Positions 1 to 64,000 of a stretch of 64,000 nucleotides of DNA are shown here, piece by piece; positions within the stretch are counted from its first letter, which is position 1, and each line of letters starts with the position of its first letter. Made by a program: the position numbers and the translations under genes. The notes beneath the pieces were generated by a model, which saw only the letters and a program-made list of their open reading frames with translations, was not told where the DNA came from and made no database searches. This DNA comes from Armatimonadota bacterium (GTDB taxonomy: Bacteria > Armatimonadota > Fimbriimonadia > Fimbriimonadales > GBS-DC): positions 1,284-65,283 of the forward strand of contig JBBIQK010000007.1 of the NCBI GenBank assembly GCA_037442365.1. The letters run 5' to 3'.

Positions 1-1
1 G

Positions 2-835
2 GCAGAGGTGCTAATTCAGGCGTTGCCGTATATCCAAAGGTGGAGCGGAGCAATCTTCGTCGTGAAGTACGGCGGCGCGGCGATGGGTGGGAACGGCTTC
101 GCCGCGCAGGTGATGCAGGACCTGGTGCTGATGCACTGCGTGGGCATTCGCCCCGTGCTGGTGCATGGCGGCGGTCCCGAAATCTCCGAACTGATGAAGC
201 GTGTGGGCAAGCAGCCGCAGTTCGTGAACGGCTTGCGCGTGACGGACGCCGAGACGATGGAGCTGGTGGAGATGGCGCTCACGGGCAAGACGAACCCGCG
301 TCTGGTGGCGCTGATTCAGCAGCAGGGCGGGCGCGCCGTCGGGCTGTCGGGCAAGGACGGCAACCTCATCCGCGCGCGCAAGCTGGAGGCGGAGGTGGAC
401 CTCGGCTTCGTGGGCGAGGTGGAGCAAATCCACCCCGAAGTCGTGCTGAACGCACTGGCGGGCGGCTATATTCCCGTCGTCAGTCCCGTGGGGCTGGGCG
501 CGGACGGGGAGACCTACAATCTGAACGCCGACTTCGCGGCGGGCGCGCTGGCGGGCGCACTCAAAGCGGAAAAGTTTATCCTGATGACCGATGTGCCCGG
601 CGTGCTGAGCGACCCCGACGACCCGCGATCGCTGATTTCGGAGCTGAGCCGCGAGCAGGCGCAGCGCATGCTGGAGACGGGGCGCGTGTCGGGCGGGATG
701 ATCCCCAAACTGCAGGCGTGCCTGCACGCGCTGGAACAGGGCTGTCCCCGCGCCCACATCATCGATGGGCGCATCCCGCACGCCCTGCTGATTGAGGTCT
801 TCACCGATGCAGGCATCGGCACGATGATTCGCTAA
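2..835 (+). CDS. argB: acetylglutamate kinase; N-terminus lies upstream of the window
   Basis: Frame is open from base 2. ALPYIQRWSGAIFVVKYGGAAM and HGGGPEI are typical ArgB / amino-acid-kinase motifs. Confidence 0.85.
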   Translation, partial: AEVLIQALPYIQRWSGAIFVVKYGGAAMGGNGFAAQVMQDLVLMHCVGIRPVLVHGGGPEISELMKRVGKQPQFVNGLRVTDAETMELVEMALTGKTNPRLVALIQQQGGRAVGLSGKDGNLIRARKLEAEVDLGFVGEVEQIHPEVVLNALAGGYIPVVSPVGLGADGETYNLNADFAAGALAGALKAEKFILMTDVPGVLSDPDDPRSLISELSREQAQRMLETGRVSGGMIPKLQACLHALEQGCPRAHIIDGRIPHALLIEVFTDAGIGTMIR

Positions 836-853
836 GCCCGGCGCGGCAGAGGT

Positions 854-3079
854 CTACGCGCTCCGCGTAGAGGTCTCCGACGCGGCGTCAGCGAAGTCTT
901 CGGGGGCTTCAGAGGTCTCCCGATAGTCGCATTCGGCGTTGCTGCAGGCGACGATGCGCTGGCGGGCGCGTTTGAGGGTCTTTTCCACCAGCGGCGCGTT
1001 GCACTTGGGGCACAGCGCGCCCGTCGGCTTGTCCCATGTCAGCAGTGAGCAGCCCTTCGTCGTGCAACTGTAGAACACGCGCCCTTTTTTAGACTTGCGC
1101 TGCACAATCTCGCCCGCCTTGCACACGGGGCAGCGCGCGCCCGTCGCGCCTGCGGGCAGCGTCGTCTTGCAGTCGGGGTAGCGCGAACATGCCAGAAACT
1201 CGCCGTAGCGCCCCGTGCGCAGCACCATCGGCGCGCCGCAGGTCGGACACGCGCGGTCGGTCTCCACCACAGGCACCTCCACACGCTCGTCGCTGTTGCT
1301 GGCGACCTGCACCTGCTGCTGCATCGGCTCGTAGAACGCCCGCACCACCTGCACCCAGTCCGCCTTGCCCTCCTCGATTTCGTCCAGCTCCTGCTCCATG
1401 CGCGCCGTGAAGGGCACATCGAACAGCTCGGGGAAGTGCTTGACCAGGTAGTCGTTGACTGCCTCGCCCAGCGGGGTCGGTTTGAAGGCGCGGTTCTCCA
1501 GCACGACATACCCCCGCTCCTGAATCGTCGAGAGGATGGTCGCGTAGGTGCTGGGGCGTCCGATGCCGTTTTGCTCCAGCGTTTTGACCAGCGTCGCTTC
1601 GGTGTAGCGCGGGGGCGGTTGCGTGAAGTGCTGGCTGGGCGTCAGCTTCAGCAAATCCAGCAGCTCGCCCTGTTGCAGTGGCGGCAGGGGCGGGAGTTCC
1701 TCCTCGTCGCGCTCGGCGGTGTCCTTGCCTTCCTGATACAGGCACAGGAAGCCGTCGAACAGCACCACCGTGCCCGATGCGCGGAACAGGTAGTCGCGCG
1801 CGCGGATATTGACGCTGGTGACTTCCAGCTGCGCTTCCGCCATCTGGCACGCCACAAACCGCTTCCAGATGAGTTCGTACAGGCGGAACTGTTCGGGCGT
1901 CAGGTAGGGCTTCACGGCGTCGGGCGTGCGGTTCACATCGGTCGGGCGGATGGCTTCGTGGGCGTCCTGCGCGCTGGAGCGGGTCTTATACTGGCGCGGT
2001 TTGTCGGGCAGGTATTCGGGCGCGTAGTGGCTGCCGATGAACGCGCGCGCCATCTGCAGCGCCTCGTTCGAGAGGCGTACCGAGTCGGTGCGCATGTAGG
2101 TGATTAGCCCGACTGCGCCCTCCTCGCCCAGCTCGACGCCTTCGTAGAGCTGCTGCGCGATTTGCATCGTGCGCTTGGCGGAGTAGCCCAGCTTGCGCGA
2201 CGCTTCCTGCTGCAGCGTGCTGGTGATGAACGGCGGCGGGGGCGTGCGCCTGCGCTGGCGCTTCTCCACCGACTCCACGATATAGGTCGCGCCCTGCAGG
2301 TCGTTCAGCACCGCCTGCGCATCCGCTTCGGACTTGAGGTCAATCTTCGCGTTCCCTTTCTGGCGCAGCTCGGCGTCGAAGGGGAAGTGTTCCTTTTTTG
2401 GGGTGAGGGTAGCGGTGATTTTCCAGTACTCTTCGGGCACGAAGGCGCGGATTTCGCGTTCGCGTTCGACAATCAGGCGCACGGCGACGCTCTGCACGCG
2501 CCCTGCGCTGAGCGCGTTGCGTCCGCCGCGCAGCTTGCGCCATAGCAGCGGGCTAATCTGATACCCCACCAGCCGATCCAGCACGCGCCGCGCCTGTTGC
2601 GCGTTCACGCGATCCAGGTCTATCGCACGGGGGCTTTGCAGGGCGCGTTGCACCGCGCTGGCGGTAATCTCGTTGAACTCGATGCGCTGCGCGTGCTGCA
2701 GGTTCAGCGCCTGCTGGATGTGCCACGCGATGGCTTCGCCCTCGCGGTCGGGGTCGGTCGCCAGATACACGGCGGGCGCGCCCTGCGTCACCGTTTGCAG
2801 GCGTTTCAGCGTGTCCTTGCGGTCGGGCAGCGGGATGTAGGTCGGCTGGAACCTGTTCTCGACATCCACGCCCAGCTTGGATTTGGGCAGGTCGCGCACA
2901 TGCCCCATCGACGCCTCAATCGTGTAGGCGTTTCCCAGAATCTTCGCCAGCGTGCGCGTCTTGGCGGGCGACTCCACGATAATCACGGGCTTGCCCGACG
3001 GCGTGGGCGTCGCCCGTCTCGTGCGCGTGGACGCGCCCGTCTTGCGCGTGGTTCGTCTGGTGCGGGTGGTCTTCGCCAT
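854..3079 (-). CDS. topA: DNA topoisomerase I
   Basis: TOPRIM start VIIVESPAKTRTLAKILG, long type IA core, three C-terminal CxxC..CxxC zinc ribbons. Start placed at MAKTT (ATG 3079) behind GGGAGA. Confidence 0.9.
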   Translation of the reverse strand: MAKTTRTRRTTRKTGASTRTRRATPTPSGKPVIIVESPAKTRTLAKILGNAYTIEASMGHVRDLPKSKLGVDVENRFQPTYIPLPDRKDTLKRLQTVTQGAPAVYLATDPDREGEAIAWHIQQALNLQHAQRIEFNEITASAVQRALQSPRAIDLDRVNAQQARRVLDRLVGYQISPLLWRKLRGGRNALSAGRVQSVAVRLIVEREREIRAFVPEEYWKITATLTPKKEHFPFDAELRQKGNAKIDLKSEADAQAVLNDLQGATYIVESVEKRQRRRTPPPPFITSTLQQEASRKLGYSAKRTMQIAQQLYEGVELGEEGAVGLITYMRTDSVRLSNEALQMARAFIGSHYAPEYLPDKPRQYKTRSSAQDAHEAIRPTDVNRTPDAVKPYLTPEQFRLYELIWKRFVACQMAEAQLEVTSVNIRARDYLFRASGTVVLFDGFLCLYQEGKDTAERDEEELPPLPPLQQGELLDLLKLTPSQHFTQPPPRYTEATLVKTLEQNGIGRPSTYATILSTIQERGYVVLENRAFKPTPLGEAVNDYLVKHFPELFDVPFTARMEQELDEIEEGKADWVQVVRAFYEPMQQQVQVASNSDERVEVPVVETDRACPTCGAPMVLRTGRYGEFLACSRYPDCKTTLPAGATGARCPVCKAGEIVQRKSKKGRVFYSCTTKGCSLLTWDKPTGALCPKCNAPLVEKTLKRARQRIVACSNAECDYRETSEAPEDFADAASETSTRSA

Positions 3080-3231
3080 CGCAGTCTCCCAGTGCAGTAC
3101 GGGCAAGCAATTTACCTGATTGTGCGGGGGTGTGTCAAGGGAGCAAACGGCGTCCCTCCTCACACCATCCTTAACACACCCATAAACTCTCTGCAGGTAA
3201 AATTAGTTTACTTGAGAAACAGGAGAGCGTT

Positions 3232-4008
3232 ATGAGCTTGCGAACGCAGTTTCTGGCACTATTGAGCGCACTGGCGCTCACGAGCGCGGTTCACGCACAG
3301 TTGACAGACAAGGTGGAACGCGGCGGCGATTTCTCGATTCGCATCATCGACGGGAGTTATGTCCTCTCGGGCGCCCTGGGCGGCTCAGGCAGCTTCCGCT
3401 CCAGCGCGTACCGATTCCCCCTCCTGCCCAACGAGGGCTTGGACTGGCAACTGCGCGTGCGCGACCTGATTAACGCGATTGGTTCGGACTATATGCTCCG
3501 TTTCCACACCACGATTCTGCCCAACGGCGACATCCAGTGGGATATGGACGCCACGCCCAACGAATGCACCACCATTCGGCTGAGTGGTCAGGACTATCAG
3601 TTCCTGCTCACGCGCATCTCAGCGCGGTTCACCATGCGCCCCACGCCAATTGCGTGCCAGCCCGACCCGCATGCGGTACTCGGTCGCTCCGTGAGCGTGC
3701 AACTGGACGCCGTGGGCGGCGATGAGGCGAACTACCTGCACCTGGAGGGCTACTTCCTCGTCTGTCAGGAGAATGCGTCCTTCTTCACGCAGGGGGTGGT
3801 TTCTGGTCTGGTGGTGCGCGGCTACGGCGGCGGGCTGCCCAAGTCGCTGGGGAATGTGAACAACGACTGCATCGTGGACGACGCGGACCTGCTCGCCGTG
3901 CTGTTCAACTTCGGCGGGAGCGAGGCATCGACCGACACCAACGACGACGGCATCGTGGACGACGCCGATCTGCTCACGGTGCTGTTCAACTTCGGCACGG
4001 AGGGCTGA
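3232..4008 (+). CDS. secreted hypothetical protein with two C-terminal dockerin-like (EF-hand-type) repeats
   Basis: Signal peptide MSLRTQFLALLSALALTSAVHA. C-terminus NNDCIVDDADLLAVLFNFG .. DTNDDGIVDDADLLTVLFNFG. AGGAGA RBS before the ATG. Confidence 0.6.
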   Translation: MSLRTQFLALLSALALTSAVHAQLTDKVERGGDFSIRIIDGSYVLSGALGGSGSFRSSAYRFPLLPNEGLDWQLRVRDLINAIGSDYMLRFHTTILPNGDIQWDMDATPNECTTIRLSGQDYQFLLTRISARFTMRPTPIACQPDPHAVLGRSVSVQLDAVGGDEANYLHLEGYFLVCQENASFFTQGVVSGLVVRGYGGGLPKSLGNVNNDCIVDDADLLAVLFNFGGSEASTDTNDDGIVDDADLLTVLFNFGTEG

Positions 4009-4017
4009 GGATACACG

Positions 4018-4835
4018 ATGACTACACGGAAGTGCTTGCACCAGGGATTCACCCTCATCGAGCTGCTGGTCGTGATTGCGATTATCGCCATTCTGGCGGC
4101 GATTCTGTTTCCTGTGTTCGCGCAGGCGCGTGAGAAGGCGCGCCAGACGCAGTGCATCAGCAATCTGCGCAACTCGGCGACCGCCGCGCTGCTGTATGTG
4201 CAGGACTACGACGAGAAGTTCCCGATGCCGTTCTACTACACCATCGCGAACAACGCGCCCTGCGCTATGACGATGTTCACCATGATTGCGCCCTACCTCA
4301 AGAATCAAGAGGTGCTGCGCTGTCCTTCGGAGCCCGACGCCTACTGGAGGCAAGCTTCAGGGCGCTGGTGAGCGGCGGCGAGTGCGGCGACTTCACCAAA
4401 GCCAGCTACTCCTACAACTACTCCGTGTTCCGCACGGTGACCACCACACGCGATGTACTGAATCTGGCGGAAGTGCCGTTCCCTGCCGAGACCTCGATGA
4501 TTTTCGACGCGGACCTGATCCTGTTCGAGGGAACCTGTCGGAACGCGGTCGGCTTGCGGCAGGGAGATACGCCTGTGCGCCCGCGCCACAACGGGATGCT
4601 GAACGCCAACTATGTGGACGGGCATACGAAGGTAGTCAAAGCGGACTCGCGCGCGCCGCTCACGGACTGCACCTACACCATCCGCCGCGCCGTGAACCAG
4701 GACACCCAGCGCAGCCCGTTCTGCATCGGGTCGGGTCCCTACACGCGCCGATGCGACCAGCAGACGCCGCTGCCCTGCGCGACGGAACTGCGCGGAATCA
4801 TCGATCAGGACAGTCAGGGCTTGTGTCGGCGGTAG
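4018..4835 (+). pseudogene. prepilin-type N-terminal cleavage/methylation domain, H-X9-DG family protein, split by a frameshift near 4340-4370
   Basis: Frame 1 gives [38 protein letters not shown], then a stop at 4369-4371. The frame one base back continues [35 protein letters not shown] (the H-X9-DG motif) to 4835. Confidence 0.7.
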
Positions 4836-4887
4836 GGACGCGAACCCTTGTCTGAACCGAACAGCCACCTGCGGGCGCGGTTGGGGG

Positions 4888-7062
4888 CTAAAACTCGCTC
4901 CCAACTGCGCCTACGGGTTGACCCAGTTGCCCAAAGCCGAAGCGCGAGAAGCTCGGCAACGCCTTCAGGCGCACGAACACCTGCAGCCCCGTGTCGCGGC
5001 GGAAGCCGAACGGATTGTCGATATAGCGCACCTCCAGCTCGGCGCAGTGCAGGTCGTACACCCACAGCGCCTGCCGCGACTCAAACCGACTCAGATAGCC
5101 GTTGTATTGCGCGAGGAATGAGATTCGCGAGCGTCCCCACTTGAGGGCGTCCACGCGCAGGAACACGCTGCCCCAGCGGGCGCGTTCCGGGTCGTAGCGC
5201 GCCGCCAGCGCCAGCTGCGAGTCGCCGAACCGCCATAGCAGGTCGGTCTGCAGGCTGCGCCAGCGTGCCCGATTCGGGTCGTAGCGCAATTGCAATCGCC
5301 CGCGCAGCCAGTCGGCAGGCGCGTACTCCAGATTCAGGTTCAGCAGGCTCCACGGGTCGCGCCCGCTCTCCGACGCGAGCAGGTCGTAGCTGGTCTGTGC
5401 GCCGAGCGTCCAGCCGCCGCCGAAACTCAGGCGCAGCTCCCCGCTCAGCAGGTTATACACGCCTGTCCGATCCAGTCCCAGCGGGCTGTAGCCGTAGGGG
5501 CGCAGGTAGTTCCAGCGCAGGCTGAGGCTGGAGCGCGCGCTTAGCGGCGTGCGCTGCTCCAGCGCGGACTGCAACAGGTACTGCGCCGTGTCGTCGCTGT
5601 AGAAGGTCTGGCGAAAGCGATAGCTCCATGCAAGGCTGGAGCGGTTTTCCGCTTCGCGCGGGGGGCGTCCTGCGCGTCCCTGCCACTCGAATGCGTACCG
5701 CTCGCGCGCGAGACGCGTCTGGAAGCCCTCCGCGAAGCGTCCGATGCTCAAACGCAGTTGCGAGTCGGGCACGCCCAGCACACGCCCCGACGCCTGCAGG
5801 CTCAGTTCAGGCAGCCGCTCCAGCCCGCCGAACACGCTTGACTCGCCCACGGGCACGAACCGCTCGAAGTCCAGTTGCAGGCTTGCCTCGCGCGCCAGCC
5901 CGTAGCGCAGGTTCGCCCGCAGGTTCCACTGGCGGTTGCCCGTGCGCGTATCGTCGAACCGGTTCTCGAACTCCAGATACTCGCCCGACAGGTTGCTCTG
6001 CAGGCGTCCGATTCGGCGCGTGTCCTGCAGGGCAAGCGTGCGGTTGATGTTCTCGAACGCGCCCGTGCGGTTGCGGCTCTCGGCGAAGCTCAGCCCCGTC
6101 TGTCCCGATGGCGCGGGCAGCGTCCAGTCGGTGCGCAGGCTCCACGCCGTGTTGTCGCCGAACAGCAGGTAGCTGTTGCGTCGGTACTCGGCGTTCCAGC
6201 GGGTCTGGAGCGCGCCCAGCGGCTGCGCGTGCTGCCAGCGCCCCGTGAGCGAGTCGGCGCGCTGGCGCAGGTCGCGCAGCAGGTACAGGTTCAGGTCGCC
6301 CCGCGCGTACTGCTGCTGAAGGTTGATTCCCAGCCCACGCTTCTGCATGAGATCCAACCGCGCGCTGCCCACCGCGCCCTGCGCCAGCAGGTAGGCGAGC
6401 GCATAGCGGAGGTAGAAGCCCTCCTCTTCCGTGTAGCCTGCGTCGGGCAGGGGCGAACTGTCGCCCTCGCGCAGCGGCACAATCACATACGGCAGGCGCA
6501 GCACCGTGCGCCCCAGAATGCTCAGGCGCACCTCGCGCAGCACGGCGCGCGCGCCGGGCGTCGCCTCCAGCGTGCGTGCGCTCCAGTGAAAATGGGGATG
6601 CTCCAGCCCGCAGGTGGTCGCCGTGCAGGCTTCCGCATGGATGCGGTTCTCCTCGCCCTCGATGCGCGCTCCCTGCAGATGCAGGCTCTCCGAAAGGCGG
6701 TTCTCGGTGAAGGCGGGGGTGAGTTCCGCGCGCCCCTGCAAGAGCGTCCAGCGGCGTGTGCGCGTGTTCAGCGCCAGCGAGTCGCCCTGCGCCCGCAGCC
6801 GCTCGCTCGTCAGGCGCACCCCCTCAAAAAAACGGTACTCGGCGTCGCGCGTGCGCCCTTCAAACCGCGCGCTCTCCAGCAGGTACTCGCGCCAGCGGGC
6901 GGTGATCGATTCGCCCTGCGCCGTGTCCGACGCGCTATCGTAGCGGAACGCCTGCTGTGTTTCGAACTGGATGGGTTCTCCCTGTGGCTGCCCGAACGCG
7001 CAGGCGACGGCGACCTGCGCCGTCAGCAGCCCAATCCCGCGAATACCCCGATACGCCCGCAT
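4888..7062 (-). CDS. lptD: LptD/OstA-like outer-membrane LPS-assembly protein
   Basis: Signal peptide. OstA-like N-domain followed by TTCGLEHPHFHWSARTLE..LPYVIVPL, a long run of alternating beta-strand-like sequence, and a C-terminal aromatic residue (..GSEF). Confidence 0.6.
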   Translation of the reverse strand: MRAYRGIRGIGLLTAQVAVACAFGQPQGEPIQFETQQAFRYDSASDTAQGESITARWREYLLESARFEGRTRDAEYRFFEGVRLTSERLRAQGDSLALNTRTRRWTLLQGRAELTPAFTENRLSESLHLQGARIEGEENRIHAEACTATTCGLEHPHFHWSARTLEATPGARAVLREVRLSILGRTVLRLPYVIVPLREGDSSPLPDAGYTEEEGFYLRYALAYLLAQGAVGSARLDLMQKRGLGINLQQQYARGDLNLYLLRDLRQRADSLTGRWQHAQPLGALQTRWNAEYRRNSYLLFGDNTAWSLRTDWTLPAPSGQTGLSFAESRNRTGAFENINRTLALQDTRRIGRLQSNLSGEYLEFENRFDDTRTGNRQWNLRANLRYGLAREASLQLDFERFVPVGESSVFGGLERLPELSLQASGRVLGVPDSQLRLSIGRFAEGFQTRLARERYAFEWQGRAGRPPREAENRSSLAWSYRFRQTFYSDDTAQYLLQSALEQRTPLSARSSLSLRWNYLRPYGYSPLGLDRTGVYNLLSGELRLSFGGGWTLGAQTSYDLLASESGRDPWSLLNLNLEYAPADWLRGRLQLRYDPNRARWRSLQTDLLWRFGDSQLALAARYDPERARWGSVFLRVDALKWGRSRISFLAQYNGYLSRFESRQALWVYDLHCAELEVRYIDNPFGFRRDTGLQVFVRLKALPSFSRFGFGQLGQPVGAVGSEF

Positions 7063-7147
7063 CAGCCAATTGATAGACGCGCCGAATCGGGGAGAATATA
7101 CCTGATGGGAGGCTGGCGGTGGCGTGTGAAGGCTTTCAGTTCAGACC

Positions 7148-7175
7148 TTGACAGAATGCATTTGCGAGGTAGAAT
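7148..7175 (+). promoter_or_regulatory. sigma-70-type promoter of the STAND gene (-35 TTGACA, 16-nt spacer, -10 TAGAAT), 9 nt before the ATG
   Basis: TTGACA at 7148-7153, TAGAAT at 7170-7175, ATG at 7185. No Shine-Dalgarno sequence fits in between. Confidence 0.6.
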
Positions 7176-7184
7176 CCTGTTGCA

Positions 7185-10100
7185 ATGTTTGCTGGCGCTG
7201 GAAACTTTGTAAAGGACGCATGCGCGACTGCAGGCATGTCTCTGGGGAGTGTGCTGGGCGGACCCATCGGCGGCTTGGCTGGCGGGTTCATCGGCAGCGT
7301 GCTGGGGGAGATTGTTGTGCAATCGGTAGCAGACCTCTCCCGGGAGAAGCTTCAGGACTCGTTGCGCCGCTTCCGTCCCTCTCGAAACGCCGATATAGAG
7401 CGCGCTATTCTCGAGGCGCTTCGCGGCGCACTCCAGCACTCTCGCGACGCGCTGCGCCAGCAACCGGGCGACGCAACCAGCCTCCCGCGGGGGCTTTCTA
7501 CTGAAGAGGAAGCGCTCTTCAAAGCGTGGGACAGCAAACTTCAAGCCGCCCTCAAGGGCGCCGATGCACAGGTACACGAAGCGGTGGGCGAACTCTCTCC
7601 CGACGCGCCCGCGCTCGCAGCGTCCCCCGACGAGACGCTTGCCGACTGGCTACTGCGCTTGCTCCAGCGGCTGGCAGAGCGCGAGACGCTCCCTGAACCG
7701 CTGCGCGAGTTCCTTCAAGCCCGACTGCCCCAGCGCTTTCGCCACGAGTTTGCCCAGCTGCTTAAAGACCCACGGCATCAACGGGCGTGGATTGCCTTCC
7801 AGAAGCAGATGCTGGACGCAATTTTACAGGCAATCCACGAAATGCAAACGCTCACGCCCGAAATCGCGCAGGGGGTTCAGCTCCTGCAGGAGCGCCAGAT
7901 GCAGCTCACACAGGCGGTCGCCGAATGGCTCGAATCGGAACCTGACCGCTGGCAGGAACGCGCTCACGAGCTGGCGCAAACCATCACGGAACCCATCCTG
8001 CACGCCATCCACGACACCCGTGAGCGCGTGGAGTTTATCGTCAACCTGCTGGGCGAGAAGCACCGCTACCGCTTGCTGCACGAGGGCACGCTCCGATTCC
8101 TGCAATCTTACGCACAGGGAGTCTTCGTGGGACGGCAGGAGATACTGGCGAATCTGGAGGCGTTTCTGACAACGCGCTCCAGCGGGCTGGCGGTGATACA
8201 CGCGCCCGCAGGCTACGGCAAAACCCGCCTGATGATGAAACTGCTGAACCGACTGCAAGCGCGTGGCGACGCCGATGTCGCGTTCCACTTCTTCTCCACA
8301 CGCGAGGAGCTGGGCGGGCTGGGCACGCGCACGGAATACGCCTACGCACACCTGCTGCTGCAACTGGGGCACATCACCAACACAAAGGTTTATCTGCCCG
8401 ATGGCAACCCCGACGAACTCCGCGCCCAGCTGCTGTATGAGATTCGCGATTTGAAGCCCCCGCGCGGGCGCGTCGTGCTGCTGATAGACGCGCTGGACGA
8501 GGCGGACGCGCCTGTGATGCACCTACCGCTGCCCGAAACTTTGCCCGACGGCGTATTCGTGGTGGTGAGCGCGCGCTGGGACAATCGCCCGGAACCGCCT
8601 CCCTACCTTGAGGCGTGGCTCGCACGCGCCGACGCCCACTACCCACTGGACGCCCTGAGCGAAAGCGACCTGCGCGACTGGGTGCGCAACATCGAGCCGC
8701 TCCGCGCCTGTGCCGACGACCCCGACTTCATCCGCCAGCTCCACCAGCGCACCGAAGGGCTGACGCTCTACGCCCGCTACCTGCTGGACGAGCTGAGCCA
8801 GTCCCCAAACCCGAAGCAGGCGCTCCAGAACGCGCCGATGGGCATTCAGAAATACATCGAGCATCAGATTCGCCAGCTGGCGTCGCATGTGTCCAACGCG
8901 CAGGGGATACGGCGGATGTTCGCCCTGCTGACCGTCGTCAAGGCGCCTCTGCCTCAGAGCGATTTGGAAACCCTCTGCGAGGTCTCCGTCTGGGATTTGC
9001 AGAACCTGCCCCAGCCTGTGCGCCGCTGGTTCCTCTGCTCCAAGGCGGGCTGGCAGTTTGCACACCCCCTGCTGGCGATAGAGTTTCGGAATGCGCTGGG
9101 TAGAGAACCCCTGCTGATGGAACAGAAACTGATAGACTACTCTGCCCGCTGGAAGGAACACAAGAGCCACTATGCCCTGCGCCACTACGCCGCGCACCTG
9201 ATGGAGCGCGCCCAGCACGAGAGCGCGGCTGCCGAAGCGCTCTACGCGCTGGCGACGGATGACACCTTCTTGCAGGCGCAGCGTGAAGCCTTCCCCACCG
9301 AGCCAGACCTGCCCCTGAAAGCGATTCAGCAGGCGATACAGGTCGCCAGCCAGCGCGACGAAGCCGTGATATTGGCGCATCTGATGCTGCGCCACGCCGC
9401 GATTGCAGACGAGATACGCTTCGCCCAGTCGCCCTACGAGATCTGGAGCGAAAAGGGTGACTTGCACCGTGCTCTCAGGGTTGCCAACCTGCATAATCCA
9501 CGAATGCGCGCTCTTCACTGCCTTCTGTTAGCGGCGGCACTCTCGGAACCTGAGCATCGCAAATTTATCATTAGAAATCTGTGCGATTCAAACATCCCAT
9601 TTTACAAAAGAAGATGGCAAGAGCGATTTATTCGCATCATAGAGCAGATAATTGGAAACGAAATACAAAATGAGTGCCCTGAACTGATAACAAAAATGCT
9701 CCCGAACGGACAGTCGCCTGTACAGCCTCCACTACCCGAAGAATCTGCACAAAACACTGAAGGGATTACACAGTCCGTGGTTGACGCCTCTGATGGGTAT
9801 CAACAGATAAATAAGCATTTGGATGACGCTCAGAGATTCCTGCATAACCACAGTCTCAATGATGCCCTGAACAGCCTCAACAGGGCACTAAAAATTGTCC
9901 CTGAAATTAGTTTCAAGCTTTCTTCTTTTTGGACAAAGATAGTGATTAGTATAGCACGGGCGCCATCGCGACGCCAAAAATTAAAAATTCTTAACGAATT
10001 GGTAAGAGAAGCTCAGCAAGTTCCCGAACTCGAGTGGCAAGCGCGCATACTGGCAGCGATTGCTGAAGCAAGGGCAAACATAATATTCCCGAGAAAAGAC

Positions 10101-10811
10101 AATCAAATTTTCATGCAAGCATTTCGGTGTACCTCAGAGATTCGCGACCCGTTGGAGAAAGCCTGGGCGTTACGAACAGTGGTTAACACCGTTCCACGAA
10201 TACGACAGGTCAATTTGCGGAAACAAGTCTTACAACAAGCGGAAGAAATCGCGACTGCGATGGAGGACTCGGAAGGGAAGCTGGAAGCGCTGCGTGCGAT
10301 TCTCGTAGTACTGGCACAGATAGGTGAAGTAAATCGCGCGAAAAATGTTTTGAAACGGGCAAAGAATGTTGCAAGAGTATTACAAAACCCAGAAGAAAAA
10401 GAAAATGCATTAATAGCAATCGAATTGGCATTGGACGACAAATTCGATGATTCGCTAAACATTATACAAGGTTTAAAAGATATTTACTGGAAAAACTTAA
10501 GCTTGTGGACGATTGCTACCTTCTTTGCTACACAGCAGAAGTTTTCCGATGCTGTGTTTACGATTGAACAGCTTTATTCTGATCAACATGAAGTTTTTCC
10601 CAAGATTGCGAATGATATGCTTGAAGCGGGCGATCGGCGCTATTTCAAGCAGCTCCTGCTCCCGTGCGCCTACTTCAGAGTGTCTGCGCTGGAGATGTGC
10701 GCCGCGCTGATCCGCGCCTATCCCGAACAGGCGGAGGCGATTGGCGAAGTGGTACTGGAGTTCGTCGGCGCGCAGGGGGCTGACACGGAAGCGCCCGAAC
10801 CCGCGCCGTAG
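7185..10811 (+). CDS. STAND/NACHT-like P-loop NTPase with N-terminal glycine-zipper segment and C-terminal helical (TPR/HEAT-like) repeats
   Basis: N-terminus GSVLGGPIGGLAGGFIGSVLG. FVGRQEIL..VIHAPAGYGKTRL is the Walker A (nt 8203-8226). VVLLIDALDEAD is the Walker B (nt 8472-8507). The C-terminal ~500 aa is repetitive alpha-helical sequence. Confidence 0.7.
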   Translation: MFAGAGNFVKDACATAGMSLGSVLGGPIGGLAGGFIGSVLGEIVVQSVADLSREKLQDSLRRFRPSRNADIERAILEALRGALQHSRDALRQQPGDATSLPRGLSTEEEALFKAWDSKLQAALKGADAQVHEAVGELSPDAPALAASPDETLADWLLRLLQRLAERETLPEPLREFLQARLPQRFRHEFAQLLKDPRHQRAWIAFQKQMLDAILQAIHEMQTLTPEIAQGVQLLQERQMQLTQAVAEWLESEPDRWQERAHELAQTITEPILHAIHDTRERVEFIVNLLGEKHRYRLLHEGTLRFLQSYAQGVFVGRQEILANLEAFLTTRSSGLAVIHAPAGYGKTRLMMKLLNRLQARGDADVAFHFFSTREELGGLGTRTEYAYAHLLLQLGHITNTKVYLPDGNPDELRAQLLYEIRDLKPPRGRVVLLIDALDEADAPVMHLPLPETLPDGVFVVVSARWDNRPEPPPYLEAWLARADAHYPLDALSESDLRDWVRNIEPLRACADDPDFIRQLHQRTEGLTLYARYLLDELSQSPNPKQALQNAPMGIQKYIEHQIRQLASHVSNAQGIRRMFALLTVVKAPLPQSDLETLCEVSVWDLQNLPQPVRRWFLCSKAGWQFAHPLLAIEFRNALGREPLLMEQKLIDYSARWKEHKSHYALRHYAAHLMERAQHESAAAEALYALATDDTFLQAQREAFPTEPDLPLKAIQQAIQVASQRDEAVILAHLMLRHAAIADEIRFAQSPYEIWSEKGDLHRALRVANLHNPRMRALHCLLLAAALSEPEHRKFIIRNLCDSNIPFYKRRWQERFIRIIEQIIGNEIQNECPELITKMLPNGQSPVQPPLPEESAQNTEGITQSVVDASDGYQQINKHLDDAQRFLHNHSLNDALNSLNRALKIVPEISFKLSSFWTKIVISIARAPSRRQKLKILNELVREAQQVPELEWQARILAAIAEARANIIFPRKDNQIFMQAFRCTSEIRDPLEKAWALRTVVNTVPRIRQVNLRKQVLQQAEEIATAMEDSEGKLEALRAILVVLAQIGEVNRAKNVLKRAKNVARVLQNPEEKENALIAIELALDDKFDDSLNIIQGLKDIYWKNLSLWTIATFFATQQKFSDAVFTIEQLYSDQHEVFPKIANDMLEAGDRRYFKQLLLPCAYFRVSALEMCAALIRAYPEQAEAIGEVVLEFVGAQGADTEAPEPAP

Positions 10812-10871
10812 CTGGTCGCGTGCCTGGGCGCGCCTTGCTTACTGCATGAGCCCTATGAGTATCCACCCTAC

Positions 10872-11963
10872 CTACCCCCAGTACCGCTCCCAGAAACTGA
10901 TTTGCTGCTGGGCGAAGCGGCGGGCGTAGTCCAGGTCGGCGGGGTCAATCGCCGGCGGCGCGTGGTCGGTCAGGGTCGGGATGCGGTCGTGCGCCTCGAA
11001 AGTCTCAGGCGTCGCGTCGGGGAGGTCTACGCCCACAAGCGTCGCAATCGCAAGCGTCCACATACGCGGCACGGTCGTCAGATTGTAGCCCCCGCCGCCC
11101 AGCGCAACCATCGGGATACCCAGCGACTTCGCCCACTGAACGGCGCGCAGCCAGCCCTGCGCCGTCAGACACAGGTGTCCCAGGGGGTCCAGAGAGTGCG
11201 GGTCGCAGCCCATCTGCAACACCAGCGCATGCGGCTGGAACCGTTCGAAGGCGCGGGGTACGACCTGCTCAAACGCCTCCCACCAGATGGCATCGTCCGT
11301 GTAGGGCGCGAGCGGGATGTTGACCGAGGTCCCTTCCGCGTCGCCCTCGCCCAGCTCGTTCACCGCGCCTGTGCCCGGAAAGAGCCACTGTCCGCCCTCG
11401 TGAATCGAGACGGTCAGCACGCTGGGGTCGCGGTAGAAAATCCACTGCACGCCGTCGCCGTGATGCAGGTCGATGTCCAGGTACGCCACGCGCTCGAACC
11501 GTTCGCGCAGAATGTGAACTGCAATCGCGGGGTCGTTGAAGATACAAAACCCGCTGGCGCGGTTGGGCAGCGCATGGTGCAGCCCGCCCGTGATGTTAAT
11601 TGCCAGCGGCGCGCCGTCGCGCACGGCGCAGGCGGCGGCGACCGTCGCGCGGGTGTACGCCAGCGCCGCCTCCCACATCCCCACAAACGGCGGGTTGTCG
11701 CCGTAAGGCGAGAAGCCCCAGCGATGTGCGTCCATCAACGGCGCGCCCGCGCTGAGCTGGCGCACCACCTCGATATATTCAGGCGTATGCACGCGGCGCA
11801 ACGCCGACTCGTCGATTTCAGGCGGCGTCTGCCAGTCCAGACGGTCGCTCAGCCCATAGGCGTCCATCAGGGCGCGCAACAACACCAGTCGCTGCGGCTT
11901 CAGCGGATGCGACTCGCTGAACTGGTACTGCTCAATCGCCGAATCGTAAAAAAACGGCGTCAT
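10872..11963 (-). CDS. histone deacetylase-family protein (AcuC/acetoin utilisation-type deacetylase)
   Basis: GGLHHA, DIDLHHGDGVQ and GGGGYN motifs of class I HDAC/AcuC. ATG at 11963 sits 7 nt after a TATACT box. Confidence 0.8.
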   Translation of the reverse strand: MTPFFYDSAIEQYQFSESHPLKPQRLVLLRALMDAYGLSDRLDWQTPPEIDESALRRVHTPEYIEVVRQLSAGAPLMDAHRWGFSPYGDNPPFVGMWEAALAYTRATVAAACAVRDGAPLAINITGGLHHALPNRASGFCIFNDPAIAVHILRERFERVAYLDIDLHHGDGVQWIFYRDPSVLTVSIHEGGQWLFPGTGAVNELGEGDAEGTSVNIPLAPYTDDAIWWEAFEQVVPRAFERFQPHALVLQMGCDPHSLDPLGHLCLTAQGWLRAVQWAKSLGIPMVALGGGGYNLTTVPRMWTLAIATLVGVDLPDATPETFEAHDRIPTLTDHAPPAIDPADLDYARRFAQQQISFWERYWG

Positions 11964-11970
11964 CACAGGC

Positions 11971-11976
11971 AGTATA
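11971..11976 (-). promoter_or_regulatory. -10 box (GGTATACT), 7 nt upstream of the HDAC-family ATG
   Basis: Reverse complement reads caGGTATACTgcctgtgATG. Confidence 0.45.
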
Positions 11977-11996
11977 CCTGCAGGGGCGCGTGCAGG

Positions 11997-12851
11997 CTAC
12001 GACTGGATCGCCGCCACCTCCAGCCACTCGATCCCGTCCCAGCCGTGAAACCGCTTCTGCATCACCTCGAGGGCTTCGGGGTTGTTGTCCACCAGAATGA
12101 ACCGCCTGCCCAGCTCCAGCGCGGCGACGCCCGTTGTGCCGCTGCCGGCGAAAAAGTCCAGCACCAGATGCTCCGGGTGCGACGAGGCGCGGATAATTCG
12201 GCGTAGAATGCCCAGCGGCTTCTGAGTCGGGTAGCCCATGCGCTCCCTGCTGTTGGTCGGCACAATCGTATGCCACCACACATCGGTCGGCAGCTTGCCC
12301 CGTCGCGCCTTCTCTTCGCCCACCAGCGCAGGCGCCATGTACGGCACACGGTCAATCGCGTCTGGATTGAACACATAGCGGTCGGGGGCTTTCACATAGA
12401 GCAGGATGGTGTCGTGCTTGGGGGGCCATTTGCGGCGGGGGCGTCCGCCATAGTCATATGCCCAGATAATCTCGTTCAAAAAACATGCCCGCCCGAAAAT
12501 CGCGTCCAATAGCACTTTACAGTAATGCGCCTCGCGGTAGTCGATGTGAAAGTAGAGGCTGCCGTGCGGCGCAAGCACCCGATACGCCTCCTGCAGGCGC
12601 GGCTCCAGAAAAGCGAGGTAGTCGTCGAAAATATCGATGAAGCTGCGCGAGCCGAGCGTGAGCGTGCGGTAGCGGTTGCCCCCAAAGCCCACCCGATCGC
12701 CCGACTCGGAGCGCACCGTGCGCAACGCGGTGTAGCGCTGCTGCTTGCCCGTGTTGAAGGGCGGGTCGATGTAAATCAAATCCACCGATTCGGTCGGCAG
12801 GGTCTGCAGCACATGCAAGTTGTCCCCGAAGTAGACGCGCCCACGCCACAT
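11997..12851 (-). CDS. beta-class DNA methyltransferase (N6-adenine or N4-cytosine)
   Basis: Motif IV IYIDPPFNTG lies near the N-terminus. Motif I VLDFFAGSGTTGVAA lies near the C-terminus. Confidence 0.8.
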   Translation of the reverse strand: MWRGRVYFGDNLHVLQTLPTESVDLIYIDPPFNTGKQQRYTALRTVRSESGDRVGFGGNRYRTLTLGSRSFIDIFDDYLAFLEPRLQEAYRVLAPHGSLYFHIDYREAHYCKVLLDAIFGRACFLNEIIWAYDYGGRPRRKWPPKHDTILLYVKAPDRYVFNPDAIDRVPYMAPALVGEEKARRGKLPTDVWWHTIVPTNSRERMGYPTQKPLGILRRIIRASSHPEHLVLDFFAGSGTTGVAALELGRRFILVDNNPEALEVMQKRFHGWDGIEWLEVAAIQS

Positions 12852-12878
12852 CGCGGCAGAGGATACCCACTCGCGCGG

Positions 12879-13694
12879 CTAATTGTTCGGCTGAATCGTC
12901 ACCTTGCGGGCGTAGTCGTTGCCCTCCTCGTCGCGGGTGCGGTGAATCGTCGCGCGGGCAGGCGGCTTGATTTGTTCCACCTTCACGGACTTGCCCCTGA
13001 AGGTGAACTCGGTGTTCTCATCGTAGCGGATGTCGCGCACATCGCCCGCGCGCGTGAGGACCCTGAGAATCTTTTTCTGGCGGTCGATGCCCTGAATCGT
13101 GCCCTGCAGCGACGGGAGCGTGCGCTCGCGTCCAATCTGGGCGTCCTTTTCGGTGTTGCTGACCGACAGGAGCATCGTGTCGAGGTTCGACAGCAGGCGC
13201 GGCGCGAGATAGAGCGTCTCGCCGACGACGAAGTCCTCCAGCGTCGCGGGCTTGCCGTCGCGCTCGAATCGGGTTTTGGGAGTGAATTTGTAGGCGAATC
13301 GGCTTTTGTCGGGCAGCTCGATGAGCAGGTAGTTGTCCTCCACGCCGACGAGCGCGCCCCTGACGATGCCGCGGCGCACCTTCTCCAGCCATTTCCATGT
13401 GTCGGGGTCTGCCATCTCGCGCACGACGGGGCGCACCTGCACACCGACGCTGACCCGCGCCATCACCTGCTTGCCCTCCATCTGCCGAAACGCCTCGATG
13501 TCGGCAGGCTGCTTGCCCATCCACAGGCGCGGCTTCTTGTGCAGGGTCGCGTTCATATCGGGCTTGCCCGCCCGCTTGAGGACAATCGCGCCGCCTTCGG
13601 GGTCGAACTTCGCCAGCGTCGCCAGAAAAATCTCCGTTTCCGCCCAACCAGCGAGAACCGCCATGCAGAACGCCACACACGCCAGCATGCGCAT
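12879..13694 (-). CDS. secreted hypothetical protein
   Basis: MRMLACVAFCMAVLAGWA signal peptide with GAGGTG upstream. No recognisable family. Start is uncertain (ATGs at 13700, 13694 and 13688). Confidence 0.5.
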   Translation of the reverse strand: MRMLACVAFCMAVLAGWAETEIFLATLAKFDPEGGAIVLKRAGKPDMNATLHKKPRLWMGKQPADIEAFRQMEGKQVMARVSVGVQVRPVVREMADPDTWKWLEKVRRGIVRGALVGVEDNYLLIELPDKSRFAYKFTPKTRFERDGKPATLEDFVVGETLYLAPRLLSNLDTMLLSVSNTEKDAQIGRERTLPSLQGTIQGIDRQKKILRVLTRAGDVRDIRYDENTEFTFRGKSVKVEQIKPPARATIHRTRDEEGNDYARKVTIQPNN

Positions 13695-13753
13695 ACCCAT
13701 CACCTCGCTGGCGGACGATTCGCGCCCTCCGCGCGGTTTCCTGCCCTGTGAGG

Positions 13754-13759
13754 TATAAT
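13754..13759 (+). promoter_or_regulatory. -10 box (GGTATAAT), 8 nt upstream of ATG 13768
   Basis: Sequence gaGGTATAATctttctggATG. Confidence 0.45.
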
Positions 13760-13767
13760 CTTTCTGG

Positions 13768-14688
13768 ATGAGCCGACACGAAAAACCCACCAGCCGACGC
13801 GACTTCCTGCGCGAGGGGTTGCGCTCGCTGGTGAACGCAGGCTTTGGGGGCGTCTTTGAGAAGCTGGAGCGGGTAGGCGAGCTGATGGAGCGGGGCGAGC
13901 CGAAACCCGCGCCGCTGATGCCCGTTCTCAGCTGCGAAAGCCGCGCGTTGCACCCCCTGCTGGAGTCGGGGCAACTCAGCCTCGAAACCTGCGGCGCGAT
14001 GCTGAACGAGCTGGATATTCAGGGCGTGAGCCTGAGCGACCGCCACATCAGCAGCCTCCATCCCCGTGCGCTGGAACACCTGCGCGAGGGCTTCCACCGC
14101 CACGCGATTGCCATCACAGGCGTGATGGTCTCGGAGCCTGTGAACCTGAACGACGAGCCGAGCCTGAGCCGACGCCTGGACGAAACGATTGAACGCCTGC
14201 AGGCGGCGGCGATTCTGCAAGCCCCGCTGATTCGGCTGCACCTGAGCGGCGAGCGCGACGACGAGCTGTTCGAACGCGGCGCGCTGTTCCTGCAGCGACT
14301 GCTGCCTGAAGCGCGGCGACGGCGCGTACGCATCGTTATCGAGAACCGCGAGGGCGTCGGACGACGCCCTGAGCTGCTGGTGAACCTGATACGGGCGACC
14401 GACCTGCGCTGGATTGGCGCCTGCTACGACTTCGGACACGGCGCGCCCGAACGATACTACGACGCCGCGCGCATCCTCGCGCCCTACGCCTTCCATGTGC
14501 ATGCCAAAAGCCGCGCCTTCGACCCGCGCGGCGAAGAGACAACGATTGAGTACGGGCGTGTGCTGAGCATCCTGCGCCTTGCCAGCTATGTCGGCGCGCT
14601 GTCAATTGAGTATCTCGGCGAGGACGACCCGCTGGAAGGCGTGCGACGAACGCGCGATTTAATCCGACGCCACTGGCGCGCCTACTGA
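13768..14688 (+). CDS. xylose-isomerase-like TIM-barrel protein (sugar phosphate isomerase/epimerase family) with Tat-type signal
   Basis: The N-terminal SRRDFLREGL twin-arginine motif is clear. The family assignment is from general sequence character only. Confidence 0.5.
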   Translation: MSRHEKPTSRRDFLREGLRSLVNAGFGGVFEKLERVGELMERGEPKPAPLMPVLSCESRALHPLLESGQLSLETCGAMLNELDIQGVSLSDRHISSLHPRALEHLREGFHRHAIAITGVMVSEPVNLNDEPSLSRRLDETIERLQAAAILQAPLIRLHLSGERDDELFERGALFLQRLLPEARRRRVRIVIENREGVGRRPELLVNLIRATDLRWIGACYDFGHGAPERYYDAARILAPYAFHVHAKSRAFDPRGEETTIEYGRVLSILRLASYVGALSIEYLGEDDPLEGVRRTRDLIRRHWRAY

Positions 14689-14690
14689 CG

Positions 14691-16076
14691 ATGGAGATTG
14701 TGGAGCGCGTGCGCGCGACCCTCCGCGAGCGACGCCTGCTGCCCCCAGATGGCGGTCTTGTGATTGTCGGCTATTCGGGCGGGGCAGACTCCACCGCGCT
14801 GCTGCACCTGCTGACGCGCCTGCAGGACGAGTTCCGCATCCACCTCCACGCGGCGCACCTGCATCACGGCATGCGCCCCGAAGCGGACGACGATGTGCGC
14901 GTGTGCCAGTCCGTGTGCGAGCAACTGCAGGTTCCCCTGCACATTGAGCGCGTCGATGTGCCCGCGCGGGCGCAGGCGGAGCGCATGTCGCTGGAAGAGG
15001 CGGGGCGCTACGCCCGCTACGAGTTCTTCGAGCGGCTGGCGCACGCGCTGGACGCCGTCGCCGTCGCGCTGGCGCACACCCGCGATGACCAGATAGAGAC
15101 CCTCCTGATTAACCTGCTGCGCGGCACGGGACCGCGCGGGCTGTGCGGGATGCCCTACCAGCGCGACCGCATCATCCGCCCGCTGCTCGACGCGACGCGC
15201 GCCCAGACGCACACCTACTGCGCGGCGCACGGGCTGCCGACCGTGTTCGACCGTACGAACCTGGACCCGCATCAGCTGCGCCGTCGCGTGCGCATGGAGC
15301 TGCTGCCCTTGATGCGCGACCTCTCCCCTGCCGTCGACCGCCATCTGCTGCGCCTTGCAGACATTCTGGCGCAGGAGGAGGCGTGGTGGGCGACCGCGCT
15401 GGAGTGCGGAACCATAGCTGCTGAAGCTTCGCTTCAGCACTCCACAATCGCGCGGGATGCCTTCACTCAACTTCACCCCGCGCTGCAGCGGCGCGTGTTG
15501 CGCGAGTGGTTGCGCAGGCGGCTGGGCGCGTTGAACCTCCCGCCGTATGAGATTCTGGAGGGCGTCCGCCGCGCCACGCTGGACGGCAGGCGCACTTCGT
15601 GGCAACTCACAGACGCCCTGCGCCTGACCACCGACGAGACCGCACTGCGCCTGCACGAAGCATCGCCCCGCCCTGAACCCTATGAGTACCCCGTTGCGCT
15701 GGAGACGCCCGTGCTGATTCCGCAGGCAGGCGCATGGCTGGAGGCGCGCCTGCAAAACGCCCCGCCCCCATCGCTTGAGCCAGCGTCCCACGAGGCGTAC
15801 CTCGACGCCGACGCCGTGCAGGGGCAGCTGTGCGTGCGCAACGGACGCGCAGGCGACCGATTCCAGCCGCTGGGCATGCACGCGCCCAGAAAACTGAGCG
15901 ACATCTTCATCGACCGCAAAATCCCCCGCGCTGAACGCTGGCGACTGCCCCTGCTGTGCGACGCGGCGGGTATTCTCTGGATCCCGGGCTACACGATTGC
16001 CGCGCGCGCCCGTATCACGCCCGACACCCGACGCGTGCTGCATGTCGCCCTGCGCCGAAACGACACCGAAGCGTAA
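14691..16076 (+). CDS. tilS: tRNA(Ile)-lysidine synthase
   Basis: PP-loop VGYSGGADSTALLHLL, an HxxHxxR region, and a C-terminal domain with GxxKLSDxFIDxKIP. Confidence 0.9.
   Translation: MEIVERVRATLRERRLLPPDGGLVIVGYSGGADSTALLHLLTRLQDEFRIHLHAAHLHHGMRPEADDDVRVCQSVCEQLQVPLHIERVDVPARAQAERMSLEEAGRYARYEFFERLAHALDAVAVALAHTRDDQIETLLINLLRGTGPRGLCGMPYQRDRIIRPLLDATRAQTHTYCAAHGLPTVFDRTNLDPHQLRRRVRMELLPLMRDLSPAVDRHLLRLADILAQEEAWWATALECGTIAAEASLQHSTIARDAFTQLHPALQRRVLREWLRRRLGALNLPPYEILEGVRRATLDGRRTSWQLTDALRLTTDETALRLHEASPRPEPYEYPVALETPVLIPQAGAWLEARLQNAPPPSLEPASHEAYLDADAVQGQLCVRNGRAGDRFQPLGMHAPRKLSDIFIDRKIPRAERWRLPLLCDAAGILWIPGYTIAARARITPDTRRVLHVALRRNDTEA
15401..15443 (+). repeat. degenerate in-frame copy (copy D) of the 52-nt double-hairpin element, inside tilS
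   Basis: GGAGTGCGGAAccatagctGCTGAAGCttcGCTTCAGCACTCC. It shares both ends and the second hairpin with the copy at 35755-35806 and is translated as ECGTIAAEASLQHS. Confidence 0.7.
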
Positions 16077-16088
16077 GCGTCAGACGAT

Positions 16089-16715
16089 GTGATGGAACGG
16101 GCGTTGGCGATGGATAACCTGTACGCTGGAGCGGTAGACCGCACGCTCACCGACGAGCAACTCGCAGCGAAGGCGCGCGAGGGCGACGCTGCCGCGATGG
16201 AGGAACTCTACCTGCGCTATCGGCAGCCTGTGTTCCGAATCGTGTACCGCTCCACGCGCAACACCGACGAGGCGGAAGACATCGTGCAGGATGTGTTCCT
16301 GAAGGCGTTTGAACGCCTGCACACCTTCCGCGAGCAGAGTCGGTTCAGCACATGGCTGATGCGCATCGCGCTGAACCTATGTACCGACCGCGCGCGCATG
16401 CGCCAGCGCCGACAGGAGCTGCTGGAGCGCGAGGCGGAGCATAAACTGGCGTGGAGCCATCCCGAATCGCCCGACCCGATGGAGACCGTGCAGGAGAATG
16501 CGTTCAACGAGGCGTTTTATACCGCGCTGCGCCAGCTGCCCGACCACCATCGGCAGCTGATTGTGCTGCGCGATCTGGAAGAGATGGACTACGAGGAGAT
16601 TGCCCGCATTCTGGGCACGAGCGTCGGCGCGGTGAAGCTGCGGGTGATGCGCGCCCGACGCGCGTTCAAAGTAAAGCTGGAACCGCTGCTGAAAGCGATT
16701 GGAGCCTTAGAATGA
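16089..16715 (+). CDS. ECF-type RNA polymerase sigma factor
   Basis: Region 2 DEAEDIVQDVFLKAFERL, FSTWLMRIALNLCTDR, and a region 4 HTH (DYEEIARILGTSVGAVKLRVMRAR). Confidence 0.9.
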   Translation: MMERALAMDNLYAGAVDRTLTDEQLAAKAREGDAAAMEELYLRYRQPVFRIVYRSTRNTDEAEDIVQDVFLKAFERLHTFREQSRFSTWLMRIALNLCTDRARMRQRRQELLEREAEHKLAWSHPESPDPMETVQENAFNEAFYTALRQLPDHHRQLIVLRDLEEMDYEEIARILGTSVGAVKLRVMRARRAFKVKLEPLLKAIGALE

Positions 16716-17545
16716 GACGCCCTTGTCGTGAGCTGGAACGACACATCGAGCGCGGAGCGGAGCATCTGCCCGACGCCCTGTGGGCGCATTTGACGGCGTG
16801 CGCCCGATGTCAGCGTGCGTGGCGACTGCACGAGGCGTACCGCCGCGCCCTGCAGGCAGCTCGGCGCGAGCCGACGCCCGCATGTGAGTTGCCCTGGTCG
16901 CGCGTGCAGGCGCGGCTCGCGGCGCGCGCCGTGCGTCAGAAACCTGCGCGATGGCTAAGCCCTGCGCTGGCGTGGGGGACGGCAGTCGTTGTCGTGCTAG
17001 CGATAGGCGCGGCGCTACTGTTCCCAACGATGACGCAGTCGCGCGGCGGGACGCACGCATGGGCGACTCACGAGCGTCTTGTGCCTGCGCCTGCAGACAT
17101 GGCGCGCCACGAGGCGCTGGACGCAGATGCCCCCGCACAGGCGGTAGTCCGCGCCGAAAACGCGCCTCGTGCGCCCGCAACGACCATCGTGGCGCAGGCG
17201 ACGCCTCGCAGGCACGAATCTGCACGCCTGCAGTCGCCTGCGGCAGAGTCGCTGTCGCCCCTGCGTGCAAAAGGCACTATGTCAGGAGCAGCGCGCGCCA
17301 CCGAATCAATGCCCATCACAGAGGCTTATCGGGTTCCTCACGAGGAGACACGCGCTCTGATGGGGGAGGCAACGGGAATGTCCCCGCCCGATTTCGGATA
17401 CGAGCAGGTGTTCACCATCGCCAGCCTACCGCTCACGCCTTTCGGCGTGGGCGACCAGGCGACAAGCGTGGAATATTTGCCCATTCGTTATGGTACATCA
17501 TCGTATGAGGGTTCCCATCATGAGGCAGTTATTGGCTCTTTTTAG
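16712..17545 (+). CDS. anti-sigma factor (zf-HC2-like, single-pass membrane)
   Basis: ATGA overlap with the sigma-factor stop. N-terminus H..LTACARCQ resembles the zinc-binding anti-sigma motif. One TM helix (WGTAVVVVLAIGAALLF). Confidence 0.7.
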   Translation: MRRPCRELERHIERGAEHLPDALWAHLTACARCQRAWRLHEAYRRALQAARREPTPACELPWSRVQARLAARAVRQKPARWLSPALAWGTAVVVVLAIGAALLFPTMTQSRGGTHAWATHERLVPAPADMARHEALDADAPAQAVVRAENAPRAPATTIVAQATPRRHESARLQSPAAESLSPLRAKGTMSGAARATESMPITEAYRVPHEETRALMGEATGMSPPDFGYEQVFTIASLPLTPFGVGDQATSVEYLPIRYGTSSYEGSHHEAVIGSF

Positions 17546-18485
17546 TGTGTGCTGGTGTGTGCTGGGTCTGACGCAGCAACCCTCGCTGCTGGAGCGCACG
17601 GGGCAGGAGGTGAGCCTCGTGGTCGAGCGCGCGCGCCCTGCCGTTGTGACGGTCGAGGCGCGGGTGGGCGGCAGGCTGGTGCGCAGCAGCGGGTTCGTCA
17701 TCGACTCGGCAGGCTTTGTGGTGTGCGCGGCGGAGGGCGTGCGCGCCCAGCCGCAGGTCGCGCTCTACCTGCCTGAGGGCGAGGCGGTACCCGCGCGCGT
17801 CGTCAGCGTGGATAACATCACGGGCATCGCCCTGCTGCGCACAGAGGGCAGTACGCGCCTGCCATCCCTGAGCTGGGGCAGCTCCGAACGGCTCGCGCTT
17901 GGCTCGCCGCTGATTCTGATTGGCAATCGCAGCGGACTGGAGGGCAGCGTCACGGTCGGCACGCTGGGCGGCAAAGACCGTGTGGGCGTGCGACGCGACA
18001 ATCAGCGCGTGGTGTTGCTCCTGCAGTTCAACGGCACGGTCGGTTCGGGCGAGCCGGGCGCGCCGCTGCTCGACTCGCAGGGGCGCGTGGTCGGCGTGAT
18101 GGTGGGCGAACTCGCGTCGGTGGAGGGCGCGCCGGTGTCGCCTGTGGCGGTGGTCGGCTTCGCCGTGCCGTCTGAGATTGCCCAGCGCGTGGCGACCGAC
18201 CTGCGCACGAAAGGGCGTGCGGAACACGCATGGCTGGGCGTCGACTATCAGGGGTTGCCAAGCGGCGTCGTCGTGCGCCGCGTGGCGGCGGGCAGCCCCG
18301 CCCAGCAGGCAGGCGTGCAGGTGGGTGACCTCATCGTGCAATACAACGAGAAGCCCATCCGCACCGCGTCCGACCTCACACGCGAACTCTACTTCGCCCG
18401 ACCCAACCAGCGGATTACGCTGACCGTGATGCGTGAAGGGCAACAGGCGCGTCTGACCATCACGCTGGGTGTGCAGTCGCTGTGA
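17520..18485 (+). CDS. HtrA/DegS-like trypsin-fold protein with PDZ domain; catalytic triad apparently replaced
   Basis: Signal peptide, S1C-like core and a C-terminal PDZ (GSPAQQAGVQVGDLIVQYN). The His, Asp and Ser positions read E, G and P in a by-eye alignment to DegP. Confidence 0.65.
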   Translation: MRQLLALFSVCWCVLGLTQQPSLLERTGQEVSLVVERARPAVVTVEARVGGRLVRSSGFVIDSAGFVVCAAEGVRAQPQVALYLPEGEAVPARVVSVDNITGIALLRTEGSTRLPSLSWGSSERLALGSPLILIGNRSGLEGSVTVGTLGGKDRVGVRRDNQRVVLLLQFNGTVGSGEPGAPLLDSQGRVVGVMVGELASVEGAPVSPVAVVGFAVPSEIAQRVATDLRTKGRAEHAWLGVDYQGLPSGVVVRRVAAGSPAQQAGVQVGDLIVQYNEKPIRTASDLTRELYFARPNQRITLTVMREGQQARLTITLGVQSL

Positions 18486-18486
18486 G

Positions 18487-19905
18487 CTACGCCGCCTGCG
18501 CAAGGCTATCCATCTGTAGCAGGCGCAGCTTGTTGCTGCCGTTCAGCGCGGCGAGTTTGTAGCACTCCGCCAGCGTCGGGTAGTTGAAGATAGCTTTCAA
18601 AAAGTAGTCCACCGTCGCGCGGAAGGCAATCGCCATCTGCCCGATGTGGATCAGCTCGGTTGCGCCCGTGCCGATGGCATGCACGCCAAGAATCTCGCGC
18701 GTCTGCTCGTGGATGAGCATCTTGAGCATGCCGTTCGTGTCGCCGAGCAGTTGCCCGCGCGCCGTCTCGCGGTAGTGCGCCACGCCGACCTCGTAGGGCA
18801 CGCCCTCGCGCGTGAGTTGCTCCTCGCTCTTGCCGACCGTCGCGATTTCGGGGATGGTGTAGATGCCGTAGGGGAACAGGGGGCAGCTCTGCTCGACCGG
18901 CTCCCCGCAGGCGTGGCATGCGGCGACGCGCCCCTGCTCCATCGAGGTGCTTGCCAGCGCGGGGAAGCCGACCACATCGCCCACAGCGTAGATGTGGGGG
19001 ATGGCGGTCTGGAACCGCTCGTTCACCTGCAGGCGTCCGCGCGAGTCGGTCTCCAGCCCGATTTTTTCCAGCCCCAGCGTGGCGGTCGCGCCCTGCCTGC
19101 CGATGCAATACAGCAGCGCGTCCGCGCGCAGGTGCTTGCCGCTGGCTAAGGTCGCCTCCACCAGCCCGCACGGAAGCGTCTGCACCTGCTGTACCTGCTC
19201 CCCCAGACGCAGGGTGATGTCCGCGGCGCGCATGTGGTACTGTAGAGCTTCGCTGACTTCGGCGTCCAGAAACTCCAGCAGGCGCGTGCGCGCCTCCACC
19301 AGAATCACGCGCACGCCCAGCAGGTTCATCATACAGGCGTACTCCACGCCGATGACCCCGCCGCCCACGATAATCAGCGTCTTCGGCAGACGCGGCAGGC
19401 GCAGGAACGAATCGCTGTCCACCACATGGCAGTCATCGAAGGGGATATGCGACGGGCGCGCGGGAACCGTGCCCACCGCCAGAATAATCGACTCCGCCCG
19501 CGCCAGTTCGTGACCCGACGGCTGAATCACGCGCACGGTATGCTCATCCTCAAAGTAGGCGCTGCCCCACAGGAGCATCACGCCGTTTTTCTGCAGGTGT
19601 TCGTGCAGCACCGCCTGCTCGACGCGGATAATGTGCTGACACTGGGCGACCAGCTCCTGAATCGAGAGGGTTTGCGGCGCGGCGGGGAGGGCGTCGTGCG
19701 CGAACGCGCTGCGGCGTCCCGTGAGTTGCAGAATCGCTTCCCGCAGCGCCTTACTGGGGATGGTGCCTGTGTGCAGGCACACGCCGCCCAGATGGGTCTG
19801 CCGCTCGACGACGGCGACGCTTCGCCCCAGCTTGGCGGCTTGAATGGCGGCGCGCTGACCCGCAGGACCGCTGCCAATCACCAGCACATCCACCTGCCGC
19901 ATCAT
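18487..19905 (-). CDS. sthA: soluble pyridine nucleotide transhydrogenase
   Basis: VLVIGSGPAG, GGVCLHTGTIPSKALREA (single Cys, SthA type), LGLETDSRGRLQVN and FNYPTLAECYKLAALNG closely track E. coli SthA. Confidence 0.85.
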   Translation of the reverse strand: MMRQVDVLVIGSGPAGQRAAIQAAKLGRSVAVVERQTHLGGVCLHTGTIPSKALREAILQLTGRRSAFAHDALPAAPQTLSIQELVAQCQHIIRVEQAVLHEHLQKNGVMLLWGSAYFEDEHTVRVIQPSGHELARAESIILAVGTVPARPSHIPFDDCHVVDSDSFLRLPRLPKTLIIVGGGVIGVEYACMMNLLGVRVILVEARTRLLEFLDAEVSEALQYHMRAADITLRLGEQVQQVQTLPCGLVEATLASGKHLRADALLYCIGRQGATATLGLEKIGLETDSRGRLQVNERFQTAIPHIYAVGDVVGFPALASTSMEQGRVAACHACGEPVEQSCPLFPYGIYTIPEIATVGKSEEQLTREGVPYEVGVAHYRETARGQLLGDTNGMLKMLIHEQTREILGVHAIGTGATELIHIGQMAIAFRATVDYFLKAIFNYPTLAECYKLAALNGSNKLRLLQMDSLAQAA

Positions 19906-19939
19906 GGGGCTTATTCCACATGCAGCGATTCAAAAGACA

Positions 19940-19965
19940 CCCCCCGAACGACAGTATTCAGGGGG
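19940..19965 (-). terminator. rho-independent terminator candidate after the pilin-like/small-TM operon
   Basis: On the minus strand: CCCCCTGAA-tactgtcg-TTCGGGGGG followed by TGTCTTTTG. Confidence 0.5.
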
Positions 19966-19987
19966 TAGGACGGAAGGGAAAGAACAC

Positions 19988-20230
19988 TTAGCGTCCGCCT
20001 TTGCCTGGAGGCGTTGGCAAGCCGCTCGCAGGCTGCGCGGGCTGCGGCGCATAGCCGCCGTAGCCGCCTCCCGGACCCGAAACCGTGCCAGGCGGCGGCT
20101 CCGTCGGACGCGGACCGTTCGGATCAATCTCAATAAAATCGCTCCGAGGCCCGCTCATCGACTGCCAGGCAAACACACCCAGCGCAAGCAGAACAACCGC
20201 AATCAGCACATAAATCAGGGGTTTGTTCAT
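19988..20230 (-). CDS. small single-pass membrane protein with Pro/Gly-rich tail
   Basis: MNKPLIYVLIAVVLLALGVFAW.., then a P/G-rich tail ending GKGGR. GAGGTGA RBS. Start is 8 nt after the upstream stop codon. Resembles the ORF at 37080-37301. Confidence 0.6.
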   Translation of the reverse strand: MNKPLIYVLIAVVLLALGVFAWQSMSGPRSDFIEIDPNGPRPTEPPPGTVSGPGGGYGGYAPQPAQPASGLPTPPGKGGR

Positions 20231-20238
20231 CGCTCACC

Positions 20239-21114
20239 TCACTGCTGACCGCCCCAGACATAAGCGTTGGGATCGGTAATCGCGTAGGTCGCCGGGTTGA
20301 CCCCCGCCAGCAGGTCATACGGATGGCGCACCGCCTTCACATGCCCATCGACCCACGCCACCGTTGCGATGCCGCTGTGATGCGGGAACTGCGGACCGCT
20401 CTGCACCAGTCGCTGGCGGTTATGCCATGGCCATGTACCGCCGTACTTGCGCCAGTAGTTCGTGCCGCCCGGCTGCTCGTTGATCGCCCAACCACCGAAC
20501 CAGTAGGCAGCGTTGGATCCCACATAGCTGGGCGCCTCCACGAACCAGTTGCCGCCGCCCTGACCTTCGCCTGCACTGTTGGCGTCCCATACGCTATCCA
20601 CCAGCATCACCGTACCTGCAGGGCGGTAAACGCCCGCCAGAGAAATCCCTCTGTGCTTGGCGTTGCTGTCCATCGGGCTGAGATAGAGGTGATTGTAGCC
20701 CAGATTGGTCTTGATGCCATAGCAGTAGGAGACATCGTTGCCGACGCTGCACCACGTTTCAATCAGGACACTGTCGTTCGCCTGCGGGTCGGACGGGCAG
20801 CGGAACACCTGCCAGTTTTTGACATACGACTGTACCAGCTGCGGCCATACGCGGTCGCCCTGGTTCGGGTCGTAGGTCACAAAGAAGCTCGCGGGCGAAG
20901 TCATCAGGGGCACCATCGTCTCGTCGTAGTCCTGAATATACATCAGAACCGCCTTGACGCCCTGATTGAAGTTGCTAATGCACGAGGTCTTGCGGGCGCT
21001 TTCACGCGCCTGTGCAAACACAGGGAACAGGATTGCCGCCAAAATGGCGATGATCGCAATTACGACCAGCAACTCAATAAGCGTGAAACCTGCCTTCAGA
21101 TGCTTCTTACGCAT
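20239..21114 (-). CDS. prepilin-type N-terminal cleavage/methylation domain, H-X9-DG family protein
   Basis: [39 protein letters not shown]-terminus [18 protein letters not shown]. Confidence 0.85.
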
Positions 21115-21120
21115 AATGGG

Positions 21121-21126
21121 ATTATA
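21121..21126 (-). promoter_or_regulatory. -10 box (TATAAT), 6 nt upstream of ATG 21114
   Basis: Reverse complement reads cgtcTATAATcccattATG. Confidence 0.4.
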
Positions 21127-21221
21127 GACGATGGGCGCAGATTTTTGTTCCCCGCACGCTCCGCAAAAGTGTCGGTTTTGACGCCAAACGGGTACAATCA
21201 CTGTGGTTAAGGAGGCAAGGT

Positions 21222-21794
21222 ATGGTAGACACGAGCGATTTCCGCAGTGGGCTGAACATTATCTTAGACGACGAAATCCATACGATTCTGGAGTACCAGC
21301 AGTCGCATCAGGGGCGCGGGAGCGCGATTGTGCGGGCGCGCCTGAAACGCCTGCGCGACGGCGCGATTTTCGAGCGCACCTTCAAATCGGGCGAACGCTT
21401 CCCGCAGGCGTATCTGGAGCGCAAGCAGATGCAGACCCTCTATCGCGACGGCGACGAGTGGGTCGTGATGGATTCGTACACCTTCGACCAGATTCATGTG
21501 CCCGCGTCGCAGTTTGGCGACGGCGCGAAGTTCCTCAAAGACGGCATGGAGGTCTATCTGCTCTACTTCAACGAGCAGATTGTGGGGGCGGATGTGCCTG
21601 ACTTTGTGGAACTAACGGTGGCGGAGACGGACCCGAACTTTCGGGGCGACACGGCGTCGGGCGGCTCCAAGCCCGCGACGCTCGAAACAGGCGCGGTTGT
21701 GCAAGTGCCGTTCCATATCGAGGTCGGCGATGTGCTGAAGGTGAACACGCGCGAGGGCGTCTATGTCGAGCGCGTGCGCAAGGGCGGCGGCTAA
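21222..21794 (+). CDS. efp: elongation factor P
   Basis: [47 protein letters not shown] box at 21191-21198 and AAGGAGG RBS. Confidence 0.92.
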
Positions 21795-23323
21795 TCGCCC
21801 GTGAGAATCCGCCGCACCTTCGCCGAGAGCTGCGCCATCGTGAACGGCTTGGCGAGGAACTCGACGCCCGGCTTGACCTCGCCGCGCTCGATAACCGTGT
21901 TTTCGGTGTAGCCCGACACGAAGAGCGTCTTCATGGTAGGGTGCATCACGCTGAGCGCGCGCGCCAGCTCGCCGCCGCGCATCTCGGGCAGCACCACATC
22001 GGTGATGAGCAAATCGGGCGCATGCGCAGCGGCAATCTGGAACGCCTCCTGCGGGCGGCTCGCTTCCAGTACCGTACAGCCCAGCGCGCGCAGCATTTCG
22101 CGCATCGTGTGGCGCACCTCGTCATTATCCTCAACGATTAACACGACGCCGCTGCCGGGTTGCGTGGGAGTTTCCGCAGGATGCGCCCGCAGCGGCTCCG
22201 TAGCCTCGTACACGCGCGGCAGGTAGATTTTGAAGGTCGTGCCTTTGCCCGGCTCGCTGTAGACCCAAATGTGCCCGCGCGCCTGATTGATAATCCCATG
22301 CACGGTCGCCAGCCCCAGCCCGACGCCGCCCGCGCGCCCCGTATAGAACGGCTCGAAGATGTGGGGGAGGTGTTCAGGGGCGATTCCTTCGCCCGTGTCG
22401 GTGATGCTGATCAGCACATACTCGCCCGGTTGCACGCCCCAGTGCTGGCTGGCGTAGGTTTCATCCAGCGCCACATTCTGCGTCTCTACCGTGAGCTTGC
22501 CCCCGTTGGGCATCGCCTGTCGCGCGTTCGAGGTCAGATTGACCAGTACTTGCTCCAGTTGCACGGGGTCGGCGCGCACGGCTCCCGTCCGTTCATCCAG
22601 CAGGCATTCGAGCTGGACATCTTCGCCCAGCACGCGCTGCAGGAAGGGTGTGAGCTGTTGCAGGTGTTCGTTCACGCTCATCGCCTGGGGCGCAATCACG
22701 CGCCGCCGCGCGAAGGCAAGCAACTGGCTCACCAGCTGGCTGGCGCGCTCAACCGCCTGCAGAATCTGCAGCAGATGGGCGCGGGCAGGCGCGTCCTCGG
22801 CAAGCTGGAGTAGCGCCAGCTCCGTGAACCCGCTGATCGCCGCCAGCATGTTGTTGAAATCGTGCGCAATCCCGCCTGCCAGTCGCCCGATGCTCTCCAT
22901 GCGCGTCGCCTGTTCCACCTGTTCCTGCAATCGTTGAATCTCGGTGATGTCCACTGCCAAGCCCAGCACGCCGTCGACCGCGCCGTCCGCACTGCGCAAC
23001 GGCTCCAGGCGCGTCTGATAGAGACGCTTGCCCCACTGAAACTCGTACTCGACCGACTCGCCCTGCAGGGCGCGCCGATGGTAGTGAATGACCGCAAATT
23101 CGGGGTCAGAGGTCTGGAAGTAGTCCATCAGCGAGGTTCCGAGCAGCTCATTTTCTCGCAGTCCCAGCGCGCGTAGCCCTGCGCCCAGCGACGAGGTGAA
23201 GCGCAAATCGCGGTCTACCGTCCACATAATGGCGGGGAGCTGCCCCAGAATCAGGCGCAGGCGCTGATCTGAAGTCGGCTCAGGCGCACCGTCTGACGGT
23301 TTCGGTTGGTTGTCCACATTCAT
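21791..23323 (-). CDS. hybrid sensor histidine kinase (PAS - HisKA - HATPase - receiver)
   Basis: H-box GGIAHDFNNML, N/G boxes (NARQAMP, DTGEGI, GLGLATV), and a C-terminal receiver (VLIVEDNDEVR..DLLITDVVLP). ATG 23323 follows AAGGAG. Confidence 0.85.
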   Translation of the reverse strand: MNVDNQPKPSDGAPEPTSDQRLRLILGQLPAIMWTVDRDLRFTSSLGAGLRALGLRENELLGTSLMDYFQTSDPEFAVIHYHRRALQGESVEYEFQWGKRLYQTRLEPLRSADGAVDGVLGLAVDITEIQRLQEQVEQATRMESIGRLAGGIAHDFNNMLAAISGFTELALLQLAEDAPARAHLLQILQAVERASQLVSQLLAFARRRVIAPQAMSVNEHLQQLTPFLQRVLGEDVQLECLLDERTGAVRADPVQLEQVLVNLTSNARQAMPNGGKLTVETQNVALDETYASQHWGVQPGEYVLISITDTGEGIAPEHLPHIFEPFYTGRAGGVGLGLATVHGIINQARGHIWVYSEPGKGTTFKIYLPRVYEATEPLRAHPAETPTQPGSGVVLIVEDNDEVRHTMREMLRALGCTVLEASRPQEAFQIAAAHAPDLLITDVVLPEMRGGELARALSVMHPTMKTLFVSGYTENTVIERGEVKPGVEFLAKPFTMAQLSAKVRRILTGD

Positions 23324-23456
23324 CTCCTTGCGCCTCAGCCCAGAACCGCGCGAGAGGGGGCGCAACGGTATAGTACCTGATTTTTATTTTTTGCAGAACA
23401 TTACACGCCCTTGCGAGTCTATGTAAAGCGAGGTACAATCCTATCGAGGTGCTGCT

Positions 23457-25220
23457 ATGAGACGAATCGGTGTGATGATTGGTATTGTATGGCTCGTCGC
23501 GCTGGCGCTGGCGGACCGCACAAGCGTTTCGGTCAGCAATCTGCAGGCGCATGTGAAGTATCTCTCGTCGCCGGAGCTGGAGGGTCGCTTTGCGATAGCG
23601 CCGAGCGCGCACAAAGCGGCGGACTATATCGCGCGGGTCTTTCAGCAGTCGGGTCTCGAACCGAAAGGCACGAACGGCTATTATCAGGACTGGGAGTTGT
23701 CGCTTGGTTTCCAGCCGAGTGGTGAGAATGCGCTGCGCGTCACGGGCGGGCGTGTGTGGGAAGCGCCCGCCGAAGCGATTCGCCCGCTGAACCTGACCGC
23801 GAACACGAAGGTCGAGGGCGAGCTGGTGTTTGTGGGCTACGGCATTTCGCAGCCGAACGCGGGCTACGACGACTACGCCCGCGTCGATGTGACGGGCAAA
23901 ATCGCGGTGATGCTGCGCGGCGCGCCGAGCTGGGAGGGGGTAAGCCCGGACATCCAGCGTGCGGCGCGCATCCCGCAGAAGGTACAGACCGCCCTGCAGA
24001 AGGGCGCGGTGGGCGTGATCCTGGTGAACCTACCGGAGAACGACCGCCTGCTGCCGCTGGGCATGCGCGGACGCGCCCCCGCCACGAACGCCGCGATTCT
24101 GAATGTGCAGGCGTCTGTCGGCGATAAACTGCTCCAGTCGCTGGGGCTGACCGTCGCTGAGGCGGTTCAGCGCATCAACGAGAAAGGGCTGCCCATCAGC
24201 GCGAACCTGAATAGCGCGGCGGAGATCGCCGCATCGATTGAGCCGAACCGCGGCGTGGCGCGCAATGTGGTGGGCTTCATCCCGGGCAACGACCCGCAAC
24301 TGCGCGACGAGGTGATAGTGATCGGCGCGCACTATGACCATCTCGGCTACGGCGAGGTGGGGTCGCTTGCCCCAGAGCCGGGCGACATCCACCCCGGCGC
24401 GGACGACAACGCTTCGGGTACCGCGGCGATTATGGAGCTGGCGCGCTTGCTGGCGCAGAACCGCGACAGGCTCAAGCGTAGCGTGCTCGTGATTGCCTTC
24501 TCCGCCGAAGAGGAAGGCTTGCTTGGCGCAGAGTATTTCGTGCAGAACCCGACCGTGCCGCGCGAGAATATCGTCGCTATGCTCAACTTCGACATGGTGG
24601 GGCGGATGAACAACAATCGCCTTTCGGTCAGCGGCGTCGGCACGGCAGCCGCATGGGAAGGCATCCTCAAAGCGGCGAACACGGAGAACCTGAACCTGCA
24701 GCTGAGCCAGTCGGCGTCGGGCGGCAGCGACCATATGCCGTTTATGCGCCGCGAGATCCCTGCGCTGTTCTTCTTCACGGGCATGCACCCCGACTACCAT
24801 CGCCCGTCGGACACCTGGGACAAAATCAACTACGAGGGTCAGGCGCAGGTGGTCGCGCTGGCAGAGCGCGTGGTGTACGACCTTGCCAGTCGCCCGGAGC
24901 GGTTGCAGTTCACCCGCCCACAACAGCCCCAACCGCAGCAGGGCGCGCAGCGACGCGGCTTCCGCGTGCGCATCGGAATCATCCCCAGCTACTCGGAGCA
25001 AGAGGGCGTGCTGCTGGATGGCGTCGCCCCTGGCTCGCCTGCCGAGCAAGCGGGGCTCAAAGCGGGCGACCGCATCGTCGCCGTGATGGGACAGCGCGTC
25101 AGAAACATCGAGGAGCTGACCAGCCTCTACGAGAAGATGGAACCGGGCAAGCCCGTGGAGTTCACCCTCATCCGCGAGGGGAAAGAGGTCAAGCTGCAGG
25201 TGACGCCCGCGGCGCCGTAG
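23457..25220 (+). CDS. M28-family aminopeptidase with PA domain and C-terminal PDZ domain
   Basis: HYDHLGYG, DDNASGTAAIMELAR, FSAEEEGLLGAEYF, SDHMPF. PDZ GSPAEQAGLKAGDRIVAV. Promoter TTGCGA-17-TACAAT at 23411-23439. Confidence 0.8.
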   Translation: MRRIGVMIGIVWLVALALADRTSVSVSNLQAHVKYLSSPELEGRFAIAPSAHKAADYIARVFQQSGLEPKGTNGYYQDWELSLGFQPSGENALRVTGGRVWEAPAEAIRPLNLTANTKVEGELVFVGYGISQPNAGYDDYARVDVTGKIAVMLRGAPSWEGVSPDIQRAARIPQKVQTALQKGAVGVILVNLPENDRLLPLGMRGRAPATNAAILNVQASVGDKLLQSLGLTVAEAVQRINEKGLPISANLNSAAEIAASIEPNRGVARNVVGFIPGNDPQLRDEVIVIGAHYDHLGYGEVGSLAPEPGDIHPGADDNASGTAAIMELARLLAQNRDRLKRSVLVIAFSAEEEGLLGAEYFVQNPTVPRENIVAMLNFDMVGRMNNNRLSVSGVGTAAAWEGILKAANTENLNLQLSQSASGGSDHMPFMRREIPALFFFTGMHPDYHRPSDTWDKINYEGQAQVVALAERVVYDLASRPERLQFTRPQQPQPQQGAQRRGFRVRIGIIPSYSEQEGVLLDGVAPGSPAEQAGLKAGDRIVAVMGQRVRNIEELTSLYEKMEPGKPVEFTLIREGKEVKLQVTPAAP

Positions 25221-25277
25221 CAGGCTTGATAGACTTCCGCACGGCGATTCCCCAAGCAACGGGAAGCCGCCGTGCGG

Positions 25278-25283
25278 TATACT
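25278..25283 (+). promoter_or_regulatory. -10 box (GGTATACT), 6 nt upstream of ATG 25290
   Basis: Sequence gcGGTATACTcccgccATG. Confidence 0.45.
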
Positions 25284-25289
25284 CCCGCC

Positions 25290-26177
25290 ATGCGCATCGT
25301 GTCGCTGTTGCCCAGTGCGACGGAGATTGTGTGCGCGCTGGGGCTGGGGGAGTTTCTGGTCGCGCGAAGCCACGAGTGCGATTACCCGCCCGAAATACAG
25401 CATCGTCCCGTGATTACCTACAGCCTAATCCCGCCCGATTTGCCCAGCCACGAGATTGATCGCGTAGTGTCCGAGACGCTGACGACGCACGCCACGCTGT
25501 ACGGGCTGGATGTCGATCTGCTGCAGCAACTGGAGCCAGACCTGCTGATTACGCAGGCGTTGTGTGAGGTGTGCGCGGTGTCGTTCAACTCGGTGCAGGA
25601 GGCGGTGTCGCAGCTCAGCCCGCGCACGCGCGTGCTGAACCTGGAGCCGACCAGCCTGCAGGGCGTGCTGGACACTTTCCAGCAGGTCGCCGACGCGGCG
25701 GGCGTCCCCGAACGCGGGCGCGCGCTGATAGAGGCGTTTCAGGCGCGCGTCGAACGAGTGCGCCAGCGCACGCAGAATCGTCCGCCCGTGCGCGTGAGCT
25801 TTCTGGAGTGGATAGACCCCCCGTTCGCCTGCGGGCACTGGACGCCTGAACTGGTCGCGCTGGCGGGCGGGATCGAAGGACACGGACGCGCGGGACAGCC
25901 CTCGCGCCGACTGGAGTGGCAGGAGGTGCTGGCGTGGCGCCCCGAAGCCATCGTGATTGCTTGCTGCGGCTTCACGGTGGAGCGCACCCTGCAGGATTTG
26001 CCCCTGCTGGCGCGCATGCCAGGCTGGGACGCGCTGCCCGCCGTGCAAAGCAGCGCGGTGTTCATCACAGACGGCAACGCCTACTTCAGCCGCCCTGGAC
26101 CGCGCCTTGCCGACTCGCTGGAGTGGCTGGCGGCGCAACTGGAGCGGTGTAATGCGCCCGCCGCCTCGCGCGTCTAA
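25290..26177 (+). CDS. BtuF/FhuD-like periplasmic-binding-protein family member (cobalamin/iron-complex type), no obvious signal peptide
   Basis: MRIVSLLPSATEIVCALGLGEFLVARSHECDYP matches the class III substrate-binding-protein N-terminus. Start chosen at the MRIVSL ATG. Confidence 0.65.
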   Translation: MRIVSLLPSATEIVCALGLGEFLVARSHECDYPPEIQHRPVITYSLIPPDLPSHEIDRVVSETLTTHATLYGLDVDLLQQLEPDLLITQALCEVCAVSFNSVQEAVSQLSPRTRVLNLEPTSLQGVLDTFQQVADAAGVPERGRALIEAFQARVERVRQRTQNRPPVRVSFLEWIDPPFACGHWTPELVALAGGIEGHGRAGQPSRRLEWQEVLAWRPEAIVIACCGFTVERTLQDLPLLARMPGWDALPAVQSSAVFITDGNAYFSRPGPRLADSLEWLAAQLERCNAPAASRV

Positions 26178-26209
26178 CGAGTGGTATAATTGTGATAGAG
26201 GAGGCAACG

Positions 26210-27355
26210 ATGCGATACTTCTGGCTGATTGGGGCGCTCGCGTTCAGTTTGGGCTTCGCGGACGATGGTCTGGGGGGACTGGTGCGCAAGACGGAGGGCA
26301 AAAAAGGCGGCAACAAGCCCGCGCCGTCGCGCGAGTCGGATTCCAGCCCATCGCGTAGCAACGACGACAAAGGCAACAAGCCGCGTCCGAGCGACAACTC
26401 TGGCGCGCCGCAGAACAGTCCCGGCAACGCGCCGCAAGACAACGACCCGTTCCGCAAAAAACCGCGCAATGGTTCAGGCAATAACGCGCCGCAGCCATCG
26501 GATTCAGGGCGTGTGCCGCAGGAAGGACGGCGCGTACCGCTGGAAGGCAACCGCGTGCCGCTGGAGGCGCGCCCGGTACCGTTCGAATCCCGTCCCGTGC
26601 TGACTCCTCCCAGCGCACCCAACCGCATCGACAACCGCCCGGTACCGCTGGAGGGCGCGGAGCTACCTGCGCTCGTGCGTCGCACGGAGGGGCTGAACCC
26701 GCACCGCTGGCGCGACCGCTATGTGCTGCTCCCGATTGACCCCAGCTATGGTTATGGCGGATTCTATGTGAGCTATCGGTTCGGCAACCTGCGCTTCGGC
26801 TATCAGCATTACTACATCTATCCCGACCCGTACCGTGTGGTGTACGCCCCCTACTGGTACTACGACCCCTGCCCGCCGTTCCTGGTGGTCTATCGGGTGG
26901 TCTATCTGCCGCCGCGCCCGCACACGGTGCTGGTGGAAGTGCCGATTTATGTGGAGACGCCGTACTATCTGGAGCGTCGCCCGCTGGATAGCCAGCAGCA
27001 GTTGCTGAGCGATCTGCGCGCCGCGTGGATGTTGCGCGACCCCAGCTACCTCACGCGCTACATCCGCCCCGAAAGCTACATCTCGATTTATCTGGACGGG
27101 CAGTACGCTTATTCCGTGCCCGCGCAGGACTACATCGACATGACGCGCGACGCCATTCGCGCCGTGCGCACCGAGCAGATACGCTTCTATCGCGTGACGC
27201 GGCGCGGCGAGACGCAACTGGTGGTGCGCGGCGAGCATCAGTATATCGACGACGCGACGGGCGTGCGCCGACTGGTCTACATCCAGTACACCTTCGAACA
27301 GGTCGACGGGCGCTGGTACCTGATTGAAGCAGGCTCGTCGGCGAATCGGTTGTAA
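26210..27355 (+). CDS. secreted hypothetical protein: Pro-rich low-complexity N-half, aromatic-rich middle, NTF2-like C-terminus
   Basis: Signal peptide MRYFWLIGALAFSLGFA. Imperfect 21-nt repeats encode (R/N)RVPLEG units at about 26509-26650. TATAAT at 26185 and GAGGAGG RBS. Confidence 0.5.
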   Translation: MRYFWLIGALAFSLGFADDGLGGLVRKTEGKKGGNKPAPSRESDSSPSRSNDDKGNKPRPSDNSGAPQNSPGNAPQDNDPFRKKPRNGSGNNAPQPSDSGRVPQEGRRVPLEGNRVPLEARPVPFESRPVLTPPSAPNRIDNRPVPLEGAELPALVRRTEGLNPHRWRDRYVLLPIDPSYGYGGFYVSYRFGNLRFGYQHYYIYPDPYRVVYAPYWYYDPCPPFLVVYRVVYLPPRPHTVLVEVPIYVETPYYLERRPLDSQQQLLSDLRAAWMLRDPSYLTRYIRPESYISIYLDGQYAYSVPAQDYIDMTRDAIRAVRTEQIRFYRVTRRGETQLVVRGEHQYIDDATGVRRLVYIQYTFEQVDGRWYLIEAGSSANRL

Positions 27356-27494
27356 TACCGATTGGCGCGTCAGCGTTCGTTAATTGCCCTCCTTAGGGTT
27401 CCCCTCGCTTGCGTGGGGAACCCTAAGGAGGGGGTTCGGGTCATCTACGCAACTCAGCCTCAATTAACGAACGCTGAAGCGCCGATTAGTATAA
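27353..27494. mobile_element. MITE-like element (136 bp) with ~31-bp terminal inverted repeats, flanked by TAA direct repeats
   Basis: TAA|TACCGATTGGCGCGTCAGCGTTCGTTAATTG ... CAATTAACGAACGCTGAAGCGCCGATTAGTA|TAA. A perfect 18-bp inner hairpin occupies 27387-27404 / 27415-27432. Confidence 0.65.
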
Positions 27495-27496
27495 CA

Positions 27497-27943
27497 TCAG
27501 GGGGTCAGCTCCTTCACAACGACTATCGGCAGCTCCTGTATCTTTTTCAGCTCCGCGTCATTTGTGAAAAAGGCGGTGCAGTTTGCCTGCAACGCTGTAG
27601 CAATCTGCAGAGCGTCAGGCAACTCCACGCGGTATCGTGCGCGCAGTTCAGCCGCCAGGCGACCGATGCGCTCATCCTGTAAAACGAATTCCACATTTGC
27701 GCCATGCACAATCAAATCAAAATAATCTTTCTGGAGATCGGTCAATCCGCGCAGGTAGGGATGAACCAGGCACTCCGACAGCGTAATCACCGAAGTAATC
27801 GCCGTAATATCTCCAGCATCAATCGCCTCAAAAAGCGGAACTATCAGCTCGTAATAAACTGGATGCCTCTCCGTGTAGTAGATAATGGGGGCGGTGTCGA
27901 GAAATACGCGCGATAGGCTTGGAAGTAGCTCGGCTATCCGCAC
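27497..27943 (-). CDS. vapC: PIN-domain toxin
   Basis: VFLDTAPIIYY.., acidic PIN residues (DAGD, TNDAEL). The GTG start lies 2 nt after the antitoxin stop. Confidence 0.7.
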   Translation of the reverse strand: MRIAELLPSLSRVFLDTAPIIYYTERHPVYYELIVPLFEAIDAGDITAITSVITLSECLVHPYLRGLTDLQKDYFDLIVHGANVEFVLQDERIGRLAAELRARYRVELPDALQIATALQANCTAFFTNDAELKKIQELPIVVVKELTP

Positions 27944-27945
27944 GC

Positions 27946-28182
27946 TTAGTCCCCCCACAGCGACTCGCGCCTGTGGGAGGCGCGACGCCTGGTGCGCGAG
28001 ACCCACTCCTGAGCGTCCTCACCTGCGAGCGGGTAGGGCGCTTTGCCAGCAATCTCCACCCACTTGCGACGCGGGCGCGCCGCGCGCATCTGACGCTGCA
28101 GATGCGCCATCAGCTCCCGCTGCTCCTCTGGGCTGAGGTCTTTGATTGCTTCCATCAGACGTTCCAATGCAGGCGTCGCCAT
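27946..28182 (-). CDS. vapB: antitoxin partner of the PIN toxin
   Basis: 78-aa ORF immediately upstream of the PIN gene. GGAGG RBS and a GGTACAAT box at 28204-28211. Confidence 0.55.
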   Translation of the reverse strand: MATPALERLMEAIKDLSPEEQRELMAHLQRQMRAARPRRKWVEIAGKAPYPLAGEDAQEWVSRTRRRASHRRESLWGD

Positions 28183-28236
28183 ATCAGTGCCTCCACAAGG
28201 GGAATTGTACCCCCGCGCCACGGCGCACTCCCCGTA

Positions 28237-28270
28237 CTCGAAAGGGAGTTCCCTTTCGAGAAAAGGGAAC
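28237..28270. repeat. two overlapping, mutually exclusive hairpins built from three copies of AAAGGGA/TCCCTTT
   Basis: CTCGAAAGGGA-gt-TCCCTTTCGAG (28237-28260) overlaps GTTCCCTTT-cgaga-AAAGGGAAC (28248-28270). Confidence 0.6.
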
Positions 28271-28284
28271 TTCCGCGCGGGGGG

Positions 28285-31200
28285 CTACGCCTCCATGCAG
28301 GTTTTGAGTTCGCTCAGCAGCAGCATCAGCGTCTCCAGCGGGTGGTCGCCCAGCGGCGCGCTGATTTCGTCGGGCTGGGTGCGCACGCCGCGCATGGCTT
28401 GCTGCAACGCCAGCTGCCAGCGCGCTTTGAGTTTGCGCTCAGGCTTGAAACGCAGCACCATCCGCTTGCCCTCGACGCCAATCCGCTGGACGCCCAGCGC
28501 GTGCGCCAGGATGCGCTGCTCCATCAGGCGGATCAGGCTCTTCAGCGGCAGGGGCAACTCGCCGTAGCGGTCGCGCAACTCGCGCACCAGCGACTTGAGC
28601 TCCTCGCGCGTGCGGCTGCCCGCGATGCGCTTGTAGTAGCCCAGCCGTTGCGCGACATCCTGAATGTAGTCGTGCGGGATGTAGGCGTGAATGGGCAGCT
28701 GGCTGGCGTCGGGCAGCTCCTCCTCGACGGGCGCGTCGAGGCTCCAGTCGGTCTCGCCTTTGCGCAGGCGGCGGATGGCGTCGCGCAACAGCGCCTGATA
28801 CAGCTCCAGCCCGACGGAGCGCATCGCGCCGTGTTGCTCCTCGCCCAGCAGGTTGCCCGCGCCGCGAATCTCCAGATCGCGCATCGCCAGCGCGAAGCCC
28901 GACCCCAGATGCGAAAACTCGCGCAACGCCTGCAGGCGGTCTTCCGCCTTCTCGGTCAGCTTGCCCGCGCGATACAGAAAGTAGGCATACGCCTGTCGGT
29001 CGGAACGCCCGACGCGCCCGCGCAACTGGTACAGCTGCCCCAGCCCGAACCGCTCCGCGCCCTCGACCAGCAGTGTGTTCACATTCGGCATATCCAGCCC
29101 GTTCTCGATAATCGTCGTGCTGACCAGCACATCGTACTCGCGATTGTAGAACGCCAGCACAGTCGCCTCGACCTCCTGCGGGGGCATCTGCCCGTGCGCG
29201 ACGGCAATCCGCGCGTGCGGAACCAGCTTTTGCAGGCGTTCGGCAGTATGCGTGATGCCCTGAATGCGCGGCACGACATAGAACACCTGCCCGTCGCGTT
29301 GCAACTCGCGCAGGATTGCCTCGCGCGCCATCCAGTCGGTGTAGGGCGCAACGACGGTGCGGATGGGCAGCCTGCCTGGCGGCGGGTCGGTAATCATGCT
29401 CATGTCGCGAATCTCGGTCAGCGCCATATACAGCGTGCGGGGGATGGGCGTCGCGCTCATAGACAGCACATCGACCGTGCCGCGCAGTTTTTTGAACCGC
29501 TCTTTCTGCATCACGCCGAAGCGCTGCTCCTCGTCGATAATCACCAGCCCCAGGTTGTGAAACTGCACATCGCTGGAGAGGAGGCGGTGCGTGCCGATGA
29601 CCATATCGACCGCGCCTGTTTTCAGCCCGTGCAGGATGCGCTTCTGCTCGGCGGGGCTAATCAGGCGGCTGAGCAGGGCGACCTGCACGCCGAACGGCTC
29701 ATATCGCTCCTTGAAGGTCTGGTAGTGCTGGTACGCCAGGATGGTGGTGGGGCACAGCAGGGCGACCTGTCGTCCCGCCATAAGGGTTTTGAAGGCGGCG
29801 CGCAGGGCGACCTCCGTCTTGCCGAAGCCGACATCGCCAATCAGCAGCCGATCCATCGGGTGGGGCGATTCGAGGTCGGCTTTCATTTCGGCAATCGCGC
29901 GGAGTTGCCCCTCGGTCTCGAGGTAGGGGAACATCGCCTCCATCTCGGCTTGCCAGGGAACATCCTCGCCGTAAGGGGGGCGCGTGGCGCGTTCGCGCAG
30001 GGCGTAGATGCGCACCAGCTCTTCAGCGACCTCTTTCGCCTTCTGGCGGGCGCGGGCGACCGTGCGCGTCCATGCCATGCTGTTCAGTCGCTTCACTTCG
30101 GGCGGCTTGTCGTCGGGCGCAAGGTACTTCTGAATGCGGTCTAACTGATCGACGGGCACGAAGATTCGGTCGGGGTGCGCGTACTCAATCAGCAGGTACT
30201 CGCGCTTGACCCCGTCGCGCTCCAGCGTGGTCAGCCCGCGAAAGACGCCGACGCCGTGATAGAGATGCACGACATAATCGCCCGGCTGCAGGTCCATGAT
30301 GGAGGTAATCGGCACGCCTTCGTTGAAGCGGCGCGGGGGCAGGCGCAGGCGGCGGTTTTCGAACAGCTCGCCGTCGGTCAGCATGGCGAACTGTTGCGCG
30401 TCCCAGACGAACCCGCCGCCCAGATTGCCCTGAAAGAGGTCGACGCTCCCTTCCAGCGCGGCTTCCTGCAGGGCTTTGCGTACCTGCGTGGGGCGGTCGG
30501 TGGCGACGACGATTCGGTAGCCCGCCTGATGCCAGCGGTAGACGCGCTGCCAGAGTTCGCCGACGGTTCCCGTCGCGGTGCGCAGGGCGCGCGTACCCAG
30601 CTCGTGCGCGTGGTCGGCGGGCAGGGCGCGTCCGCCCCCGACGATGGGGTCGCCCAGCAGCAGGCTCGCGTGGGCGCGCTCGATGCGCTCGAACGGCTCG
30701 AGGTACTCGTCGGGCGACAGGGGCGGGATGTCGCCCCGCGCCGCGCGCGACTCCAGCGACTGGCGCAGCTCGTCGACGGCGCGGTCGCAGGCGGTATGTA
30801 GCATCAGCGGCTCGTCCAGAATCAGCCAGCCGTCGTCGGGCAGGTAGTCCAGCAGGCAGGCGCGCGCGTCCAGCAGCCAGGGCAGGTACAGCTCCAGTCG
30901 GTCGAACGGCGCGCCCTGCAGCAGCGGGCGCAGGTCGTCCTCCAGATTCTGGCGCAGGGTCGGCTGCAGCGCGGCGGGCTGGCGGGCGATGCGCGCCTCC
31001 CAGTCGGCGCGGATGCGCGTCGCAACAGGCTCGGAACCCATCGGCACTTCGCGCGCGGGCGGGAGGGCAATATACTTAATCTGTCGGGTGGAGCGTTGTG
31101 TGGCGGGTTCGAACAGGCGCAGGCTGGCGATTTCGTCGCCCCAGAACTCGATGCGCACGGGCATCTCCGCGCCCATCGGGAACACATCGACGATGCCGCC

Positions 31201-31749
31201 GCGTCGCGCGAAGCGTCCGGGCAGGCGCACTGGCTCCTGATACTCGTAGCCGTCTTCCGCCAGTCGGCGCAGCAGCGCGTCGGGGGCAATGTGCGTCTGC
31301 CAGTCGTGCGCGTCGGGCGGCTCGGCGTCGGGCAGGCGCAGGCGCACCAGCTCCGATTCGAACAGGGCGGGGGGCATCGTGCGCTGGAGGGCAGCGGCGA
31401 CGGGCGCAATCACACACACCGCCTCGCCCCGATAGAGCGCGTGCAGCGCGCGCAGGCGTTCATGCAGCGTCTCCTGCTCGACCCCCGTTGGCTCCAGCAG
31501 CGGGGTCAGGCTGCTGGGCGCGCGCAGCAGGCGGTGTTCGGGCAGCCCCAGCCGCAGCAGCACCGCCAGCCATTGCTCGGCGCGCGGCAACGACGGCGTG
31601 AGTATCAGCACAGGCTGGGATTGCGCGGCAAGCCACGAGGCAAGCAGCACGGGGCGCGACTCCGGGCACGCCTCGCGCCAGACGGTGGAGGTCCCATGCG
31701 TCGGCGCGGGCGTCGCGGCGCCCAGCGGTGTCAGCCACTCTGGAAGCAT
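28285..31749 (-). CDS. mfd: transcription-repair coupling factor
   Basis: 1154 aa. UvrB-homology N-terminus, CarD-like domain (DYVVHLYHGVG), superfamily-2 helicase motifs (GDVGFGKTEVA, DEEQRFG) and a TRCF C-terminus. Confidence 0.92.
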   Translation of the reverse strand: MLPEWLTPLGAATPAPTHGTSTVWREACPESRPVLLASWLAAQSQPVLILTPSLPRAEQWLAVLLRLGLPEHRLLRAPSSLTPLLEPTGVEQETLHERLRALHALYRGEAVCVIAPVAAALQRTMPPALFESELVRLRLPDAEPPDAHDWQTHIAPDALLRRLAEDGYEYQEPVRLPGRFARRGGIVDVFPMGAEMPVRIEFWGDEIASLRLFEPATQRSTRQIKYIALPPAREVPMGSEPVATRIRADWEARIARQPAALQPTLRQNLEDDLRPLLQGAPFDRLELYLPWLLDARACLLDYLPDDGWLILDEPLMLHTACDRAVDELRQSLESRAARGDIPPLSPDEYLEPFERIERAHASLLLGDPIVGGGRALPADHAHELGTRALRTATGTVGELWQRVYRWHQAGYRIVVATDRPTQVRKALQEAALEGSVDLFQGNLGGGFVWDAQQFAMLTDGELFENRRLRLPPRRFNEGVPITSIMDLQPGDYVVHLYHGVGVFRGLTTLERDGVKREYLLIEYAHPDRIFVPVDQLDRIQKYLAPDDKPPEVKRLNSMAWTRTVARARQKAKEVAEELVRIYALRERATRPPYGEDVPWQAEMEAMFPYLETEGQLRAIAEMKADLESPHPMDRLLIGDVGFGKTEVALRAAFKTLMAGRQVALLCPTTILAYQHYQTFKERYEPFGVQVALLSRLISPAEQKRILHGLKTGAVDMVIGTHRLLSSDVQFHNLGLVIIDEEQRFGVMQKERFKKLRGTVDVLSMSATPIPRTLYMALTEIRDMSMITDPPPGRLPIRTVVAPYTDWMAREAILRELQRDGQVFYVVPRIQGITHTAERLQKLVPHARIAVAHGQMPPQEVEATVLAFYNREYDVLVSTTIIENGLDMPNVNTLLVEGAERFGLGQLYQLRGRVGRSDRQAYAYFLYRAGKLTEKAEDRLQALREFSHLGSGFALAMRDLEIRGAGNLLGEEQHGAMRSVGLELYQALLRDAIRRLRKGETDWSLDAPVEEELPDASQLPIHAYIPHDYIQDVAQRLGYYKRIAGSRTREELKSLVRELRDRYGELPLPLKSLIRLMEQRILAHALGVQRIGVEGKRMVLRFKPERKLKARWQLALQQAMRGVRTQPDEISAPLGDHPLETLMLLLSELKTCMEA

Positions 31750-31758
31750 CTGGGGGAA

Positions 31759-31764
31759 ATTGTA
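31759..31764 (-). promoter_or_regulatory. -10 box (GGTACAAT), 9 nt upstream of the mfd ATG
   Basis: Reverse complement reads caGGTACAATttcccccagATG. Confidence 0.45.
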
Positions 31765-31780
31765 CCTGCCGTTAAAAAAA

Positions 31781-31857
<77 letters not shown>

Positions 31858-31933
31858 TTGCCGATAGTAGTATACCATGCGGATGGGGGGCTTTGTCAAG
31901 GGGGTATGGGCGTGTTCTTGCACGCGCATGGTG

Positions 31934-31939
31934 TATACT
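31934..31939 (+). promoter_or_regulatory. -10 box (TATACT), 7 nt upstream of ATG 31947
   Basis: Sequence gtgTATACTtttagcgATG. Confidence 0.4.
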
Positions 31940-31946
31940 TTTAGCG

Positions 31947-32831
31947 ATGTGGCTGGCAATCGTGGTCGGCGTTGGGCTGGCGCTGGGGGTGCTGCTGCTG
32001 GGCAACTACCTGGCGACCCGTGCAACTTTACGCCCGCCGCGCACGCCGTTTTTTATCACCCCGCGCGATCTGGGACTGCCCTATCAGAATGTGGCGTTCC
32101 CCTCGCGCGACGGTATCCGCCTGCACGGGTGGTGGATTCCCGCGCCGAAGCCTGTCGGGATTGCTGTGCTGTGCCATGGGTATCTGATGAACCGTTGCGA
32201 GCCGCTGCCTGTCGCGCGTGAACTCTGGCAGGCGGGCTTTCACTGTCTGGTGTTCGACTTTCGCGCGATGGGCAAAAGCGAAGGCGACCTGTGTACGATT
32301 GGCGATCTGGAGCGGCTGGATGTGCTGTCGGCGGTGGATTTTGTCTCGCGCACGGCGCCGGGGCTGCCGGTGGTGGTGTACGGCGCGTCGATGGGGGGCG
32401 CGGCGGCGCTGCTGGCGGCGGCGGAAGACACCCGCATCCGCGCCGTGGTCGCCGACTCCGCCTACGCGCGGCTCAATCAGGCGGTGAAGGACTGGTGGCG
32501 CAACGCGGTAGGCAGGGCGTCCGTGCTGCTGCACCCGACGCTGCTGATTGGCAGGCTCTACACGCGCCAGTCCGCCCACAAAGTCGCCCCTGAAGCGGTG
32601 ATTGCCAACATTGCCCCGCGCCCCGTGCTGCTGATGCACGGCACGCGCGACCAGCTCATCCCGCCCTATCACGCGGAGCGGCTGTATCAGGCGGCGCGCG
32701 AACCCAAACAGCTCTGGTGGGCGGAGGGCTGCGAGCATGTGCAGGCGCGCTACGAACGCCCCGACGAGTTCTACCCCTTATTGGTGAACTTCATGCTCCG
32801 CGCCGTCGGCGCAGACGAGACCGGCAAGTGA
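31947..32831 (+). CDS. alpha/beta hydrolase with N-terminal membrane anchor
   Basis: MWLAIVVGVGLALGVLLLG anchor, HGY..N and GASMGGAAAL (GxSxG nucleophile elbow). Confidence 0.7.
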   Translation: MWLAIVVGVGLALGVLLLGNYLATRATLRPPRTPFFITPRDLGLPYQNVAFPSRDGIRLHGWWIPAPKPVGIAVLCHGYLMNRCEPLPVARELWQAGFHCLVFDFRAMGKSEGDLCTIGDLERLDVLSAVDFVSRTAPGLPVVVYGASMGGAAALLAAAEDTRIRAVVADSAYARLNQAVKDWWRNAVGRASVLLHPTLLIGRLYTRQSAHKVAPEAVIANIAPRPVLLMHGTRDQLIPPYHAERLYQAAREPKQLWWAEGCEHVQARYERPDEFYPLLVNFMLRAVGADETGK

Positions 32832-32886
32832 ACGGCAGGAATCCCTGCGCGAACTGCGAACTCTCCTCGCTGGCGAGGAGACCCCC

Positions 32887-34113
32887 ATGAAACGCAGATA
32901 CGGCGCGAACGACCAGATACGGATTGCGATTATCGGCTGTGGCGGCATCGGACGCCATCACTACGGGCAGTTCAACCGCCTGCGCGGGCAGTGTGAGATT
33001 GTCGCCGCGTGCGATGTGTACCAGAAGCACCTCGACGAGTTCCGCACGATGACCGGACGCGCCGATATTGAACCCTACACCGACTATCGGCGCATTCTGG
33101 AGCGCAAGGACATCGACGCGGTGGTGGTCGCCACGCCCGACCACTGGCACGCGAAGATGACCATCGATGCGTGCGAGGCGGGCAAGCATGTGTTCTGCGA
33201 GAAGCCCGCGATGCACAATATCGCCGAGGGACTGGCGATGGTGCATGCCGCCCGCGAACACAGGCGCGTGGTTGCCATCGGCTTGCAACAGCGCAGCGGG
33301 GAACACTTCAAAGAGGCGGTCGAGATCGTGCGTTCGGGCAGGCTGGGCAAAATCACGACCGTGCATTGCTGGAATGTGGGCAACGAGACGCCCAACGGCA
33401 TCGGCAACCCGCCCGACGGCGACCCGCCTGCAGGGCTGGATTGGGACTTCTGGCTGGGACCCGCGCCGAAGCGTCCCTACAATCCGAACCGCTGTATCTA
33501 TCACTTCCGCTGGTTCTGGGACTACGCGGGGGGCAAAGTGGCGGACTGGGGCGTGCATCTGATCGATATCGCGCTGTGGGCGATGGGCGAACACAACCCG
33601 ACGGAAGTGTGCGCCTACGGGGGCAAACTCGCACTGAACGACAATCGCGAGACGCCCGACACGGTAGACTGCATCTGGAAGTTCAAAGACTGGACGCTGC
33701 TCTACACCCATCGCGCGGGCAGCGATTATCCCCTCTACGGGCGCGGGTACGGCACGATGTTCTTCGGCACGAATGGCAGCCTGTATGTGGATCGGGGCGG
33801 GCTGGAGGTGCATCCCGACAAGGAGCGCATTCCCGCCTATAAGCGCGGCGGCTCGGCGCAGAGCGAGCCGCACGCCGAGAACTTTCTGGCGGCGATTCGC
33901 GAGGGTGCGCCGCTCGCGGTGGATGTGCTGACGGGTGTGCGCTCCACGATTGTGCCCCTGCTGGGCAACATCGCCTACCGTGTGGGGCGTAGCATCCGCT
34001 GGGACGCCCAGCGCGCGCAGATTGTCGGCGATCGGGAGGCGAACGCGCTGCTCAGCCGCAACTGGCGCGCCCCATGGGGCATCCCCAGACGGTACATCAA
34101 GCCGATTGGCTAA
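32887..34113 (+). CDS. Gfo/Idh/MocA-family oxidoreductase
   Basis: IRIAIIGCGGIGRHH Rossmann start, EKP motif (VFCEKPAMH) and DWGVH in the C-terminal domain. Confidence 0.8.
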   Translation: MKRRYGANDQIRIAIIGCGGIGRHHYGQFNRLRGQCEIVAACDVYQKHLDEFRTMTGRADIEPYTDYRRILERKDIDAVVVATPDHWHAKMTIDACEAGKHVFCEKPAMHNIAEGLAMVHAAREHRRVVAIGLQQRSGEHFKEAVEIVRSGRLGKITTVHCWNVGNETPNGIGNPPDGDPPAGLDWDFWLGPAPKRPYNPNRCIYHFRWFWDYAGGKVADWGVHLIDIALWAMGEHNPTEVCAYGGKLALNDNRETPDTVDCIWKFKDWTLLYTHRAGSDYPLYGRGYGTMFFGTNGSLYVDRGGLEVHPDKERIPAYKRGGSAQSEPHAENFLAAIREGAPLAVDVLTGVRSTIVPLLGNIAYRVGRSIRWDAQRAQIVGDREANALLSRNWRAPWGIPRRYIKPIG

Positions 34114-34577
34114 CCCATCCGTATCTCCCAATCGTAGGGGATTTCGGGCGTGTTGTAGGGCAGGCGCAGTTCGTCGGGCTGGGCGCGATTGTACGGCTCG
34201 GTGGGGAAGTTAATCAGCAGCGACGGCTCCGCGCCGATGGTCTTGTAGCCGTGCGCCACCCGCGGCGGGATGACCAGCAGGATGCGGTTGTGTTCGCCGA
34301 GAAAGAACTCGTTCACTATCCCGAAGGTGGGCGAGTCGGGGCGGCGGTCGTACAGCACCGCCTTCACCATCCCCTTCACCACCACCCAATAGTCGGTCTG
34401 CTTCTCGTGCCAGTGCCAAGCGCGGATGACGCTGGGGTAGTTCAGCGACACATAGGCTTGCCCGAACTTCTGGAACAGCGGGTCGTCGCAGCGGAGCATC
34501 TCCATCAGGTAGCCGCGCTCGTCGGCGTGGGCAATTAGCGGTTTGGTCTGGACGCCCTCGATGAGTCGCTTCTCCAT
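34110..34577 (-). CDS. cupin-fold sugar epimerase-like protein (dTDP-4-dehydrorhamnose 3,5-epimerase family)
   Basis: DERGYLMEM..RAWHWHEKQTDYWVVVKG..PPRVAHGY. GGAGG RBS before ATG 34577. Confidence 0.6.
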   Translation of the reverse strand: MEKRLIEGVQTKPLIAHADERGYLMEMLRCDDPLFQKFGQAYVSLNYPSVIRAWHWHEKQTDYWVVVKGMVKAVLYDRRPDSPTFGIVNEFFLGEHNRILLVIPPRVAHGYKTIGAEPSLLINFPTEPYNRAQPDELRLPYNTPEIPYDWEIRMG

Positions 34578-34581
34578 CGGT

Positions 34582-35721
34582 TCACCTCCAGATAATCGTA
34601 GGCGGGGTACGGTAGGCGTCGTACTGGCGCGCGACGCCCGCCTCTTCGGTGCGTCCTTTGTGCAGCCAGAGCCGATAGCGGAAGGTGAGCGTCTCGCCCT
34701 TTTTGAGCGTGTAGTCGCCCGCGCCGTCGGGCTTGCCCGCCTCGAAGTCGTGGACGCCGAACGGGTTCGCCGCGAACAGCCCGTAGTCGCGCACATGCCA
34801 GTAGGTCGGATGGCGCAGGTTGGCGGGATGGTCGAAGATGGCAATCCCCACCGTGTCGCCGTCCACGATGCCCGTGTAGTCGCACCACACGGCGCGTTTG
34901 CCCCATGCGTCGCGGTCGCGCAGTCCGTTCGCGTTCACGATCTGCCCGCCCGCGTTGCGCGTGACTTCCATGCTGCTGGCGACGCGCACGCCGAAAGTGC
35001 CCTCTTTGGTGTCGCCGAACTTCACATCGGCATCCAGCGCAGTCAGGGCGACGGCATAATCAATCCAGCGCGAGTCGGGCGCGGCGTAGCAGATGACTTC
35101 GGTCGTCTCGTCCAGCAGGGGCTTGCCGTCAGGCGTCTGCCACTGGTTCTGAGCGACCCAGCGCGCCAGTACGGGACCCGATTCGACTTTCTGCAGCGCG
35201 CGATGCACAATCACGCCCCGCCCCGCGCCTTCCGTCCAGAAGTCGACGCCGTTCACCGCGCCGTGCGTGAACCATACCGAGCGGTGGTGCGGGTGATCGG
35301 TGCGTTCGCCCGCCACGACCTGCATCGGGAAGTGGCGCGTGATGGGCTTGTCGTTGGGTCCGTAGAGGGGGTACAGGTACGGTTTGGGCGCGCCGCGCAT
35401 CACATAGGCGGTGAACGGTTTGCCCCTGTGGGTAATCTGCAGGGCGCGTTCTGTAGCAGTGTGCGTGAAGCCCTCGGCGGCGCGTGGGTTCGGGCGAATC
35501 ACATAGTGGTGCGTCCTGCCGCGCGGTAGCTCTGGCTCCAGCCACACCAGATACCGCTTGCCTGCCGATTCCACCACCTGCGCAGGGATGAGTTCGTTGG
35601 TGCGCTGGAGGGCAATAGGCGTCTGTGGCGGCGCGCCGCGCCACTCCGCCCAGAGGGGAACCTGCCGATACTCCGCCTGCCGCGCCGCGACCGAAATTCG
35701 CATCGATTCTGCCGCCTCCAT
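34582..35721 (-). CDS. PmoA-family / DUF6807-like protein
   Basis: DHPHHRSVWFTHGAVNGVDFW, GTFGVRVA and HPTYWHVRDYGLFAANPFG, as in PmoA-family proteins that are commonly encoded near Gfo/Idh/MocA genes. Confidence 0.55.
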   Translation of the reverse strand: MEAAESMRISVAARQAEYRQVPLWAEWRGAPPQTPIALQRTNELIPAQVVESAGKRYLVWLEPELPRGRTHHYVIRPNPRAAEGFTHTATERALQITHRGKPFTAYVMRGAPKPYLYPLYGPNDKPITRHFPMQVVAGERTDHPHHRSVWFTHGAVNGVDFWTEGAGRGVIVHRALQKVESGPVLARWVAQNQWQTPDGKPLLDETTEVICYAAPDSRWIDYAVALTALDADVKFGDTKEGTFGVRVASSMEVTRNAGGQIVNANGLRDRDAWGKRAVWCDYTGIVDGDTVGIAIFDHPANLRHPTYWHVRDYGLFAANPFGVHDFEAGKPDGAGDYTLKKGETLTFRYRLWLHKGRTEEAGVARQYDAYRTPPTIIWR

Positions 35722-35729
35722 CAGAGCGG

Positions 35730-35735
35730 ATTATA
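35730..35735 (-). promoter_or_regulatory. -10 box (GGTATAAT), 8 nt upstream of ATG 35721
   Basis: Reverse complement reads aaGGTATAATccgctctgATG. Confidence 0.45.
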
Positions 35736-35754
35736 CCTTGCGTGCCGTCTGTAT

Positions 35755-35806
35755 GGAGTGCGGAAGCGGAGCTTCCGCGAGGCTGAAGCTCCCGCTTCAG
35801 CACTCC
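35755..35806 (+). repeat. 52-nt double-hairpin element, copy A
   Basis: GGAGTG-CGGAAGC-gga-GCTTCCG-cgag-GCTGAAGC-tccc-GCTTCAGC-ACTCC: an outer stem enclosing two hairpins. Confidence 0.85.
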
Positions 35807-35885
35807 AGAGGACGCGCCTGTCACATACGCGGATAGAGGAACAGCACCCAGCAGGAGGTACGCCTGTAGAGGCGAATCCCATCCC

Positions 35886-36872
35886 ATGCGTCCGATTCGC
35901 TATTCGGCGCCGGGGCGCGCAGGGATTGTGGGCAACCCCAGCGATATGTATGGGGGCGCAGTTATCTCCACAGCAATCCCGCTGCGCGCGCGTTGCACGC
36001 TGGAGCCTGCCGCACGCCTGACCTTTCAGTCCTCCGAGCAGCTGCTTGCGCCCGACTCGCTGGCGCTCAAGGGCGATGCGTTCGATGTGTGTCGCGTCGC
36101 GTTGCAGGGGCTGGGCTTCACGGTTGCGGACGCGCCGTTCGCCCTGCGCATCGAGACGGACATTCCCGCGCAGTCGGGGCTGGCGGGGTCGTCCGCCCTG
36201 TTGACGGCGATTGTGGCGTGCCTGCTGCGCTATCGGGGCGAGTCGTGGAGCGCGCCGCACGCGCTGGCGGAGCGCGTGCGCCAGATCGAGGCGCAACTGC
36301 TGCAAGTCGCCTGCGGCTATCAGGATTTCTACATGGCGGTGTGGGGCGGGATTAACTTTATGGAGTTCCGCGACAAGGAGCGTCTGGGCGCCGACCCTGC
36401 GGAGCCGTGGGCGACGATGGAGCCGCTGGGGCGCTACCTGCGCGGCGCGATGCTCCCCCTGTGGCTCGCGACAACGGGCGGGCAGCGGTTTTCAGGCGCG
36501 GTGCATGCGAACCTGCGCGCGCGCTGGGAGGCGGGCGAGTCGCGCGTGGTGGACGGCATGCAGCGGCTCGGCAGGCTGGCGCGGGACGCCAAACGCGCCC
36601 TGATCGAGCAGGACTGGACGCGCCTGGCGCACCTGATGAACGAGAACTACGCGATTGTTCACGAGCTGGGCGGCAGCGGCGAGAGTCTTGATCAGCTGGT
36701 CGCCTGTGCGCGGGAGCATGGCGCGCTGGGCGCGAAGCTGGCGGGCGCAGGCGGCGCGGGCGGCACGGTGATTGTGCTAACTCTGATGCCCGAAAAGACG
36801 CTGCCCGCCCTGCGTGAACTCGCCGCGCAGGTCATCCCCGTCGCCCCCTGCGCGCCGGGGGTGATGGAGTAA
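35886..36872 (+). CDS. GHMP-family kinase (sugar/heptose-phosphate kinase-like)
   Basis: PAQSGLAGSSALLTAIVA (GHMP motif II) and C-terminal KLAGAGGAGG. Confidence 0.7.
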   Translation: MRPIRYSAPGRAGIVGNPSDMYGGAVISTAIPLRARCTLEPAARLTFQSSEQLLAPDSLALKGDAFDVCRVALQGLGFTVADAPFALRIETDIPAQSGLAGSSALLTAIVACLLRYRGESWSAPHALAERVRQIEAQLLQVACGYQDFYMAVWGGINFMEFRDKERLGADPAEPWATMEPLGRYLRGAMLPLWLATTGGQRFSGAVHANLRARWEAGESRVVDGMQRLGRLARDAKRALIEQDWTRLAHLMNENYAIVHELGGSGESLDQLVACAREHGALGAKLAGAGGAGGTVIVLTLMPEKTLPALRELAAQVIPVAPCAPGVME

Positions 36873-37047
36873 TACCAACTGCGCAGTCAAAGTTCGTTAA
36901 TTGCCTCGCACGCGCCTGCAGAGGCGTGCTGTTGTCCGCGTCCCGCGACTATGGAGTGCTGAAGCGCAGCTTCAGCATGCGCGGAAGCTCCGCTTCCGCA
37001 CTCCATAAACCGCCGTTTTGCGAACTATGACCGGCAGATTGGTATAA
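36870..37047. mobile_element. MITE-like element (172 bp) of the same TIR family, flanked by TAA direct repeats and carrying a nested 52-nt element
   Basis: TAA|TACCAACTGCGCAGTCAAAGTTCGTTAATTG ... CGAACTATGACCGGCAGATTGGTA|TAA. The left TAA is the stop codon of the GHMP kinase gene. Confidence 0.6.
36953..37004 (-). repeat. 52-nt double-hairpin element, copy B (variant loops)
   Basis: GGAGTGCTGAAGCgcaGCTTCAGCatgcgCGGAAGCtccGCTTCCGCACTCC. This is the reverse orientation of copy A; differences are confined to a loop and the linker. Confidence 0.85.
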
Positions 37048-37070
37048 GGGCGGGAGCAAGTCTCCCGCCC
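37048..37070 (-). terminator. hairpin downstream of the small-TM gene (terminator candidate with a weak T tract)
   Basis: GGGCGGGAG-caagt-CTCCCGCCC. Confidence 0.4.
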
Positions 37071-37079
37071 TCATCTCGA

Positions 37080-37301
37080 TTACCGTCGTCCGCCGGAGCC
37101 AATCGGCGGGGGCGACGCAGGTCCGGAGCCGGTATATTCGGGCACGCCCAGACTATCCAGCCCCTGCTGCGACGGGTCAGATTGCGGATAGACTGTCTCG
37201 GACGGCTCTGCGCCGCGCCGCATCGTGAACCAGAGCGACAGCCCCAGCGCGAGCAACGCGACCACAATAATCCCCAGAGCCACAGGTTTGGAGACTTGCA
37301 T
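37080..37301 (-). CDS. small single-pass membrane protein with Pro/Gly-rich tail
   Basis: MQVSKPVALGIIVVALLALGLSLW.., tail ending GSGGRR. GAGGTGG RBS. Start is 14 nt after the upstream stop codon. Confidence 0.6.
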   Translation of the reverse strand: MQVSKPVALGIIVVALLALGLSLWFTMRRGAEPSETVYPQSDPSQQGLDSLGVPEYTGSGPASPPPIGSGGRR

Positions 37302-37315
37302 AGCGGCTCACCACC

Positions 37316-38296
37316 TCAGATTGCCACACCGCCGTCGTCCAGATCCCACAGGTACTCATCGAGGTTGTTGATGAACCCGCCACACTGCGGACGCACATCA
37401 CAGCCCTGACCAAGCTGGGACGGCGTGTAGGTCTTGGCGTGCCCATCGGCAAACAGCACGGTCATGCGCTCGCGTCGGTGGAACGGCCACGCGCCGCCGA
37501 ACTCCATCCATGTGTACCAGCCCGTGGCGGTCTGCAGACGCCAGCAGGCAGGGCGCGCCAGACGCGCACAGGAGTTGCCCTGATAGTCGTACCATTGCCC
37601 TGCGCGCCCGCTGTCGCACTCCGCGCGTACAAGCGTGAAGGTGTCCATGGTGCGTCCCGCGGCGTCGCGGTAGTAGCGGCACGGCGGCATCACAATCCAG
37701 TTGCCGCCACAGAGCGGCTGGCGGGACGCCGGGTCGCGCCACCACAGGCTATCCACAAAGGCAATCGTGCGCGCGTGCTGCCCAATCCGGGCGTCCGTCG
37801 CGGGCGCGTTGTACCATCTCATATAGCCGCCGCTGCCCTGCGCGCGCTCCATAATCGGCGAGAGGTAGGCGTAGTTGTAGCCCAGATTCGTCTTGAGCGC
37901 CCAGCGATACTCGCGAATGCACTGCTGGGTGGGCGGCGACTCGCCGTCGGCAGGGCAGGCGTCCAGAATCGCGTCCGTCGCCTGCGGGTCCGACGGGCAG
38001 CGGAACATCTGCCAGTTCTTGACATACGGCATCAGGAGCTGCGCCAGAATCTTGTCGTTGCAGTTCTCCTGCCCGCCGAACGAGGCGAAATACTGGGTCA
38101 GCGGCTGGGTCGTGTCGAAGTCGCTGGTATACATCACCAGCGCACGCCCCACCTGATTGAAACGCGAGATGCAGTTCACCTGACGCGCCGACTCGCGCGC
38201 CTGGGCAAATACCGGGAACAAAATGCTCGCCAGTATCGCGATAATCGCGATGACCACCAACAATTCTATCAGCGTAAAACCACGATTGCGCATCAT
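37316..38296 (-). CDS. prepilin-type N-terminal cleavage/methylation domain, H-X9-DG-like protein
   Basis: [36 protein letters not shown]-terminus [27 protein letters not shown]. Confidence 0.85.
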
Positions 38297-38405
38297 ACAC
38301 CTCCTGATGAAGAAAAATACCCCCTGTTTGTTCAGATTCCTGCCAGTTAAGGAGTTTTTATCAGGGGAGGCGCAGGAATCGCCTCCCCTGACGCGGGTAG
38401 CAAGG

Positions 38406-39818
38406 TTAGTTGCAGGTCTCGTCGCCGTCCTCGCCCTGTGCGCCGAAGTTGAACAGCACAATCAGCAGGTCGGCGTCGTCCACCGTGCCGTCCTGATTCA
38501 GGTCAGCGACGGCAACCGCAGGGTCCTGACTGACATCGCCGCCGAAGGCAAAGAGGATTTCCAGCAGGTCGGCGTCATCCACCACCTGATCGGCGTTCGC
38601 GTCGCCGTTGGGCAGGCTAATCGCGCCCAGATCGACCGTGCCGCTGACATTCACATTCGGGATGCGCACGCCCAGCCAGTGGCGGTCGGGGGAAAGAGCA
38701 ACATCCACCACATTCAGGTCGGTCGGGCAGTTAATGAACAGGGTAATGCCGCTGTAGATGGGGCGCACCACCACATCGTATGTGCCCGCGGCAATCTCCG
38801 GGGTGTCGATGGTGAAGGAGCCTGTCGTCGCGGTAGGCATGCTGAATCGCGCCACACGCTGCTTCGTGCCCGGCAGGTAGAAGACGACCTCCACATTGGC
38901 GCCCGGCGCAGTGCCGCTCAGGTCTGCAAACGACGCCGTGCCCGTCACCTTGCCCGGCTGCGCCTGCGAGTTGCGGAAGCCCAGCACGCCGTTGTAAAGC
39001 GCGGGACCGTGATAATCCTTCCACTCCGTGCCCGTGTTCCAGGGCGCCGTGCCTGCGAAGGGGTCGTTCGCGCGGAACTCCAGCAGCGGGTTCAAAATGC
39101 GCCCCACAGGGAATCCCGTGATGTTATTGTAGCGGAACCGCTGCCACGAAGCAGGCGCCAGCACGCCGCCAGAACTCGCAGAACCCAGCCCACGCGGGGA
39201 GTAGTAGAGCTTCGGACCGCCCGGCGCGCCCATCGCCAGCGCCGTGTACGAGTCGAACGGACCTGCCGCTGCGATGTCCTCGTCGGCGACGATAATCGCG
39301 TAGTAAAGCCCCGAGCCCAGCGTGATGCTCTGGTTCAGCGGGGTCGTGCGCAGATAGGTGAAGGTCGTGGAGCCGCCGTAGTAGGTAAGAATCTGCACAT
39401 CGCCCGTCAGGGGCGGGTCGCCCGGATAGCCGCCAAAGTTGCCGAAATAGAGGATATTGCCCAGATTAGGCTCCGGGCGACCATCCGCGCCCGTTTGCGA
39501 GCCAGTAATCCAGATGTACAGGTTCGGGAAGCCTGTGGTCAAGCCGGGCATGTAGACAATCGAGTCGAAGGTCATCGGCGCGCAAATCTCGAACGGGAGC
39601 GCCGTCCAGCGTGCGGGTAGACTACTGCCGGTCAAATCGCCCGAGATGAAGAACAGGTAATTGGCGGTCAGTGTAGGAGCGCTACAATCACCGCCGACGG
39701 TGAACCAGGCGTTCGCAGGGCTGCCTGCGAAGTAGACGAACGGGTCCTGCGCGACCGCGGGTCGCGTCGCAAACGCCACGCACATCAAAGCCCCAACTGC
39801 ATATCGGTAGTATCGCAT
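38406..39818 (-). CDS. secreted hypothetical protein with two C-terminal dockerin-like repeats
   Basis: Signal peptide [24 protein letters not shown]-terminus [21 protein letters not shown] .. [30 protein letters not shown]. Confidence 0.65.
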
Positions 39819-39896
39819 AGGAACCTCCTTTACAACCCTAATTATACCATGCTTTTGTGCCGTTTCCTGCCGCGCGCGTTCGGTGGGCGCGGTATT

Positions 39897-40056
39897 TAAG
39901 TGCCTTTGCAATGAATTTTCAGCGACTCGCCTGTCCGCGCATGCGCGTAATTTGGAGTGCTGAAGCGGGAGCTTCAGCCTCGCGGAAGCTCCGCTTCCGC
40001 ACTCCATAAAGGCGATGCTGTACGCGCATGTCGCAATTCTCGCGCAAAGACACTTA
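39897..40056. repeat. ~160-bp imperfect palindrome centred on a 52-nt element
   Basis: TAAGTGcCTTTGC..GAATT..GCGAC..GCGCATGCGCGTA [copy C] TACGCGCATG..GTCGC..AATTC..GCaAAGaCACTTA. Confidence 0.6.
39954..40005 (-). repeat. 52-nt double-hairpin element, copy C
   Basis: Exact reverse complement of copy A (52/52). Confidence 0.9.
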
Positions 40057-41109
40057 GAGCGGTTTCGGCGCGGTTTCGGGCGCAATCGCCGTTTCGCTGG
40101 CGGCGCGGTGGCGCTCGATGCGCGCAATCAGCCCCCAGTCGGTGCGGAGCCAGTAGTCGCCGTAGGGCACGGCAAACGCAGGCAGGCGCGCCTCGCGCAT
40201 GCGACTCTGTGCGGCATGCGCCGCCCCTGCCGCGTCTGGCTCCAGCGAGTGGTCGCTCTCCACACGACTGCCGTCGGGATTGTGCGATTCGGGACGCAAC
40301 GACAGCTCGATGCTCGGTTCAGGCAGGCGCACCTCGCGCAGGGCGTAGGCGCGCAGCGTGCGCGTCTGCAAATCGAGCGCGAGGAACGGTCGCTCCGCGC
40401 TCGGCTCGTAGCCCTGCTCAATCACCACCTGCCCGCCCTGCAGCCAGTGCGGAAGCGCGAACGCCGCCAGCTCGGTCAGCACAAAGCGCGGGTGATACTG
40501 CGCGCCTACCAGCGCGACGCGCCAGCGCTTGTCTGCGTCCAGCCGACTGCGCAGACGCAGTTCGTAGACCTGATCGGGGATGAGGAACGCCAGCATCTGC
40601 AGCCCCGCGTGCATGACGATGTGCGCCAGCGCGCCCAGCGTCTCCAGAATCTGTTGCCCGCGCACGGGTTCAGGCGGCAAACACTCCTGCCACGTCATGC
40701 GCTCCAGATAGACCCTGCCGCCGCGCCGCTGGTACAGATACGCCTCGGCGGGCGTCAGCACCAGCGCGACATGCGCCGCGCGCCAGGTCAGCCACAGGTG
40801 ATAGCCCATCACCAGCAGCGCCACTGCGACCAGCGCGCCCAGCCCCACCTGCGCCCAGCCCGGCAGGTCGCCCAGACGATGCAACCGCTCCGACTCCTGC
40901 CAGAACAGCCAGCCCAAGAACGGCAAGGCAATCAACAGGCGCCAGCCGAGATTGCGCAGCAGTTGCCGCCCACTCAGCGGACCCATGCGCGCGCCAACGC
41001 CCTCGAACGGGTCGTTTTTGCACCGCGCGCATTGCTCCTGCAACGGGTCGCACCCCGCCCCACACACCGCGCAGCCGACCTGCGCCACGACATACCCTGC
41101 GCCGTTCAC
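40054..41109 (-). CDS. hypothetical membrane protein: N-terminal CxxC..CxxC zinc ribbon, two TM helices, soluble C-domain
   Basis: Only this 3' third of the 768-aa ORF does not overlap sucC. GCAVCGAGCD..CARCKND and two hydrophobic helices. The GTG 41109 start is inferred from a GGTACACT box 8 nt upstream. Confidence 0.45.
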   Translation of the reverse strand: MNGAGYVVAQVGCAVCGAGCDPLQEQCARCKNDPFEGVGARMGPLSGRQLLRNLGWRLLIALPFLGWLFWQESERLHRLGDLPGWAQVGLGALVAVALLVMGYHLWLTWRAAHVALVLTPAEAYLYQRRGGRVYLERMTWQECLPPEPVRGQQILETLGALAHIVMHAGLQMLAFLIPDQVYELRLRSRLDADKRWRVALVGAQYHPRFVLTELAAFALPHWLQGGQVVIEQGYEPSAERPFLALDLQTRTLRAYALREVRLPEPSIELSLRPESHNPDGSRVESDHSLEPDAAGAAHAAQSRMREARLPAFAVPYGDYWLRTDWGLIARIERHRAASETAIAPETAPKPL

Positions 41110-41117
41110 CGCCCGAA

Positions 41118-41141
41118 AGTGTACCCCGCGCGGGGTATACT
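41118..41141. promoter_or_regulatory. back-to-back -10 boxes (GGTACACT leftward, GGTATACT rightward) forming a 16-nt perfect palindrome
   Basis: TACCCCGCGCGGGGTA at 41122-41137. The sucC AGGAG RBS is at 41153-41157. Confidence 0.45.
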
Positions 41142-41163
41142 TGTAGCCCGACAGGAGCCGACG

Positions 41164-42318
41164 ATGAAACTGCACGAGTACCAGGCGAAACAGATTCTGA
41201 GCGATTTTGGCGTTCCGACGCCGCAAGGAGAGGTTGCCAGCACGCCCGCAGGGGCAAAAGCCGTCGCCGAGCGATTGGGCAAGCCTGTCGTGGTCAAAGC
41301 GCAGGTGCTGATGGGCGGACGCGGCAAAGCGGGCGGCATCAAGCTCGCCAGAACCCCCGACGAGGCGTTTCAAGCCGCTCAGGACATCCTCGGCAAGCGG
41401 CTCTTCTCGCCCCAGAACCCGCAGGGACTGGTCGCCGAGATGGTGCTGGTCGAGGAGGCGATTGAAATTGCGCGCGAATACTATATCGGAATCACCATCG
41501 ACCGTGCGCTTCAGCGCAATGTGCTGATGGTGAGCATGCAGGGCGGGATGGACATCGAGGAGGTCGCGGCGCAGAACCCTGAAGCCATCGCGACCGTCGC
41601 GATTGACCCGCTGCTGGGGCTGACCGACTACGCGGCGCGCGAGGCGCTGTATGGCGCGGGCATCCCGCAGGAGCAAATCCGCCCGATGAGCGCGTTGCTG
41701 CAGGGGCTGTACCGCGCCTACATCGCCGTCGACGGCAACCTCGCGGAGATTAACCCCTGCGCGGTGCTTGCCGACGGGCGCATCATCGCCGCCGACGCGA
41801 AAATCACCCTCGACGAGAACGCGCTGTTTCGGCAGAAGCGGCTGGCGGAGCTGCACGATGAGAGCCTCGAAGACCCCATCGAGGCGGAGGCGAGCCGTCG
41901 CGGGATTGCCTATGTGCGGCTGGGCGGCGACATCGGCGTGATTGGCAACGGCGCGGGGCTGGTGATGTGTACCGTCGACGAGGTGGCGCGTGCGGGCGGA
42001 CGCGCGGCGAACTTTCTGGATATCGGCGGCGGCGCGAAAGCCGACCGCGTGCGTCAAGCCGTTGAACTCGTGCTGATGGACCCGAATGTGAAGGGGCTGC
42101 TGTTCAACATCTTCGGCGGCATCACGCGCGGGGACGAGGTGGCGCGCGGGATGCTGGAAGCGTTCGAGACGCTGGAAGTGAACATTCCCGTCGTGGTGCG
42201 TCTGGCGGGCACGCACGCCGAAGAGGGGCGCGCGCTGCTGCAGGGCACGCCGCTCATCCCCGCCGAAACCATGCAGGAGGCGGCGCGCCTGATTGTCGAA
42301 CGCGCGCGTGGGGTATAA
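41164..42318 (+). CDS. sucC: succinate--CoA ligase (ADP-forming) beta subunit
   Basis: MKLHEYQAKQILSDFGVPTP, VVKAQVLMGGRGKAGGIK and NIFGGITRGDEVA. Confidence 0.92.
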   Translation: MKLHEYQAKQILSDFGVPTPQGEVASTPAGAKAVAERLGKPVVVKAQVLMGGRGKAGGIKLARTPDEAFQAAQDILGKRLFSPQNPQGLVAEMVLVEEAIEIAREYYIGITIDRALQRNVLMVSMQGGMDIEEVAAQNPEAIATVAIDPLLGLTDYAAREALYGAGIPQEQIRPMSALLQGLYRAYIAVDGNLAEINPCAVLADGRIIAADAKITLDENALFRQKRLAELHDESLEDPIEAEASRRGIAYVRLGGDIGVIGNGAGLVMCTVDEVARAGGRAANFLDIGGGAKADRVRQAVELVLMDPNVKGLLFNIFGGITRGDEVARGMLEAFETLEVNIPVVVRLAGTHAEEGRALLQGTPLIPAETMQEAARLIVERARGV

Positions 42319-42319
42319 T
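42314..42319 (+). promoter_or_regulatory. -10 box (GGTATAAT) overlapping the sucC stop, 7 nt upstream of GTG 42327
   Basis: Sequence ggGGTATAATccgagccGTG. Confidence 0.35.
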
Positions 42320-42326
42320 CCGAGCC

Positions 42327-43040
42327 GTGCGCTTCTGGCGACCGCGCAGTGCAGGCGCACGCCTGCCGATACGGAATAAGCATCTGGCGGCGCAAGCCCT
42401 CACCCATCGCTCACATACCGAAGGCGAACTACTCGCCAGCAACGAACGGCTGGAACTGCTGGGCGATGCGGTGCTGGGCTTGATTGTCGCCGAGTACCTG
42501 TACCAGCACTATCCGCACTGGGATCAGGGACAACTCTCCAAAGCGCGGGCAAGCATCGTGCGGGCGAGCGTGTTGTGCGAGGCTGCCCGACGCGCAGGCT
42601 TGCCCCAGATGTTGCGGCTCAGCCCTGCGGAAGAGGCGTCGGGCGGGCGCGAACGCCCCTCCATCCTCAGCGACGCCTTCGAAGCCGTGCTGGGCGCCAT
42701 CTATCTCGATTCAGGCTACCGCACCGCGCGCAACTACGCCCTGCGCCACCTCAAGCCCGAACTGGACGCCCTGCACGCGGGCGAGATGCCCGTACAGGAC
42801 TTCAAATCGCAACTGCAGGAGCGCACCCAGGCATGGTGGCGCATCACCCCGACCTACGAGGTGATCGACGAGTCGGGCACGCCGCACAACAAAACCTTCG
42901 TCGTGCAGGTCAAACTGCGCGACATCGTGGCAGGGCAGGGCGTCGGCTCCAGCAAGAAACAGGCGGAGCAGAACGCCGCCGCCCAGGCGATGCAGTTCAC
43001 TGAACACAACAGGAGGCGTTTAGATGAAACCTTCAGCTGA
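42327..43040 (+). CDS. rnc: ribonuclease III
   Basis: ALTHRSH, ERLELLGDAVLGLIVAEYLY signature, and a C-terminal dsRBD (GVGSSKKQAEQNAAAQA). Confidence 0.9.
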   Translation: MRFWRPRSAGARLPIRNKHLAAQALTHRSHTEGELLASNERLELLGDAVLGLIVAEYLYQHYPHWDQGQLSKARASIVRASVLCEAARRAGLPQMLRLSPAEEASGGRERPSILSDAFEAVLGAIYLDSGYRTARNYALRHLKPELDALHAGEMPVQDFKSQLQERTQAWWRITPTYEVIDESGTPHNKTFVVQVKLRDIVAGQGVGSSKKQAEQNAAAQAMQFTEHNRRRLDETFS

Positions 43041-43830
43041 GATTGGCGTTTTCGGAGGCTCTGGCTTTTACTCGTTTCTGGACAAAGTGGAGGAAGTGAA
43101 GATCGACACGCCCTACGGCGCGCCCAGCGACACGGTCTCCATCGGCGAGGTCAACGGGCGGCGCGTGGCGTTCCTCCCTCGACACGGACGCAAGCACACC
43201 ATCCCCCCGCACAAAATCAACTACCGCGCGAATCTGTGGGCGATGAAGGAGCTGGGTGTGCAGGCGGTCATCAGCCCCTGCGCCGCGGGCAGTCTGCAGC
43301 GGCATGTCAAACCCGGCGACTTCGTGGTGGCAGACCAGTATGTGGACCGCACGCACGGACGCGCCGACACCTTCTACGAGGGTCCGACGGTACACCATGT
43401 CTCGCCCGCCGACCCCTACTGCCCCGTGCTGCGCCAGATTGCGATTGAGGAGATCCGCGCGCACGGCATCCCCGTCCACGAGCGCGGCACAATCGTGGTC
43501 ATCAACGGTCCCCGCTTCTCCACCAAAGCCGAGAGCCGATGGTTCACCTCGATGGGCTGGGAAGTGATTAACATGACGCAGTACCCCGAAGCGTACCTCG
43601 CGCTGGAGCTGGCGATTCCGGTGGTGAACATCTCGCTGATTACCGACTACGACAGTGGGCTGGTGGCGGAGGGCGAGGTGAAGCCCGTCACGGCGGAAGA
43701 GGTGATGCATGTGTTCCACCAGAACGCCGAGCGCATCCGCAAGGTGATTTTCGGGATGATTGCGAAAATCCCGCCGAACTTTGAAAGCCCCATCCGCCAT
43801 GCGCTGGACTACGCGAAGGTGACGGTGTAG
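43024..43830 (+). CDS. mtnP: S-methyl-5'-thioadenosine phosphorylase
   Basis: IGVFGGSGFY, FLPRHGRKHTIPPHKINYRANLWAMKELGV and MTQYPEA. Overlaps the rnc end by 17 nt. Confidence 0.88.
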   Translation: MKPSAEIGVFGGSGFYSFLDKVEEVKIDTPYGAPSDTVSIGEVNGRRVAFLPRHGRKHTIPPHKINYRANLWAMKELGVQAVISPCAAGSLQRHVKPGDFVVADQYVDRTHGRADTFYEGPTVHHVSPADPYCPVLRQIAIEEIRAHGIPVHERGTIVVINGPRFSTKAESRWFTSMGWEVINMTQYPEAYLALELAIPVVNISLITDYDSGLVAEGEVKPVTAEEVMHVFHQNAERIRKVIFGMIAKIPPNFESPIRHALDYAKVTV

Positions 43831-43846
43831 CGGGGCGGGGCGCAGT

Positions 43847-44797
43847 CTACTCAAAGAGCGACGGCGTCAGAGTGTGCAGCCGCTGGCGTGCAATCTCAGC
43901 ATATTCGGGATTAATCTCGATGCCGATGTAGTGGCGTTTCAGCGTGCGCGCGGCGAGCGCGGTTGTCCCGCTGCCGAGAAATGGGTCCAGCACCACCGCG
44001 CCTTCGGGAACGGTGAGTCGGATCAGGTACTCGCACAGCGCCAGCGGCTTGACCGTCTGATGCTGATTGAACGCGCCACGCTCCTCAACGCTCGGCTTGG
44101 GGATCAGGAAATATTTGTCCAGCGTTTCCTCAACGCCCTCCACCAGCAGCACATTTGCAGGAAACATGTTCTGTCCGATACGCACTTCCGTGTTGAACAG
44201 CCCTGTTCCATGGAGGAGCATGTTTTCGAGGAAAGTGCCGTCGCATGGCTTCTGGGCAACGATGATGGGTTCGTAGCACGACTTCACCTGAGGCGTTTTC
44301 CAGCCCCGAAGGCGCTCTTTGAGTTGCTGTCGGGCAGGTTCGTCCAGCGGCATCCGTTCGATGAAGTGCGACACACCCATCGCTTTAGGCTGATTCTGCG
44401 TGTAGAGCCAGAGGAAACAGTCGCGAATGTGAAAGCCCGCGTCCTCCACAGCGCACGCCATGCGATGTAGCAGGCGCGGGCTGGAGAACGAGAAGAAGAA
44501 GCCCCCAGGCTTCAGGATGCGGAACAGCTCCCGCGAGATGTCCAGATACCACTCATACATGCGCCGCCCCTGATTGGGATCGAACTTCATTCCGGGCGGC
44601 AGGTGGAACACAGTCTGGCTTTTGTAGAAGCGTCGAGCCGCGCGCTCAGGCGTCCACTCATTGTCCAGCTTGTCCAGAAAGTAGGGCGGATCGGTCAGCA
44701 CGAGATCGACCGTATCGGAAGGCAACTGGGGCAGCACCTCCAGCGCGTCCGCACAGATGATTCGATCCAGCCATTCACTGATCGCGTTTGCTTGCAC
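43847..44797 (-). CDS. beta-class DNA methyltransferase (N6-adenine or N4-cytosine)
   Basis: Motif IV LVLTDPPYFLD, motif I VLDPFLGSGTTALAA. Start placed at GTG 44797 behind GGGAGG; the ORF is open to 44863. Confidence 0.8.
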   Translation of the reverse strand: MQANAISEWLDRIICADALEVLPQLPSDTVDLVLTDPPYFLDKLDNEWTPERAARRFYKSQTVFHLPPGMKFDPNQGRRMYEWYLDISRELFRILKPGGFFFSFSSPRLLHRMACAVEDAGFHIRDCFLWLYTQNQPKAMGVSHFIERMPLDEPARQQLKERLRGWKTPQVKSCYEPIIVAQKPCDGTFLENMLLHGTGLFNTEVRIGQNMFPANVLLVEGVEETLDKYFLIPKPSVEERGAFNQHQTVKPLALCEYLIRLTVPEGAVVLDPFLGSGTTALAARTLKRHYIGIEINPEYAEIARQRLHTLTPSLFE

Positions 44798-45011
44798 GAC
44801 GCCGCCTCCCTCGCTGCTGACGCTTGCTGAGGTATTCGTAGAGAGATTGTACCTCCTGCTCACTCAGATATCCCTTCTCTATAGAGCGCTGGATGGGCTT
44901 GACTGAAGCCACGCCCACCACGCGCCCTCGCGCATCATAGACCCAGTAGTTCCTGTCCGCGCGATTGCAGAATTGACACTGCGGTATGGTGTTTCCCTCG
45001 GTCAGGGGAAG
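44775..45011 (-). pseudogene. possible remnant of an HNH-type endonuclease gene (open frame of 78 codons with no ATG)
   Basis: Translation ..EGNTIPQCQFCNRADRNYWVYDARGRVVGV.. resembles the distal N-x3-C-x2-C-N part of an HNH motif. It is bounded upstream by TAG and TGA stops and ends overlapping the methyltransferase start. Confidence 0.25.
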
Positions 45012-45126
45012 CTAAAGAATTTTACCTCTCCCTCACTACAGTTGCGTTGCTCCTGCGCGTAAGGGCAACCTTACGGAGGCAGAGTCTATGGACTATGTTC
45101 GCATGAGTGGTACAACAAGTCCTGCA

Positions 45127-46311
45127 TCACCAATGCGAGCTGTACCCGAACTCTATCGGCGTCCCATGCGGCGGTTGTACGCCCCAGAGCGCGCCTATCG
45201 TCGCGCCGATGTCCGCCAGCGTGCGCCGCACGCCAACCGCTCCCCCGCGCGTAATCCCCGGCGAATACATCAGCAGCGGCAGGTACTCGCGCGAATGATC
45301 CGTGCTGGGCGTGCTCGGGTCGTTGCCATGGTCGGCAGTCAGTATCAGCAGGTCCGTCGGGCGCAGCAGTTGTAGAAGCTCCGCCAGTATCGCATCGAAC
45401 GCCTCCAGCGCACGGGCAAAACCTGCAGGGTCGTTCCGATGTCCGTACAGCATATCGAAGTCCTCGAAGTTGGCGAAGATGAAGGCGCAGTCGCCTTCGA
45501 GGGCGCGGCGCAGGGCGTCGTAATGCTCCGGGTTGCTCTGCGTGCGCTCCGCGTGCCGAAAGCCCCGATAGACAAACAGCTCAGGCACAACGCCAATCCC
45601 GTAGACGCCGATTCCGCGCGCGTGCAGCGCGTCGATGAGGTTGTCGGGCGGCGGCAGCGGGAAGTCGCGCCGATTCTCCGTGCGCCGAAAAGTGTCAGGA
45701 CTCTCCCCCACAAACGGGCGGGCAATCACGCGCTGCACATGGTGCGGCGGCTGCAACAACGCACGGGCGATTTCGCACATCCGATAGAGTTCCTCCAGCG
45801 GGATGACCGCCTCGTGCGCGGCAATCTGAAATACGCTGTCCGCGCTGGTGTAGACAATCGGCTTGCCCGTGCGCAGGTGTTCCTGTCCCAGCTGTTTGAT
45901 AATCTCCGTGCCCGACGCGGGGTAGTTGCCCAGCGTCTCGCGCCCAATCTGCGCCTCGAACGCGCGTATCACCTCAGGCGGGAAACCGTTGGGGTAGGTG
46001 GGGAACGGCGTCTCGGTGTGGACGCCCATCATCTCCCAGTGCCCCGTGACGGAGTCTTTGCCCTTCGAGTGGGGCTGTACCGTGCCGTAGTGCGCCTGGG
46101 GCGCGTCGGCGGGCGGGACGCCGCGCAGGGGCAGAATGTTGCCCAATCCCAGCGATTGCAGGCACGGCAGGTTCAGTCCGCCGACCGCCTCCGCCAGATG
46201 CCCCAGCGTGTTGGGGGTATTCTCGCCCGTGTCGCCGTAGTCCGCCGCGTCGGGCGCCGCGCCCACCCCGCAACCGTCCAGCACAATCAGAATCGCACGC
46301 TCCAGCTTCAT
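45127..46311 (-). CDS. deoB: phosphopentomutase
   Basis: [40 protein letters not shown]. Confidence 0.9.
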
Positions 46312-47066
46312 TCCACGCTCCCCTGTACCACCGCCTGTTCGGGCAGGCTCACGATGTGAATCGTCGCCAGCCCCTTCGCCAGACGCAGGCATGTCTCCAC
46401 CGCCTCCGCCAGACGCGACTCGACGCCCGCGCGCACCACCAGACGGTCTACGACAATCTCGATGGTGTGCTGCTTGTAGCGGTCGAGCGGGGGAACCTCG
46501 CCGATTTCGTACACCTGCCCGTCGACGCGCACACGCACGAAGCCTAGTTTCTGCACCTCGCCGAACACATGGCGGTACTCGCCCTTGCGCCCGCGCACGA
46601 TGGGCGCCAGCACCTGAAGGCGTGTGCCTTCGGGCAGGCGCATCACCGTGTCCACGATGCCGTCCACTGTCTGGCGCGTGATGGGCTTGCCGCACTGGGG
46701 GCAGTGGGGGCGTCCCGCGCGGGCAAACAGCAACCGCAGGTAGTCGTAAATCTCCGTCACCGTGCCGACTGTGCTGCGCGGGTTGTGGCTGGTGGACTTC
46801 TGGTCGATGGAGATGGCGGGCGAGAGCCCCTCGATGGAATCGACATCGGGCTTGTCCATCACGCCCAGAAACTGACGGGCATAGGACGAGAGGCTCTCCA
46901 CATAGCGTCGCTGCCCCTCCGCGTAGATGGTGTCGAATGCCAGAGTCGACTTGCCCGACCCCGACACGCCCGTGATGACCACCAGTTTATCGCGCGGGAT
47001 GGTCAGGTGCAGATTCTTCAGGTTATGCTCGCGCGCGCCCGTGATGACAATCTTATCCTGCGCCAT
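46308..47066 (-). pseudogene. uvrA: UvrA N-terminal fragment (about the first 250 of roughly 940 residues)
   Basis: [75 protein letters not shown] aligns with E. coli UvrA residues 1 to about 255. The frame then stops in an ATGA overlap with deoB. Confidence 0.75.
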
Positions 47067-47077
47067 AGGCGGGGGCA

Positions 47078-47128
47078 ATTGTACCTGAGCGCGTGACTGC
47101 GCTCCCAACCGTAGCGTTTCGGTACAAT
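47078..47128. promoter_or_regulatory. divergent -10 boxes (GGTACAAT both ways) for the uvrA fragment and serS
   Basis: attgta at 47078-47083 (minus strand, 11 nt from ATG 47066). TACAAT at 47123-47128 (plus strand, 7 nt from ATG 47136). Confidence 0.5.
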
Positions 47129-47135
47129 TAGCGCC

Positions 47136-48413
47136 ATGCTGGACTACCGACTCCTGCGCAGTGAGCCCGACGCCGTGCGCGACGCGCTCCACAAACGCGG
47201 CTACCCGACCGACCTGCTCGACGAGTGGCTGGAGATTGACCGCCGCTGGCGCGAGACGACCACTCAGGTGGAGACGCTCACCGCCGAGCAGAACCGCATC
47301 TCGAAAGAGATTCCCCAGCGCAAGAAGGCGGGCGAGGACGCCGCGCCGTTGCTGGAGCAGCTGCGCACCCTCAAGGCGCAGATCGAACAGCTGGAACACG
47401 AACGGCGCGCGTTGGAGACCGAGCGCGAGGCGAAGCTGCTGCTGCTCCCCAACATTCCCCACCCGACGACCCCCGTTGGCAAGGACGCCAGCGAGAATGT
47501 CGAAGTGCGCCGCGGCGGGCAGCCCCACCCGATGGCGTTCGAACCCAAGCCCCACTGGGAGCTGGCGGAGTCGCTGGGACTGATCGATTTCGAGCGCGGC
47601 GCGAAAGTGGGCGGCAGCGGATTCCACTTCTACGCAGGGCTGGGCGCACGGCTGGAGCGCGCGCTGATTAACTTCATGCTGGATTTGCACACACGCGAAC
47701 ACGGCTACACGGAAATCTTCCCGCCGTTTCTGGTGCGCCCCGAAGTGATGGTCGGCACGGGGCAGCTGCCCAAGTTCGAAGAGGAGATGTACCGTTGCGC
47801 GGACGACCCGCTGTATCTGATTCCAACCGCCGAAGTGCCCGTGACGAACCTCTATCGCGAGGAGATACTCTCGGCGGAGCAGTTGCCGATTAATCTGGCG
47901 GCGTATTCGCCCTGTTTTCGGCGCGAGGCGGGCGCGGCGGGCAAGGCAACGCGCGGGCTGCTGCGCCTGCACCAGTTCAATAAGGTGGAGCTGGTCAAGT
48001 TCACTGCGCCCGAAACCTCCTACGAGGAACACGAGAAACTGCTGCGCGACGCGGAGACGGTACTCCAGCGGCTGGAGCTGCCTTATCGGATTGTCGCGCT
48101 CTGCACAGGCGATCTGGGCTTCGCCGCCGCCAAGTGCTACGACCTCGAGGTGTGGGCGCCGGGCGTGCAGATGTGGCTGGAGGTGTCCTCCTGCAGCAAC
48201 TTCGAGGCGTTCCAAGCGCGACGCGCGAACATCCGCTACCGTCCGGAGCCGACCGCCAAGCCAGAGTTTGTGCATACGCTGAACGCCTCGGGAGTGGCGA
48301 CCCCGCGCCTGATGGCGGCGATTCTGGAGAACTATCAGCAGGCGGACGGCAGCGTGGTCATCCCCGACGCGCTGCGCCCCTACATGGACGGCGTCAGTCG
48401 CCTCACCCCGTAA
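47136..48413 (+). CDS. serS: seryl-tRNA synthetase
   Basis: MLDYRLLR.. coiled-coil arm, then class II motifs ([28 protein letters not shown]). Confidence 0.93.
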
Positions 48414-48417
48414 GTCG

Positions 48418-50022
48418 ATGCGCTGGATTCTGTGGCTGTGCGTGCTGGCGGCGCTGACCGACCTCACGGCGTTCGGCTTGACCGACCTCGATGAGGGTTT
48501 CTACGCCTCCGTCGCGTGGGAGATGCGTCAGTCGGGCGACTGGCGCACGCCGACCTTTCTGGGCGAGCCGTGGTTCGAGAAGCCGCCCCTACTCTACTGG
48601 CTGATGATAGGCAGCATGCGACTGTTCGGCGAGAACGAGTTCGCGCTGCGTTTCCCGTCCGCCCTGCTTTACGCGCTTACCCTGCTCTTGCTCGCGTGGT
48701 GGGGCAACCGTCGGCTGGGGGCGGACGCGGGCAGCTGGGCGGCGTTGCTGTTCGCGCTTGCGCCGCTGAGCCTGATTCTTGCGCGGCTGGCGATTACCGA
48801 TATGGCGCTCGCCTTTTTCCTGACGGTGGCGGTGATTGCGCTATGGGAGGCGCGCGGGCTGGGCTGGAGTCTGGTGGGCGGCGTTGCGCTGGGGCTGGCG
48901 TTCCTCACCAAAGGACCTTTCGGGCTGGGACTGGTGGGACTGCTCTACTTGTGGAACGCGCGGACGCTCCATGCGCAGGGCGTGCGTTTCCGCTGGGTTG
49001 TGGCGGCGCTGGGCGTCGCGTTATTGACCGCACTGCCCTGGTATGTGGGCGTCTACCTGCAGCACGGCGCGGACTTTTTCAACGAGTTTGTTGTCAAGCA
49101 GAACCTGTTGCGCTTTGCAGGGGGCGATACGGCGCACTCGGTGCTGCCGCTGATTCAGCGCGGGGATGTCGGGGGCGTGCTTGGGGGCGTCGCGGTGTAC
49201 CTGCTGTTTTATGTGGTGGTGTTGTGGCTGGGCGGGCTGACGATGGTCGGCTGGGCAGGCGTGCTGTGGGCGCGCACAGACGACCCGCTGCGCATGTATC
49301 TGCGGCGCTGGGCGTGGCTGGTGTTCGGGCTGTTCACGCTGAGCTTCACGAAGTTGCCCGCCTACATCTTCCCGATGTTCCCCGCGCTGGCGTTGCTGGT
49401 GGGCGCGCGCGTGGCGGAGGCGCGGCGTATGTCGCCCTCGATGGAGGGTTCGGAGCGTCGCTGGCTGGGGATGCGTCGCGCGGGCGCGCTAGCGATTGTG
49501 CTGGGCGCGGCGGTATGGGCAGCCGTCGCGCTCTTCCGCCCGTTGTGGGCGCACGCGCCGTGGGCGATGGCGCTCGCGCTCGGCATGCCGCTGACGATGC
49601 TTGCGCTGTATCGTCCCGCCGCGCCGCCGTGGCTGCGGGCGCTGGGCGCACTCGCGCTTCTCATCGGCTGGCACGGCGCGCTGACAGGCTATGACCGTCT
49701 CGCGCTGCGTCCTGTGCGCGAGCTGGCGCTCAAACCGCCGCCCTACCGCACGCTGGTCGTCTATCGCGTGAACCCGGGCTACCCCAGCCTGCAGTTCTAC
49801 CGACGGGGTGCGTACAAGCCTATCGCTGACCCCGACGCCGCGCGTGCGCAGATGCTCCAGACGGGCGCGTATTGCCTCACCACCGACCCAAACTTTGGGA
49901 GCGAGTCGGCAATTCAGTTAGGGCGCGCCGAAGCGCTGGGCAGGGCGCTTTATCTGTTTGCGCCGCAGTATATGCAGAAGCCCCCTCGCCAGTGGCAAGG
50001 GGGCTCGATGTCGCAGCCTTGA
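48418..50022 (+). CDS. GT39/GT83-type membrane glycosyltransferase (ArnT/PMT-like)
   Basis: [26 protein letters not shown] followed by about 11 predicted TM helices. Confidence 0.75.
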
Positions 50023-50035
50023 AGCGTCCGTGCAA

Positions 50036-50986
50036 TCACCTTGTGATGCGCCGTGCGCCGACATAGCGCTGATGGTAATAGCCTGAGTTGAGCGTGTCGA
50101 CGCGCACGCGCCCCCGCGCACTGGAAGCATGTACAAACTTCCCGTTGCCGATGTAGATTCCCACATGCGAGATTCGGCGACCGCGCGTGCGGAAAAAGAC
50201 CAGATCGCCGGGCTTGAGTTCACTGCGAGAGACGGGTTTGCCCACGCGATACTGCGCGGCGGAGTTGTGTGGGAGATGGATGCCGTGCTGCCGATAGATG
50301 TAAGCGGTGAAGCCCGAGCAATCGAACCCGCGCGAGCTGCTGCCGCCGTAGCGGTAGCGCGCGCCCAGATAGCCCATCGCGCGACGCACAGGAGCGGGCG
50401 CGCCGCTCGCCGATGCCGTCGCGGTTCGAGACGTGGCTCTCGAGCGCGTTTCAGCAGCCTTCGCCGTTCGTGTGGCAGGCTTCTTCGCAGAGGAACGAGT
50501 GGCTACTTGTTTTGCTTGTTGCGGGGGCTTGGTCGGGCTGAGGTACTTCGAAAGCACCCAGCCTACTGCGCCGCTCTGGAGCCGAACCCGACTCCAGTCG
50601 CCCTGACGCCCCAGCACCTGCACTTTCGTCCAGCGATCGACAATCGTGAGGCGTCGAGCGTCGGTAGACGGCGCGGAACGGATGTTGACTCTATCCGTGT
50701 TGAGTTCTGCCCAACCCGAAGCGGGGGCAGTGGGTTGAGCCGTGCTACGCTGCGCCTTCGTCGCGCCGTTGATGGGGATTTTAATCTGATCGCCCACCTG
50801 CAGCGCGTGCGGGTTGCGCAGATTGTTCACCGCCAGCAGGTCTGGCAGGCGCAGCCCATGCTTATGGGCGATGGTGTAGAGGCTGTCGCCCGGCTTGACG
50901 GTGTAAGTGATTGTTCGCTGCGCCGAGGCTGCGACGATCAGGCTCACGAGCGGGGCTATCAACCCCAAGCGTACTATGTTGACCAT
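50036..50986 (-). CDS. LysM - SH3b - NlpC/P60 peptidoglycan hydrolase
   Basis: LysM YTVKPGDSLYTIAHKHG. SH3b VNIRSAPS..GWV. NlpC/P60 FDCSGFTAYIY..ISHVGIYIGNGKFVHAS. AAGGAGGG RBS. Confidence 0.88.
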   Translation of the reverse strand: MVNIVRLGLIAPLVSLIVAASAQRTITYTVKPGDSLYTIAHKHGLRLPDLLAVNNLRNPHALQVGDQIKIPINGATKAQRSTAQPTAPASGWAELNTDRVNIRSAPSTDARRLTIVDRWTKVQVLGRQGDWSRVRLQSGAVGWVLSKYLSPTKPPQQAKQVATRSSAKKPATRTAKAAETRSRATSRTATASASGAPAPVRRAMGYLGARYRYGGSSSRGFDCSGFTAYIYRQHGIHLPHNSAAQYRVGKPVSRSELKPGDLVFFRTRGRRISHVGIYIGNGKFVHASSARGRVRVDTLNSGYYHQRYVGARRITR

Positions 50987-51100
50987 AGTTCCCTCCTTGG
51001 TGATAGTCTCGTGCCCTGCGACCTCGGTCGCAAAGCGGGGGCAGTATACCCGATTGTTTAGGGGGGAGTCAACCCTTTGAGCCGTTGTCGCCCGCGCAGG

Positions 51101-51106
51101 TATACT
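51101..51106 (+). promoter_or_regulatory. -10 box (GGTATACT), 6 nt upstream of ATG 51113
   Basis: Sequence caGGTATACTctctgtATG. TTGAGC lies 18 nt upstream. Confidence 0.45.
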
Positions 51107-51112
51107 CTCTGT

Positions 51113-51826
51113 ATGCCGCAGGGCGCGTCAGGGAGGGCGAAGCGAGGAGTCGGCTTGGGCGTCTGTGCCCTACTGATAGGCTTGAGCGCATGCGCACGCT
51201 TCCCCGACACGCCCACCACCGGCGGCGTGCGCCGAATCGCGGTGGAAGTGCAGGTCGCAGGAAGCATTCGTCCCGAGTATCACTATTTTGTGCTGTATAA
51301 TCTGAGCAACGACCCGACGGGTCAGGCGGGACCCGTGCCTGTGGTTGCGCCGCCGTGGGGCAACGGCTTCGCCGCAGGCGCGTTCACACACTTTATGCGC
51401 TTCGACAACCTCCAGCCTGCGGGCGGCTACGCGCTCTATCGCGTCGTGCCCAACACGAACCTGTCGGTGTTCCAGTATCTGGGCGCGCCGCGCGTCAGCG
51501 AACCCGTCGGCGCAGATACAAACCGCCTGCGCTTCGAAATCGACCTCACGCAGTTCATTCCCAATCCTATCGACGCCGCGCAGTTGCAGTTCATCCAGCT
51601 GAACATCGTCGCGACGGACCGCATCCCGTTAGACCCGAACGACCCGACGCCGAAGGTGGTGGACGCGCTGGGCGATCCAAACCTGGGCGTGAGCCAGTAC
51701 CTGAACCTGCGGATTGACCAGAACCGTATCGTGCGCAACACGGACACGAATCTGGAGCCACGCGGGGATGCGCCTGACCCCGATCTGGACATCGTGGACT
51801 GGCGGGTGGAGGTGCGTGCGCTATGA
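51113..51826 (+). CDS. hypothetical lipoprotein
   Basis: Lipobox LLIGLSAC. No recognisable family. ATGA overlap with the next gene. Confidence 0.55.
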   Translation: MPQGASGRAKRGVGLGVCALLIGLSACARFPDTPTTGGVRRIAVEVQVAGSIRPEYHYFVLYNLSNDPTGQAGPVPVVAPPWGNGFAAGAFTHFMRFDNLQPAGGYALYRVVPNTNLSVFQYLGAPRVSEPVGADTNRLRFEIDLTQFIPNPIDAAQLQFIQLNIVATDRIPLDPNDPTPKVVDALGDPNLGVSQYLNLRIDQNRIVRNTDTNLEPRGDAPDPDLDIVDWRVEVRAL

Positions 51827-54183
51827 GCCAGCCGCAGGGGCTGACGCGGCTGGAGATTGCGCGCGGGCTGCGCTGGGCGAACTGGGACGCGGTGTTTTTC
51901 ACGCTGTTTGTCGCGCTCACTTCGGGCGCGTTCCAGATTGGGCTGGCGCGCGCGTTTGGCGCGAATGACCTCTGGATAGGAATCATTACTTCCGTGCCAT
52001 CGCTGGCGGGCGCGCTGCAGATTCTCACGGCGTACCTCGCCGACACCGCGCCCAGCCAGAAGCGGCTGGTCATCCGCTACGCCTTCTACTCGCGCCTGCC
52101 GTTCGTGGCGATTGCGTTGTTGCCGTTTCTGAGCGATTCCGCGCCGCGCCTGCAACTGTTTGCGGGGTTGCTGATTCTCTCGGCGGTGCTGGGGTCGTTC
52201 GCGGGACCGGCGTTTCTGGCGTGGCTGAGCGCGCTGGTGCCGCCCGACTATCGGGGGCGGTACTTCGGCAGGCGTAATATGATTCTGGGGTTGGTATCGG
52301 CGGCGTCCGCGCTGCCCCCTGCCATTTTCCTCGACCAGGCGGTCAAGTACCAGCGGTTCTCGGAGGCGATTGCGTTTGCGACTCTGTATGGGCTGGGCGC
52401 GGTGTTTCTGTTTCTGTCGCTGTGGGCGCTGCGCAAGATGCCAGAGCCGCCCCGCACGCCCGCCGAAAGGCGCGGACTGCGCGGCGTGTGGGCGTTCTAT
52501 CGTGAGCCGTTCCGCACGCGCAACTTCCGCTCGCTGCTGGGGTTCAACACCTTTCTCGTGTTCGGGCAGATGTTCGCGGGGCAATTCTTCACGGTCTACA
52601 TGCTGGAGCAGATTCGGATGCCCTACCTGATGGTGCAGGTGTCGGGGCTGATCGCCGCGCTGTTCAGCAGCCTTGCGATGCCCGTGTGGGGCTACCTGGC
52701 GGACAAGTTCGGCAACAAGCCGCTGCTGATCCTGTCGCTGTCGGGGGTCACTTTCCTGCCCTATCTGTGGTTTTTGACCGACCCTGACCGCTACCTGTGG
52801 AGTATCGGGGTGATTTACTGCATTCAGGTGCTGGCGGGTTCGCTGTGGGCGGGGGTGGGACTGACGCAGTTCAATCTGAATGTGGCGGTCGCGCCTCCGG
52901 AGCAGCGGGCGGTCTACATGGGCGCGCTGAGCGCGGTGGTGTCGCTGATGGGCGGTCTGGCGGCGTTTGGCAGCGGCGCGCTGATGGAGGCGATGAAGCC
53001 GTTCGTGCCCGACCCGACGCGCTTTTTCGTGCTGTTCGCGATAGCCTCGCTGTTCCGACTGCTGGCGTTCCCGTGGCTGCGGGGCATCCGCGAGCCGGAG
53101 GAGCGTTCGACGCGCTATGTGCTGTCGCAGTTGCGGGCGTCGGTGCGTCCGCGCGGGTGGCGAGCAATGCGTCAGCTGCGCGGGCAGGCGGATGTCGCCA
53201 CGCGCCTGAACGCCATCCGCACGCTCGCCGAAGAGAAGACGCCACTGGCGGTGGAGGAGTTGACCGCGGCGCTGCACGACCCCATACCCGAAGTGCGTCG
53301 GGAGGCGGCGCGTGCGCTGGGCGCGATTGGCGACCCGCGCGCCGTGCCCGCGCTGATTCGCGCCCTGCAAGACCCCGCGAGCGACCTCGTGCTGGAGGCG
53401 TCGGACGCGCTCGGCGCGATTGGCAGCCCCGACGCGACCGACGCCCTGCTGCCTCAGTTGCAGGCGGAGCGCATCGAAGCGCGTGTCGCCGTGGCGCATG
53501 CCCTGCGTCGTATCGCCGACCCGCGCGCTCTGCCCGCTCTTATGCAACGGCTGGAACACGCGCCCGGACCGCTGGAGCAGTCCACCCTGCTGGAAGCCAT
53601 CGCCGCCGCGCTGGAACGCGCCGAACCCGACACACTGCACGACGCGCTGGACCCCCACACGCTCACGCGCTGGCTGGAATCGGAGCATCCCAGCGTGCGC
53701 GCGGCGGCGGCGCTGGCGCTGGCGAGCGTCCCGCATGACCCGTCGCTGGCGCCCACGCTGCGCCTGCGCCTGCCGCAGGAGACGGAGCCTGCGGTGCTGG
53801 CGGCGTTTGCGCGCGCGCTGGCGCGGCACGGCGAGGCGCGCGACATCGAGCCGCTGCTGCAACAAATGGCGCACGCCGAATCGCCCCTCGCACGGCAGCA
53901 AATCGCGCTCAGCGTCGCGCAACTGCTGGAACGCTACGACTCGCTTTACACCCTGCTGACCGCCGACGAGCCGCGCCGCGATCGGCTGATTGAGAAAGCG
54001 CTCGCGTTGCGCTTGCGCGAAAAGCCCGAACTCTCGGACGCGCTTCGAGCCTATGCGTATGGCGACTACGGCTCCGCGCTGCAGATTCTGCGCAACGCGA
54101 TGCCGCGCCACCCGCGCCTGCAGGTACTGGCGCACGCCCCCGATTGCCTCGAATCGTGGCTGCTGGCAGTGAGCGTGATTTGA
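51823..54183 (+). CDS. MFS transporter fused to C-terminal PBS-lyase/HEAT-like repeats
   Basis: About 12 TM helices over roughly 400 aa, then repeats of the type VRREAARALGAIGDPRAVPALIRAL. Confidence 0.7.
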   Translation: MSQPQGLTRLEIARGLRWANWDAVFFTLFVALTSGAFQIGLARAFGANDLWIGIITSVPSLAGALQILTAYLADTAPSQKRLVIRYAFYSRLPFVAIALLPFLSDSAPRLQLFAGLLILSAVLGSFAGPAFLAWLSALVPPDYRGRYFGRRNMILGLVSAASALPPAIFLDQAVKYQRFSEAIAFATLYGLGAVFLFLSLWALRKMPEPPRTPAERRGLRGVWAFYREPFRTRNFRSLLGFNTFLVFGQMFAGQFFTVYMLEQIRMPYLMVQVSGLIAALFSSLAMPVWGYLADKFGNKPLLILSLSGVTFLPYLWFLTDPDRYLWSIGVIYCIQVLAGSLWAGVGLTQFNLNVAVAPPEQRAVYMGALSAVVSLMGGLAAFGSGALMEAMKPFVPDPTRFFVLFAIASLFRLLAFPWLRGIREPEERSTRYVLSQLRASVRPRGWRAMRQLRGQADVATRLNAIRTLAEEKTPLAVEELTAALHDPIPEVRREAARALGAIGDPRAVPALIRALQDPASDLVLEASDALGAIGSPDATDALLPQLQAERIEARVAVAHALRRIADPRALPALMQRLEHAPGPLEQSTLLEAIAAALERAEPDTLHDALDPHTLTRWLESEHPSVRAAAALALASVPHDPSLAPTLRLRLPQETEPAVLAAFARALARHGEARDIEPLLQQMAHAESPLARQQIALSVAQLLERYDSLYTLLTADEPRRDRLIEKALALRLREKPELSDALRAYAYGDYGSALQILRNAMPRHPRLQVLAHAPDCLESWLLAVSVI

Positions 54184-54282
54184 GCAGGAGGACAATCAGA
54201 AACGGCGCATTCCTGCCTGCGGAAGCAAAGCGACCACGCGCTGCCAAACAGGTACACTCATTGCACTTTAAGGAGAAGCACG

Positions 54283-54813
54283 ATGAACATCGTCTACTTC
54301 GATCTGGAGACGAAGTACCTGGCGGAGGAGGTGGGCGGCTGGGATTACATCGACCGCATGGAGCTGGCGGTGGCGGTCACCTACAGCACCGCGCGCGGGA
54401 GCTTCGCCCACTACACCGAAACAACGGTCGACGCGCTGATTGACGAACTGCGCCATGCCAGTCTGGTGGTTGGGTTCAACCTGTTCCGCTTCGACTACAC
54501 GGTGCTGCGCCCGTACACCGCGCTTGACCTGCGCCAGCTGCCGACGCTGGACATCCTGCGGGAGATTGAACAAAAACGCGGGCATCGAGTGAGCCTCGAC
54601 TCGTGCGCACAGGCGACGCTGGGCGCGTGCAAAAGCGGCGACGGCAAGCAATCCGTGCAGTGGTTCCGTCAGGGACATATCGGCAGGGTGATTGAGTATT
54701 GCCAGAAAGATGTCGATATTGTGCGGCAACTGCACGAGTTTGGGCGACAGAATCGGCAGATCTACATCAACGACAAATATCGGGGACGAGTCGTTGTGCC
54801 TGTGAGCTGGTAA
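54283..54813 (+). CDS. DEDDy-type 3'-5' exonuclease-like (RNase H fold) protein
   Basis: FDLET (Exo I), GFNLFRFDYTVL (Exo II), YCQKDVD (Exo III). GGTACACT box at 54251-54258 and AAGGAG RBS. Confidence 0.5.
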   Translation: MNIVYFDLETKYLAEEVGGWDYIDRMELAVAVTYSTARGSFAHYTETTVDALIDELRHASLVVGFNLFRFDYTVLRPYTALDLRQLPTLDILREIEQKRGHRVSLDSCAQATLGACKSGDGKQSVQWFRQGHIGRVIEYCQKDVDIVRQLHEFGRQNRQIYINDKYRGRVVVPVSW

Positions 54814-54845
54814 TCGCGTTAACGCCGTTTTAACAAGCGTGCGAG

Positions 54846-54851
54846 TATAGT
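54846..54851 (+). promoter_or_regulatory. -10 box (TATAGT), 8 nt upstream of ATG 54860
   Basis: Sequence gaGTATAGTtcacagccATG. Confidence 0.4.
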
Positions 54852-54859
54852 TCACAGCC

Positions 54860-55873
54860 ATGTGGCGATTTTCCGCACAACGACCGCTGGAGGTGCGCCC
54901 TGTGGTACGCACCGCGCCGCTGCCCGACGACGCCGACGACCCCGCCATCTGGGTGCATCCCCGCAACCCGCGCCTGAGCCTGATTCTGGGCACGAACAAG
55001 GCGCGCGCGCCCCGCGGCGCTATCGGCGTGTACGACCTCGGCGGGCGCATGCGACAACGAATCGACGGCATCGACCAGCCCAACAATGTCGATGTCGCGT
55101 ATGGCTTCGCGCTGGGGCGCGAGCGTATCGATATCGCCGTGGCGACCGAGCGGTACGCCAGCCGCCTGCGCGTGTTTCGCATAGACCCTGCCCGACGACG
55201 GCTGATCGACATAACCGACCCCGAAGGCGCGCGCGTGTTCGCAGGCGAATCGGACGAACGCGCGATGCCGATGGGGATTGCGCTCTATCAGGCGGGTCAG
55301 GGCGAGGTGCATGCGATAGTCTCGCGCAAGTCGGGTCCCAAACAGGGCTACCTGCACCAGTATCGGCTGGTTCCGACACGCGGCGGGCGCGTCGGCGTGC
55401 AACTGCTGCGGGCGTTCGGCGCGTTCAGCGGCGAAGGCGAAATCGAAGCCATCTGCGTGGACAGCGAACTGGGCTATGTCTACTACGCGGACGAGAATGT
55501 CGGCATCCGCAAGTACCATGCCGACCCGCGCAAGCCCGAACGCGAAATCGTGATGTTCGCGACGGAGTATGAGGGCGATCAGGAGGGCATCGCGCTATAC
55601 GCCCCCCCGAACGGCGCGGGCTACCTGCTCTGCACCGAGCAGGTAGAAGGGAACAGCAAGCTGCATATCTACCCGCGCTTTGGGGTGCAGCGCGCGCCCA
55701 TCCTCACAGTGGAGATAGGCGCAGACGAAACCGACGGGCTGGACGCCAGCGCACACAACTTCGGCGCGCCCTTCGAGCGGGGGCTGGTCGTCGCCATGAA
55801 CAGCGAAGGGCGCAACTTCTGGCTCTATCGCTGGGCGGATATTGAGCAGGCGATTCGGGCGCACGCGCGGTAA
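54860..55873 (+). CDS. beta-propeller phytase (BPP) domain protein
   Basis: DADDPAIWVHP, NNVDV, EGIALY and ETDGLD motifs, as in 3-phytase/BPP proteins. Confidence 0.6.
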   Translation: MWRFSAQRPLEVRPVVRTAPLPDDADDPAIWVHPRNPRLSLILGTNKARAPRGAIGVYDLGGRMRQRIDGIDQPNNVDVAYGFALGRERIDIAVATERYASRLRVFRIDPARRRLIDITDPEGARVFAGESDERAMPMGIALYQAGQGEVHAIVSRKSGPKQGYLHQYRLVPTRGGRVGVQLLRAFGAFSGEGEIEAICVDSELGYVYYADENVGIRKYHADPRKPEREIVMFATEYEGDQEGIALYAPPNGAGYLLCTEQVEGNSKLHIYPRFGVQRAPILTVEIGADETDGLDASAHNFGAPFERGLVVAMNSEGRNFWLYRWADIEQAIRAHAR

Positions 55874-55893
55874 GGCGTCGCGCGCACGGCGGG

Positions 55894-55899
55894 TACAAT
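55894..55899 (+). promoter_or_regulatory. -10 box (GGTACAAT), 6 nt upstream of GTG 55906
   Basis: Sequence cgGGTACAATcgtagcGTG. Confidence 0.4.
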
Positions 55900-55905
55900 C
55901 GTAGC

Positions 55906-56193
55906 GTGCGCGAGATTGAGCAGAGCCTCGCCATGACCTATCGGCGACTGACCTACGCCAGCGCGGGATTGATGGCGCTGGGGTGGGCGTGGCATCTGGC
56001 GCGCGGCGACCAGACGAACTGGCTCATCACGCTGGGGCTGGGGCTGCTGCTGCTGACGCCGCTGCTGGCGCTGGCGCACCTGGCGTGGCTGGCGAAGCCG
56101 CTCGACTCGCTGACGGCGCGCTACAGCGGGATTGCCCTGCTCCTGCTGACGCTGGCGGTGCTGATTGGGCTACTTCTGGAGCGAACGCGATGA
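55906..56193 (+). CDS. small membrane protein (3 predicted TM helices)
   Basis: Hydrophobic 95-aa ORF. ATGA overlap with the following gene. Confidence 0.45.
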   Translation: MREIEQSLAMTYRRLTYASAGLMALGWAWHLARGDQTNWLITLGLGLLLLTPLLALAHLAWLAKPLDSLTARYSGIALLLLTLAVLIGLLLERTR

Positions 56194-57632
56194 GCCTGCC
56201 CGAAACGCTACGGACAGAACTGGCGCGCCTCGTGGGCGCAGACGCCGTGCTGACCGACCCCATCCAGCTGCTGGCGTATGACTGCGACGCCTACACAATC
56301 GAGAAATCGCTGCCGACGGCGGTCGTGCTGCCCCAGACGACGGAGCAGGTCGCGGCGGTCGTGCGGCTGGCGAACACGCATGGACTGCCGATTGTGCCGC
56401 GAGGGGCAGGCACGGGACTATCGGGCGGCGCGCTGGCGGCGCAGGGCGGGATCGTGCTGGCGTTCAGCCGCATGACGCAGATTCTGTGGGTGGACACGCG
56501 CAACCGTCGCCTGCGCGCGCAGGCGGGCGCGGTCAACTACCAGCTCAGCAAAGCCGTACAGCACGCGGGACTGCATTTCGCGCCCGACCCTTCCTCGCAA
56601 GGCGCATGCACGATTGGGGGCAACATCGCCGAGAACTCCGGCGGACCGCACACGCTGAAATACGGCGTCACGGTGAACCATATCACGGGGTTGCAGGTGG
56701 TGTTGCCCGACGGCGCGATTGCGGAGCTGGGCGGCGTGGAAGACGAGCCGTTCGGCTACGACCTCGTGGGACCGCTGACGGGCAGCGAGGGCACGCTGGC
56801 GATTGTCACGGAAGTGATTGCCCGCCTGACGCCCAACCCGCAGGCGACGCGCACCCTGCTGGCGGTGTTCGAAACGCTGGAAGACGCCAGCCAGACCGTG
56901 TCGGACATCATCGCCGCGGGGATTGTGCCCGCCGCGCTGGAGCTGATGGACGCGCTGACTCTGCAGGCGGTCGAGGCGGCGTTCGGCTACGGCTTCCCGC
57001 TGGACGCGGAGGCGGTGCTGCTGATTGAACTCGACGGGCTGGAGGTGGAGCTGGACGGCGAGCAGGCGCAGGCGCTGGAAATCTGTGAGCGCAACCGCGC
57101 CCGTGAGGTGCGCCGCGCGACCACCGTGCAGGAACGCGCGAAACTCTGGGCGGCGCGCAAAAAAGCCATCGGCGCGCTGGGCAGACTCGCGCCCTCCTGC
57201 GTGACTCAGGACGGCGTCATCCCCCGCTCGAAACTCCCGCAGGTGCTGCGCGAGGCGGGGCGCATCGCCCATAAGCACGGCTTGCAACTGGCGAATGTGT
57301 TCCACGCGGGCGACGGCAACCTGCATCCCGTGCTGCTGTTCGACGACTCCGACCCGGAGCAGGTCGCCCGTGTGGTGGAGGCAGGCGACGAAATCCTGGC
57401 GCTGTGCCTGCGCGAGGGCGGCAGCCTCTCGGGCGAACACGGAATCGGCGCGGAGAAGTGCGCCTCGATGCGCCAGATGTTCACCGCGCACGACCTGGCG
57501 ATAATGAAGCGCGTCAAGTCGGTCTTTAACCCGAACGACACGCTGAACCCTGAGAAGATGTTCCCCGACACGCGCTACTGCTACGAGAGCAAGCGTCGCC
57601 TTACGGGGGCGCGGCGCGGGGCGGCGATTTGA
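56190..57632 (+). CDS. FAD-linked oxidase (GlcD / D-lactate dehydrogenase family)
   Basis: PIVPRGAGTGLSGGA FAD-binding motif and C-terminal GEHGIG. Confidence 0.82.
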   Translation: MSLPETLRTELARLVGADAVLTDPIQLLAYDCDAYTIEKSLPTAVVLPQTTEQVAAVVRLANTHGLPIVPRGAGTGLSGGALAAQGGIVLAFSRMTQILWVDTRNRRLRAQAGAVNYQLSKAVQHAGLHFAPDPSSQGACTIGGNIAENSGGPHTLKYGVTVNHITGLQVVLPDGAIAELGGVEDEPFGYDLVGPLTGSEGTLAIVTEVIARLTPNPQATRTLLAVFETLEDASQTVSDIIAAGIVPAALELMDALTLQAVEAAFGYGFPLDAEAVLLIELDGLEVELDGEQAQALEICERNRAREVRRATTVQERAKLWAARKKAIGALGRLAPSCVTQDGVIPRSKLPQVLREAGRIAHKHGLQLANVFHAGDGNLHPVLLFDDSDPEQVARVVEAGDEILALCLREGGSLSGEHGIGAEKCASMRQMFTAHDLAIMKRVKSVFNPNDTLNPEKMFPDTRYCYESKRRLTGARRGAAI

Positions 57633-57638
57633 ACGCGC

Positions 57639-58241
57639 CTACTCCTCCAGCACGCGGTAGATGTCCTGCAGGAGCTGCTGCACGGCGTTTTTGTCCATGC
57701 CCGAATAGTAGCCGCGAATGCGCCCCTGACGGTCAATCAGCACCAGGCGGTCGCTATGCACAATATCGTGCGTCGCGTCGCCCGACTCCACGCCCAGTTT
57801 GAACACCTCGCGCGAGAGTTTGTGAAGCGTCTCACGGTCGCCTGTCAGGAAGTGCCACTTGCCGCGCTGCGCCCCGTGCTGGTCCGCCCATTTCTTAAGC
57901 TGCGCGACGGTGTCGGTTTCGGGGTCTACGGTGAAACCTGCCATCAGCACCTCCGGGTTGCGGGCGAACTCGCGCTGCACAGCGGTGGCGTTGCGGTTCA
58001 TCGTCGGGCAGACGCTGCGGCAGGTCGTGAAGAAGAAGTAGGCGATCCACACCTTATTCTTGAAGGTCTCGCGCGTGATGGTCTCGCCCCACTGATTTTT
58101 GAACGCGAAGGGCATCTCGACCGCGCCCAGCACGGGCAGGGGCGGCTCTTTCGTGGCGGCGTTGCGGGCGTAGAGCGCGAACACGAACGCGGCAATCGCC
58201 AGCGCCAGCAAGCCCCACGCGAACAGCATCATCCCGCGCAT
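57639..58241 (-). CDS. SCO1/SenC copper chaperone
   Basis: TM anchor, FFFTTCRSVCP (CxxxC) and a distal His (HDIVHSD). Confidence 0.8.
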   Translation of the reverse strand: MRGMMLFAWGLLALAIAAFVFALYARNAATKEPPLPVLGAVEMPFAFKNQWGETITRETFKNKVWIAYFFFTTCRSVCPTMNRNATAVQREFARNPEVLMAGFTVDPETDTVAQLKKWADQHGAQRGKWHFLTGDRETLHKLSREVFKLGVESGDATHDIVHSDRLVLIDRQGRIRGYYSGMDKNAVQQLLQDIYRVLEE

Positions 58242-58251
58242 ACGCTTCGCC

Positions 58252-58890
58252 TCACTTGATGAGCATCACGCCGAACAGGACTGCCCACAGCACGCCCAGA
58301 AAGTGCCAGTAAATCGCGCCCAGCTCCACCGACGGCGCGTTCACACGGCGCGCGACCTGCGCCTGATAGAGCAGAATCCCCACGAACACGAGACCGCCCA
58401 GCAGGTGCAGTCCGTGTATCGCGCTGATGACATAGAACATCGCCGTGAAGAAGTGCGCAGGCGCGCCCTGCAACTGGCGGGCAATCTCGCCCCAGCTGCC
58501 CAGCTGCAACGCCAGGAACAGCACACCGAGCATCAGCGTGAACAGCATGCCGCGCCAGACGCCGCGCAGGTTGTCGGCGCGCGCGGCGTTCAACGCCATC
58601 TGGCAGGGAATGCTGCTCAGCAGGATCAGCGCAGTGCTGAACCAGGCGAGTTTGGGCATCTGGAAGGCGAACTCGGCGCGAACGGGCGTGCGCAGCAGAT
58701 ACAGCACCGCCAGCGCGCCGAACATGGTCGTGAGCGCGCCCAGAAAGATGTAAAGCCCCAGTCGCGCCGCCTGAAAGCGATCGAACGGTTGCTCGTGCCC
58801 TTCGCCGTCGCCGCCGCGATAGCGCGGGGGCACATTGCCCTCACCGACCCCGCGCCCATACGGACGCGGAGGCGTCTTCAGTTTCGTCAT
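58252..58890 (-). CDS. ctaE: cytochrome c oxidase subunit III-like protein
   Basis: Five hydrophobic helices, HGLHLLGG motif, located between the heme O synthase and SCO1 genes. Confidence 0.7.
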   Translation of the reverse strand: MTKLKTPPRPYGRGVGEGNVPPRYRGGDGEGHEQPFDRFQAARLGLYIFLGALTTMFGALAVLYLLRTPVRAEFAFQMPKLAWFSTALILLSSIPCQMALNAARADNLRGVWRGMLFTLMLGVLFLALQLGSWGEIARQLQGAPAHFFTAMFYVISAIHGLHLLGGLVFVGILLYQAQVARRVNAPSVELGAIYWHFLGVLWAVLFGVMLIK

Positions 58891-58899
58891 AGCGTCCTC

Positions 58900-59805
58900 C
58901 TACAGGGTGAGAATCATCCAGATTAACAGAAGCGGCAGGTACAGCACGGAACTGCGCAGCACGCTCCGCGCCCCCTGCGCAGGGTCCTGCGCGCGCACAA
59001 AGTGCAGCGCCGCGCGCAGCGTCCAGTAGCCCAGCGTGAGCGCGCCCAGCAGATAGAGCCAGCCATGCGTAATCAGCGGCGCGAACATCAGGCTGATGGC
59101 GACCATCGCCAGCGTATACCAGAGCGAGAGGCGCGCCGTCGCCGCCGCGCTGGCGTCGGGATAGGGCAACATGCGGAACCCTGCCCGCGCGTAGTCGTCA
59201 CGATAGAGCCACGCGATAGCCCAGAAGTGCGGGAACTGCCACACAAACTGCAACGCGAACAGCAGCCACGCCTCCAGCGAGAAGCCGCCCTGCGCCGCGA
59301 CCCAGCCCGCCATCGGCGGAATGGCGCCCGGGATTGCCCCAATCGCCGTGCTGAAGTGCGTGCGCGGCTTAAGCGGCGTGTAGGCAAACGCATACAGCAG
59401 AATCGAGAGCGCCCCCAGCCATGCGACCGCCGCATTCACCCAGAGCGCGAGCGTCAGCACACCCAGCACACCCCACAACACACCCACTACCCAGCCCTCC
59501 ATCGGCGCGAGCAAGCCCGACGGAATCGGGCGCAGCGCGGTGCGGGGCATCTGCGCGTCGCGTCGCCACTCTATCGCCTGATTGAGCGCGTTCGCCGAAG
59601 CAATCACCAGCCACGAGCCAACCAGCGTTGCTGCAATCAACCCGCCCTGCAGCGTCTGACCCCAGCCCCCCAGCGCCAGTCCCGCAACCGTCGTGAGCCA
59701 GACCAGCAGCGTCACGCGCGGTTTGCTCAATAGCCAGTACGCACGCAGCTTCACCATAGAAGACCCCGAAAGAGGCGCGCTCGCCGAACGCAGGGCGGTT
59801 TTCAT
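58900..59805 (-). CDS. ctaB: protoheme IX farnesyltransferase (heme O synthase)
   Basis: UbiA-family motifs (NALNQAIEWRRDAQMPRT..RPIPSG). ATG 59805 is preferred over the TTG at 59814. Confidence 0.85.
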   Translation of the reverse strand: MKTALRSASAPLSGSSMVKLRAYWLLSKPRVTLLVWLTTVAGLALGGWGQTLQGGLIAATLVGSWLVIASANALNQAIEWRRDAQMPRTALRPIPSGLLAPMEGWVVGVLWGVLGVLTLALWVNAAVAWLGALSILLYAFAYTPLKPRTHFSTAIGAIPGAIPPMAGWVAAQGGFSLEAWLLFALQFVWQFPHFWAIAWLYRDDYARAGFRMLPYPDASAAATARLSLWYTLAMVAISLMFAPLITHGWLYLLGALTLGYWTLRAALHFVRAQDPAQGARSVLRSSVLYLPLLLIWMILTL

Positions 59806-59813
59806 GCCAGCCA

Positions 59814-59819
59814 ATTGTA
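59814..59819 (-). promoter_or_regulatory. -10 box (GGTACAAT), 8 nt upstream of ATG 59805
   Basis: Reverse complement reads agGGTACAATtggctggcATG. Confidence 0.45.
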
Positions 59820-60051
59820 CCCTACCCGCGCCCTCGAACGCAAGAGTCTGTGCTTTTTTTCACAAGCGAATCGTTGAAGGCGGGGGCGTTCATGAAAACG
59901 CTCCGAGCGAATACACTGTGTCTGATTAATCGGCGCGGCTGGCTTCCTAAACACAGGTCAGCATGGTTGTGAGTGCCTGCACTCCTCCGTAAGTTTCCCC
60001 CGTTTGCGGAGGGAAACTTACAGAGAGAAACATTTCACCGAAACGGTTGGC

Positions 60052-61323
60052 TTACTTCGGCACAATCACAGGTACGGTACAGAGCGAGAAGTTGCCCGTC
60101 TCGGCGCGGTAGGTGACCTCTGCAAACAGCGCGAGGTTGTCCCCACGGCGCAGAATGCGTGCGACCCACGCATCGCCCTCTCGTCGGGCGCGTACAGGCT
60201 CCCACCGCGCGGGGCGGAAGTCTTTGTCGTTCGCGCGGCGGGCGACCCACACTTCCACAATCTCAGGCTCACTGTCGCTACGCACACGGAAGATTACTTC
60301 GTCGCCCGCGAGGCTGTGCGTCGCGCTCAGGCGAGTCGGGAACTCCATCTTGCCGATGCTCATCAGGTAGAACGCGCATAGACTGTTCACCACACGGTCA
60401 TAGTCGCCCAGCCCGTGCCCGCCGTTGGGCACATAGAGCGCGTACTTGCGCTTGCTCGGCAGGTCGTCGAAGTAGAACCGCGCGGCGTCTGTCGCCCAGT
60501 AGGGGTCGTTCGCGCCGTTGATCATCAGAATCGGCATCGTGTAGCGCGCGCGATAGGAGTAGGGGTCTACCCAGCTCACCAGTTGCCTGCCGCGCTCGGT
60601 GAGCATCTTCTCCATCAGCCCGCGCTCGTAATATTCCGCAATCTGCTGGCTGTAGCGTCCCCAGAGTTCGAGCTGGTGCGGCATCTGCTTGAAAAAGTTC
60701 AGGTTGTCGAACACCATCGGGGCAATCGCGCGCACGCGGTTATCGACGGCGGCAGTCAGCCATGTTGTCCAGCCGCGCTTCGACGCGCCCGTGACCAGAA
60801 AGTCCTTGATGTCCAGCTGCCACTCCTGCTTGGCGAACGCCTGCACGGCGTCCATCGCGCGCACGGCGGATTTGACCATCGGGAACAGCAGCGGCCAGGT
60901 CGCGTCGCCCGTCTCCCAGAACTGCACATAGGTATGCGCAATCAGGTTGTCTTCCACGAGGTCGGGGCGGATCAGGGGCTGATTGGGCACATCGTGCAGC
61001 ACGACGCCAATCGCGCCGATGCGTTCCACCGCGCGGGCGATAATCTGCAGCTCGCTGCGCCCGTCGCCGCTGCCCGTAATGTAGAGAATTGCGGTGTCTG
61101 TGTGTTTCAGCGTGTTCGGCTTGACGATGCGCACGCGATGACGCCATGTGAACTCGCGCCACTGCTGCGAGACCATCGTCAGCTCCACAAACTGGCTATC
61201 GCCGATTTTCGATTCGAGGCTCTTTGTCCACTCGAACGGCGACGGCGCGCGCACATAGCTTGCCAGGTCTGCCCGTGCGCTTGCCAGCAAAACCACGCTC
61301 AGAAGTATCCAGTTAATTTTCAT
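60052..61323 (-). CDS. PhoPQ-activated pathogenicity-related (PqaA-type) alpha/beta hydrolase-like secreted protein
   Basis: Signal peptide MKINWILLSVVLLASARA. ILYITGSGDG and VTGASKRGWTTWLTAAVDNRVRAIAPMVFD. Confidence 0.55.
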   Translation of the reverse strand: MKINWILLSVVLLASARADLASYVRAPSPFEWTKSLESKIGDSQFVELTMVSQQWREFTWRHRVRIVKPNTLKHTDTAILYITGSGDGRSELQIIARAVERIGAIGVVLHDVPNQPLIRPDLVEDNLIAHTYVQFWETGDATWPLLFPMVKSAVRAMDAVQAFAKQEWQLDIKDFLVTGASKRGWTTWLTAAVDNRVRAIAPMVFDNLNFFKQMPHQLELWGRYSQQIAEYYERGLMEKMLTERGRQLVSWVDPYSYRARYTMPILMINGANDPYWATDAARFYFDDLPSKRKYALYVPNGGHGLGDYDRVVNSLCAFYLMSIGKMEFPTRLSATHSLAGDEVIFRVRSDSEPEIVEVWVARRANDKDFRPARWEPVRARREGDAWVARILRRGDNLALFAEVTYRAETGNFSLCTVPVIVPK

Positions 61324-61331
61324 GTTCGTCC

Positions 61332-61811
61332 TCACTGCCTGATTTTCTCGACGAGTCGGGTGGTCGATTGTTCCGCTTCCAGCGGCAAGATGACCACGAA
61401 TCCGCCCTGCTCGATGACCGCTTCCGATTCGGGCAGGTCTTGCTCGGTGTAGTCGCCGCCTTTAGCGTAGTAGGCGGGCTGCACGAGTTGCGCCAGCTCG
61501 ACCGCCGTCGTCTGCGGGAAGATGACCACATAGTCGACGCACTCCAGCCCGGCGACGAGTTCGGCGCGTTCGGCGTCGGGGCGGTAGGGGCGTGGCTCGC
61601 CTTTGAGCTGGCGCACCGACTCGTCGCTGTTGACGCCCACCACCAGCAGGTCGCCCAGCGCGCGCGCCGCCTGCAGGTAGCGCAAATGCCCCACATGCAG
61701 CAGGTCGAAGCAGCCGTTGGTCAGCACGACCTGTTTGCCTGCCTCGCGCCACTGCGGGGCGAGCTGCGCCAGCGCGTCCCACGACAGAATCTTGCTCTCA
61801 GCGCGTCGCAT
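61332..61811 (-). CDS. D-glycero-beta-D-manno-heptose-1-phosphate adenylyltransferase-like cytidylyltransferase (RfaE domain II type)
   Basis: VLTNGCFDLLHVGHLRYLQAARALGDLLVVGVNSD. Confidence 0.82.
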   Translation of the reverse strand: MRRAESKILSWDALAQLAPQWREAGKQVVLTNGCFDLLHVGHLRYLQAARALGDLLVVGVNSDESVRQLKGEPRPYRPDAERAELVAGLECVDYVVIFPQTTAVELAQLVQPAYYAKGGDYTEQDLPESEAVIEQGGFVVILPLEAEQSTTRLVEKIRQ

Positions 61812-62751
61812 CGTCTTTCTCGGCGGCGGCAGTGCGCGGCGGGATCAGTTCAATCTCAAACAGCTTGTCCCAGTTTTTGCCCGTCACGAAGATGCGCTTG
61901 TTCTGGCGGTCGTAGGCGATGCCGTTCATCACCGCCTCGATATCGCGGTCTTTGACGGGCAGCCCCTCCATGTCCACCCACGCCTTCACGATGCCCGTGC
62001 TGGGGTCGATTCGGGCGATGATGTCGCTGTACCAGATGTTCGCCCAGATTTCGCCCTCGATGTATTCCAGCTCGTTGAGGTTTTTGACGGGCTTGCCCTG
62101 CGCACGAACGGTAATCGTGCGCACTTCGGCGAAAGTGTCGGGGTCGCGGAAGGTGATGGTCTCGGAGCCGTCGCTCATAATCAGGTGCTTGCCGTCGTTG
62201 GTCAATCCCCAGCCCTCGCCGGAGTAGCGGAACTGGGTGAGTTGTCGGAACGCGCGCCGGTCGTACACGAAGCAGACGCCGTTTTGCCAGGTGAGCTGGT
62301 AGATTTTATCGCCCAGAATCGTGATGCCCTCGCCGAAGTATTCGCTGGGCAGACGGTGGATTTGCGCGACGCGCCCCGTGCGCAGCTCCACCCGCCGCAA
62401 CGACGACTTACCGTTCAGCCCCGTGCCTTCGTACAGGTAGCCGTCGTGGAACTCCAGCCCCTGCGTGAACGCTTCGGGGTCGTGCGGGAAGGTGTTCACG
62501 ATTTTGTAGCGATAGGTGGGGATTTCGGGTTCGGGCGTCGGCTCGGCGGCGGGCGGCGGCGCGGTCGGCGGGGGACTTGCCGCCGCGTTGGGCGTGCTCG
62601 CGTTGTTGGGCTGACAGGCGGCAAGGGCGAGGAGTAGCAAACAGGTCAGCAGGGCGTGTACGAAGAGAAGAGTTTTGCCCTCATCCCCCCGTACACGGGG
62701 GGTAGTTGAAAATGTACCGCAAAGACACCTGACCGCCCAGCGTGTGCGCAT
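61798..62751 (-). CDS. glutaminyl-peptide cyclotransferase (beta-propeller type), probable lipoprotein
   Basis: FPHDPEAFTQGLEF..LYEGTG..GEGITILGDKIYQLTW..GWGLTNDG..LNELEYIEGEIWANIW. LLLLALAAC lipobox. Start supported by a GGTATGAT box 9 nt upstream. Confidence 0.8.
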   Translation of the reverse strand: MRTRWAVRCLCGTFSTTPRVRGDEGKTLLFVHALLTCLLLLALAACQPNNASTPNAAASPPPTAPPPAAEPTPEPEIPTYRYKIVNTFPHDPEAFTQGLEFHDGYLYEGTGLNGKSSLRRVELRTGRVAQIHRLPSEYFGEGITILGDKIYQLTWQNGVCFVYDRRAFRQLTQFRYSGEGWGLTNDGKHLIMSDGSETITFRDPDTFAEVRTITVRAQGKPVKNLNELEYIEGEIWANIWYSDIIARIDPSTGIVKAWVDMEGLPVKDRDIEAVMNGIAYDRQNKRIFVTGKNWDKLFEIELIPPRTAAAEKDDATR

Positions 62752-62760
62752 AACGCCTGA

Positions 62761-62766
62761 ATCATA
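62761..62766 (-). promoter_or_regulatory. -10 box (GGTATGAT), 9 nt upstream of ATG 62751
   Basis: Reverse complement reads gaGGTATGATtcaggcgttATG. Confidence 0.4.
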
Positions 62767-62867
62767 CCTCACGAGGCGACTGCTTGCAGGAACTTCCTGC
62801 GGCGGGGCGAATGAATGCGAGTACGCCCGCGCGCGGGCGCATCGAGACACGGAGGTACAGCAGAGTA

Positions 62868-64000
62868 ATGGCTAATCAAGGCAACGGCGGACGCGAGCAT
62901 TGGGGTACACGGATTGGACTCGTGCTGGCGATGGCGGGCAACGCCATCGGGCTGGGCAACTTTTTGCGGTTCCCCGGTCAGGCGGCGGCGAACGGGGGCG
63001 GAGCGTTCCTCATCCCTTACTTCATCTGCCTGCTGCTGATGGCAATCCCGCTGATGTGGCTGGAGTGGGCGCAGGGACGCTACGGCGGCGTGCGTGGGCA
63101 CGGCACCACCCCCGCGATGTTTCAGCTGATGTGGCGACACCCCATCGCCAAGTATCTCGGCGTGCTGGGGCTGTTCATCCCAACGCTCATCCTGTTCTAC
63201 TACTCCTATCTGGGGTCATGGACGCTGGGCTACAGCCTCAAGACGCTGCTGGGACAGATGCCGCAGGTGGAGCAGAGCCAGTTGCATGAAGGCATGACCG
63301 CCGATGAAATCTCCCAGACCGTGCTGGCGCCCTACGCGCAGTTTCTGGGGCAGTATTCGGGCGACACGGAGGAGGGCGTCTTCCTCAAGCCCGACCCGTT
63401 CACGCTGGGCGTGTTCGCGGTGGTCTACTTCATGACGCTTTGGCTGATGGTGCGCGGGGTGTCGGGCGGGATTGAGCTGCTGGCGAAAATCGCGATGCCC
63501 CTGCTGTTCTTGCTGGCGATTGTGCTGATGATTCGCGTCTTCACGCTGGGCAATCCCGTCTCGCAGGAGTATGGCGTGATGGACGGGATTGCGTTCCTGT
63601 GGGAGCCGAAGTGGTGGATTGAGCGCGACGGCAAAGAGGTGTTCGTGCTGCTAGACCCCAAGACATGGCTGGCGGCAGCGGGGCAGGTCTTCTTCTCGTT
63701 GAGCCTGGGCATGGGCGCGATCCAGTGCTATGCGTCGTACCTGCGGCGCAAGGACGATGTGACGCTCACGGGGCTGTCGACGACGGCGTCCAACAGCTTC
63801 GCGGAGGTGGTGCTGGGCGCGTCGATTGCGCTGCCTGCGGCGTCGGCGTTCTTCGGCGTGGCGGCGGCGCAGGTCATCGCCTCTCAAGGCAGCTTCTATC
63901 TGGGCTTTGTCTCGATGCCTGCCGTGTTCAGCTTCCTGCCTGCGGGCAACCTGCTGGGCTTTTTGTGGTTCCTGCTGCTGTTTTTCGCGGCGATGACCTC
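62868..64000 (+). CDS. sodium-dependent transporter of the SNF/NSS family; 3' end beyond the window
   Basis: My own translation from ATG 62868 is open to the window end (this ORF is not in the supplied track). WGTRIGLVLAMAGNAIGLGNFLRFP and AAGQVFFSLSLGMGAI are NSS hallmarks. Confidence 0.85.
   Translation, partial: MANQGNGGREHWGTRIGLVLAMAGNAIGLGNFLRFPGQAAANGGGAFLIPYFICLLLMAIPLMWLEWAQGRYGGVRGHGTTPAMFQLMWRHPIAKYLGVLGLFIPTLILFYYSYLGSWTLGYSLKTLLGQMPQVEQSQLHEGMTADEISQTVLAPYAQFLGQYSGDTEEGVFLKPDPFTLGVFAVVYFMTLWLMVRGVSGGIELLAKIAMPLLFLLAIVLMIRVFTLGNPVSQEYGVMDGIAFLWEPKWWIERDGKEVFVLLDPKTWLAAAGQVFFSLSLGMGAIQCYASYLRRKDDVTLTGLSTTASNSFAEVVLGASIALPAASAFFGVAAAQVIASQGSFYLGFVSMPAVFSFLPAGNLLGFLWFLLLFFAAMT

What the first reader, a model, noticed from the sequence alone, without database searches (positions are those of the whole stretch)
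7185..10811. Solitary 1208-aa STAND-type NTPase with a glycine-zipper N-terminus: NLR-like conflict/defence candidate
The protein has three parts. Residues ~17-45 are a GxxxG ladder (GSVLGGPIGGLAGGFIGSVLG) of the membrane-inserting glycine-zipper type. About 290 helical residues follow, then a P-loop core with FVGRQEIL..APAGYGKT and hhhhDALDEAD, and then about 500 residues of helical repeats. An effector-like N-terminus, a STAND switch and a repeat sensor is the logic of bacterial NLR-like antiviral proteins (Avs/bNACHT and related conflict systems). I do not recognise this particular N-terminal module from described families. The gene stands alone with its own canonical promoter and is convergent with unrelated genes.
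Basis: partly seen in the sequence, partly recalled or inferred. Interest (0 to 1): 0.75.

Follow-up and report, generated by a model that had tools for sequence, protein, structure and literature searches.

The report
Bacterial NLR-like protein with swapped sensor
This is a real, intact, single-gene bacterial relative of animal and plant NLR immune receptors: it has an undescribed glycine-rich N-terminal domain that may attack the membrane, and a sensor segment that has been wholesale replaced by foreign DNA between near-identical strains, as expected for a gene in an arms race, although its function is untested.

Summary
Window 7185-10811 (+) is an intact 1208-aa ORF with a near-consensus promoter and a leaderless start. 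It has a GxxxG ladder (aa 17-45), an all-helical N-terminal module (aa 1-313) and a NACHT-clade NTPase (Walker A 340-347, NACHT-type Walker B DALDE). A helical spine and degenerate TPR-like repeats follow.

The NLR-like reading is supported, and two new facts extend it.

1. The N-terminal module is an unannotated family. There is no Pfam model and no PDB or viral fold match, even with a confident model. About 340 protein clusters carry it, almost always at the N-terminus. In 104 members scanned it is fused only to STAND NTPases of several clades. This is how a mobile effector module behaves.

2. The sensor region (9447-10593, aa 755-1136) is a replaced cassette. A sister strain is 95% identical on both sides but has 3.4 kb of unalignable sequence there. 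Cassette GC3 is 0.43, against 0.74-0.78 in the rest of the gene. A second strain pair shows the same pattern.

The gene is not syntenic across lineages. Some relatives sit beside defence genes, and some alleles are frameshifted or IS-truncated.

The best reading is a solitary abortive-infection-type NLR with a membrane-targeting N-terminus. The mechanism is inferred, not shown.

The parts
7148..7175 (+). Sigma-70-type promoter: TTGACA, 16-nt spacer, TAGAAT. The -10 hexamer ends 9 nt before the ATG, so the mRNA is leaderless or nearly so.
   Evidence: 11 of 12 matches; 4 sites found against 1.3 expected in the region. Conserved in the sister strain L008.
7185..10811 (+). Complete CDS of the 1208-aa NLR-like STAND protein, stop codon included.
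   Evidence: Homologues share the architecture.
7185..7337 (+). Aa 1-51: predicted helix-Pro-helix hairpin carrying the GxxxG ladder (aa 17-45, nt 7233-7319). It is the most hydrophobic stretch of the protein.
   Evidence: maximum Kyte-Doolittle 19-residue mean is 1.58 at aa 27-45, and there are six GxxxGxxxG matches. AF2 gives helices 6-23 and 29-48 with pLDDT below 50, not docked on the core. Sub-threshold Pfam hits to the glycine-zipper families C19orf12 and DUF456.
7185..8123 (+). Aa 1-313: all-alpha N-terminal module of an unannotated family. It has a confident helical-bundle core at aa ~65-215. Conserved motifs are RNADIERA (aa 67-74, nt 7383-7406; 'NHDLQRA' in relatives) and LKDPRHQRAWIAFQ (aa 193-206, nt 7761-7802). 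Long helices (aa ~220-313) lead into the NTPase.
   Evidence: Profile search: 340 hits, almost all N-terminal. Motifs. AF2 with a 35-sequence alignment: pLDDT 75 overall, 87-97 in the core. No Pfam, PDB or BFVD match.
8124..8699 (+). Aa 314-~505: NACHT-clade STAND NTPase. Walker A APAGYGKT is aa 340-347 (nt 8202-8225, K346). Walker B LLIDALDEAD is aa 432-441 (nt 8478-8507) and contains the NACHT signature D-A-L-D-E. The sensor-1-like motif VVVSAR is aa 459-464 (nt 8559-8576).
   Evidence: Pfam NPHP3_N 1e-8, AAA_16 7e-8, NACHT 2.3e-5. Motif positions. D[GAS]hDE is the NACHT-specific signature according to bioRxiv 10.1101/2022.07.19.500537.
8700..9446 (+). Aa ~506-754: conserved helical region after the NTPase (winged-helix and spine), 74-88% identical to the closest homologue P0002.
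   Evidence: Sliding identity. Matches the mid-region of the PADLOC STAND_TPR model in relatives. The domain boundaries are inferred.
9447..10592 (+). Aa 755-1136: hypervariable, compositionally foreign sensor cassette of degenerate family-type (~38-aa, TPR-like) helical repeats.
   Evidence: GC is 0.42-0.47 here against 0.62-0.69 around it. GC3 is 0.43 against 0.78 and 0.74 in the flanking parts of the gene. The segment is unalignable with sister strain L008, which is 95% identical on both sides. It is 23-31% identical to the repeat arrays of relatives. It has 4-5 weak repeat units. No close relative exists among 5.8 billion proteins.
10593..10808 (+). Aa 1137-1208: conserved C-terminal cap (GDRRYFKQLLLPCAYF...RAYPEQAEAIG). 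It is the downstream anchor of the cassette.
   Evidence: Identity to P0002 and P0028 returns to about 80% here. DNA identity with L008 resumes at 10594. The cap is recognisable in Fervidibacter, Thermoflexus, P0019 and P0021.

Best explanation
The gene encodes a solitary NLR-like immune or conflict sensor of the NACHT clade of STAND NTPases, in a Fimbriimonadales (Armatimonadota) bacterium.

Shown:
- The tripartite architecture.
- NACHT-type NTP-binding motifs.
- An N-terminal module that is a mobile domain found on NACHT, NB-ARC, nSTAND1 and nSTAND5 NTPases.
- A repeat region that is exchanged as a cassette between otherwise near-identical strains, here by DNA of foreign composition.

Inferred mechanism:
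1. In the resting state the repeat solenoid and the conserved C-terminal cap hold the NTPase closed.
2. The variable repeats bind a trigger. This is most likely a phage protein, or a perturbation caused by a phage or other invader.
3. Binding permits nucleotide-dependent oligomerisation of the NACHT domains.
4. Oligomerisation clusters the N-terminal modules.
5. Their glycine-zipper helices are released and insert into the cytoplasmic membrane.
6. Membrane integrity is lost and the infected cell dies or arrests (abortive infection).

This parallels HeLo/Bell, MLKL and plant CC-resistosome N-termini. The cassette, flanked by conserved spine and cap sequences, is replaced by homologous recombination to change specificity.

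The confidence given is for the whole chain. I put about 0.9 on a NACHT-type NLR-like protein with a swapped sensor, about 0.65 on a conflict or defence role, and about 0.4 on the N-module being a membrane-disrupting executioner.
For: Architecture and motifs.

N-module modularity:
- 340 representative clusters carry it, nearly always at residue ~1.
- In 104 members scanned the partners are NACHT, NPHP3_N, NB-ARC, nSTAND1, nSTAND5 and AAA_16, with TPR, WD40, LRR or FGE-sulfatase C-termini. No enzymatic partners were seen.
- The same NOD, spine and cap chassis carries other N-termini in relatives: NNH1 in P0021, DUF4062 in P0022/23, an unknown domain in P0019, and WD40 in place of TPR in P0016.

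Membrane-type N-terminus:
- GxxxG ladder and the hydrophobicity peak.
- Weak hits only to glycine-zipper membrane families.
- The hairpin is not packed in the AF2 model.
- The Gly-zipper subgroup is homologous to a subgroup starting MEPIS.../GGIIGNRxD (hhalign probability 96.5%, E 7e-10).
- bioRxiv 10.1101/2024.11.07.622273 reports a MEPIS N-terminal helix in Bell/Hell domains and in the antiphage NLRs Avs2 and bNACHT02/11/23. It also reports that a Bell-type domain acts in abortive infection with membrane alteration.

Arms-race signature:
- Cassette replacement between the window and L008, and between L002 and L005.
- GC3 of 0.43 against 0.78.
- Protein identity collapses only in the repeats.
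- Kibby et al. note rapid diversification C-terminal of bacterial NACHT modules.

Accessory-gene behaviour:
- Different neighbourhoods in each lineage.
- One allele is frameshifted and one is IS-truncated.

Defence neighbours: an Hma-type methylase, DUF499 ATPase and PglZ with an embedded HEC-01 pair lie next to the Fervidibacter homologue. AbiEii-like and Uma2 genes are nearby in L002/L005. cas4-cas1-cas2 lies next to a family member in L012.
Against: - The target gets no significant hit to any PADLOC defence model. Relatives hit only a generic STAND_TPR model.
- The window locus is flanked by housekeeping genes (ArgB, TopA, an outer-membrane protein, a deacetylase, TilS) plus one DNA methyltransferase. 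That arrangement is conserved in the sister strain, so it is not a defence island.
- Hydrophobicity of the zipper is borderline for a transmembrane helix (1.58).
- The confident model of the N-module matches no known pore-former or HeLo, MLKL, CC or Babybell structure (best Foldseek E 0.64).
- The link to the published MEPIS motif rests on sequence resemblance described in a preprint, not on an alignment made here.
- Most STAND clades (391 of 589) are not classed as defence-associated in PMC13581612.
- All sequences are metagenome assemblies. A chimeric assembly of the cassette cannot be excluded without reads, although four independent assemblies show different AT-shifted cassettes.
- No experiment of any kind exists.
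Confidence: 0.45

Rival explanations
1. It is an NLR-like sensor, but the N-terminal module is not the executioner. Either the glycine-rich hairpin is a constitutive membrane anchor, so the sensor surveys the inner face of the membrane. Or the helical bundle is an adaptor that recruits or activates a separately encoded effector or signalling partner.
For: The conserved core (aa 65-215, with the NHDLQRA and RAWIAFQ motifs) is a large soluble-looking bundle with no resemblance to pore-formers. Two helices of about 20 residues could form a re-entrant or transmembrane hairpin that leaves the NTPase cytoplasmic. Kibby et al. list adaptor-type N-termini as common on bacterial NACHT proteins.
Against: No conserved neighbouring partner gene exists across loci. 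The module was never found on enzymatic effector proteins or as a genuine stand-alone protein, which is the hallmark of EAD or Death-like adaptors. The short hits are fragments of frameshifted NLR genes. Helix 1 of the hairpin contains K10 and D11 and is weakly hydrophobic.
Confidence: 0.25
2. It is a non-immune STAND scaffold or regulator, by analogy with NPHP3, TEP1 or MalT-type proteins. It would serve a cellular process such as envelope biogenesis or signalling, and the repeat variability would reflect relaxed constraint on a scaffold.
For: The best Pfam hit is NPHP3_N. The neighbours in the window are housekeeping genes, and the locus is conserved in the sister strain. Most STAND clades are not defence-associated. 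There is no PADLOC hit.
Against: There is no HTH or other output domain. No operon partner or synteny is conserved across lineages. Replacement of the sensor by DNA with GC3 0.43, between strains 95% identical on both flanks, is not what relaxed constraint produces. Alleles are frequently broken. The N-module is combined with four STAND clades and several sensor types.
Confidence: 0.12
3. It is a self/non-self (kin or allorecognition) receptor rather than an antiviral one, as in fungal HET-type NLRs. In this reading the polymorphic cassette recognises variable proteins of conspecific cells or of mobile elements other than phages.
For: Cassette polymorphism occurs between co-occurring strains of one population: P0004, P0006, P0007, P0008 and P0009 come from one metagenome. 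The architecture parallels fungal HeLo/NACHT/repeat NLRs.
Against: There is no evidence of cell-cell cytoplasmic exchange in these bacteria. The protein is cytoplasmic with no export signal. Bacterial NACHT proteins tested so far are antiphage.
Confidence: 0.08
4. It is an amyloid-signalling NLR. The glycine-rich N-terminus would be a BASS-type prion-forming motif that templates a matching motif on a separately encoded Bell-type effector.
For: BASS motifs sit at the N-termini of bacterial NACHT and NB-ARC NLRs and are G/N/Q-rich.
Against: No ORF within about 20 kb carries a matching motif, and no small effector gene is adjacent. The Gly-rich segment is followed by a 260-aa conserved domain rather than directly by the NTPase. 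It is predicted helical, not beta.
Confidence: 0.02

Closest known systems
Bacterial NACHT proteins (bNACHT; Kibby et al., bioRxiv 10.1101/2022.07.19.500537) and the wider set of defence-associated STAND/Avs families (Lee et al. 2026, PMC13581612)
   Same: It is a single-gene protein with an N-terminal effector-position domain, a central NACHT module with the D[GAS]hDE Walker B signature, and a C-terminal repeat sensor. The region C-terminal of the NACHT module diversifies fast. The N-terminal domain differs between close NOD relatives.
   Different: The target matches no bNACHT or Avs HMM in PADLOC. Its N-terminal domain is not among the listed enzymatic or adaptor effectors and has no Pfam model. 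Its trigger and phenotype are unknown. It comes from Armatimonadota and Chloroflexota of hot-spring-type metagenomes rather than from enterobacteria.
Bell / Babybell / HeLo / Hell / MLKL-4HB / plant CC membrane-targeting death domains (bioRxiv 10.1101/2020.01.06.895854 and 10.1101/2024.11.07.622273)
   Same: It is an all-alpha domain at the N-terminus of an NLR, beginning with a hydrophobic, glycine-containing helix. Relatives of the target's module begin with the MEPIS-like motif reported for this superfamily. The proposed logic is the same: oligomerisation exposes the N-terminal helix to the membrane.
   Different: The module is about 300 aa, against 80-140 aa. It has a two-helix GxxxG hairpin rather than a single short helix. 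There is no acidic residue at position 2-3 in the target (MFAG...). Foldseek finds no similarity to any solved member. No Pfam HeLo, HeLo-like or SesA hit reaches significance. No amyloid partner is present.
Glycine-zipper membrane motifs (Pfam C19orf12-like, DUF456, 'Glycine zipper 2TM')
   Same: A (G/A/S)xxxG ladder lies on a hydrophobic helix. Weak profile hits fall exactly on aa 9-47.
   Different: All hits are below the gathering thresholds. Those families are small constitutive membrane proteins, not N-termini of NTPases.
Fungal and other NLRs with polymorphic repeat sensors (HET-E/D-type WD40 or TPR NLRs)
   Same: A conserved NOD is combined with a repeat domain that is highly polymorphic within populations. 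Dyrka et al. suggested that bacterial NLR repeats may diversify in a similar way.
   Different: Here the variation is a whole-cassette replacement by DNA of different composition, between conserved spine and cap anchors. It is not shuffling of near-identical repeat units.

Membership tests
STAND NTPase, NACHT clade | P-loop NTPase with Walker A GxxxxGK[ST] | tested here: met
   APAGYGKT at aa 340-347. G343, G345, K346 and T347 are invariant in close homologues.
STAND NTPase, NACHT clade | Walker B with the NACHT-specific D[GAS]hDE signature (definition from bioRxiv 10.1101/2022.07.19.500537) | tested here: met
   LLIDALDEAD at aa 432-441 contains D435-A-L-D-E439.
STAND NTPase, NACHT clade | Profile match to NACHT-family models above the curated threshold | tested here: met
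   NPHP3_N (a NACHT-type model) scores 36.0 bits against a gathering score of 24.8, and AAA_16 scores 33.6 against 32.6. The PF05729 NACHT model itself scores 24.7 against 26.7, just below threshold. Several homologues carry precomputed PF05729 hits.
STAND NTPase, NACHT clade | Winged-helix and helical extension after the NTPase, followed by superstructure-forming repeats | tested here: inconclusive
   A conserved helical region spans aa ~506-754. Homologues have TPR_12, TPR_30 and TPR_7 hits, and P0016 has WD40. The target's own repeats give no Pfam TPR hit and only 4-5 weak family-type units. No full-length structure was predicted.
Known antiphage STAND families (Avs1-5, bNACHT01/09 and others in PADLOC-DB 2.0) | Significant match to the family HMM | tested here: not met
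   The best PADLOC hit is mad8 at E 1.3e-3, over the P-loop only. Relatives P0010, P0013 and P0048 match only the generic STAND_TPR model, plus Avs1b weakly. Avs6-21 and later families are not in this library.
Bell / HeLo-like membrane-targeting domain | N-terminal hydrophobic alpha-helix at the extreme N-terminus of an all-alpha domain | tested here: met
   Helices span aa 6-23 and 29-48, and the hydrophobicity maximum is at aa 27-45.
Bell / HeLo-like membrane-targeting domain | Conserved N-terminal signature (acidic residue at position 2-3; 'MEPIS'-type motif) | tested here: inconclusive
   The target starts MFAGAG, with no acidic residue at position 2-3. Thirteen of 144 family members start M[ED][PL], and 19 carry GNRxD. 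That subgroup is homologous to the target's subgroup (hhalign probability 96.5%).
Bell / HeLo-like membrane-targeting domain | Compact 4-5-helix bundle fold (80-140 aa) similar to HET-S HeLo, MLKL 4HB or Babybell | tested here: not met
   Foldseek of the pLDDT-75 model against 350,542 PDB chains gives a best E of 0.64 and TM of 0.2 or less. No HeLo, MLKL, CC or Bab entry is listed. The module is about 300 aa. Foldseek is weak on all-alpha bundles, so remote similarity is not excluded.
Amyloid-signalling (BASS) NLR/effector gene pair | Short motif at the NLR N-terminus matched by the C-terminus of an adjacent effector protein | tested here: not met
   No similar motif occurs in any six-frame segment of window 1-22000. 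The adjacent genes are an outer-membrane protein and a deacetylase.
Transcription-factor STANDs (MalT/LuxR, SARP/AfsR, GutR) | HTH or other DNA-binding domain fused to the NTPase | tested here: not met
   No DNA-binding domain appears in the Pfam or NCBIfam scans even at E up to 1.
[quoted passage not shown] | Profile or profile-profile similarity to NNH1 | tested here: not met
   No NNH1 hit for eight diverse N-modules at E up to 0.1. hhalign of three N-module alignments against the NNH1 domain of P0021 gives a probability of 0.5% or less.
DGR-diversified antigen-receptor-type STAND | Nearby reverse transcriptase and template repeat, with adenine-specific substitutions in the variable region | tested here: not met
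   No reverse transcriptase is among the ORFs or Pfam hits within about 7 kb on either side. Alleles differ by complete loss of alignability and by length (1.1 kb against 3.4 kb), not by point substitutions. A template-repeat search was not run.
Defence-island gene | Recurrent proximity to known defence systems | tested here: inconclusive
   Defence genes are adjacent in L003/L004 (Hma-type system plus HEC-01) and L012 (cas4-cas1-cas2). They are nearby in L002/L005 (AbiEii-like, Uma2) and L011 (antitoxin, helicases). There are none in the window/L008, L001 or L006 apart from one methyltransferase. The sample is too small for statistics.

The most novel reading that the evidence does not exclude
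The N-terminal ~300-aa module would be a new family of NLR-coupled cell-death executioner domains: a glycine-zipper hairpin on a helical bundle with a fold not represented in the PDB. It would have been recruited independently by NACHT, NB-ARC, nSTAND1 and nSTAND5 receptors across several bacterial phyla. In this lineage, specificity would be renewed by importing whole sensor cassettes from distantly related, lower-GC genomes. Recombination would occur between two conserved anchors, the spine and the C-terminal cap. That would make it a bacterial counterpart of modular antigen-receptor exchange.
Probability: 0.3. Interest if true: 0.75.

Novelty: new variant of a known kind. Interest (0 to 1): 0.6.

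Why it matters
Bacterial NLR-like STAND proteins are now recognised as a major arm of prokaryotic innate immunity and as the evolutionary source of eukaryotic NLRs. Most of their clades and many of their N-terminal output domains remain uncharacterised.

This gene offers three things.

1. A compact, single-gene example from a poorly studied thermophilic lineage (Armatimonadota and Chloroflexota).
2. A sizeable domain family (about 340 clusters at 50% identity) with no Pfam model. It sits only at the effector position of four STAND clades and has no structural precedent. If it is a membrane-disrupting module, it widens the set of death domains linked to NLRs beyond HeLo/Bell, gasdermin and enzymatic effectors.
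3. An unusually clean natural experiment in sensor exchange. Two strains are 95% identical on both sides of the cassette, whose synonymous-site composition betrays import. This makes it directly testable that specificity resides in the cassette and that the conserved cap and spine act as recombination anchors.

If it proves not to be a defence gene, it is still a well-delimited new domain family worth a Pfam entry.

Tried and rejected
- PADLOC, NCBIfam and Pfam scans of the whole protein found no defence family and no N-terminal or TPR family for the target.
- The first AF2 model, built from 8 sequences, was too poor (pLDDT 59.6), and its Foldseek search gave nothing. It was superseded by the 35-sequence model.
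- Foldseek of the better model against the PDB and BFVD gave no match at E of 0.001 or better.
- Sequence and profile searches against PDB chains gave nothing.
- A search for the donor of the cassette found only P0028, the sister-strain allele, which matches mainly through the cap. Cassettes of the collected homologues are only 23-31% identical. The donor is unknown.
- The genome-contig scan for taxonomic distribution failed. The third was swamped by the P-loop pattern and returned two irrelevant loci, L009 and L010.
- The cluster look-up for organism names of N-module proteins returned almost no names. The last word-indexed search with the N-module profile returned only 12 hits.
- Apparent stand-alone N-module proteins turned out to be pieces of frameshifted NLR genes, so they are not evidence for an adaptor or effector pair.
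- No conserved upstream partner gene exists: there were no BLAST hits among the upstream genes of six loci.
- Literature searches for 'glycine zipper' or 'Gly-zipper' together with NACHT or STAND returned nothing.
- Relationship to NNH1 was rejected.
- The BASS amyloid-pair idea was rejected.
- A DGR explanation of the variability was rejected on the nature of the differences and the absence of a reverse transcriptase nearby.

Full report
**1. The observation**

Window 7185-10811 (+) is an uninterrupted 1208-codon ORF.
- a GxxxG ladder at aa 17-45, with six overlapping GxxxGxxxG matches and none elsewhere in the protein;
- FVGRQEIL at aa 314;
- Walker A APAGYGKT at aa 340-347;
- Walker B LLIDALDEAD at aa 432-441;
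- a sensor-1-like VVVSAR at aa 459-464.

A TTGACA-16 nt-TAGAAT promoter (11 of 12 consensus positions) lies at 7148-7175. Its -10 element ends 9 nt before the ATG, so the transcript is probably leaderless.

The database gene call for this protein starts at M17 (P0001). Residues 1-16 nevertheless align with the N-termini of homologues. The promoter, the ATG and these codons are also conserved in a sister strain. I therefore take M1 as the start.

The gene is divergent from the upstream outer-membrane-protein-like gene (4888-7062, minus strand). It is convergent with the downstream histone-deacetylase-family gene (10872-11966, minus strand).

**2. The NTPase core**

Pfam places aa 314-501 in the STAND/NACHT group:
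- NPHP3_N, 36 bits (gathering score 24.8);
- AAA_16, 33.6 bits (32.6);
- AAA_22, 32.6 bits (27);
- NACHT, 24.7 bits (26.7), just below threshold.

The Walker B segment D-A-L-D-E fits D[GAS]hDE. Kibby et al. give this signature as the one that separates NACHT from other STANDs. No HTH or other output domain is found, and no PADLOC defence model is matched. No PDB chain is a detectable sequence relative.

**3. Homologues and where they sit**

Only 27 proteins among 5.8 billion pass E of 1e-3 or better. They come from JGI metagenomes and from MAGs named Fimbriimonadales, Fervidibacter (both Armatimonadota), Thermoflexus and Chloroflexota.

They share one architecture:
- a hydrophobic, glycine-rich N-terminus;
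- about 300 helical residues;
- the NTPase and a helical spine;
- an array of ~38-aa repeats scored as TPR_12 or TPR_30;
- a conserved C-terminal cap (LLPxxxY...RAYPxQAxxI).

Neighbourhoods differ from lineage to lineage:
- lipid A genes and MTHFR in L001;
- SHMT, Uma2, an AbiEii-like gene and ArgG in L002/L005;
- SelB and LysW in Thermoflexus L006;
- carbamoyl-phosphate synthase and an IS that truncates the gene in L007.

In Fervidibacter sacchari the gene lies 336 bp upstream of a recognised defence island. The island has an Hma-type DUF1156 methylase, a DUF499 ATPase and PglZ, with an embedded HEC-01 ATPase/DUF4276 pair. No upstream or downstream partner is conserved across loci, so 'solitary' is correct.

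**4. The window's own lineage and the cassette**

Searching with the C-terminal third found one meaningful hit, P0028. Its contig, a Fimbriimonadales MAG (L008), is collinear with the window: outer-membrane protein, NLR, deacetylase, methyltransferase, TIM-barrel protein, TilS and ECF sigma factor.

At DNA level the two are 95.1% identical over window 3619-9446 and again over 10594-18809. Between these blocks, the window's 1,147 bp (9447-10593) and L008's 3,356 bp do not align at all.

This interval is also a compositional trough. GC is 0.42-0.47, against 0.62-0.69 around it. The shift is at synonymous sites:
- GC3 in the cassette: 0.43;
- GC3 in the 5' part and the cap of the same gene: 0.78 and 0.74;
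- GC3 in five neighbouring genes: 0.82-0.87.

Amino-acid composition alone cannot explain this. The segment looks imported.

The same thing has happened independently elsewhere. L002 and L005, two strains from one metagenome, are 96.9% identical through the first ~898 codons. They are then unalignable for about 1.3 kb, and 94.6% identical again from about 100 nt before the stop. At protein level, identity in 50-residue windows falls from 96-100% to about 20-30% only in the repeats. In all four alleles the cassette has a lower GC3 than the rest of its gene.

The target's cassette is still of the family type. It is 23-31% identical to the repeat arrays of relatives and keeps 4-5 weak repeat units. 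It has no close relative in the database.

Alleles decay. L008's is split by a frameshift into 1436 + 468 aa. L007's is cut by a transposase.

One caveat applies. All of these are metagenome assemblies, and I could not check read support across the junctions.

**5. The N-terminal module**

A profile of aa 1-313 from eight homologues was scored against 1.84 billion representative proteins. It found 340 proteins at E of 1e-3 or better and 41 at 1e-10 or better. The match nearly always starts within the first 40 residues of the hit.

Recurrent features:
- a Gly/Ala-rich hydrophobic N-terminal helix or hairpin;
- a strongly conserved N-H-D-L-Q-R-A-type motif (RNADIERA, aa 67-74, in the target; found in 85 of 144 members by a loose pattern);
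- a later LKDPxHQRAWIAFQ motif.

Pfam scans of 104 members show the module fused to NACHT, NPHP3_N, NB-ARC, nSTAND1, nSTAND5 and AAA_16 NTPases. Their C-termini are TPR, WD40, LRR or FGE-sulfatase. No enzymatic partners appeared.

Short 'stand-alone' hits on long contigs proved to be pieces of frameshifted NLR genes. One lies directly after cas4-cas1-cas2 and another beside an antitoxin and helicases.

Conversely, proteins sharing the target's NOD, spine and cap carry other N-termini: NNH1 in P0021, DUF4062 in P0022/23 and an unknown domain in P0019. P0016 keeps the N-module but has WD40 repeats. This is the combinatorial behaviour of an NLR output domain.

No Pfam model covers the module in eight diverse members. 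Only sub-threshold hits to glycine-zipper membrane families fall on the hairpin. The module is unrelated to NNH1.

With a 35-sequence alignment AF2 gives mean pLDDT 75. The helical bundle at aa ~65-215 scores 87-97 and is followed by long helices. The hairpin (helices 6-23 and 29-48) stays below 50 and is not docked on the core.

Foldseek finds nothing at E of 0.001 or better. The best E is 0.64 in the PDB and 0.29 in BFVD. On present evidence the fold has no solved counterpart.

**6. Link to known death domains**

Dyrka et al. described Bell as a ~100-aa helical bundle with a hydrophobic N-terminal helix. It occurs mostly in small proteins paired with NLRs through amyloid motifs, and 'in more rare instances' sits at the N-terminus of NLRs.

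A 2024 preprint shows that a Bell-type domain (Babybell) acts in abortive infection with membrane alteration. It also reports that an N-terminal 'MEPIS' motif is shared with Avs2 and bNACHT02/11/23.

In my family, 13 of 144 members begin M[ED][PL] (for example MEPISFLISSIIGGIIGNRSD) and 19 carry GNRxD. The Thermoflexus homologues of the target are of this type.

A profile-profile comparison was built without mixing the groups. It supports homology between the target's Gly-zipper subgroup and this subgroup (hhalign probability 96.5%, E 7e-10, over target aa 33-213).

This is a lead towards the HeLo/Bell superfamily, not a membership:
- the module is three times larger;
- the target lacks the acidic residue at position 2-3;
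- no fold similarity was found;
- I could not align the published sequences.

The alternative of an amyloid-signalling pair is rejected, because no flanking ORF has a matching motif.

**7. Most likely mechanism**

Steps (a) and (d) are shown. Steps (b) and (c) are inferred from the established behaviour of STAND/NLR proteins and of HeLo/Bell/CC domains.

(a) The protein is a NACHT-type switch flanked by a variable repeat sensor and a mobile N-terminal module.

(b) Ligand binding by the repeats releases autoinhibition and drives NTP-dependent oligomerisation.

(c) Clustering of the N-modules exposes the glycine-zipper helices. They insert into the inner membrane and collapse it, aborting infection. 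The conserved cap may close the solenoid onto the NOD.

(d) Specificity is renewed by cassette replacement between the conserved spine and cap.

Points against this reading:
- no hit to known defence HMMs;
- a housekeeping neighbourhood in the window;
- borderline hydrophobicity, 1.58;
- no structural similarity to pore-formers;
- most STAND clades are not classed as defensive.

The rivals are an anchor or adaptor role for the N-module, a non-immune scaffold, allorecognition, and amyloid signalling. They are weighed in their own sections.

**8. Verdict**

The protein is best filed as a new variant of a known kind: a bacterial NACHT-type NLR-like protein whose output domain belongs to an undescribed family, and whose sensor shows a clean, compositionally marked cassette swap. 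I score interest at 0.6. The class is now well populated, with at least 90 defence-associated STAND families in the 2026 survey. The N-module family and the cassette exchange are nevertheless specific, testable and not described in the literature I could search.

Noticed in passing
window 7148-7235: The mRNA is probably leaderless. The -10 hexamer ends 9 nt before the ATG at 7185, with no Shine-Dalgarno sequence. The public gene call (P0001, 1191 aa) instead starts at the internal ATG 7233 (M17), so it loses 16 conserved residues.
   Followed up: yes
window 11997-12851 (-): An N6/N4 DNA methyltransferase (Pfam N6_N4_Mtase, 2e-49) lies one gene downstream of the NLR gene, with no recognisable restriction partner next to it. 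It is conserved at the same place in sister strain L008, so it looks like an orphan methylase rather than part of a mobile island.
   Followed up: partly
L008 3622-9407: The sister-strain allele of the NLR gene is about 1,900 aa long and is split into 1436 + 468 aa ORFs in different frames. This is either a frameshift pseudogene or an assembly error inside the repeats. Its cassette is three times longer than the window's.
   Followed up: partly
L007 10001-13236: This homologue (P0003, 834 aa) ends where a DDE transposase / DUF4096 IS element begins, so the allele has been truncated by an insertion sequence within the repeat region.
   Followed up: no
L003 15328-24992 (Fervidibacter sacchari CP130454): A defence island lies immediately downstream of the homologue. 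It has a split DUF1156/HmaB-like methylase, an HEC-01A/B pair (AAA_15 ATPase plus DUF4276), an HmaC/DUF499 ATPase and PglZ.
   Followed up: partly
L012 780-7907: A fragmented gene of the N-module family, seen as a string of short ORFs, starts 446 bp after a cas4-cas1-cas2 adaptation module. L013 holds two fragmented NLR genes in tandem.
   Followed up: no
window 7185-9446 versus neighbouring genes: Even the conserved 5' part of the NLR gene has a lower GC3 (0.78) than five neighbouring genes (0.82-0.87). In all four alleles examined the cassette is AT-shifted relative to its own gene. This points to a systematic bias in where cassettes come from or how they evolve.
   Followed up: partly
window 3232-4008 (+) and L001 8776-9627 (-): Two otherwise different secreted proteins near NLR homologues end in the same dockerin-like tandem motif (DDADLLAVLFNFG, twice). 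No Pfam hit was obtained for the window protein.
   Followed up: no
P0019 (1560 aa, Logan assembly): This protein has the same NOD, spine, repeats and cap as the target, but a different ~330-aa N-terminal domain (MPNFTTLRDRDAWNTFRGYVYQVH...) with no Pfam match. It is another uncharacterised output domain on this chassis.
   Followed up: no

Follow-up and report, generated by a model that had tools for sequence, protein, structure and literature searches.

The open reading frame at 7185–10811 encodes a resident NLR-like STAND protein, and the low-GC island inside it is a predicted helical-repeat solenoid, a putative ligand sensor. With moderate confidence, the island is read as one sensor allele of a recombination-exchanged cassette whose AT-richness is a property of the block and not the imprint of a low-GC donor genome. 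The gene lies in a 64,000-nucleotide stretch of an Armatimonadota contig (JBBIQK010000007.1), referred to as the window and derived from a Fimbriimonadales-like chromosome, and its neighbors are housekeeping genes: topA, a histone-deacetylase-family gene and a DNA methylase. The features are listed below in window coordinates.

7148–7175, + strand: promoter-like site TTGACA-16-TAGAAT, a consensus match at 11/12 positions that ends 10 nt 5′ of the ATG at 7185
7185–10811, + strand: whole NLR-like STAND gene (homologue alignment)
7185–8120, + strand: N-terminal all-helical domain, presumed effector (weak Pfam matches, AF2)
8124–8687, + strand: NACHT-type P-loop NTPase, residues 314–501 (Pfam, invariant motif columns)
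8688–9362, + strand: conserved post-NTPase helical and putatively winged-helix region, the end of the chassis (DNA 93–100% identical to KatS3mg018)
9363–9449, + strand: transition zone, probable left end of the exchanged tract (DNA and third-position identity, GC3)
9450–10593, + strand: sensor block (DNA unalignable with both close relatives, KatS3mg018/L006 and L001)
9560–10624, + strand: low-GC island proper (maximum-likelihood change-points, GC 0.425)
9705–9767, + strand: predicted disordered linker, residues 841–861, NGQSPVQPPLPEESAQNTEGITQSV (pLDDT <50 at P0001 residues 824–844)
9768–10593, + strand: alpha-solenoid of degenerate TPR-like helical-hairpin repeats of about 33–40 residues each (AF2, repeat HMM)
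10594–10808, + strand: conserved C-terminal cap, …EAGDRRYFKQLLLPCAY…CAALIRAYPEQAEAIGEVV… (DNA similarity to both relatives resumes)

A low-GC island in an open reading frame

A two-change-point maximum-likelihood fit of G+C over 7185–12500 placed the island boundaries at 9560 and 10624, with a GC content of 0.425 inside and 0.642 outside. The initial annotation had drawn the island at 9560–10620, practically the same extent, and its hand counts of 22/60 G+C at 9601–9660 and 40/60 at 8521–8580 were exact. The composition is, as it had claimed, unique among the coding stretches of the window: the two lowest 300-nt segments of the 64 kb, with GC of 0.357 (10320–10619) and 0.417 (9561–9860), both lie in the island, and the next-lowest have 0.49–0.50. 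The abrupt switch to AT-rich codons that it described is equally evident. GC3 across 9558–10622 is 0.417 vs 0.836±0.043 (minimum 0.611) in 420 windows of 355 codons taken from other ORFs (z = -9.7). GC1 and GC2 are lowered as well, and the encoded amino acids shift accordingly, with gains in Asn (2.4 to 6.8%), Ile (4.5 to 10.1%) and Lys (2.6 to 6.2%).

The frame remains open throughout the island, as was originally stated. No in-frame stop occurs in the 387-codon (1161-nt) stretch across the block vs 22.9 expected; none of 20,000 shuffles was stop-free, and the remaining five frames carry 9–24 stops each.

Domain organization of the STAND protein

The ORF encodes 1208 residues plus a stop codon. 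An alignment of homologue N-termini backs the ATG at 7185 as the start; P0001, the product predicted by the gene caller, begins 17 codons after it. The protein consists, in order, of an N-terminal helical domain, a NACHT-type NTPase, a helical arm, a repeat solenoid and a small C-terminal cap. The N-terminal domain, the presumed effector, contains a glycine-zipper-like hairpin (residues 9–47, nt 7209–7325) and a helical bundle. It is weakly matched by Pfam C19orf12, DUF456 and Gly-zipper, all under cut-off, and its AF2 model has a pLDDT of 61, with no fold match in the PDB (best E 0.35).

The NTPase contains a Walker A motif APAGYGKT (residues 340–347, nt 8202–8225) that conforms to the P-loop GxxxxGK[ST]; Gly-343, Gly-345, Lys-346 and Thr-347 are invariant in alignments of 17 and 21 sequences. 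The Walker B motif DALDE (residues 435–439, nt 8487–8501), in the context LLIDALDEAD, comprises Asp-435, Ala-436, Leu-437, Asp-438 and Glu-439, of which Asp-435, Leu-437 and Asp-438 are invariant in the alignment. It fits the D[GAS]hDE form of Walker B that is a signature of NACHT proteins (Kibby et al., bioRxiv 10.1101/2022.07.19.500537). PF24883 NPHP3_N (36.0 bits vs a cut-off of 24.8), PF13191 AAA_16 (33.6 vs 32.6) and AAA_22 score above their Pfam cut-offs, and PF05729 NACHT falls just below its own (24.7 vs 26.7 bits). In the AF2 model, helices and a short beta-hairpin (P0001 residues about 590–625) come after an alpha/beta core. Foldseek searches with the full-length model matched Avs3-terminase, PH0952, SAMD9, plant resistosomes and the Dark apoptosome.

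In the sensor block, the predicted linker separates chassis-proximal helices from the repeat solenoid, which AF2 models as regular helix pairs (P0001 residues 844–1181, pLDDT about 70–90). A repeat HMM built from relatives matches residues 986–999, 1026–1045 and 1077–1093 (E 8.6e-4). The family profile matches the repeat proteins TON_1535 (1.2e-15) and CTPR and the TPR sensor of PH0952 (STAND-TPR), and the island aligns in multiple stretches with the C-termini of other large repeat proteins. Relatives of the protein are annotated with TPR_12/TPR_30. In the window's allele, no Pfam TPR family scored above threshold (best TPR_14, E 0.034, 15.3 bits vs a cut-off of 23.5) and no DNA-level tandem repeats were found by Tandem Repeats Finder. 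The C-terminal cap is also found in distant family members.

The match of this allele to the repeat HMM is the weakest in the family (2.5e-12 for P0002), and the allele has the shortest array, the highest F/Y/M/I/N/K share and the largest GC3 deficit of 44 loci, as might be expected if its sensor were decaying under relaxed constraint and drifting to an AT-rich mutational equilibrium. The visible disruption of the relatives L006 and L005 would fit such a course. Decay is nonetheless quite improbable in the face of the stop-free 387 codons, the regular helical hairpins of the model and a downstream cap that is conserved and in frame.

Replacement of the sensor block between close relatives

The syntenic Fimbriimonadales genome KatS3mg018 (L006) is 95.2% identical to the window over 851–9446 and 96.1% identical over 10594–14384. 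Between 9447 and 10593, the 1147 nt of the window correspond to 3356 nt of different, unalignable repeats. In L001, DNA similarity is lost at 9449 and is back at 10587; protein identity is 80–90% over residues 250–750, about 22% over 760–1130 and about 80% over 1135–1196. The sensor block protein is about 22% identical to that of L006 and about 22–31% identical to P0002. A comparable block-only replacement distinguishes the syntenic pair L003/L004, which is 95–97% identical: the two proteins share 96–100% identity up to residue 885, 20–30% over 890–1355 and 100% over the last 30 residues. In the pairwise table, chassis identities of 0.94–0.99 accompany block identities of 0.22–0.65, and one chassis bears at least three block alleles. 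The breakpoints are resolved to within about 100 nt in three comparisons; at the left junction, the likeness between L006 and L001 extends just about 47 nt past that of the window. The L006 and L003 alleles contain near-identical tandem units of 99–114 nt.

Two of the relatives are disrupted, L006 being split into two ORFs and L005 cut by an IS. The L003/L004 orthologues adjoin an AbiEii-like pair.

The left end of the exchanged tract probably lies within 9363–9449. In this transition zone the protein remains family-typical (…LMLRHAAIADEIRFAQSPYEIW); the DNA is just 74% identical to KatS3mg018, and third-position identity falls to 0.52 from 0.93 upstream. Such a drop with a family-typical protein suggests recombination with a diverged homologue. 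GC3 of the zone is host-like at 0.83 (P = 8e-6 under the island GC3).

Taken together, the alignments support sensor swapping on a resident chassis, with recombination as the likely mechanism. The comparisons with KatS3mg018, with L001 and within L003/L004 thus bear out the original proposal of a recombined sensor module on a native NTPase, and the alternative outcome that it had named, all orthologues carrying the same block, was not seen. "Recent", the word used there, applies only to the exchange, relative to the roughly 5% divergence of the flanks; the block itself looks old or fast-evolving.

Because the sequence is of metagenomic origin and the boundaries fall at conserved sequence, where assemblers can cross over, reads of a homologous gene from a lower-GC organism might have been joined into the contig. 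Such a chimera is extremely unlikely. The Logan contig SRR11582161_993, separately built though possibly from the same reads, is 100% identical over window positions 4120–20051 and spans both boundaries, and the reading frame is kept across either junction. The architecture recurs in independently assembled genomes, with a block of lowered GC in the corresponding place, and KatS3mg018 is recorded as complete.

Hypervariability limited to the sensor might also result from targeted diversification in situ, through a DGR-like system, deaminase hypermutation or silent-cassette exchange. In multicellular bacteria, STAND sensors are known to be diversified by DGRs (PMC10907252), and independent blocks share one synonymous-site composition. 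This explanation is very unlikely for the present gene: the variable tract is an array of helical repeats 1.1–3.4 kb long and not a C-type-lectin variable region, which spans some 100 bp, and A/T and G/C are shifted on both strands without a one-sided deamination signature. The island was also rejected as a DGR target, there being no template repeat or second copy of any part of it in the 64 kb (blastn word size 7, tblastn) and no reverse transcriptase among precomputed Pfam matches for 4120–20051.

Origin of the AT-richness

The island differs from the host in the way expected of a block transferred recently from a genome of ~40–45% GC, such as a mat cyanobacterium, and retaining an unameliorated donor composition. 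Its GC3 is 0.42 vs 0.84 in the host, its amino acids are shifted to those with AT-rich codons and its boundaries are sharp. Coleofasciculus, Microcoleus and similar genera, whose GC is about 45%, commonly carry the family, and in the members L033 and L036 the entire gene is lower in GC than its flanks. Several other observations make this origin unlikely. The four-fold sites of the island (A.31, C.18, G.29, T.22) are indistinguishable (chi-square p = 0.93) from those of the unrelated blocks of L006 (.29/.21/.27/.22) and L004 (.27/.22/.30/.21), sister alleles in high-GC genomes. Cyanobacterial blocks, in contrast, have G4 of 0.13–0.17 vs 0.29 and T4 of about 0.3 vs 0.22. The diverged chassis-end tract adjoining the island retains the host-like GC3 given above.

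Sensor blocks are below their chassis in GC3 in 11/11 high-GC relatives, by 0.18 on average, and several cyanobacterial members behave likewise. The effect is not uniform, since the high-GC members L046, L025 and L045 have only small deficits; no correlation was seen between the deficit and repeat homogeneity (rho -0.12). What makes the window's block still richer in AT is its amino-acid content, the F/Y/M/I/N/K share being 0.29 vs 0.17–0.19.

Searches of 1.84 billion protein representatives (of about 15 billion proteins) revealed no donor of the block. Among all proteins matched, the best is 29% identical (E 2.7e-30), and the leading matches are scattered across taxa; no DNA match to the island was found in phages, plasmids or viral contigs. 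Foreign DNA should have a composition that fits a donor and differs from native alleles, and no such composition was found here. The low GC is therefore probably a property of the block: the adjoining chassis end is host-like, the four-fold sites match those of sister alleles, no donor was found and all 11 relatives are lowered. The same findings speak against the strong form of the earlier suggestion of horizontal acquisition, import from an AT-rich foreign genome, and a donor of low GC is most likely not what the AT-richness reflects. The converse possibility raised at the outset, an old, lineage-wide AT-rich block, is right in that a lowered-GC sensor block occurs throughout the lineage and wrong in that its sequence is not shared.

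Polarized substitutions in the chassis point to an AT-biased flux. GC>AT changes outnumber AT>GC changes by 29 to 5 on the window branch and by 32 to 14 on the L006 branch. The estimate draws on 81 parsimony-polarized changes, the total of 82 having been reduced by a single non-GC/AT change on the window branch; they come from one gene and were polarized against an outgroup 17% diverged, a design that inflates GC>AT counts in GC-rich DNA. The low GC thus looks like a property of a fast-evolving block, which the AT-biased flux in the lineage fits, and this flux may be the cause of the AT shift. A shared pool of lower-GC cassettes inside the clade would also yield equal four-fold composition.

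Discussion

The evidence is best explained by recombinational exchange of a tract from about 9363/9447 to 10593, with crossovers probably within the conserved chassis end and the cap. Such exchange would be the reason why genomes 95–97% identical elsewhere carry unrelated sensor arrays. The blocks appear to have accumulated many more substitutions than the chassis, because they belong to old allele classes or evolve fast, and AT-biased substitution in the lineage would account for a GC4 of about 0.5 at their synonymous sites vs 0.76–0.88 in the chassis. The force that maintains GC3 elsewhere, selection or GC-biased gene conversion, may be weak where blocks have diverged too far for internal recombination. 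The window's allele would be extreme because its amino acids have also drifted towards Lys, Asn, Ile and Phe. A tentative extension, possible at best, is that the array is a recombination-isolated, fast-turnover cassette whose synonymous sites have relaxed to an AT-biased mutational equilibrium.

AT-biased mutation countered by selection or GC-biased gene conversion has been described in bacteria (PMC2936529, PMC4450053). The excess of GC>AT changes in a GC-rich genome and the lower GC3 where recombination with other alleles is expected to be poor resemble that situation; here, the contrast lies within a single gene and has kilobase-sharp edges.

The protein resembles the 'antigen-receptor type' and 'hybrid' C-terminal classes of bNACHT proteins in its tripartite layout and DALDE Walker B motif (Kibby et al., bioRxiv 10.1101/2022.07.19.500537). 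However, the tested bNACHT members are not detectable sequence relatives, the Pfam NACHT score is just under cut-off and the N-terminal domain is not a known enzyme. In the Foldseek search, the full-length model matched Avs3-terminase (PDB 8dgc) best (E 5.8e-10), a structure in which a STAND NTPase is likewise combined with an extended helical-repeat sensor; the agreement is confined to domain order and local folds, which keeps TM-scores low (0.16). In Avs proteins, the sensor makes direct contact with phage proteins. The window protein differs in that no PADLOC Avs model matches it and that it has no nuclease, protease or SIR2 effector. PADLOC-DB gave no match above noise: the best, mad8 (E 0.0013), covers the P-loop only, and the island is unmatched.

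Fungal HET-E/HET-D-type NLRs also show allelic hypervariability in the C-terminal repeats of a NACHT protein, the repeats being highly internally conserved (PMC4986451, PMC12222747). The near-identical tandem units of the sister alleles L006 and L003 are of the kind that unequal crossing-over predicts. The window's allele, however, lacks DNA-level repeats, whole arrays are replaced between conserved flanks, and the repeats are TPR-like instead of WD40 or ANK. DGR-diversified STAND sensors are similar in that diversification centers on the C-terminal sensor of STAND NTPases and the hosts are multicellular bacteria (PMC10907252), the present family likewise being abundant in filamentous cyanobacteria; there, the variable part is a short C-type-lectin region, whereas here it is a helical array on the kilobase scale.

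The precedent of Avs and bNACHT proteins makes a sensor function in defence plausible; the block would then determine the phage or foreign protein in response to which the NTPase oligomerizes and the effector is triggered. Variable C-terminal sensors are already known in bacterial NLR-like proteins. Reports of strains that differ by replacement of the entire sensor array at one chromosomal position, with conserved arms on either side, are rare, and none was found in the literature searched; here such replacement is linked to a reproducible drop in synonymous-site GC. An easy misreading is thereby corrected, as an intragenic low-GC block need not imply import from an AT-rich donor. The natural chimeras, with one chassis and differing sensors, could be used for specificity experiments. 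If the cassette and equilibrium reading is true, hypervariable immune-sensor modules of GC-rich bacteria could in general be recognized from sequence alone by a GC3 cliff inside a gene. The contrast within this gene would then amount to a natural experiment, showing that high GC is maintained by a recombination-dependent force, GC-biased gene conversion or selection, and may offer a handle on what that force is in bacteria.

A low-GC island within the open frame of a resident STAND gene

The STAND gene and the features at its 5′ side are as follows.

4888–7062, minus strand: upstream neighbour of 724 aa in divergent orientation, at the same position in KatS3mg018 (L006 4704–6878)
7148–7175: near-consensus promoter-like site TTGACA-16-TAGAAT, ending 10 nt 5′ of ATG 7185
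7185–10811, plus strand: STAND gene, 1208 aa

G+C along the gene is 0.60–0.70 until ∼9400, falls to 0.35–0.51 over ∼9500–10600 and then returns to 0.63–0.69. Maximum-likelihood change-points were placed at 9560 and 10624, with a GC content of 0.425 inside and 0.642 outside, and both lowest-GC 300-nt windows of the whole 64 kb fall in this island. Its GC3 is 0.417, compared with 0.836 ± 0.043 in 420 equal-sized windows from other ORFs (z = −9.7). Codon positions 1 and 2 and amino-acid usage are also shifted, Asn, Ile, and Lys being raised about twofold or more. The island frame contains no stop against 22.9 expected; none of 20,000 shuffled island frames was free of stops, and each of the other five frames contains 9–24. 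The abrupt in-frame switch to AT-rich codons described in the initial annotation is thus confirmed far beyond chance, and the accompanying G+C counts (22/60 and 40/60) were exact on recount. The next-lowest spots, at 21011–21310 and 27666–27965, are far milder (GC 0.49–0.50). Tandem Repeats Finder and repeat searches detected no DNA-level repeats in the island, and the repeat searches found no meaningful inverted repeats.

Homologues align from residue 1, and ATG 7185 is therefore the likely start. The database product P0001, of 1191 aa and starting at 7236, probably lacks the first 17 residues, and a transcript from the promoter-like site would be leaderless or nearly so.

The window is colinear with AP024673.1 of Fimbriimonadales bacterium KatS3mg018 (locus L006), with identities of 95.2% over window positions 851–9446 and 96.1% over 10594–14384. 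The neighbours of the STAND gene include topoisomerase I, hypotheticals, a histone-deacetylase-family gene, and a DNA methylase. This colinearity and these neighbours identify a resident chromosomal gene of the Armatimonadota bacterium, outside any obvious mobile island. The divergent 724-aa neighbour has no Pfam match whatsoever. Several hypothetical proteins carry dockerin-like motifs (D-x-N-x-D-G-x-V-D-x-x-D-L-L-x-V-L-x-x-F-G), encoded by short DNA segments at 3845–3997, 38428–38494, and ∼20919–21090 that are 75–94% identical and have copies in L006 and in a second relative, L001 (an Armatimonadota MAG); these segments account for scattered blastn matches between loci. In L003 and L004, a syntenic pair of a second clade, the stretch directly upstream of the STAND gene (∼5222–5915) encodes a small nucleotidyltransferase of AbiEii/DUF2204-like type together with a 69-aa ORF; this toxin-antitoxin-like pair hints at a defence-type neighbourhood, of a kind missing from the window. 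In three other lineages (L033, Abditibacteriaceae; L036, Blastocatellaceae; L037, Oscillatoriaceae) the whole STAND gene lies 7–11 percentage points below flank GC, which suggests transfer of the entire gene, chassis included.

The gene encodes an NLR-like protein with a predicted solenoid sensor

Residues 314–500 match NPHP3_N, AAA_16, and AAA_22 over the Pfam cut-offs, and NACHT slightly under its own. The Walker A (APAGYGKT) and Walker B (DALDE) motifs are invariant across the family alignments. A D[GAS]hDE signature sets NACHT apart from other STAND clades (Kibby et al.), and DALDE conforms to it. With 21 homologues as input, AF2 gave a model of mean pLDDT 77. From the N-terminus it begins with a helical region, continues through an alpha/beta NTPase and helical, probable winged-helix modules to a disordered linker (predicted at residues 841–861), and closes with a regular helix-hairpin solenoid that is predicted to run from after the linker to the C-terminus. 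The top Foldseek match of this model is Avs3 bound to terminase, followed by SAMD9, the STAND-TPR protein PH0952, a resistosome from wheat, and the Dark apoptosome. Among helical-repeat proteins, the family profile matches TON_1535 (1.2e-15), CTPR, and PH0952. A phmmer search of PDB sequences returned no match, and no PADLOC model matched the protein. The gene encodes a STAND protein of NLR-like type from a family that is uncharacterised and outside every tested or PADLOC-listed one, and the island is its repeat, presumed sensor, domain; its motifs agree with the bacterial NLR-related (NACHT) kind, and its predicted fold probably does so too.

The N-terminal 312 residues gave only sub-threshold glycine-zipper-type matches in Pfam, NCBIfam, and PADLOC, and their low-confidence AF2 model has no PDB fold match. 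A G-x3-G-rich hairpin at residues 9–47 allows the guess that a putative N-terminal effector may be membrane-active.

The sensor block is replaced as a unit between relatives

Between the colinear stretches, the window carries 1147 nt and KatS3mg018 carries 3356 nt, and no DNA similarity is detected between the two. The KatS3mg018 segment holds >20 repeats of 33–38 aa, some in identical copies, with tandem units of 114 and 99 nt at DNA level that match at 92–94%. L001, which is identical to L007, has chassis DNA of ∼83% identity to the window; similarity is lost at 9449 and comes back at 10587, and the proteins are 80–90% identical over residues 250–750, ∼22% over 760–1130, and ∼80% over 1135–1196. 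L003 and L004 are syntenic contigs from one metagenome, 95–97% identical throughout except for 1.3–1.4 kb within the orthologous gene. The two proteins match at 96–100% identity to residue 885 and 20–30% over 890–1355, and the last 30 residues are identical. Other proteins of this clade present at least three sensor alleles on chassis that are 95–99% identical. Block-only replacement is therefore recurrent in the family and, as judged from these alignments, is confined to the stretch between chassis end and C-terminal cap, both of them conserved. An assembly chimera, in which the island would be an artefact of joining, is unlikely. The proposal that a repeat module was grafted onto a native NTPase stands for the swapped sensor and the resident chassis; a foreign AT-rich origin for the module is improbable (see below).

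A metagenome scan with the family alignment added one further close locus, L079, and one with the chassis end as query gave no match. The L006 orthologue is split into two ORFs, 7001–11362 (1453 aa) and 11359–12837 (492 aa), overlapping at ATGA within the repeat array. The split may be genuine, through a frameshift or as a pseudogene, or it may stem from a long-read error among the near-identical 99–114-nt repeats. In L005 (JGI 3300059601, Ga0587146_01531; 6001–10326), an IS with DDE_Tnp_1 and DUF4096 ORFs (8425–9236) interrupts the orthologue P0003 at residue ∼802, the chassis/sensor boundary; the remaining sensor is a 337-aa ORF (9313–10326) of near-identical repeats and the conserved cap.

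In a gapped sliding comparison, the window and KatS3mg018 share 93–100% identity to ∼9340 and ∼0.70 over 9370–9450; identity is then lost and recovers from 10594. Within 9363–9449 the protein is family-typical, and third-position identity to KatS3mg018 is 0.52 versus 0.93 upstream, a pattern that recombination with a diverged homologue would be expected to leave. Divergence in place by point mutation would not yield this pattern. At the left junction, similarity between KatS3mg018 and L001 extends ∼47 nt beyond either one's similarity to the window, which weakly hints that the tract in the window may have its own breakpoint. Elsewhere in the 64 kb no part of the island recurs, a result that speaks against both a DGR template and a silent cassette close by.

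AT-richness appears to be a property of the block

The island's composition might have been inherited from an AT-rich donor genome, but several observations make this improbable. The adjoining diverged tract, 9363–9449, has a GC3 of 24/29 (0.83), incompatible with the island's 0.42 (P = 8e-6); the supplier of the block had a GC-rich chassis. At four-fold sites, the window, L006, and L004 blocks are unrelated in sequence and yet indistinguishable in composition (chi-square p = 0.93; p = 0.12 with the L001 and L003 blocks included).

Base composition at four-fold sites
Window chassis: A.06, C.42, G.47, T.06; GC4.88
Window island: A.31, C.18, G.29, T.22; GC4.47
KatS3mg018 (L006) block: A.29, C.21, G.27, T.22; GC4.49
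L004 block: A.27, C.22, G.30, T.21; GC4.52

The blocks of cyanobacterial members differ from the window island (about A.38, C.16, G.14, T.31), and several of them lie well under the GC4 of their own chassis (L043, for instance, goes from 0.61 to 0.31). The initial annotation had proposed recent recombination or horizontal acquisition and a search for the island's closest relatives; searched alone, the island yielded no donor. A word index of 5.8 billion proteins gave just two weak TPR matches, and exhaustive HMMER against 1.84 billion representatives gave none above 29–32% identity, the best protein match standing at 29%. The ten best are spread over Leptospiraceae, Chloroflexota, cyanobacteria, and actinobacteria, with differing chassis. 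Viral contigs, plasmids, and phages gave no match.

Across 44 loci, block GC3 follows chassis GC3 (r = 0.77, slope 0.64). It lies under chassis GC3 in 11/11 high-GC hosts (mean −0.18), the window being the most extreme (−0.38). Changes in the chassis (7245–9362) were polarised between the window and L006 with L001 as outgroup, by parsimony and with its usual caveat. GC>AT exceeds AT>GC by 29 to 5 on the window branch and 32 to 14 on the KatS3mg018 branch, together 61 to 19 at a chassis GC4 of 0.88, and the implied equilibrium GC is 0.25–0.46. Either GC is therefore off its substitution equilibrium or many of the changes are young polymorphisms. We infer that the AT-richness stems from excess substitutions in a block where the force that maintains GC is ineffective. 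Sensor blocks would have taken many more substitutions than the chassis, via old allele classes or fast turnover, and the force keeping GC3 high genome-wide, a candidate being selection acting on GC content, or else GC-biased gene conversion (PMC2936529, PMC4450053), would not act effectively on them, perhaps because the alleles are too diverged for internal recombination. A possible alternative is a lower-GC cassette pool common to the clade, which would produce the same composition pattern. The window allele is more AT-rich overall than its sisters because its amino-acid composition drifted too, F/Y/M/I/N/K making up 0.29 of the block versus 0.17–0.19 in sister alleles. A strand-specific deamination signature was not seen at four-fold sites. 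The idea that the lowest-GC blocks are those without recent repeat amplification was rejected, with no correlation over 11 high-GC loci (rho −0.12, p 0.72).

Relation to known systems and proposed mechanism

Variable sensors are a known property of bacterial NLR-related (NACHT) proteins. The 'hybrid' class of Kibby et al. has a distinct C-terminal domain of small size, to which the conserved cap corresponds. Allelic hypervariability of fungal HET-type NLRs is driven by repeats (PMC4986451, PMC12222747), and DGRs diversify some bacterial STAND sensors (PMC10907252); neither mechanism fits the window allele, which lacks both DNA repeats and a template copy. The literature search found no description of strain-level whole-array replacement at a fixed locus, or of a consistent synonymous-GC drop in such sensor blocks.

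The domain order, the conserved NTPase motifs, and allelic replacement limited to the block are observed here, and a helical-repeat solenoid is predicted within it. By analogy with Avs and bNACHT, the solenoid would bind a phage or other foreign protein, target binding would free the NTPase for oligomerisation, and the N-terminal domain would then be activated. Exchange of the block between conserved arms would re-target the receptor and leave the signalling chassis untouched, and the evolutionary signature of this STAND gene is worth following up.
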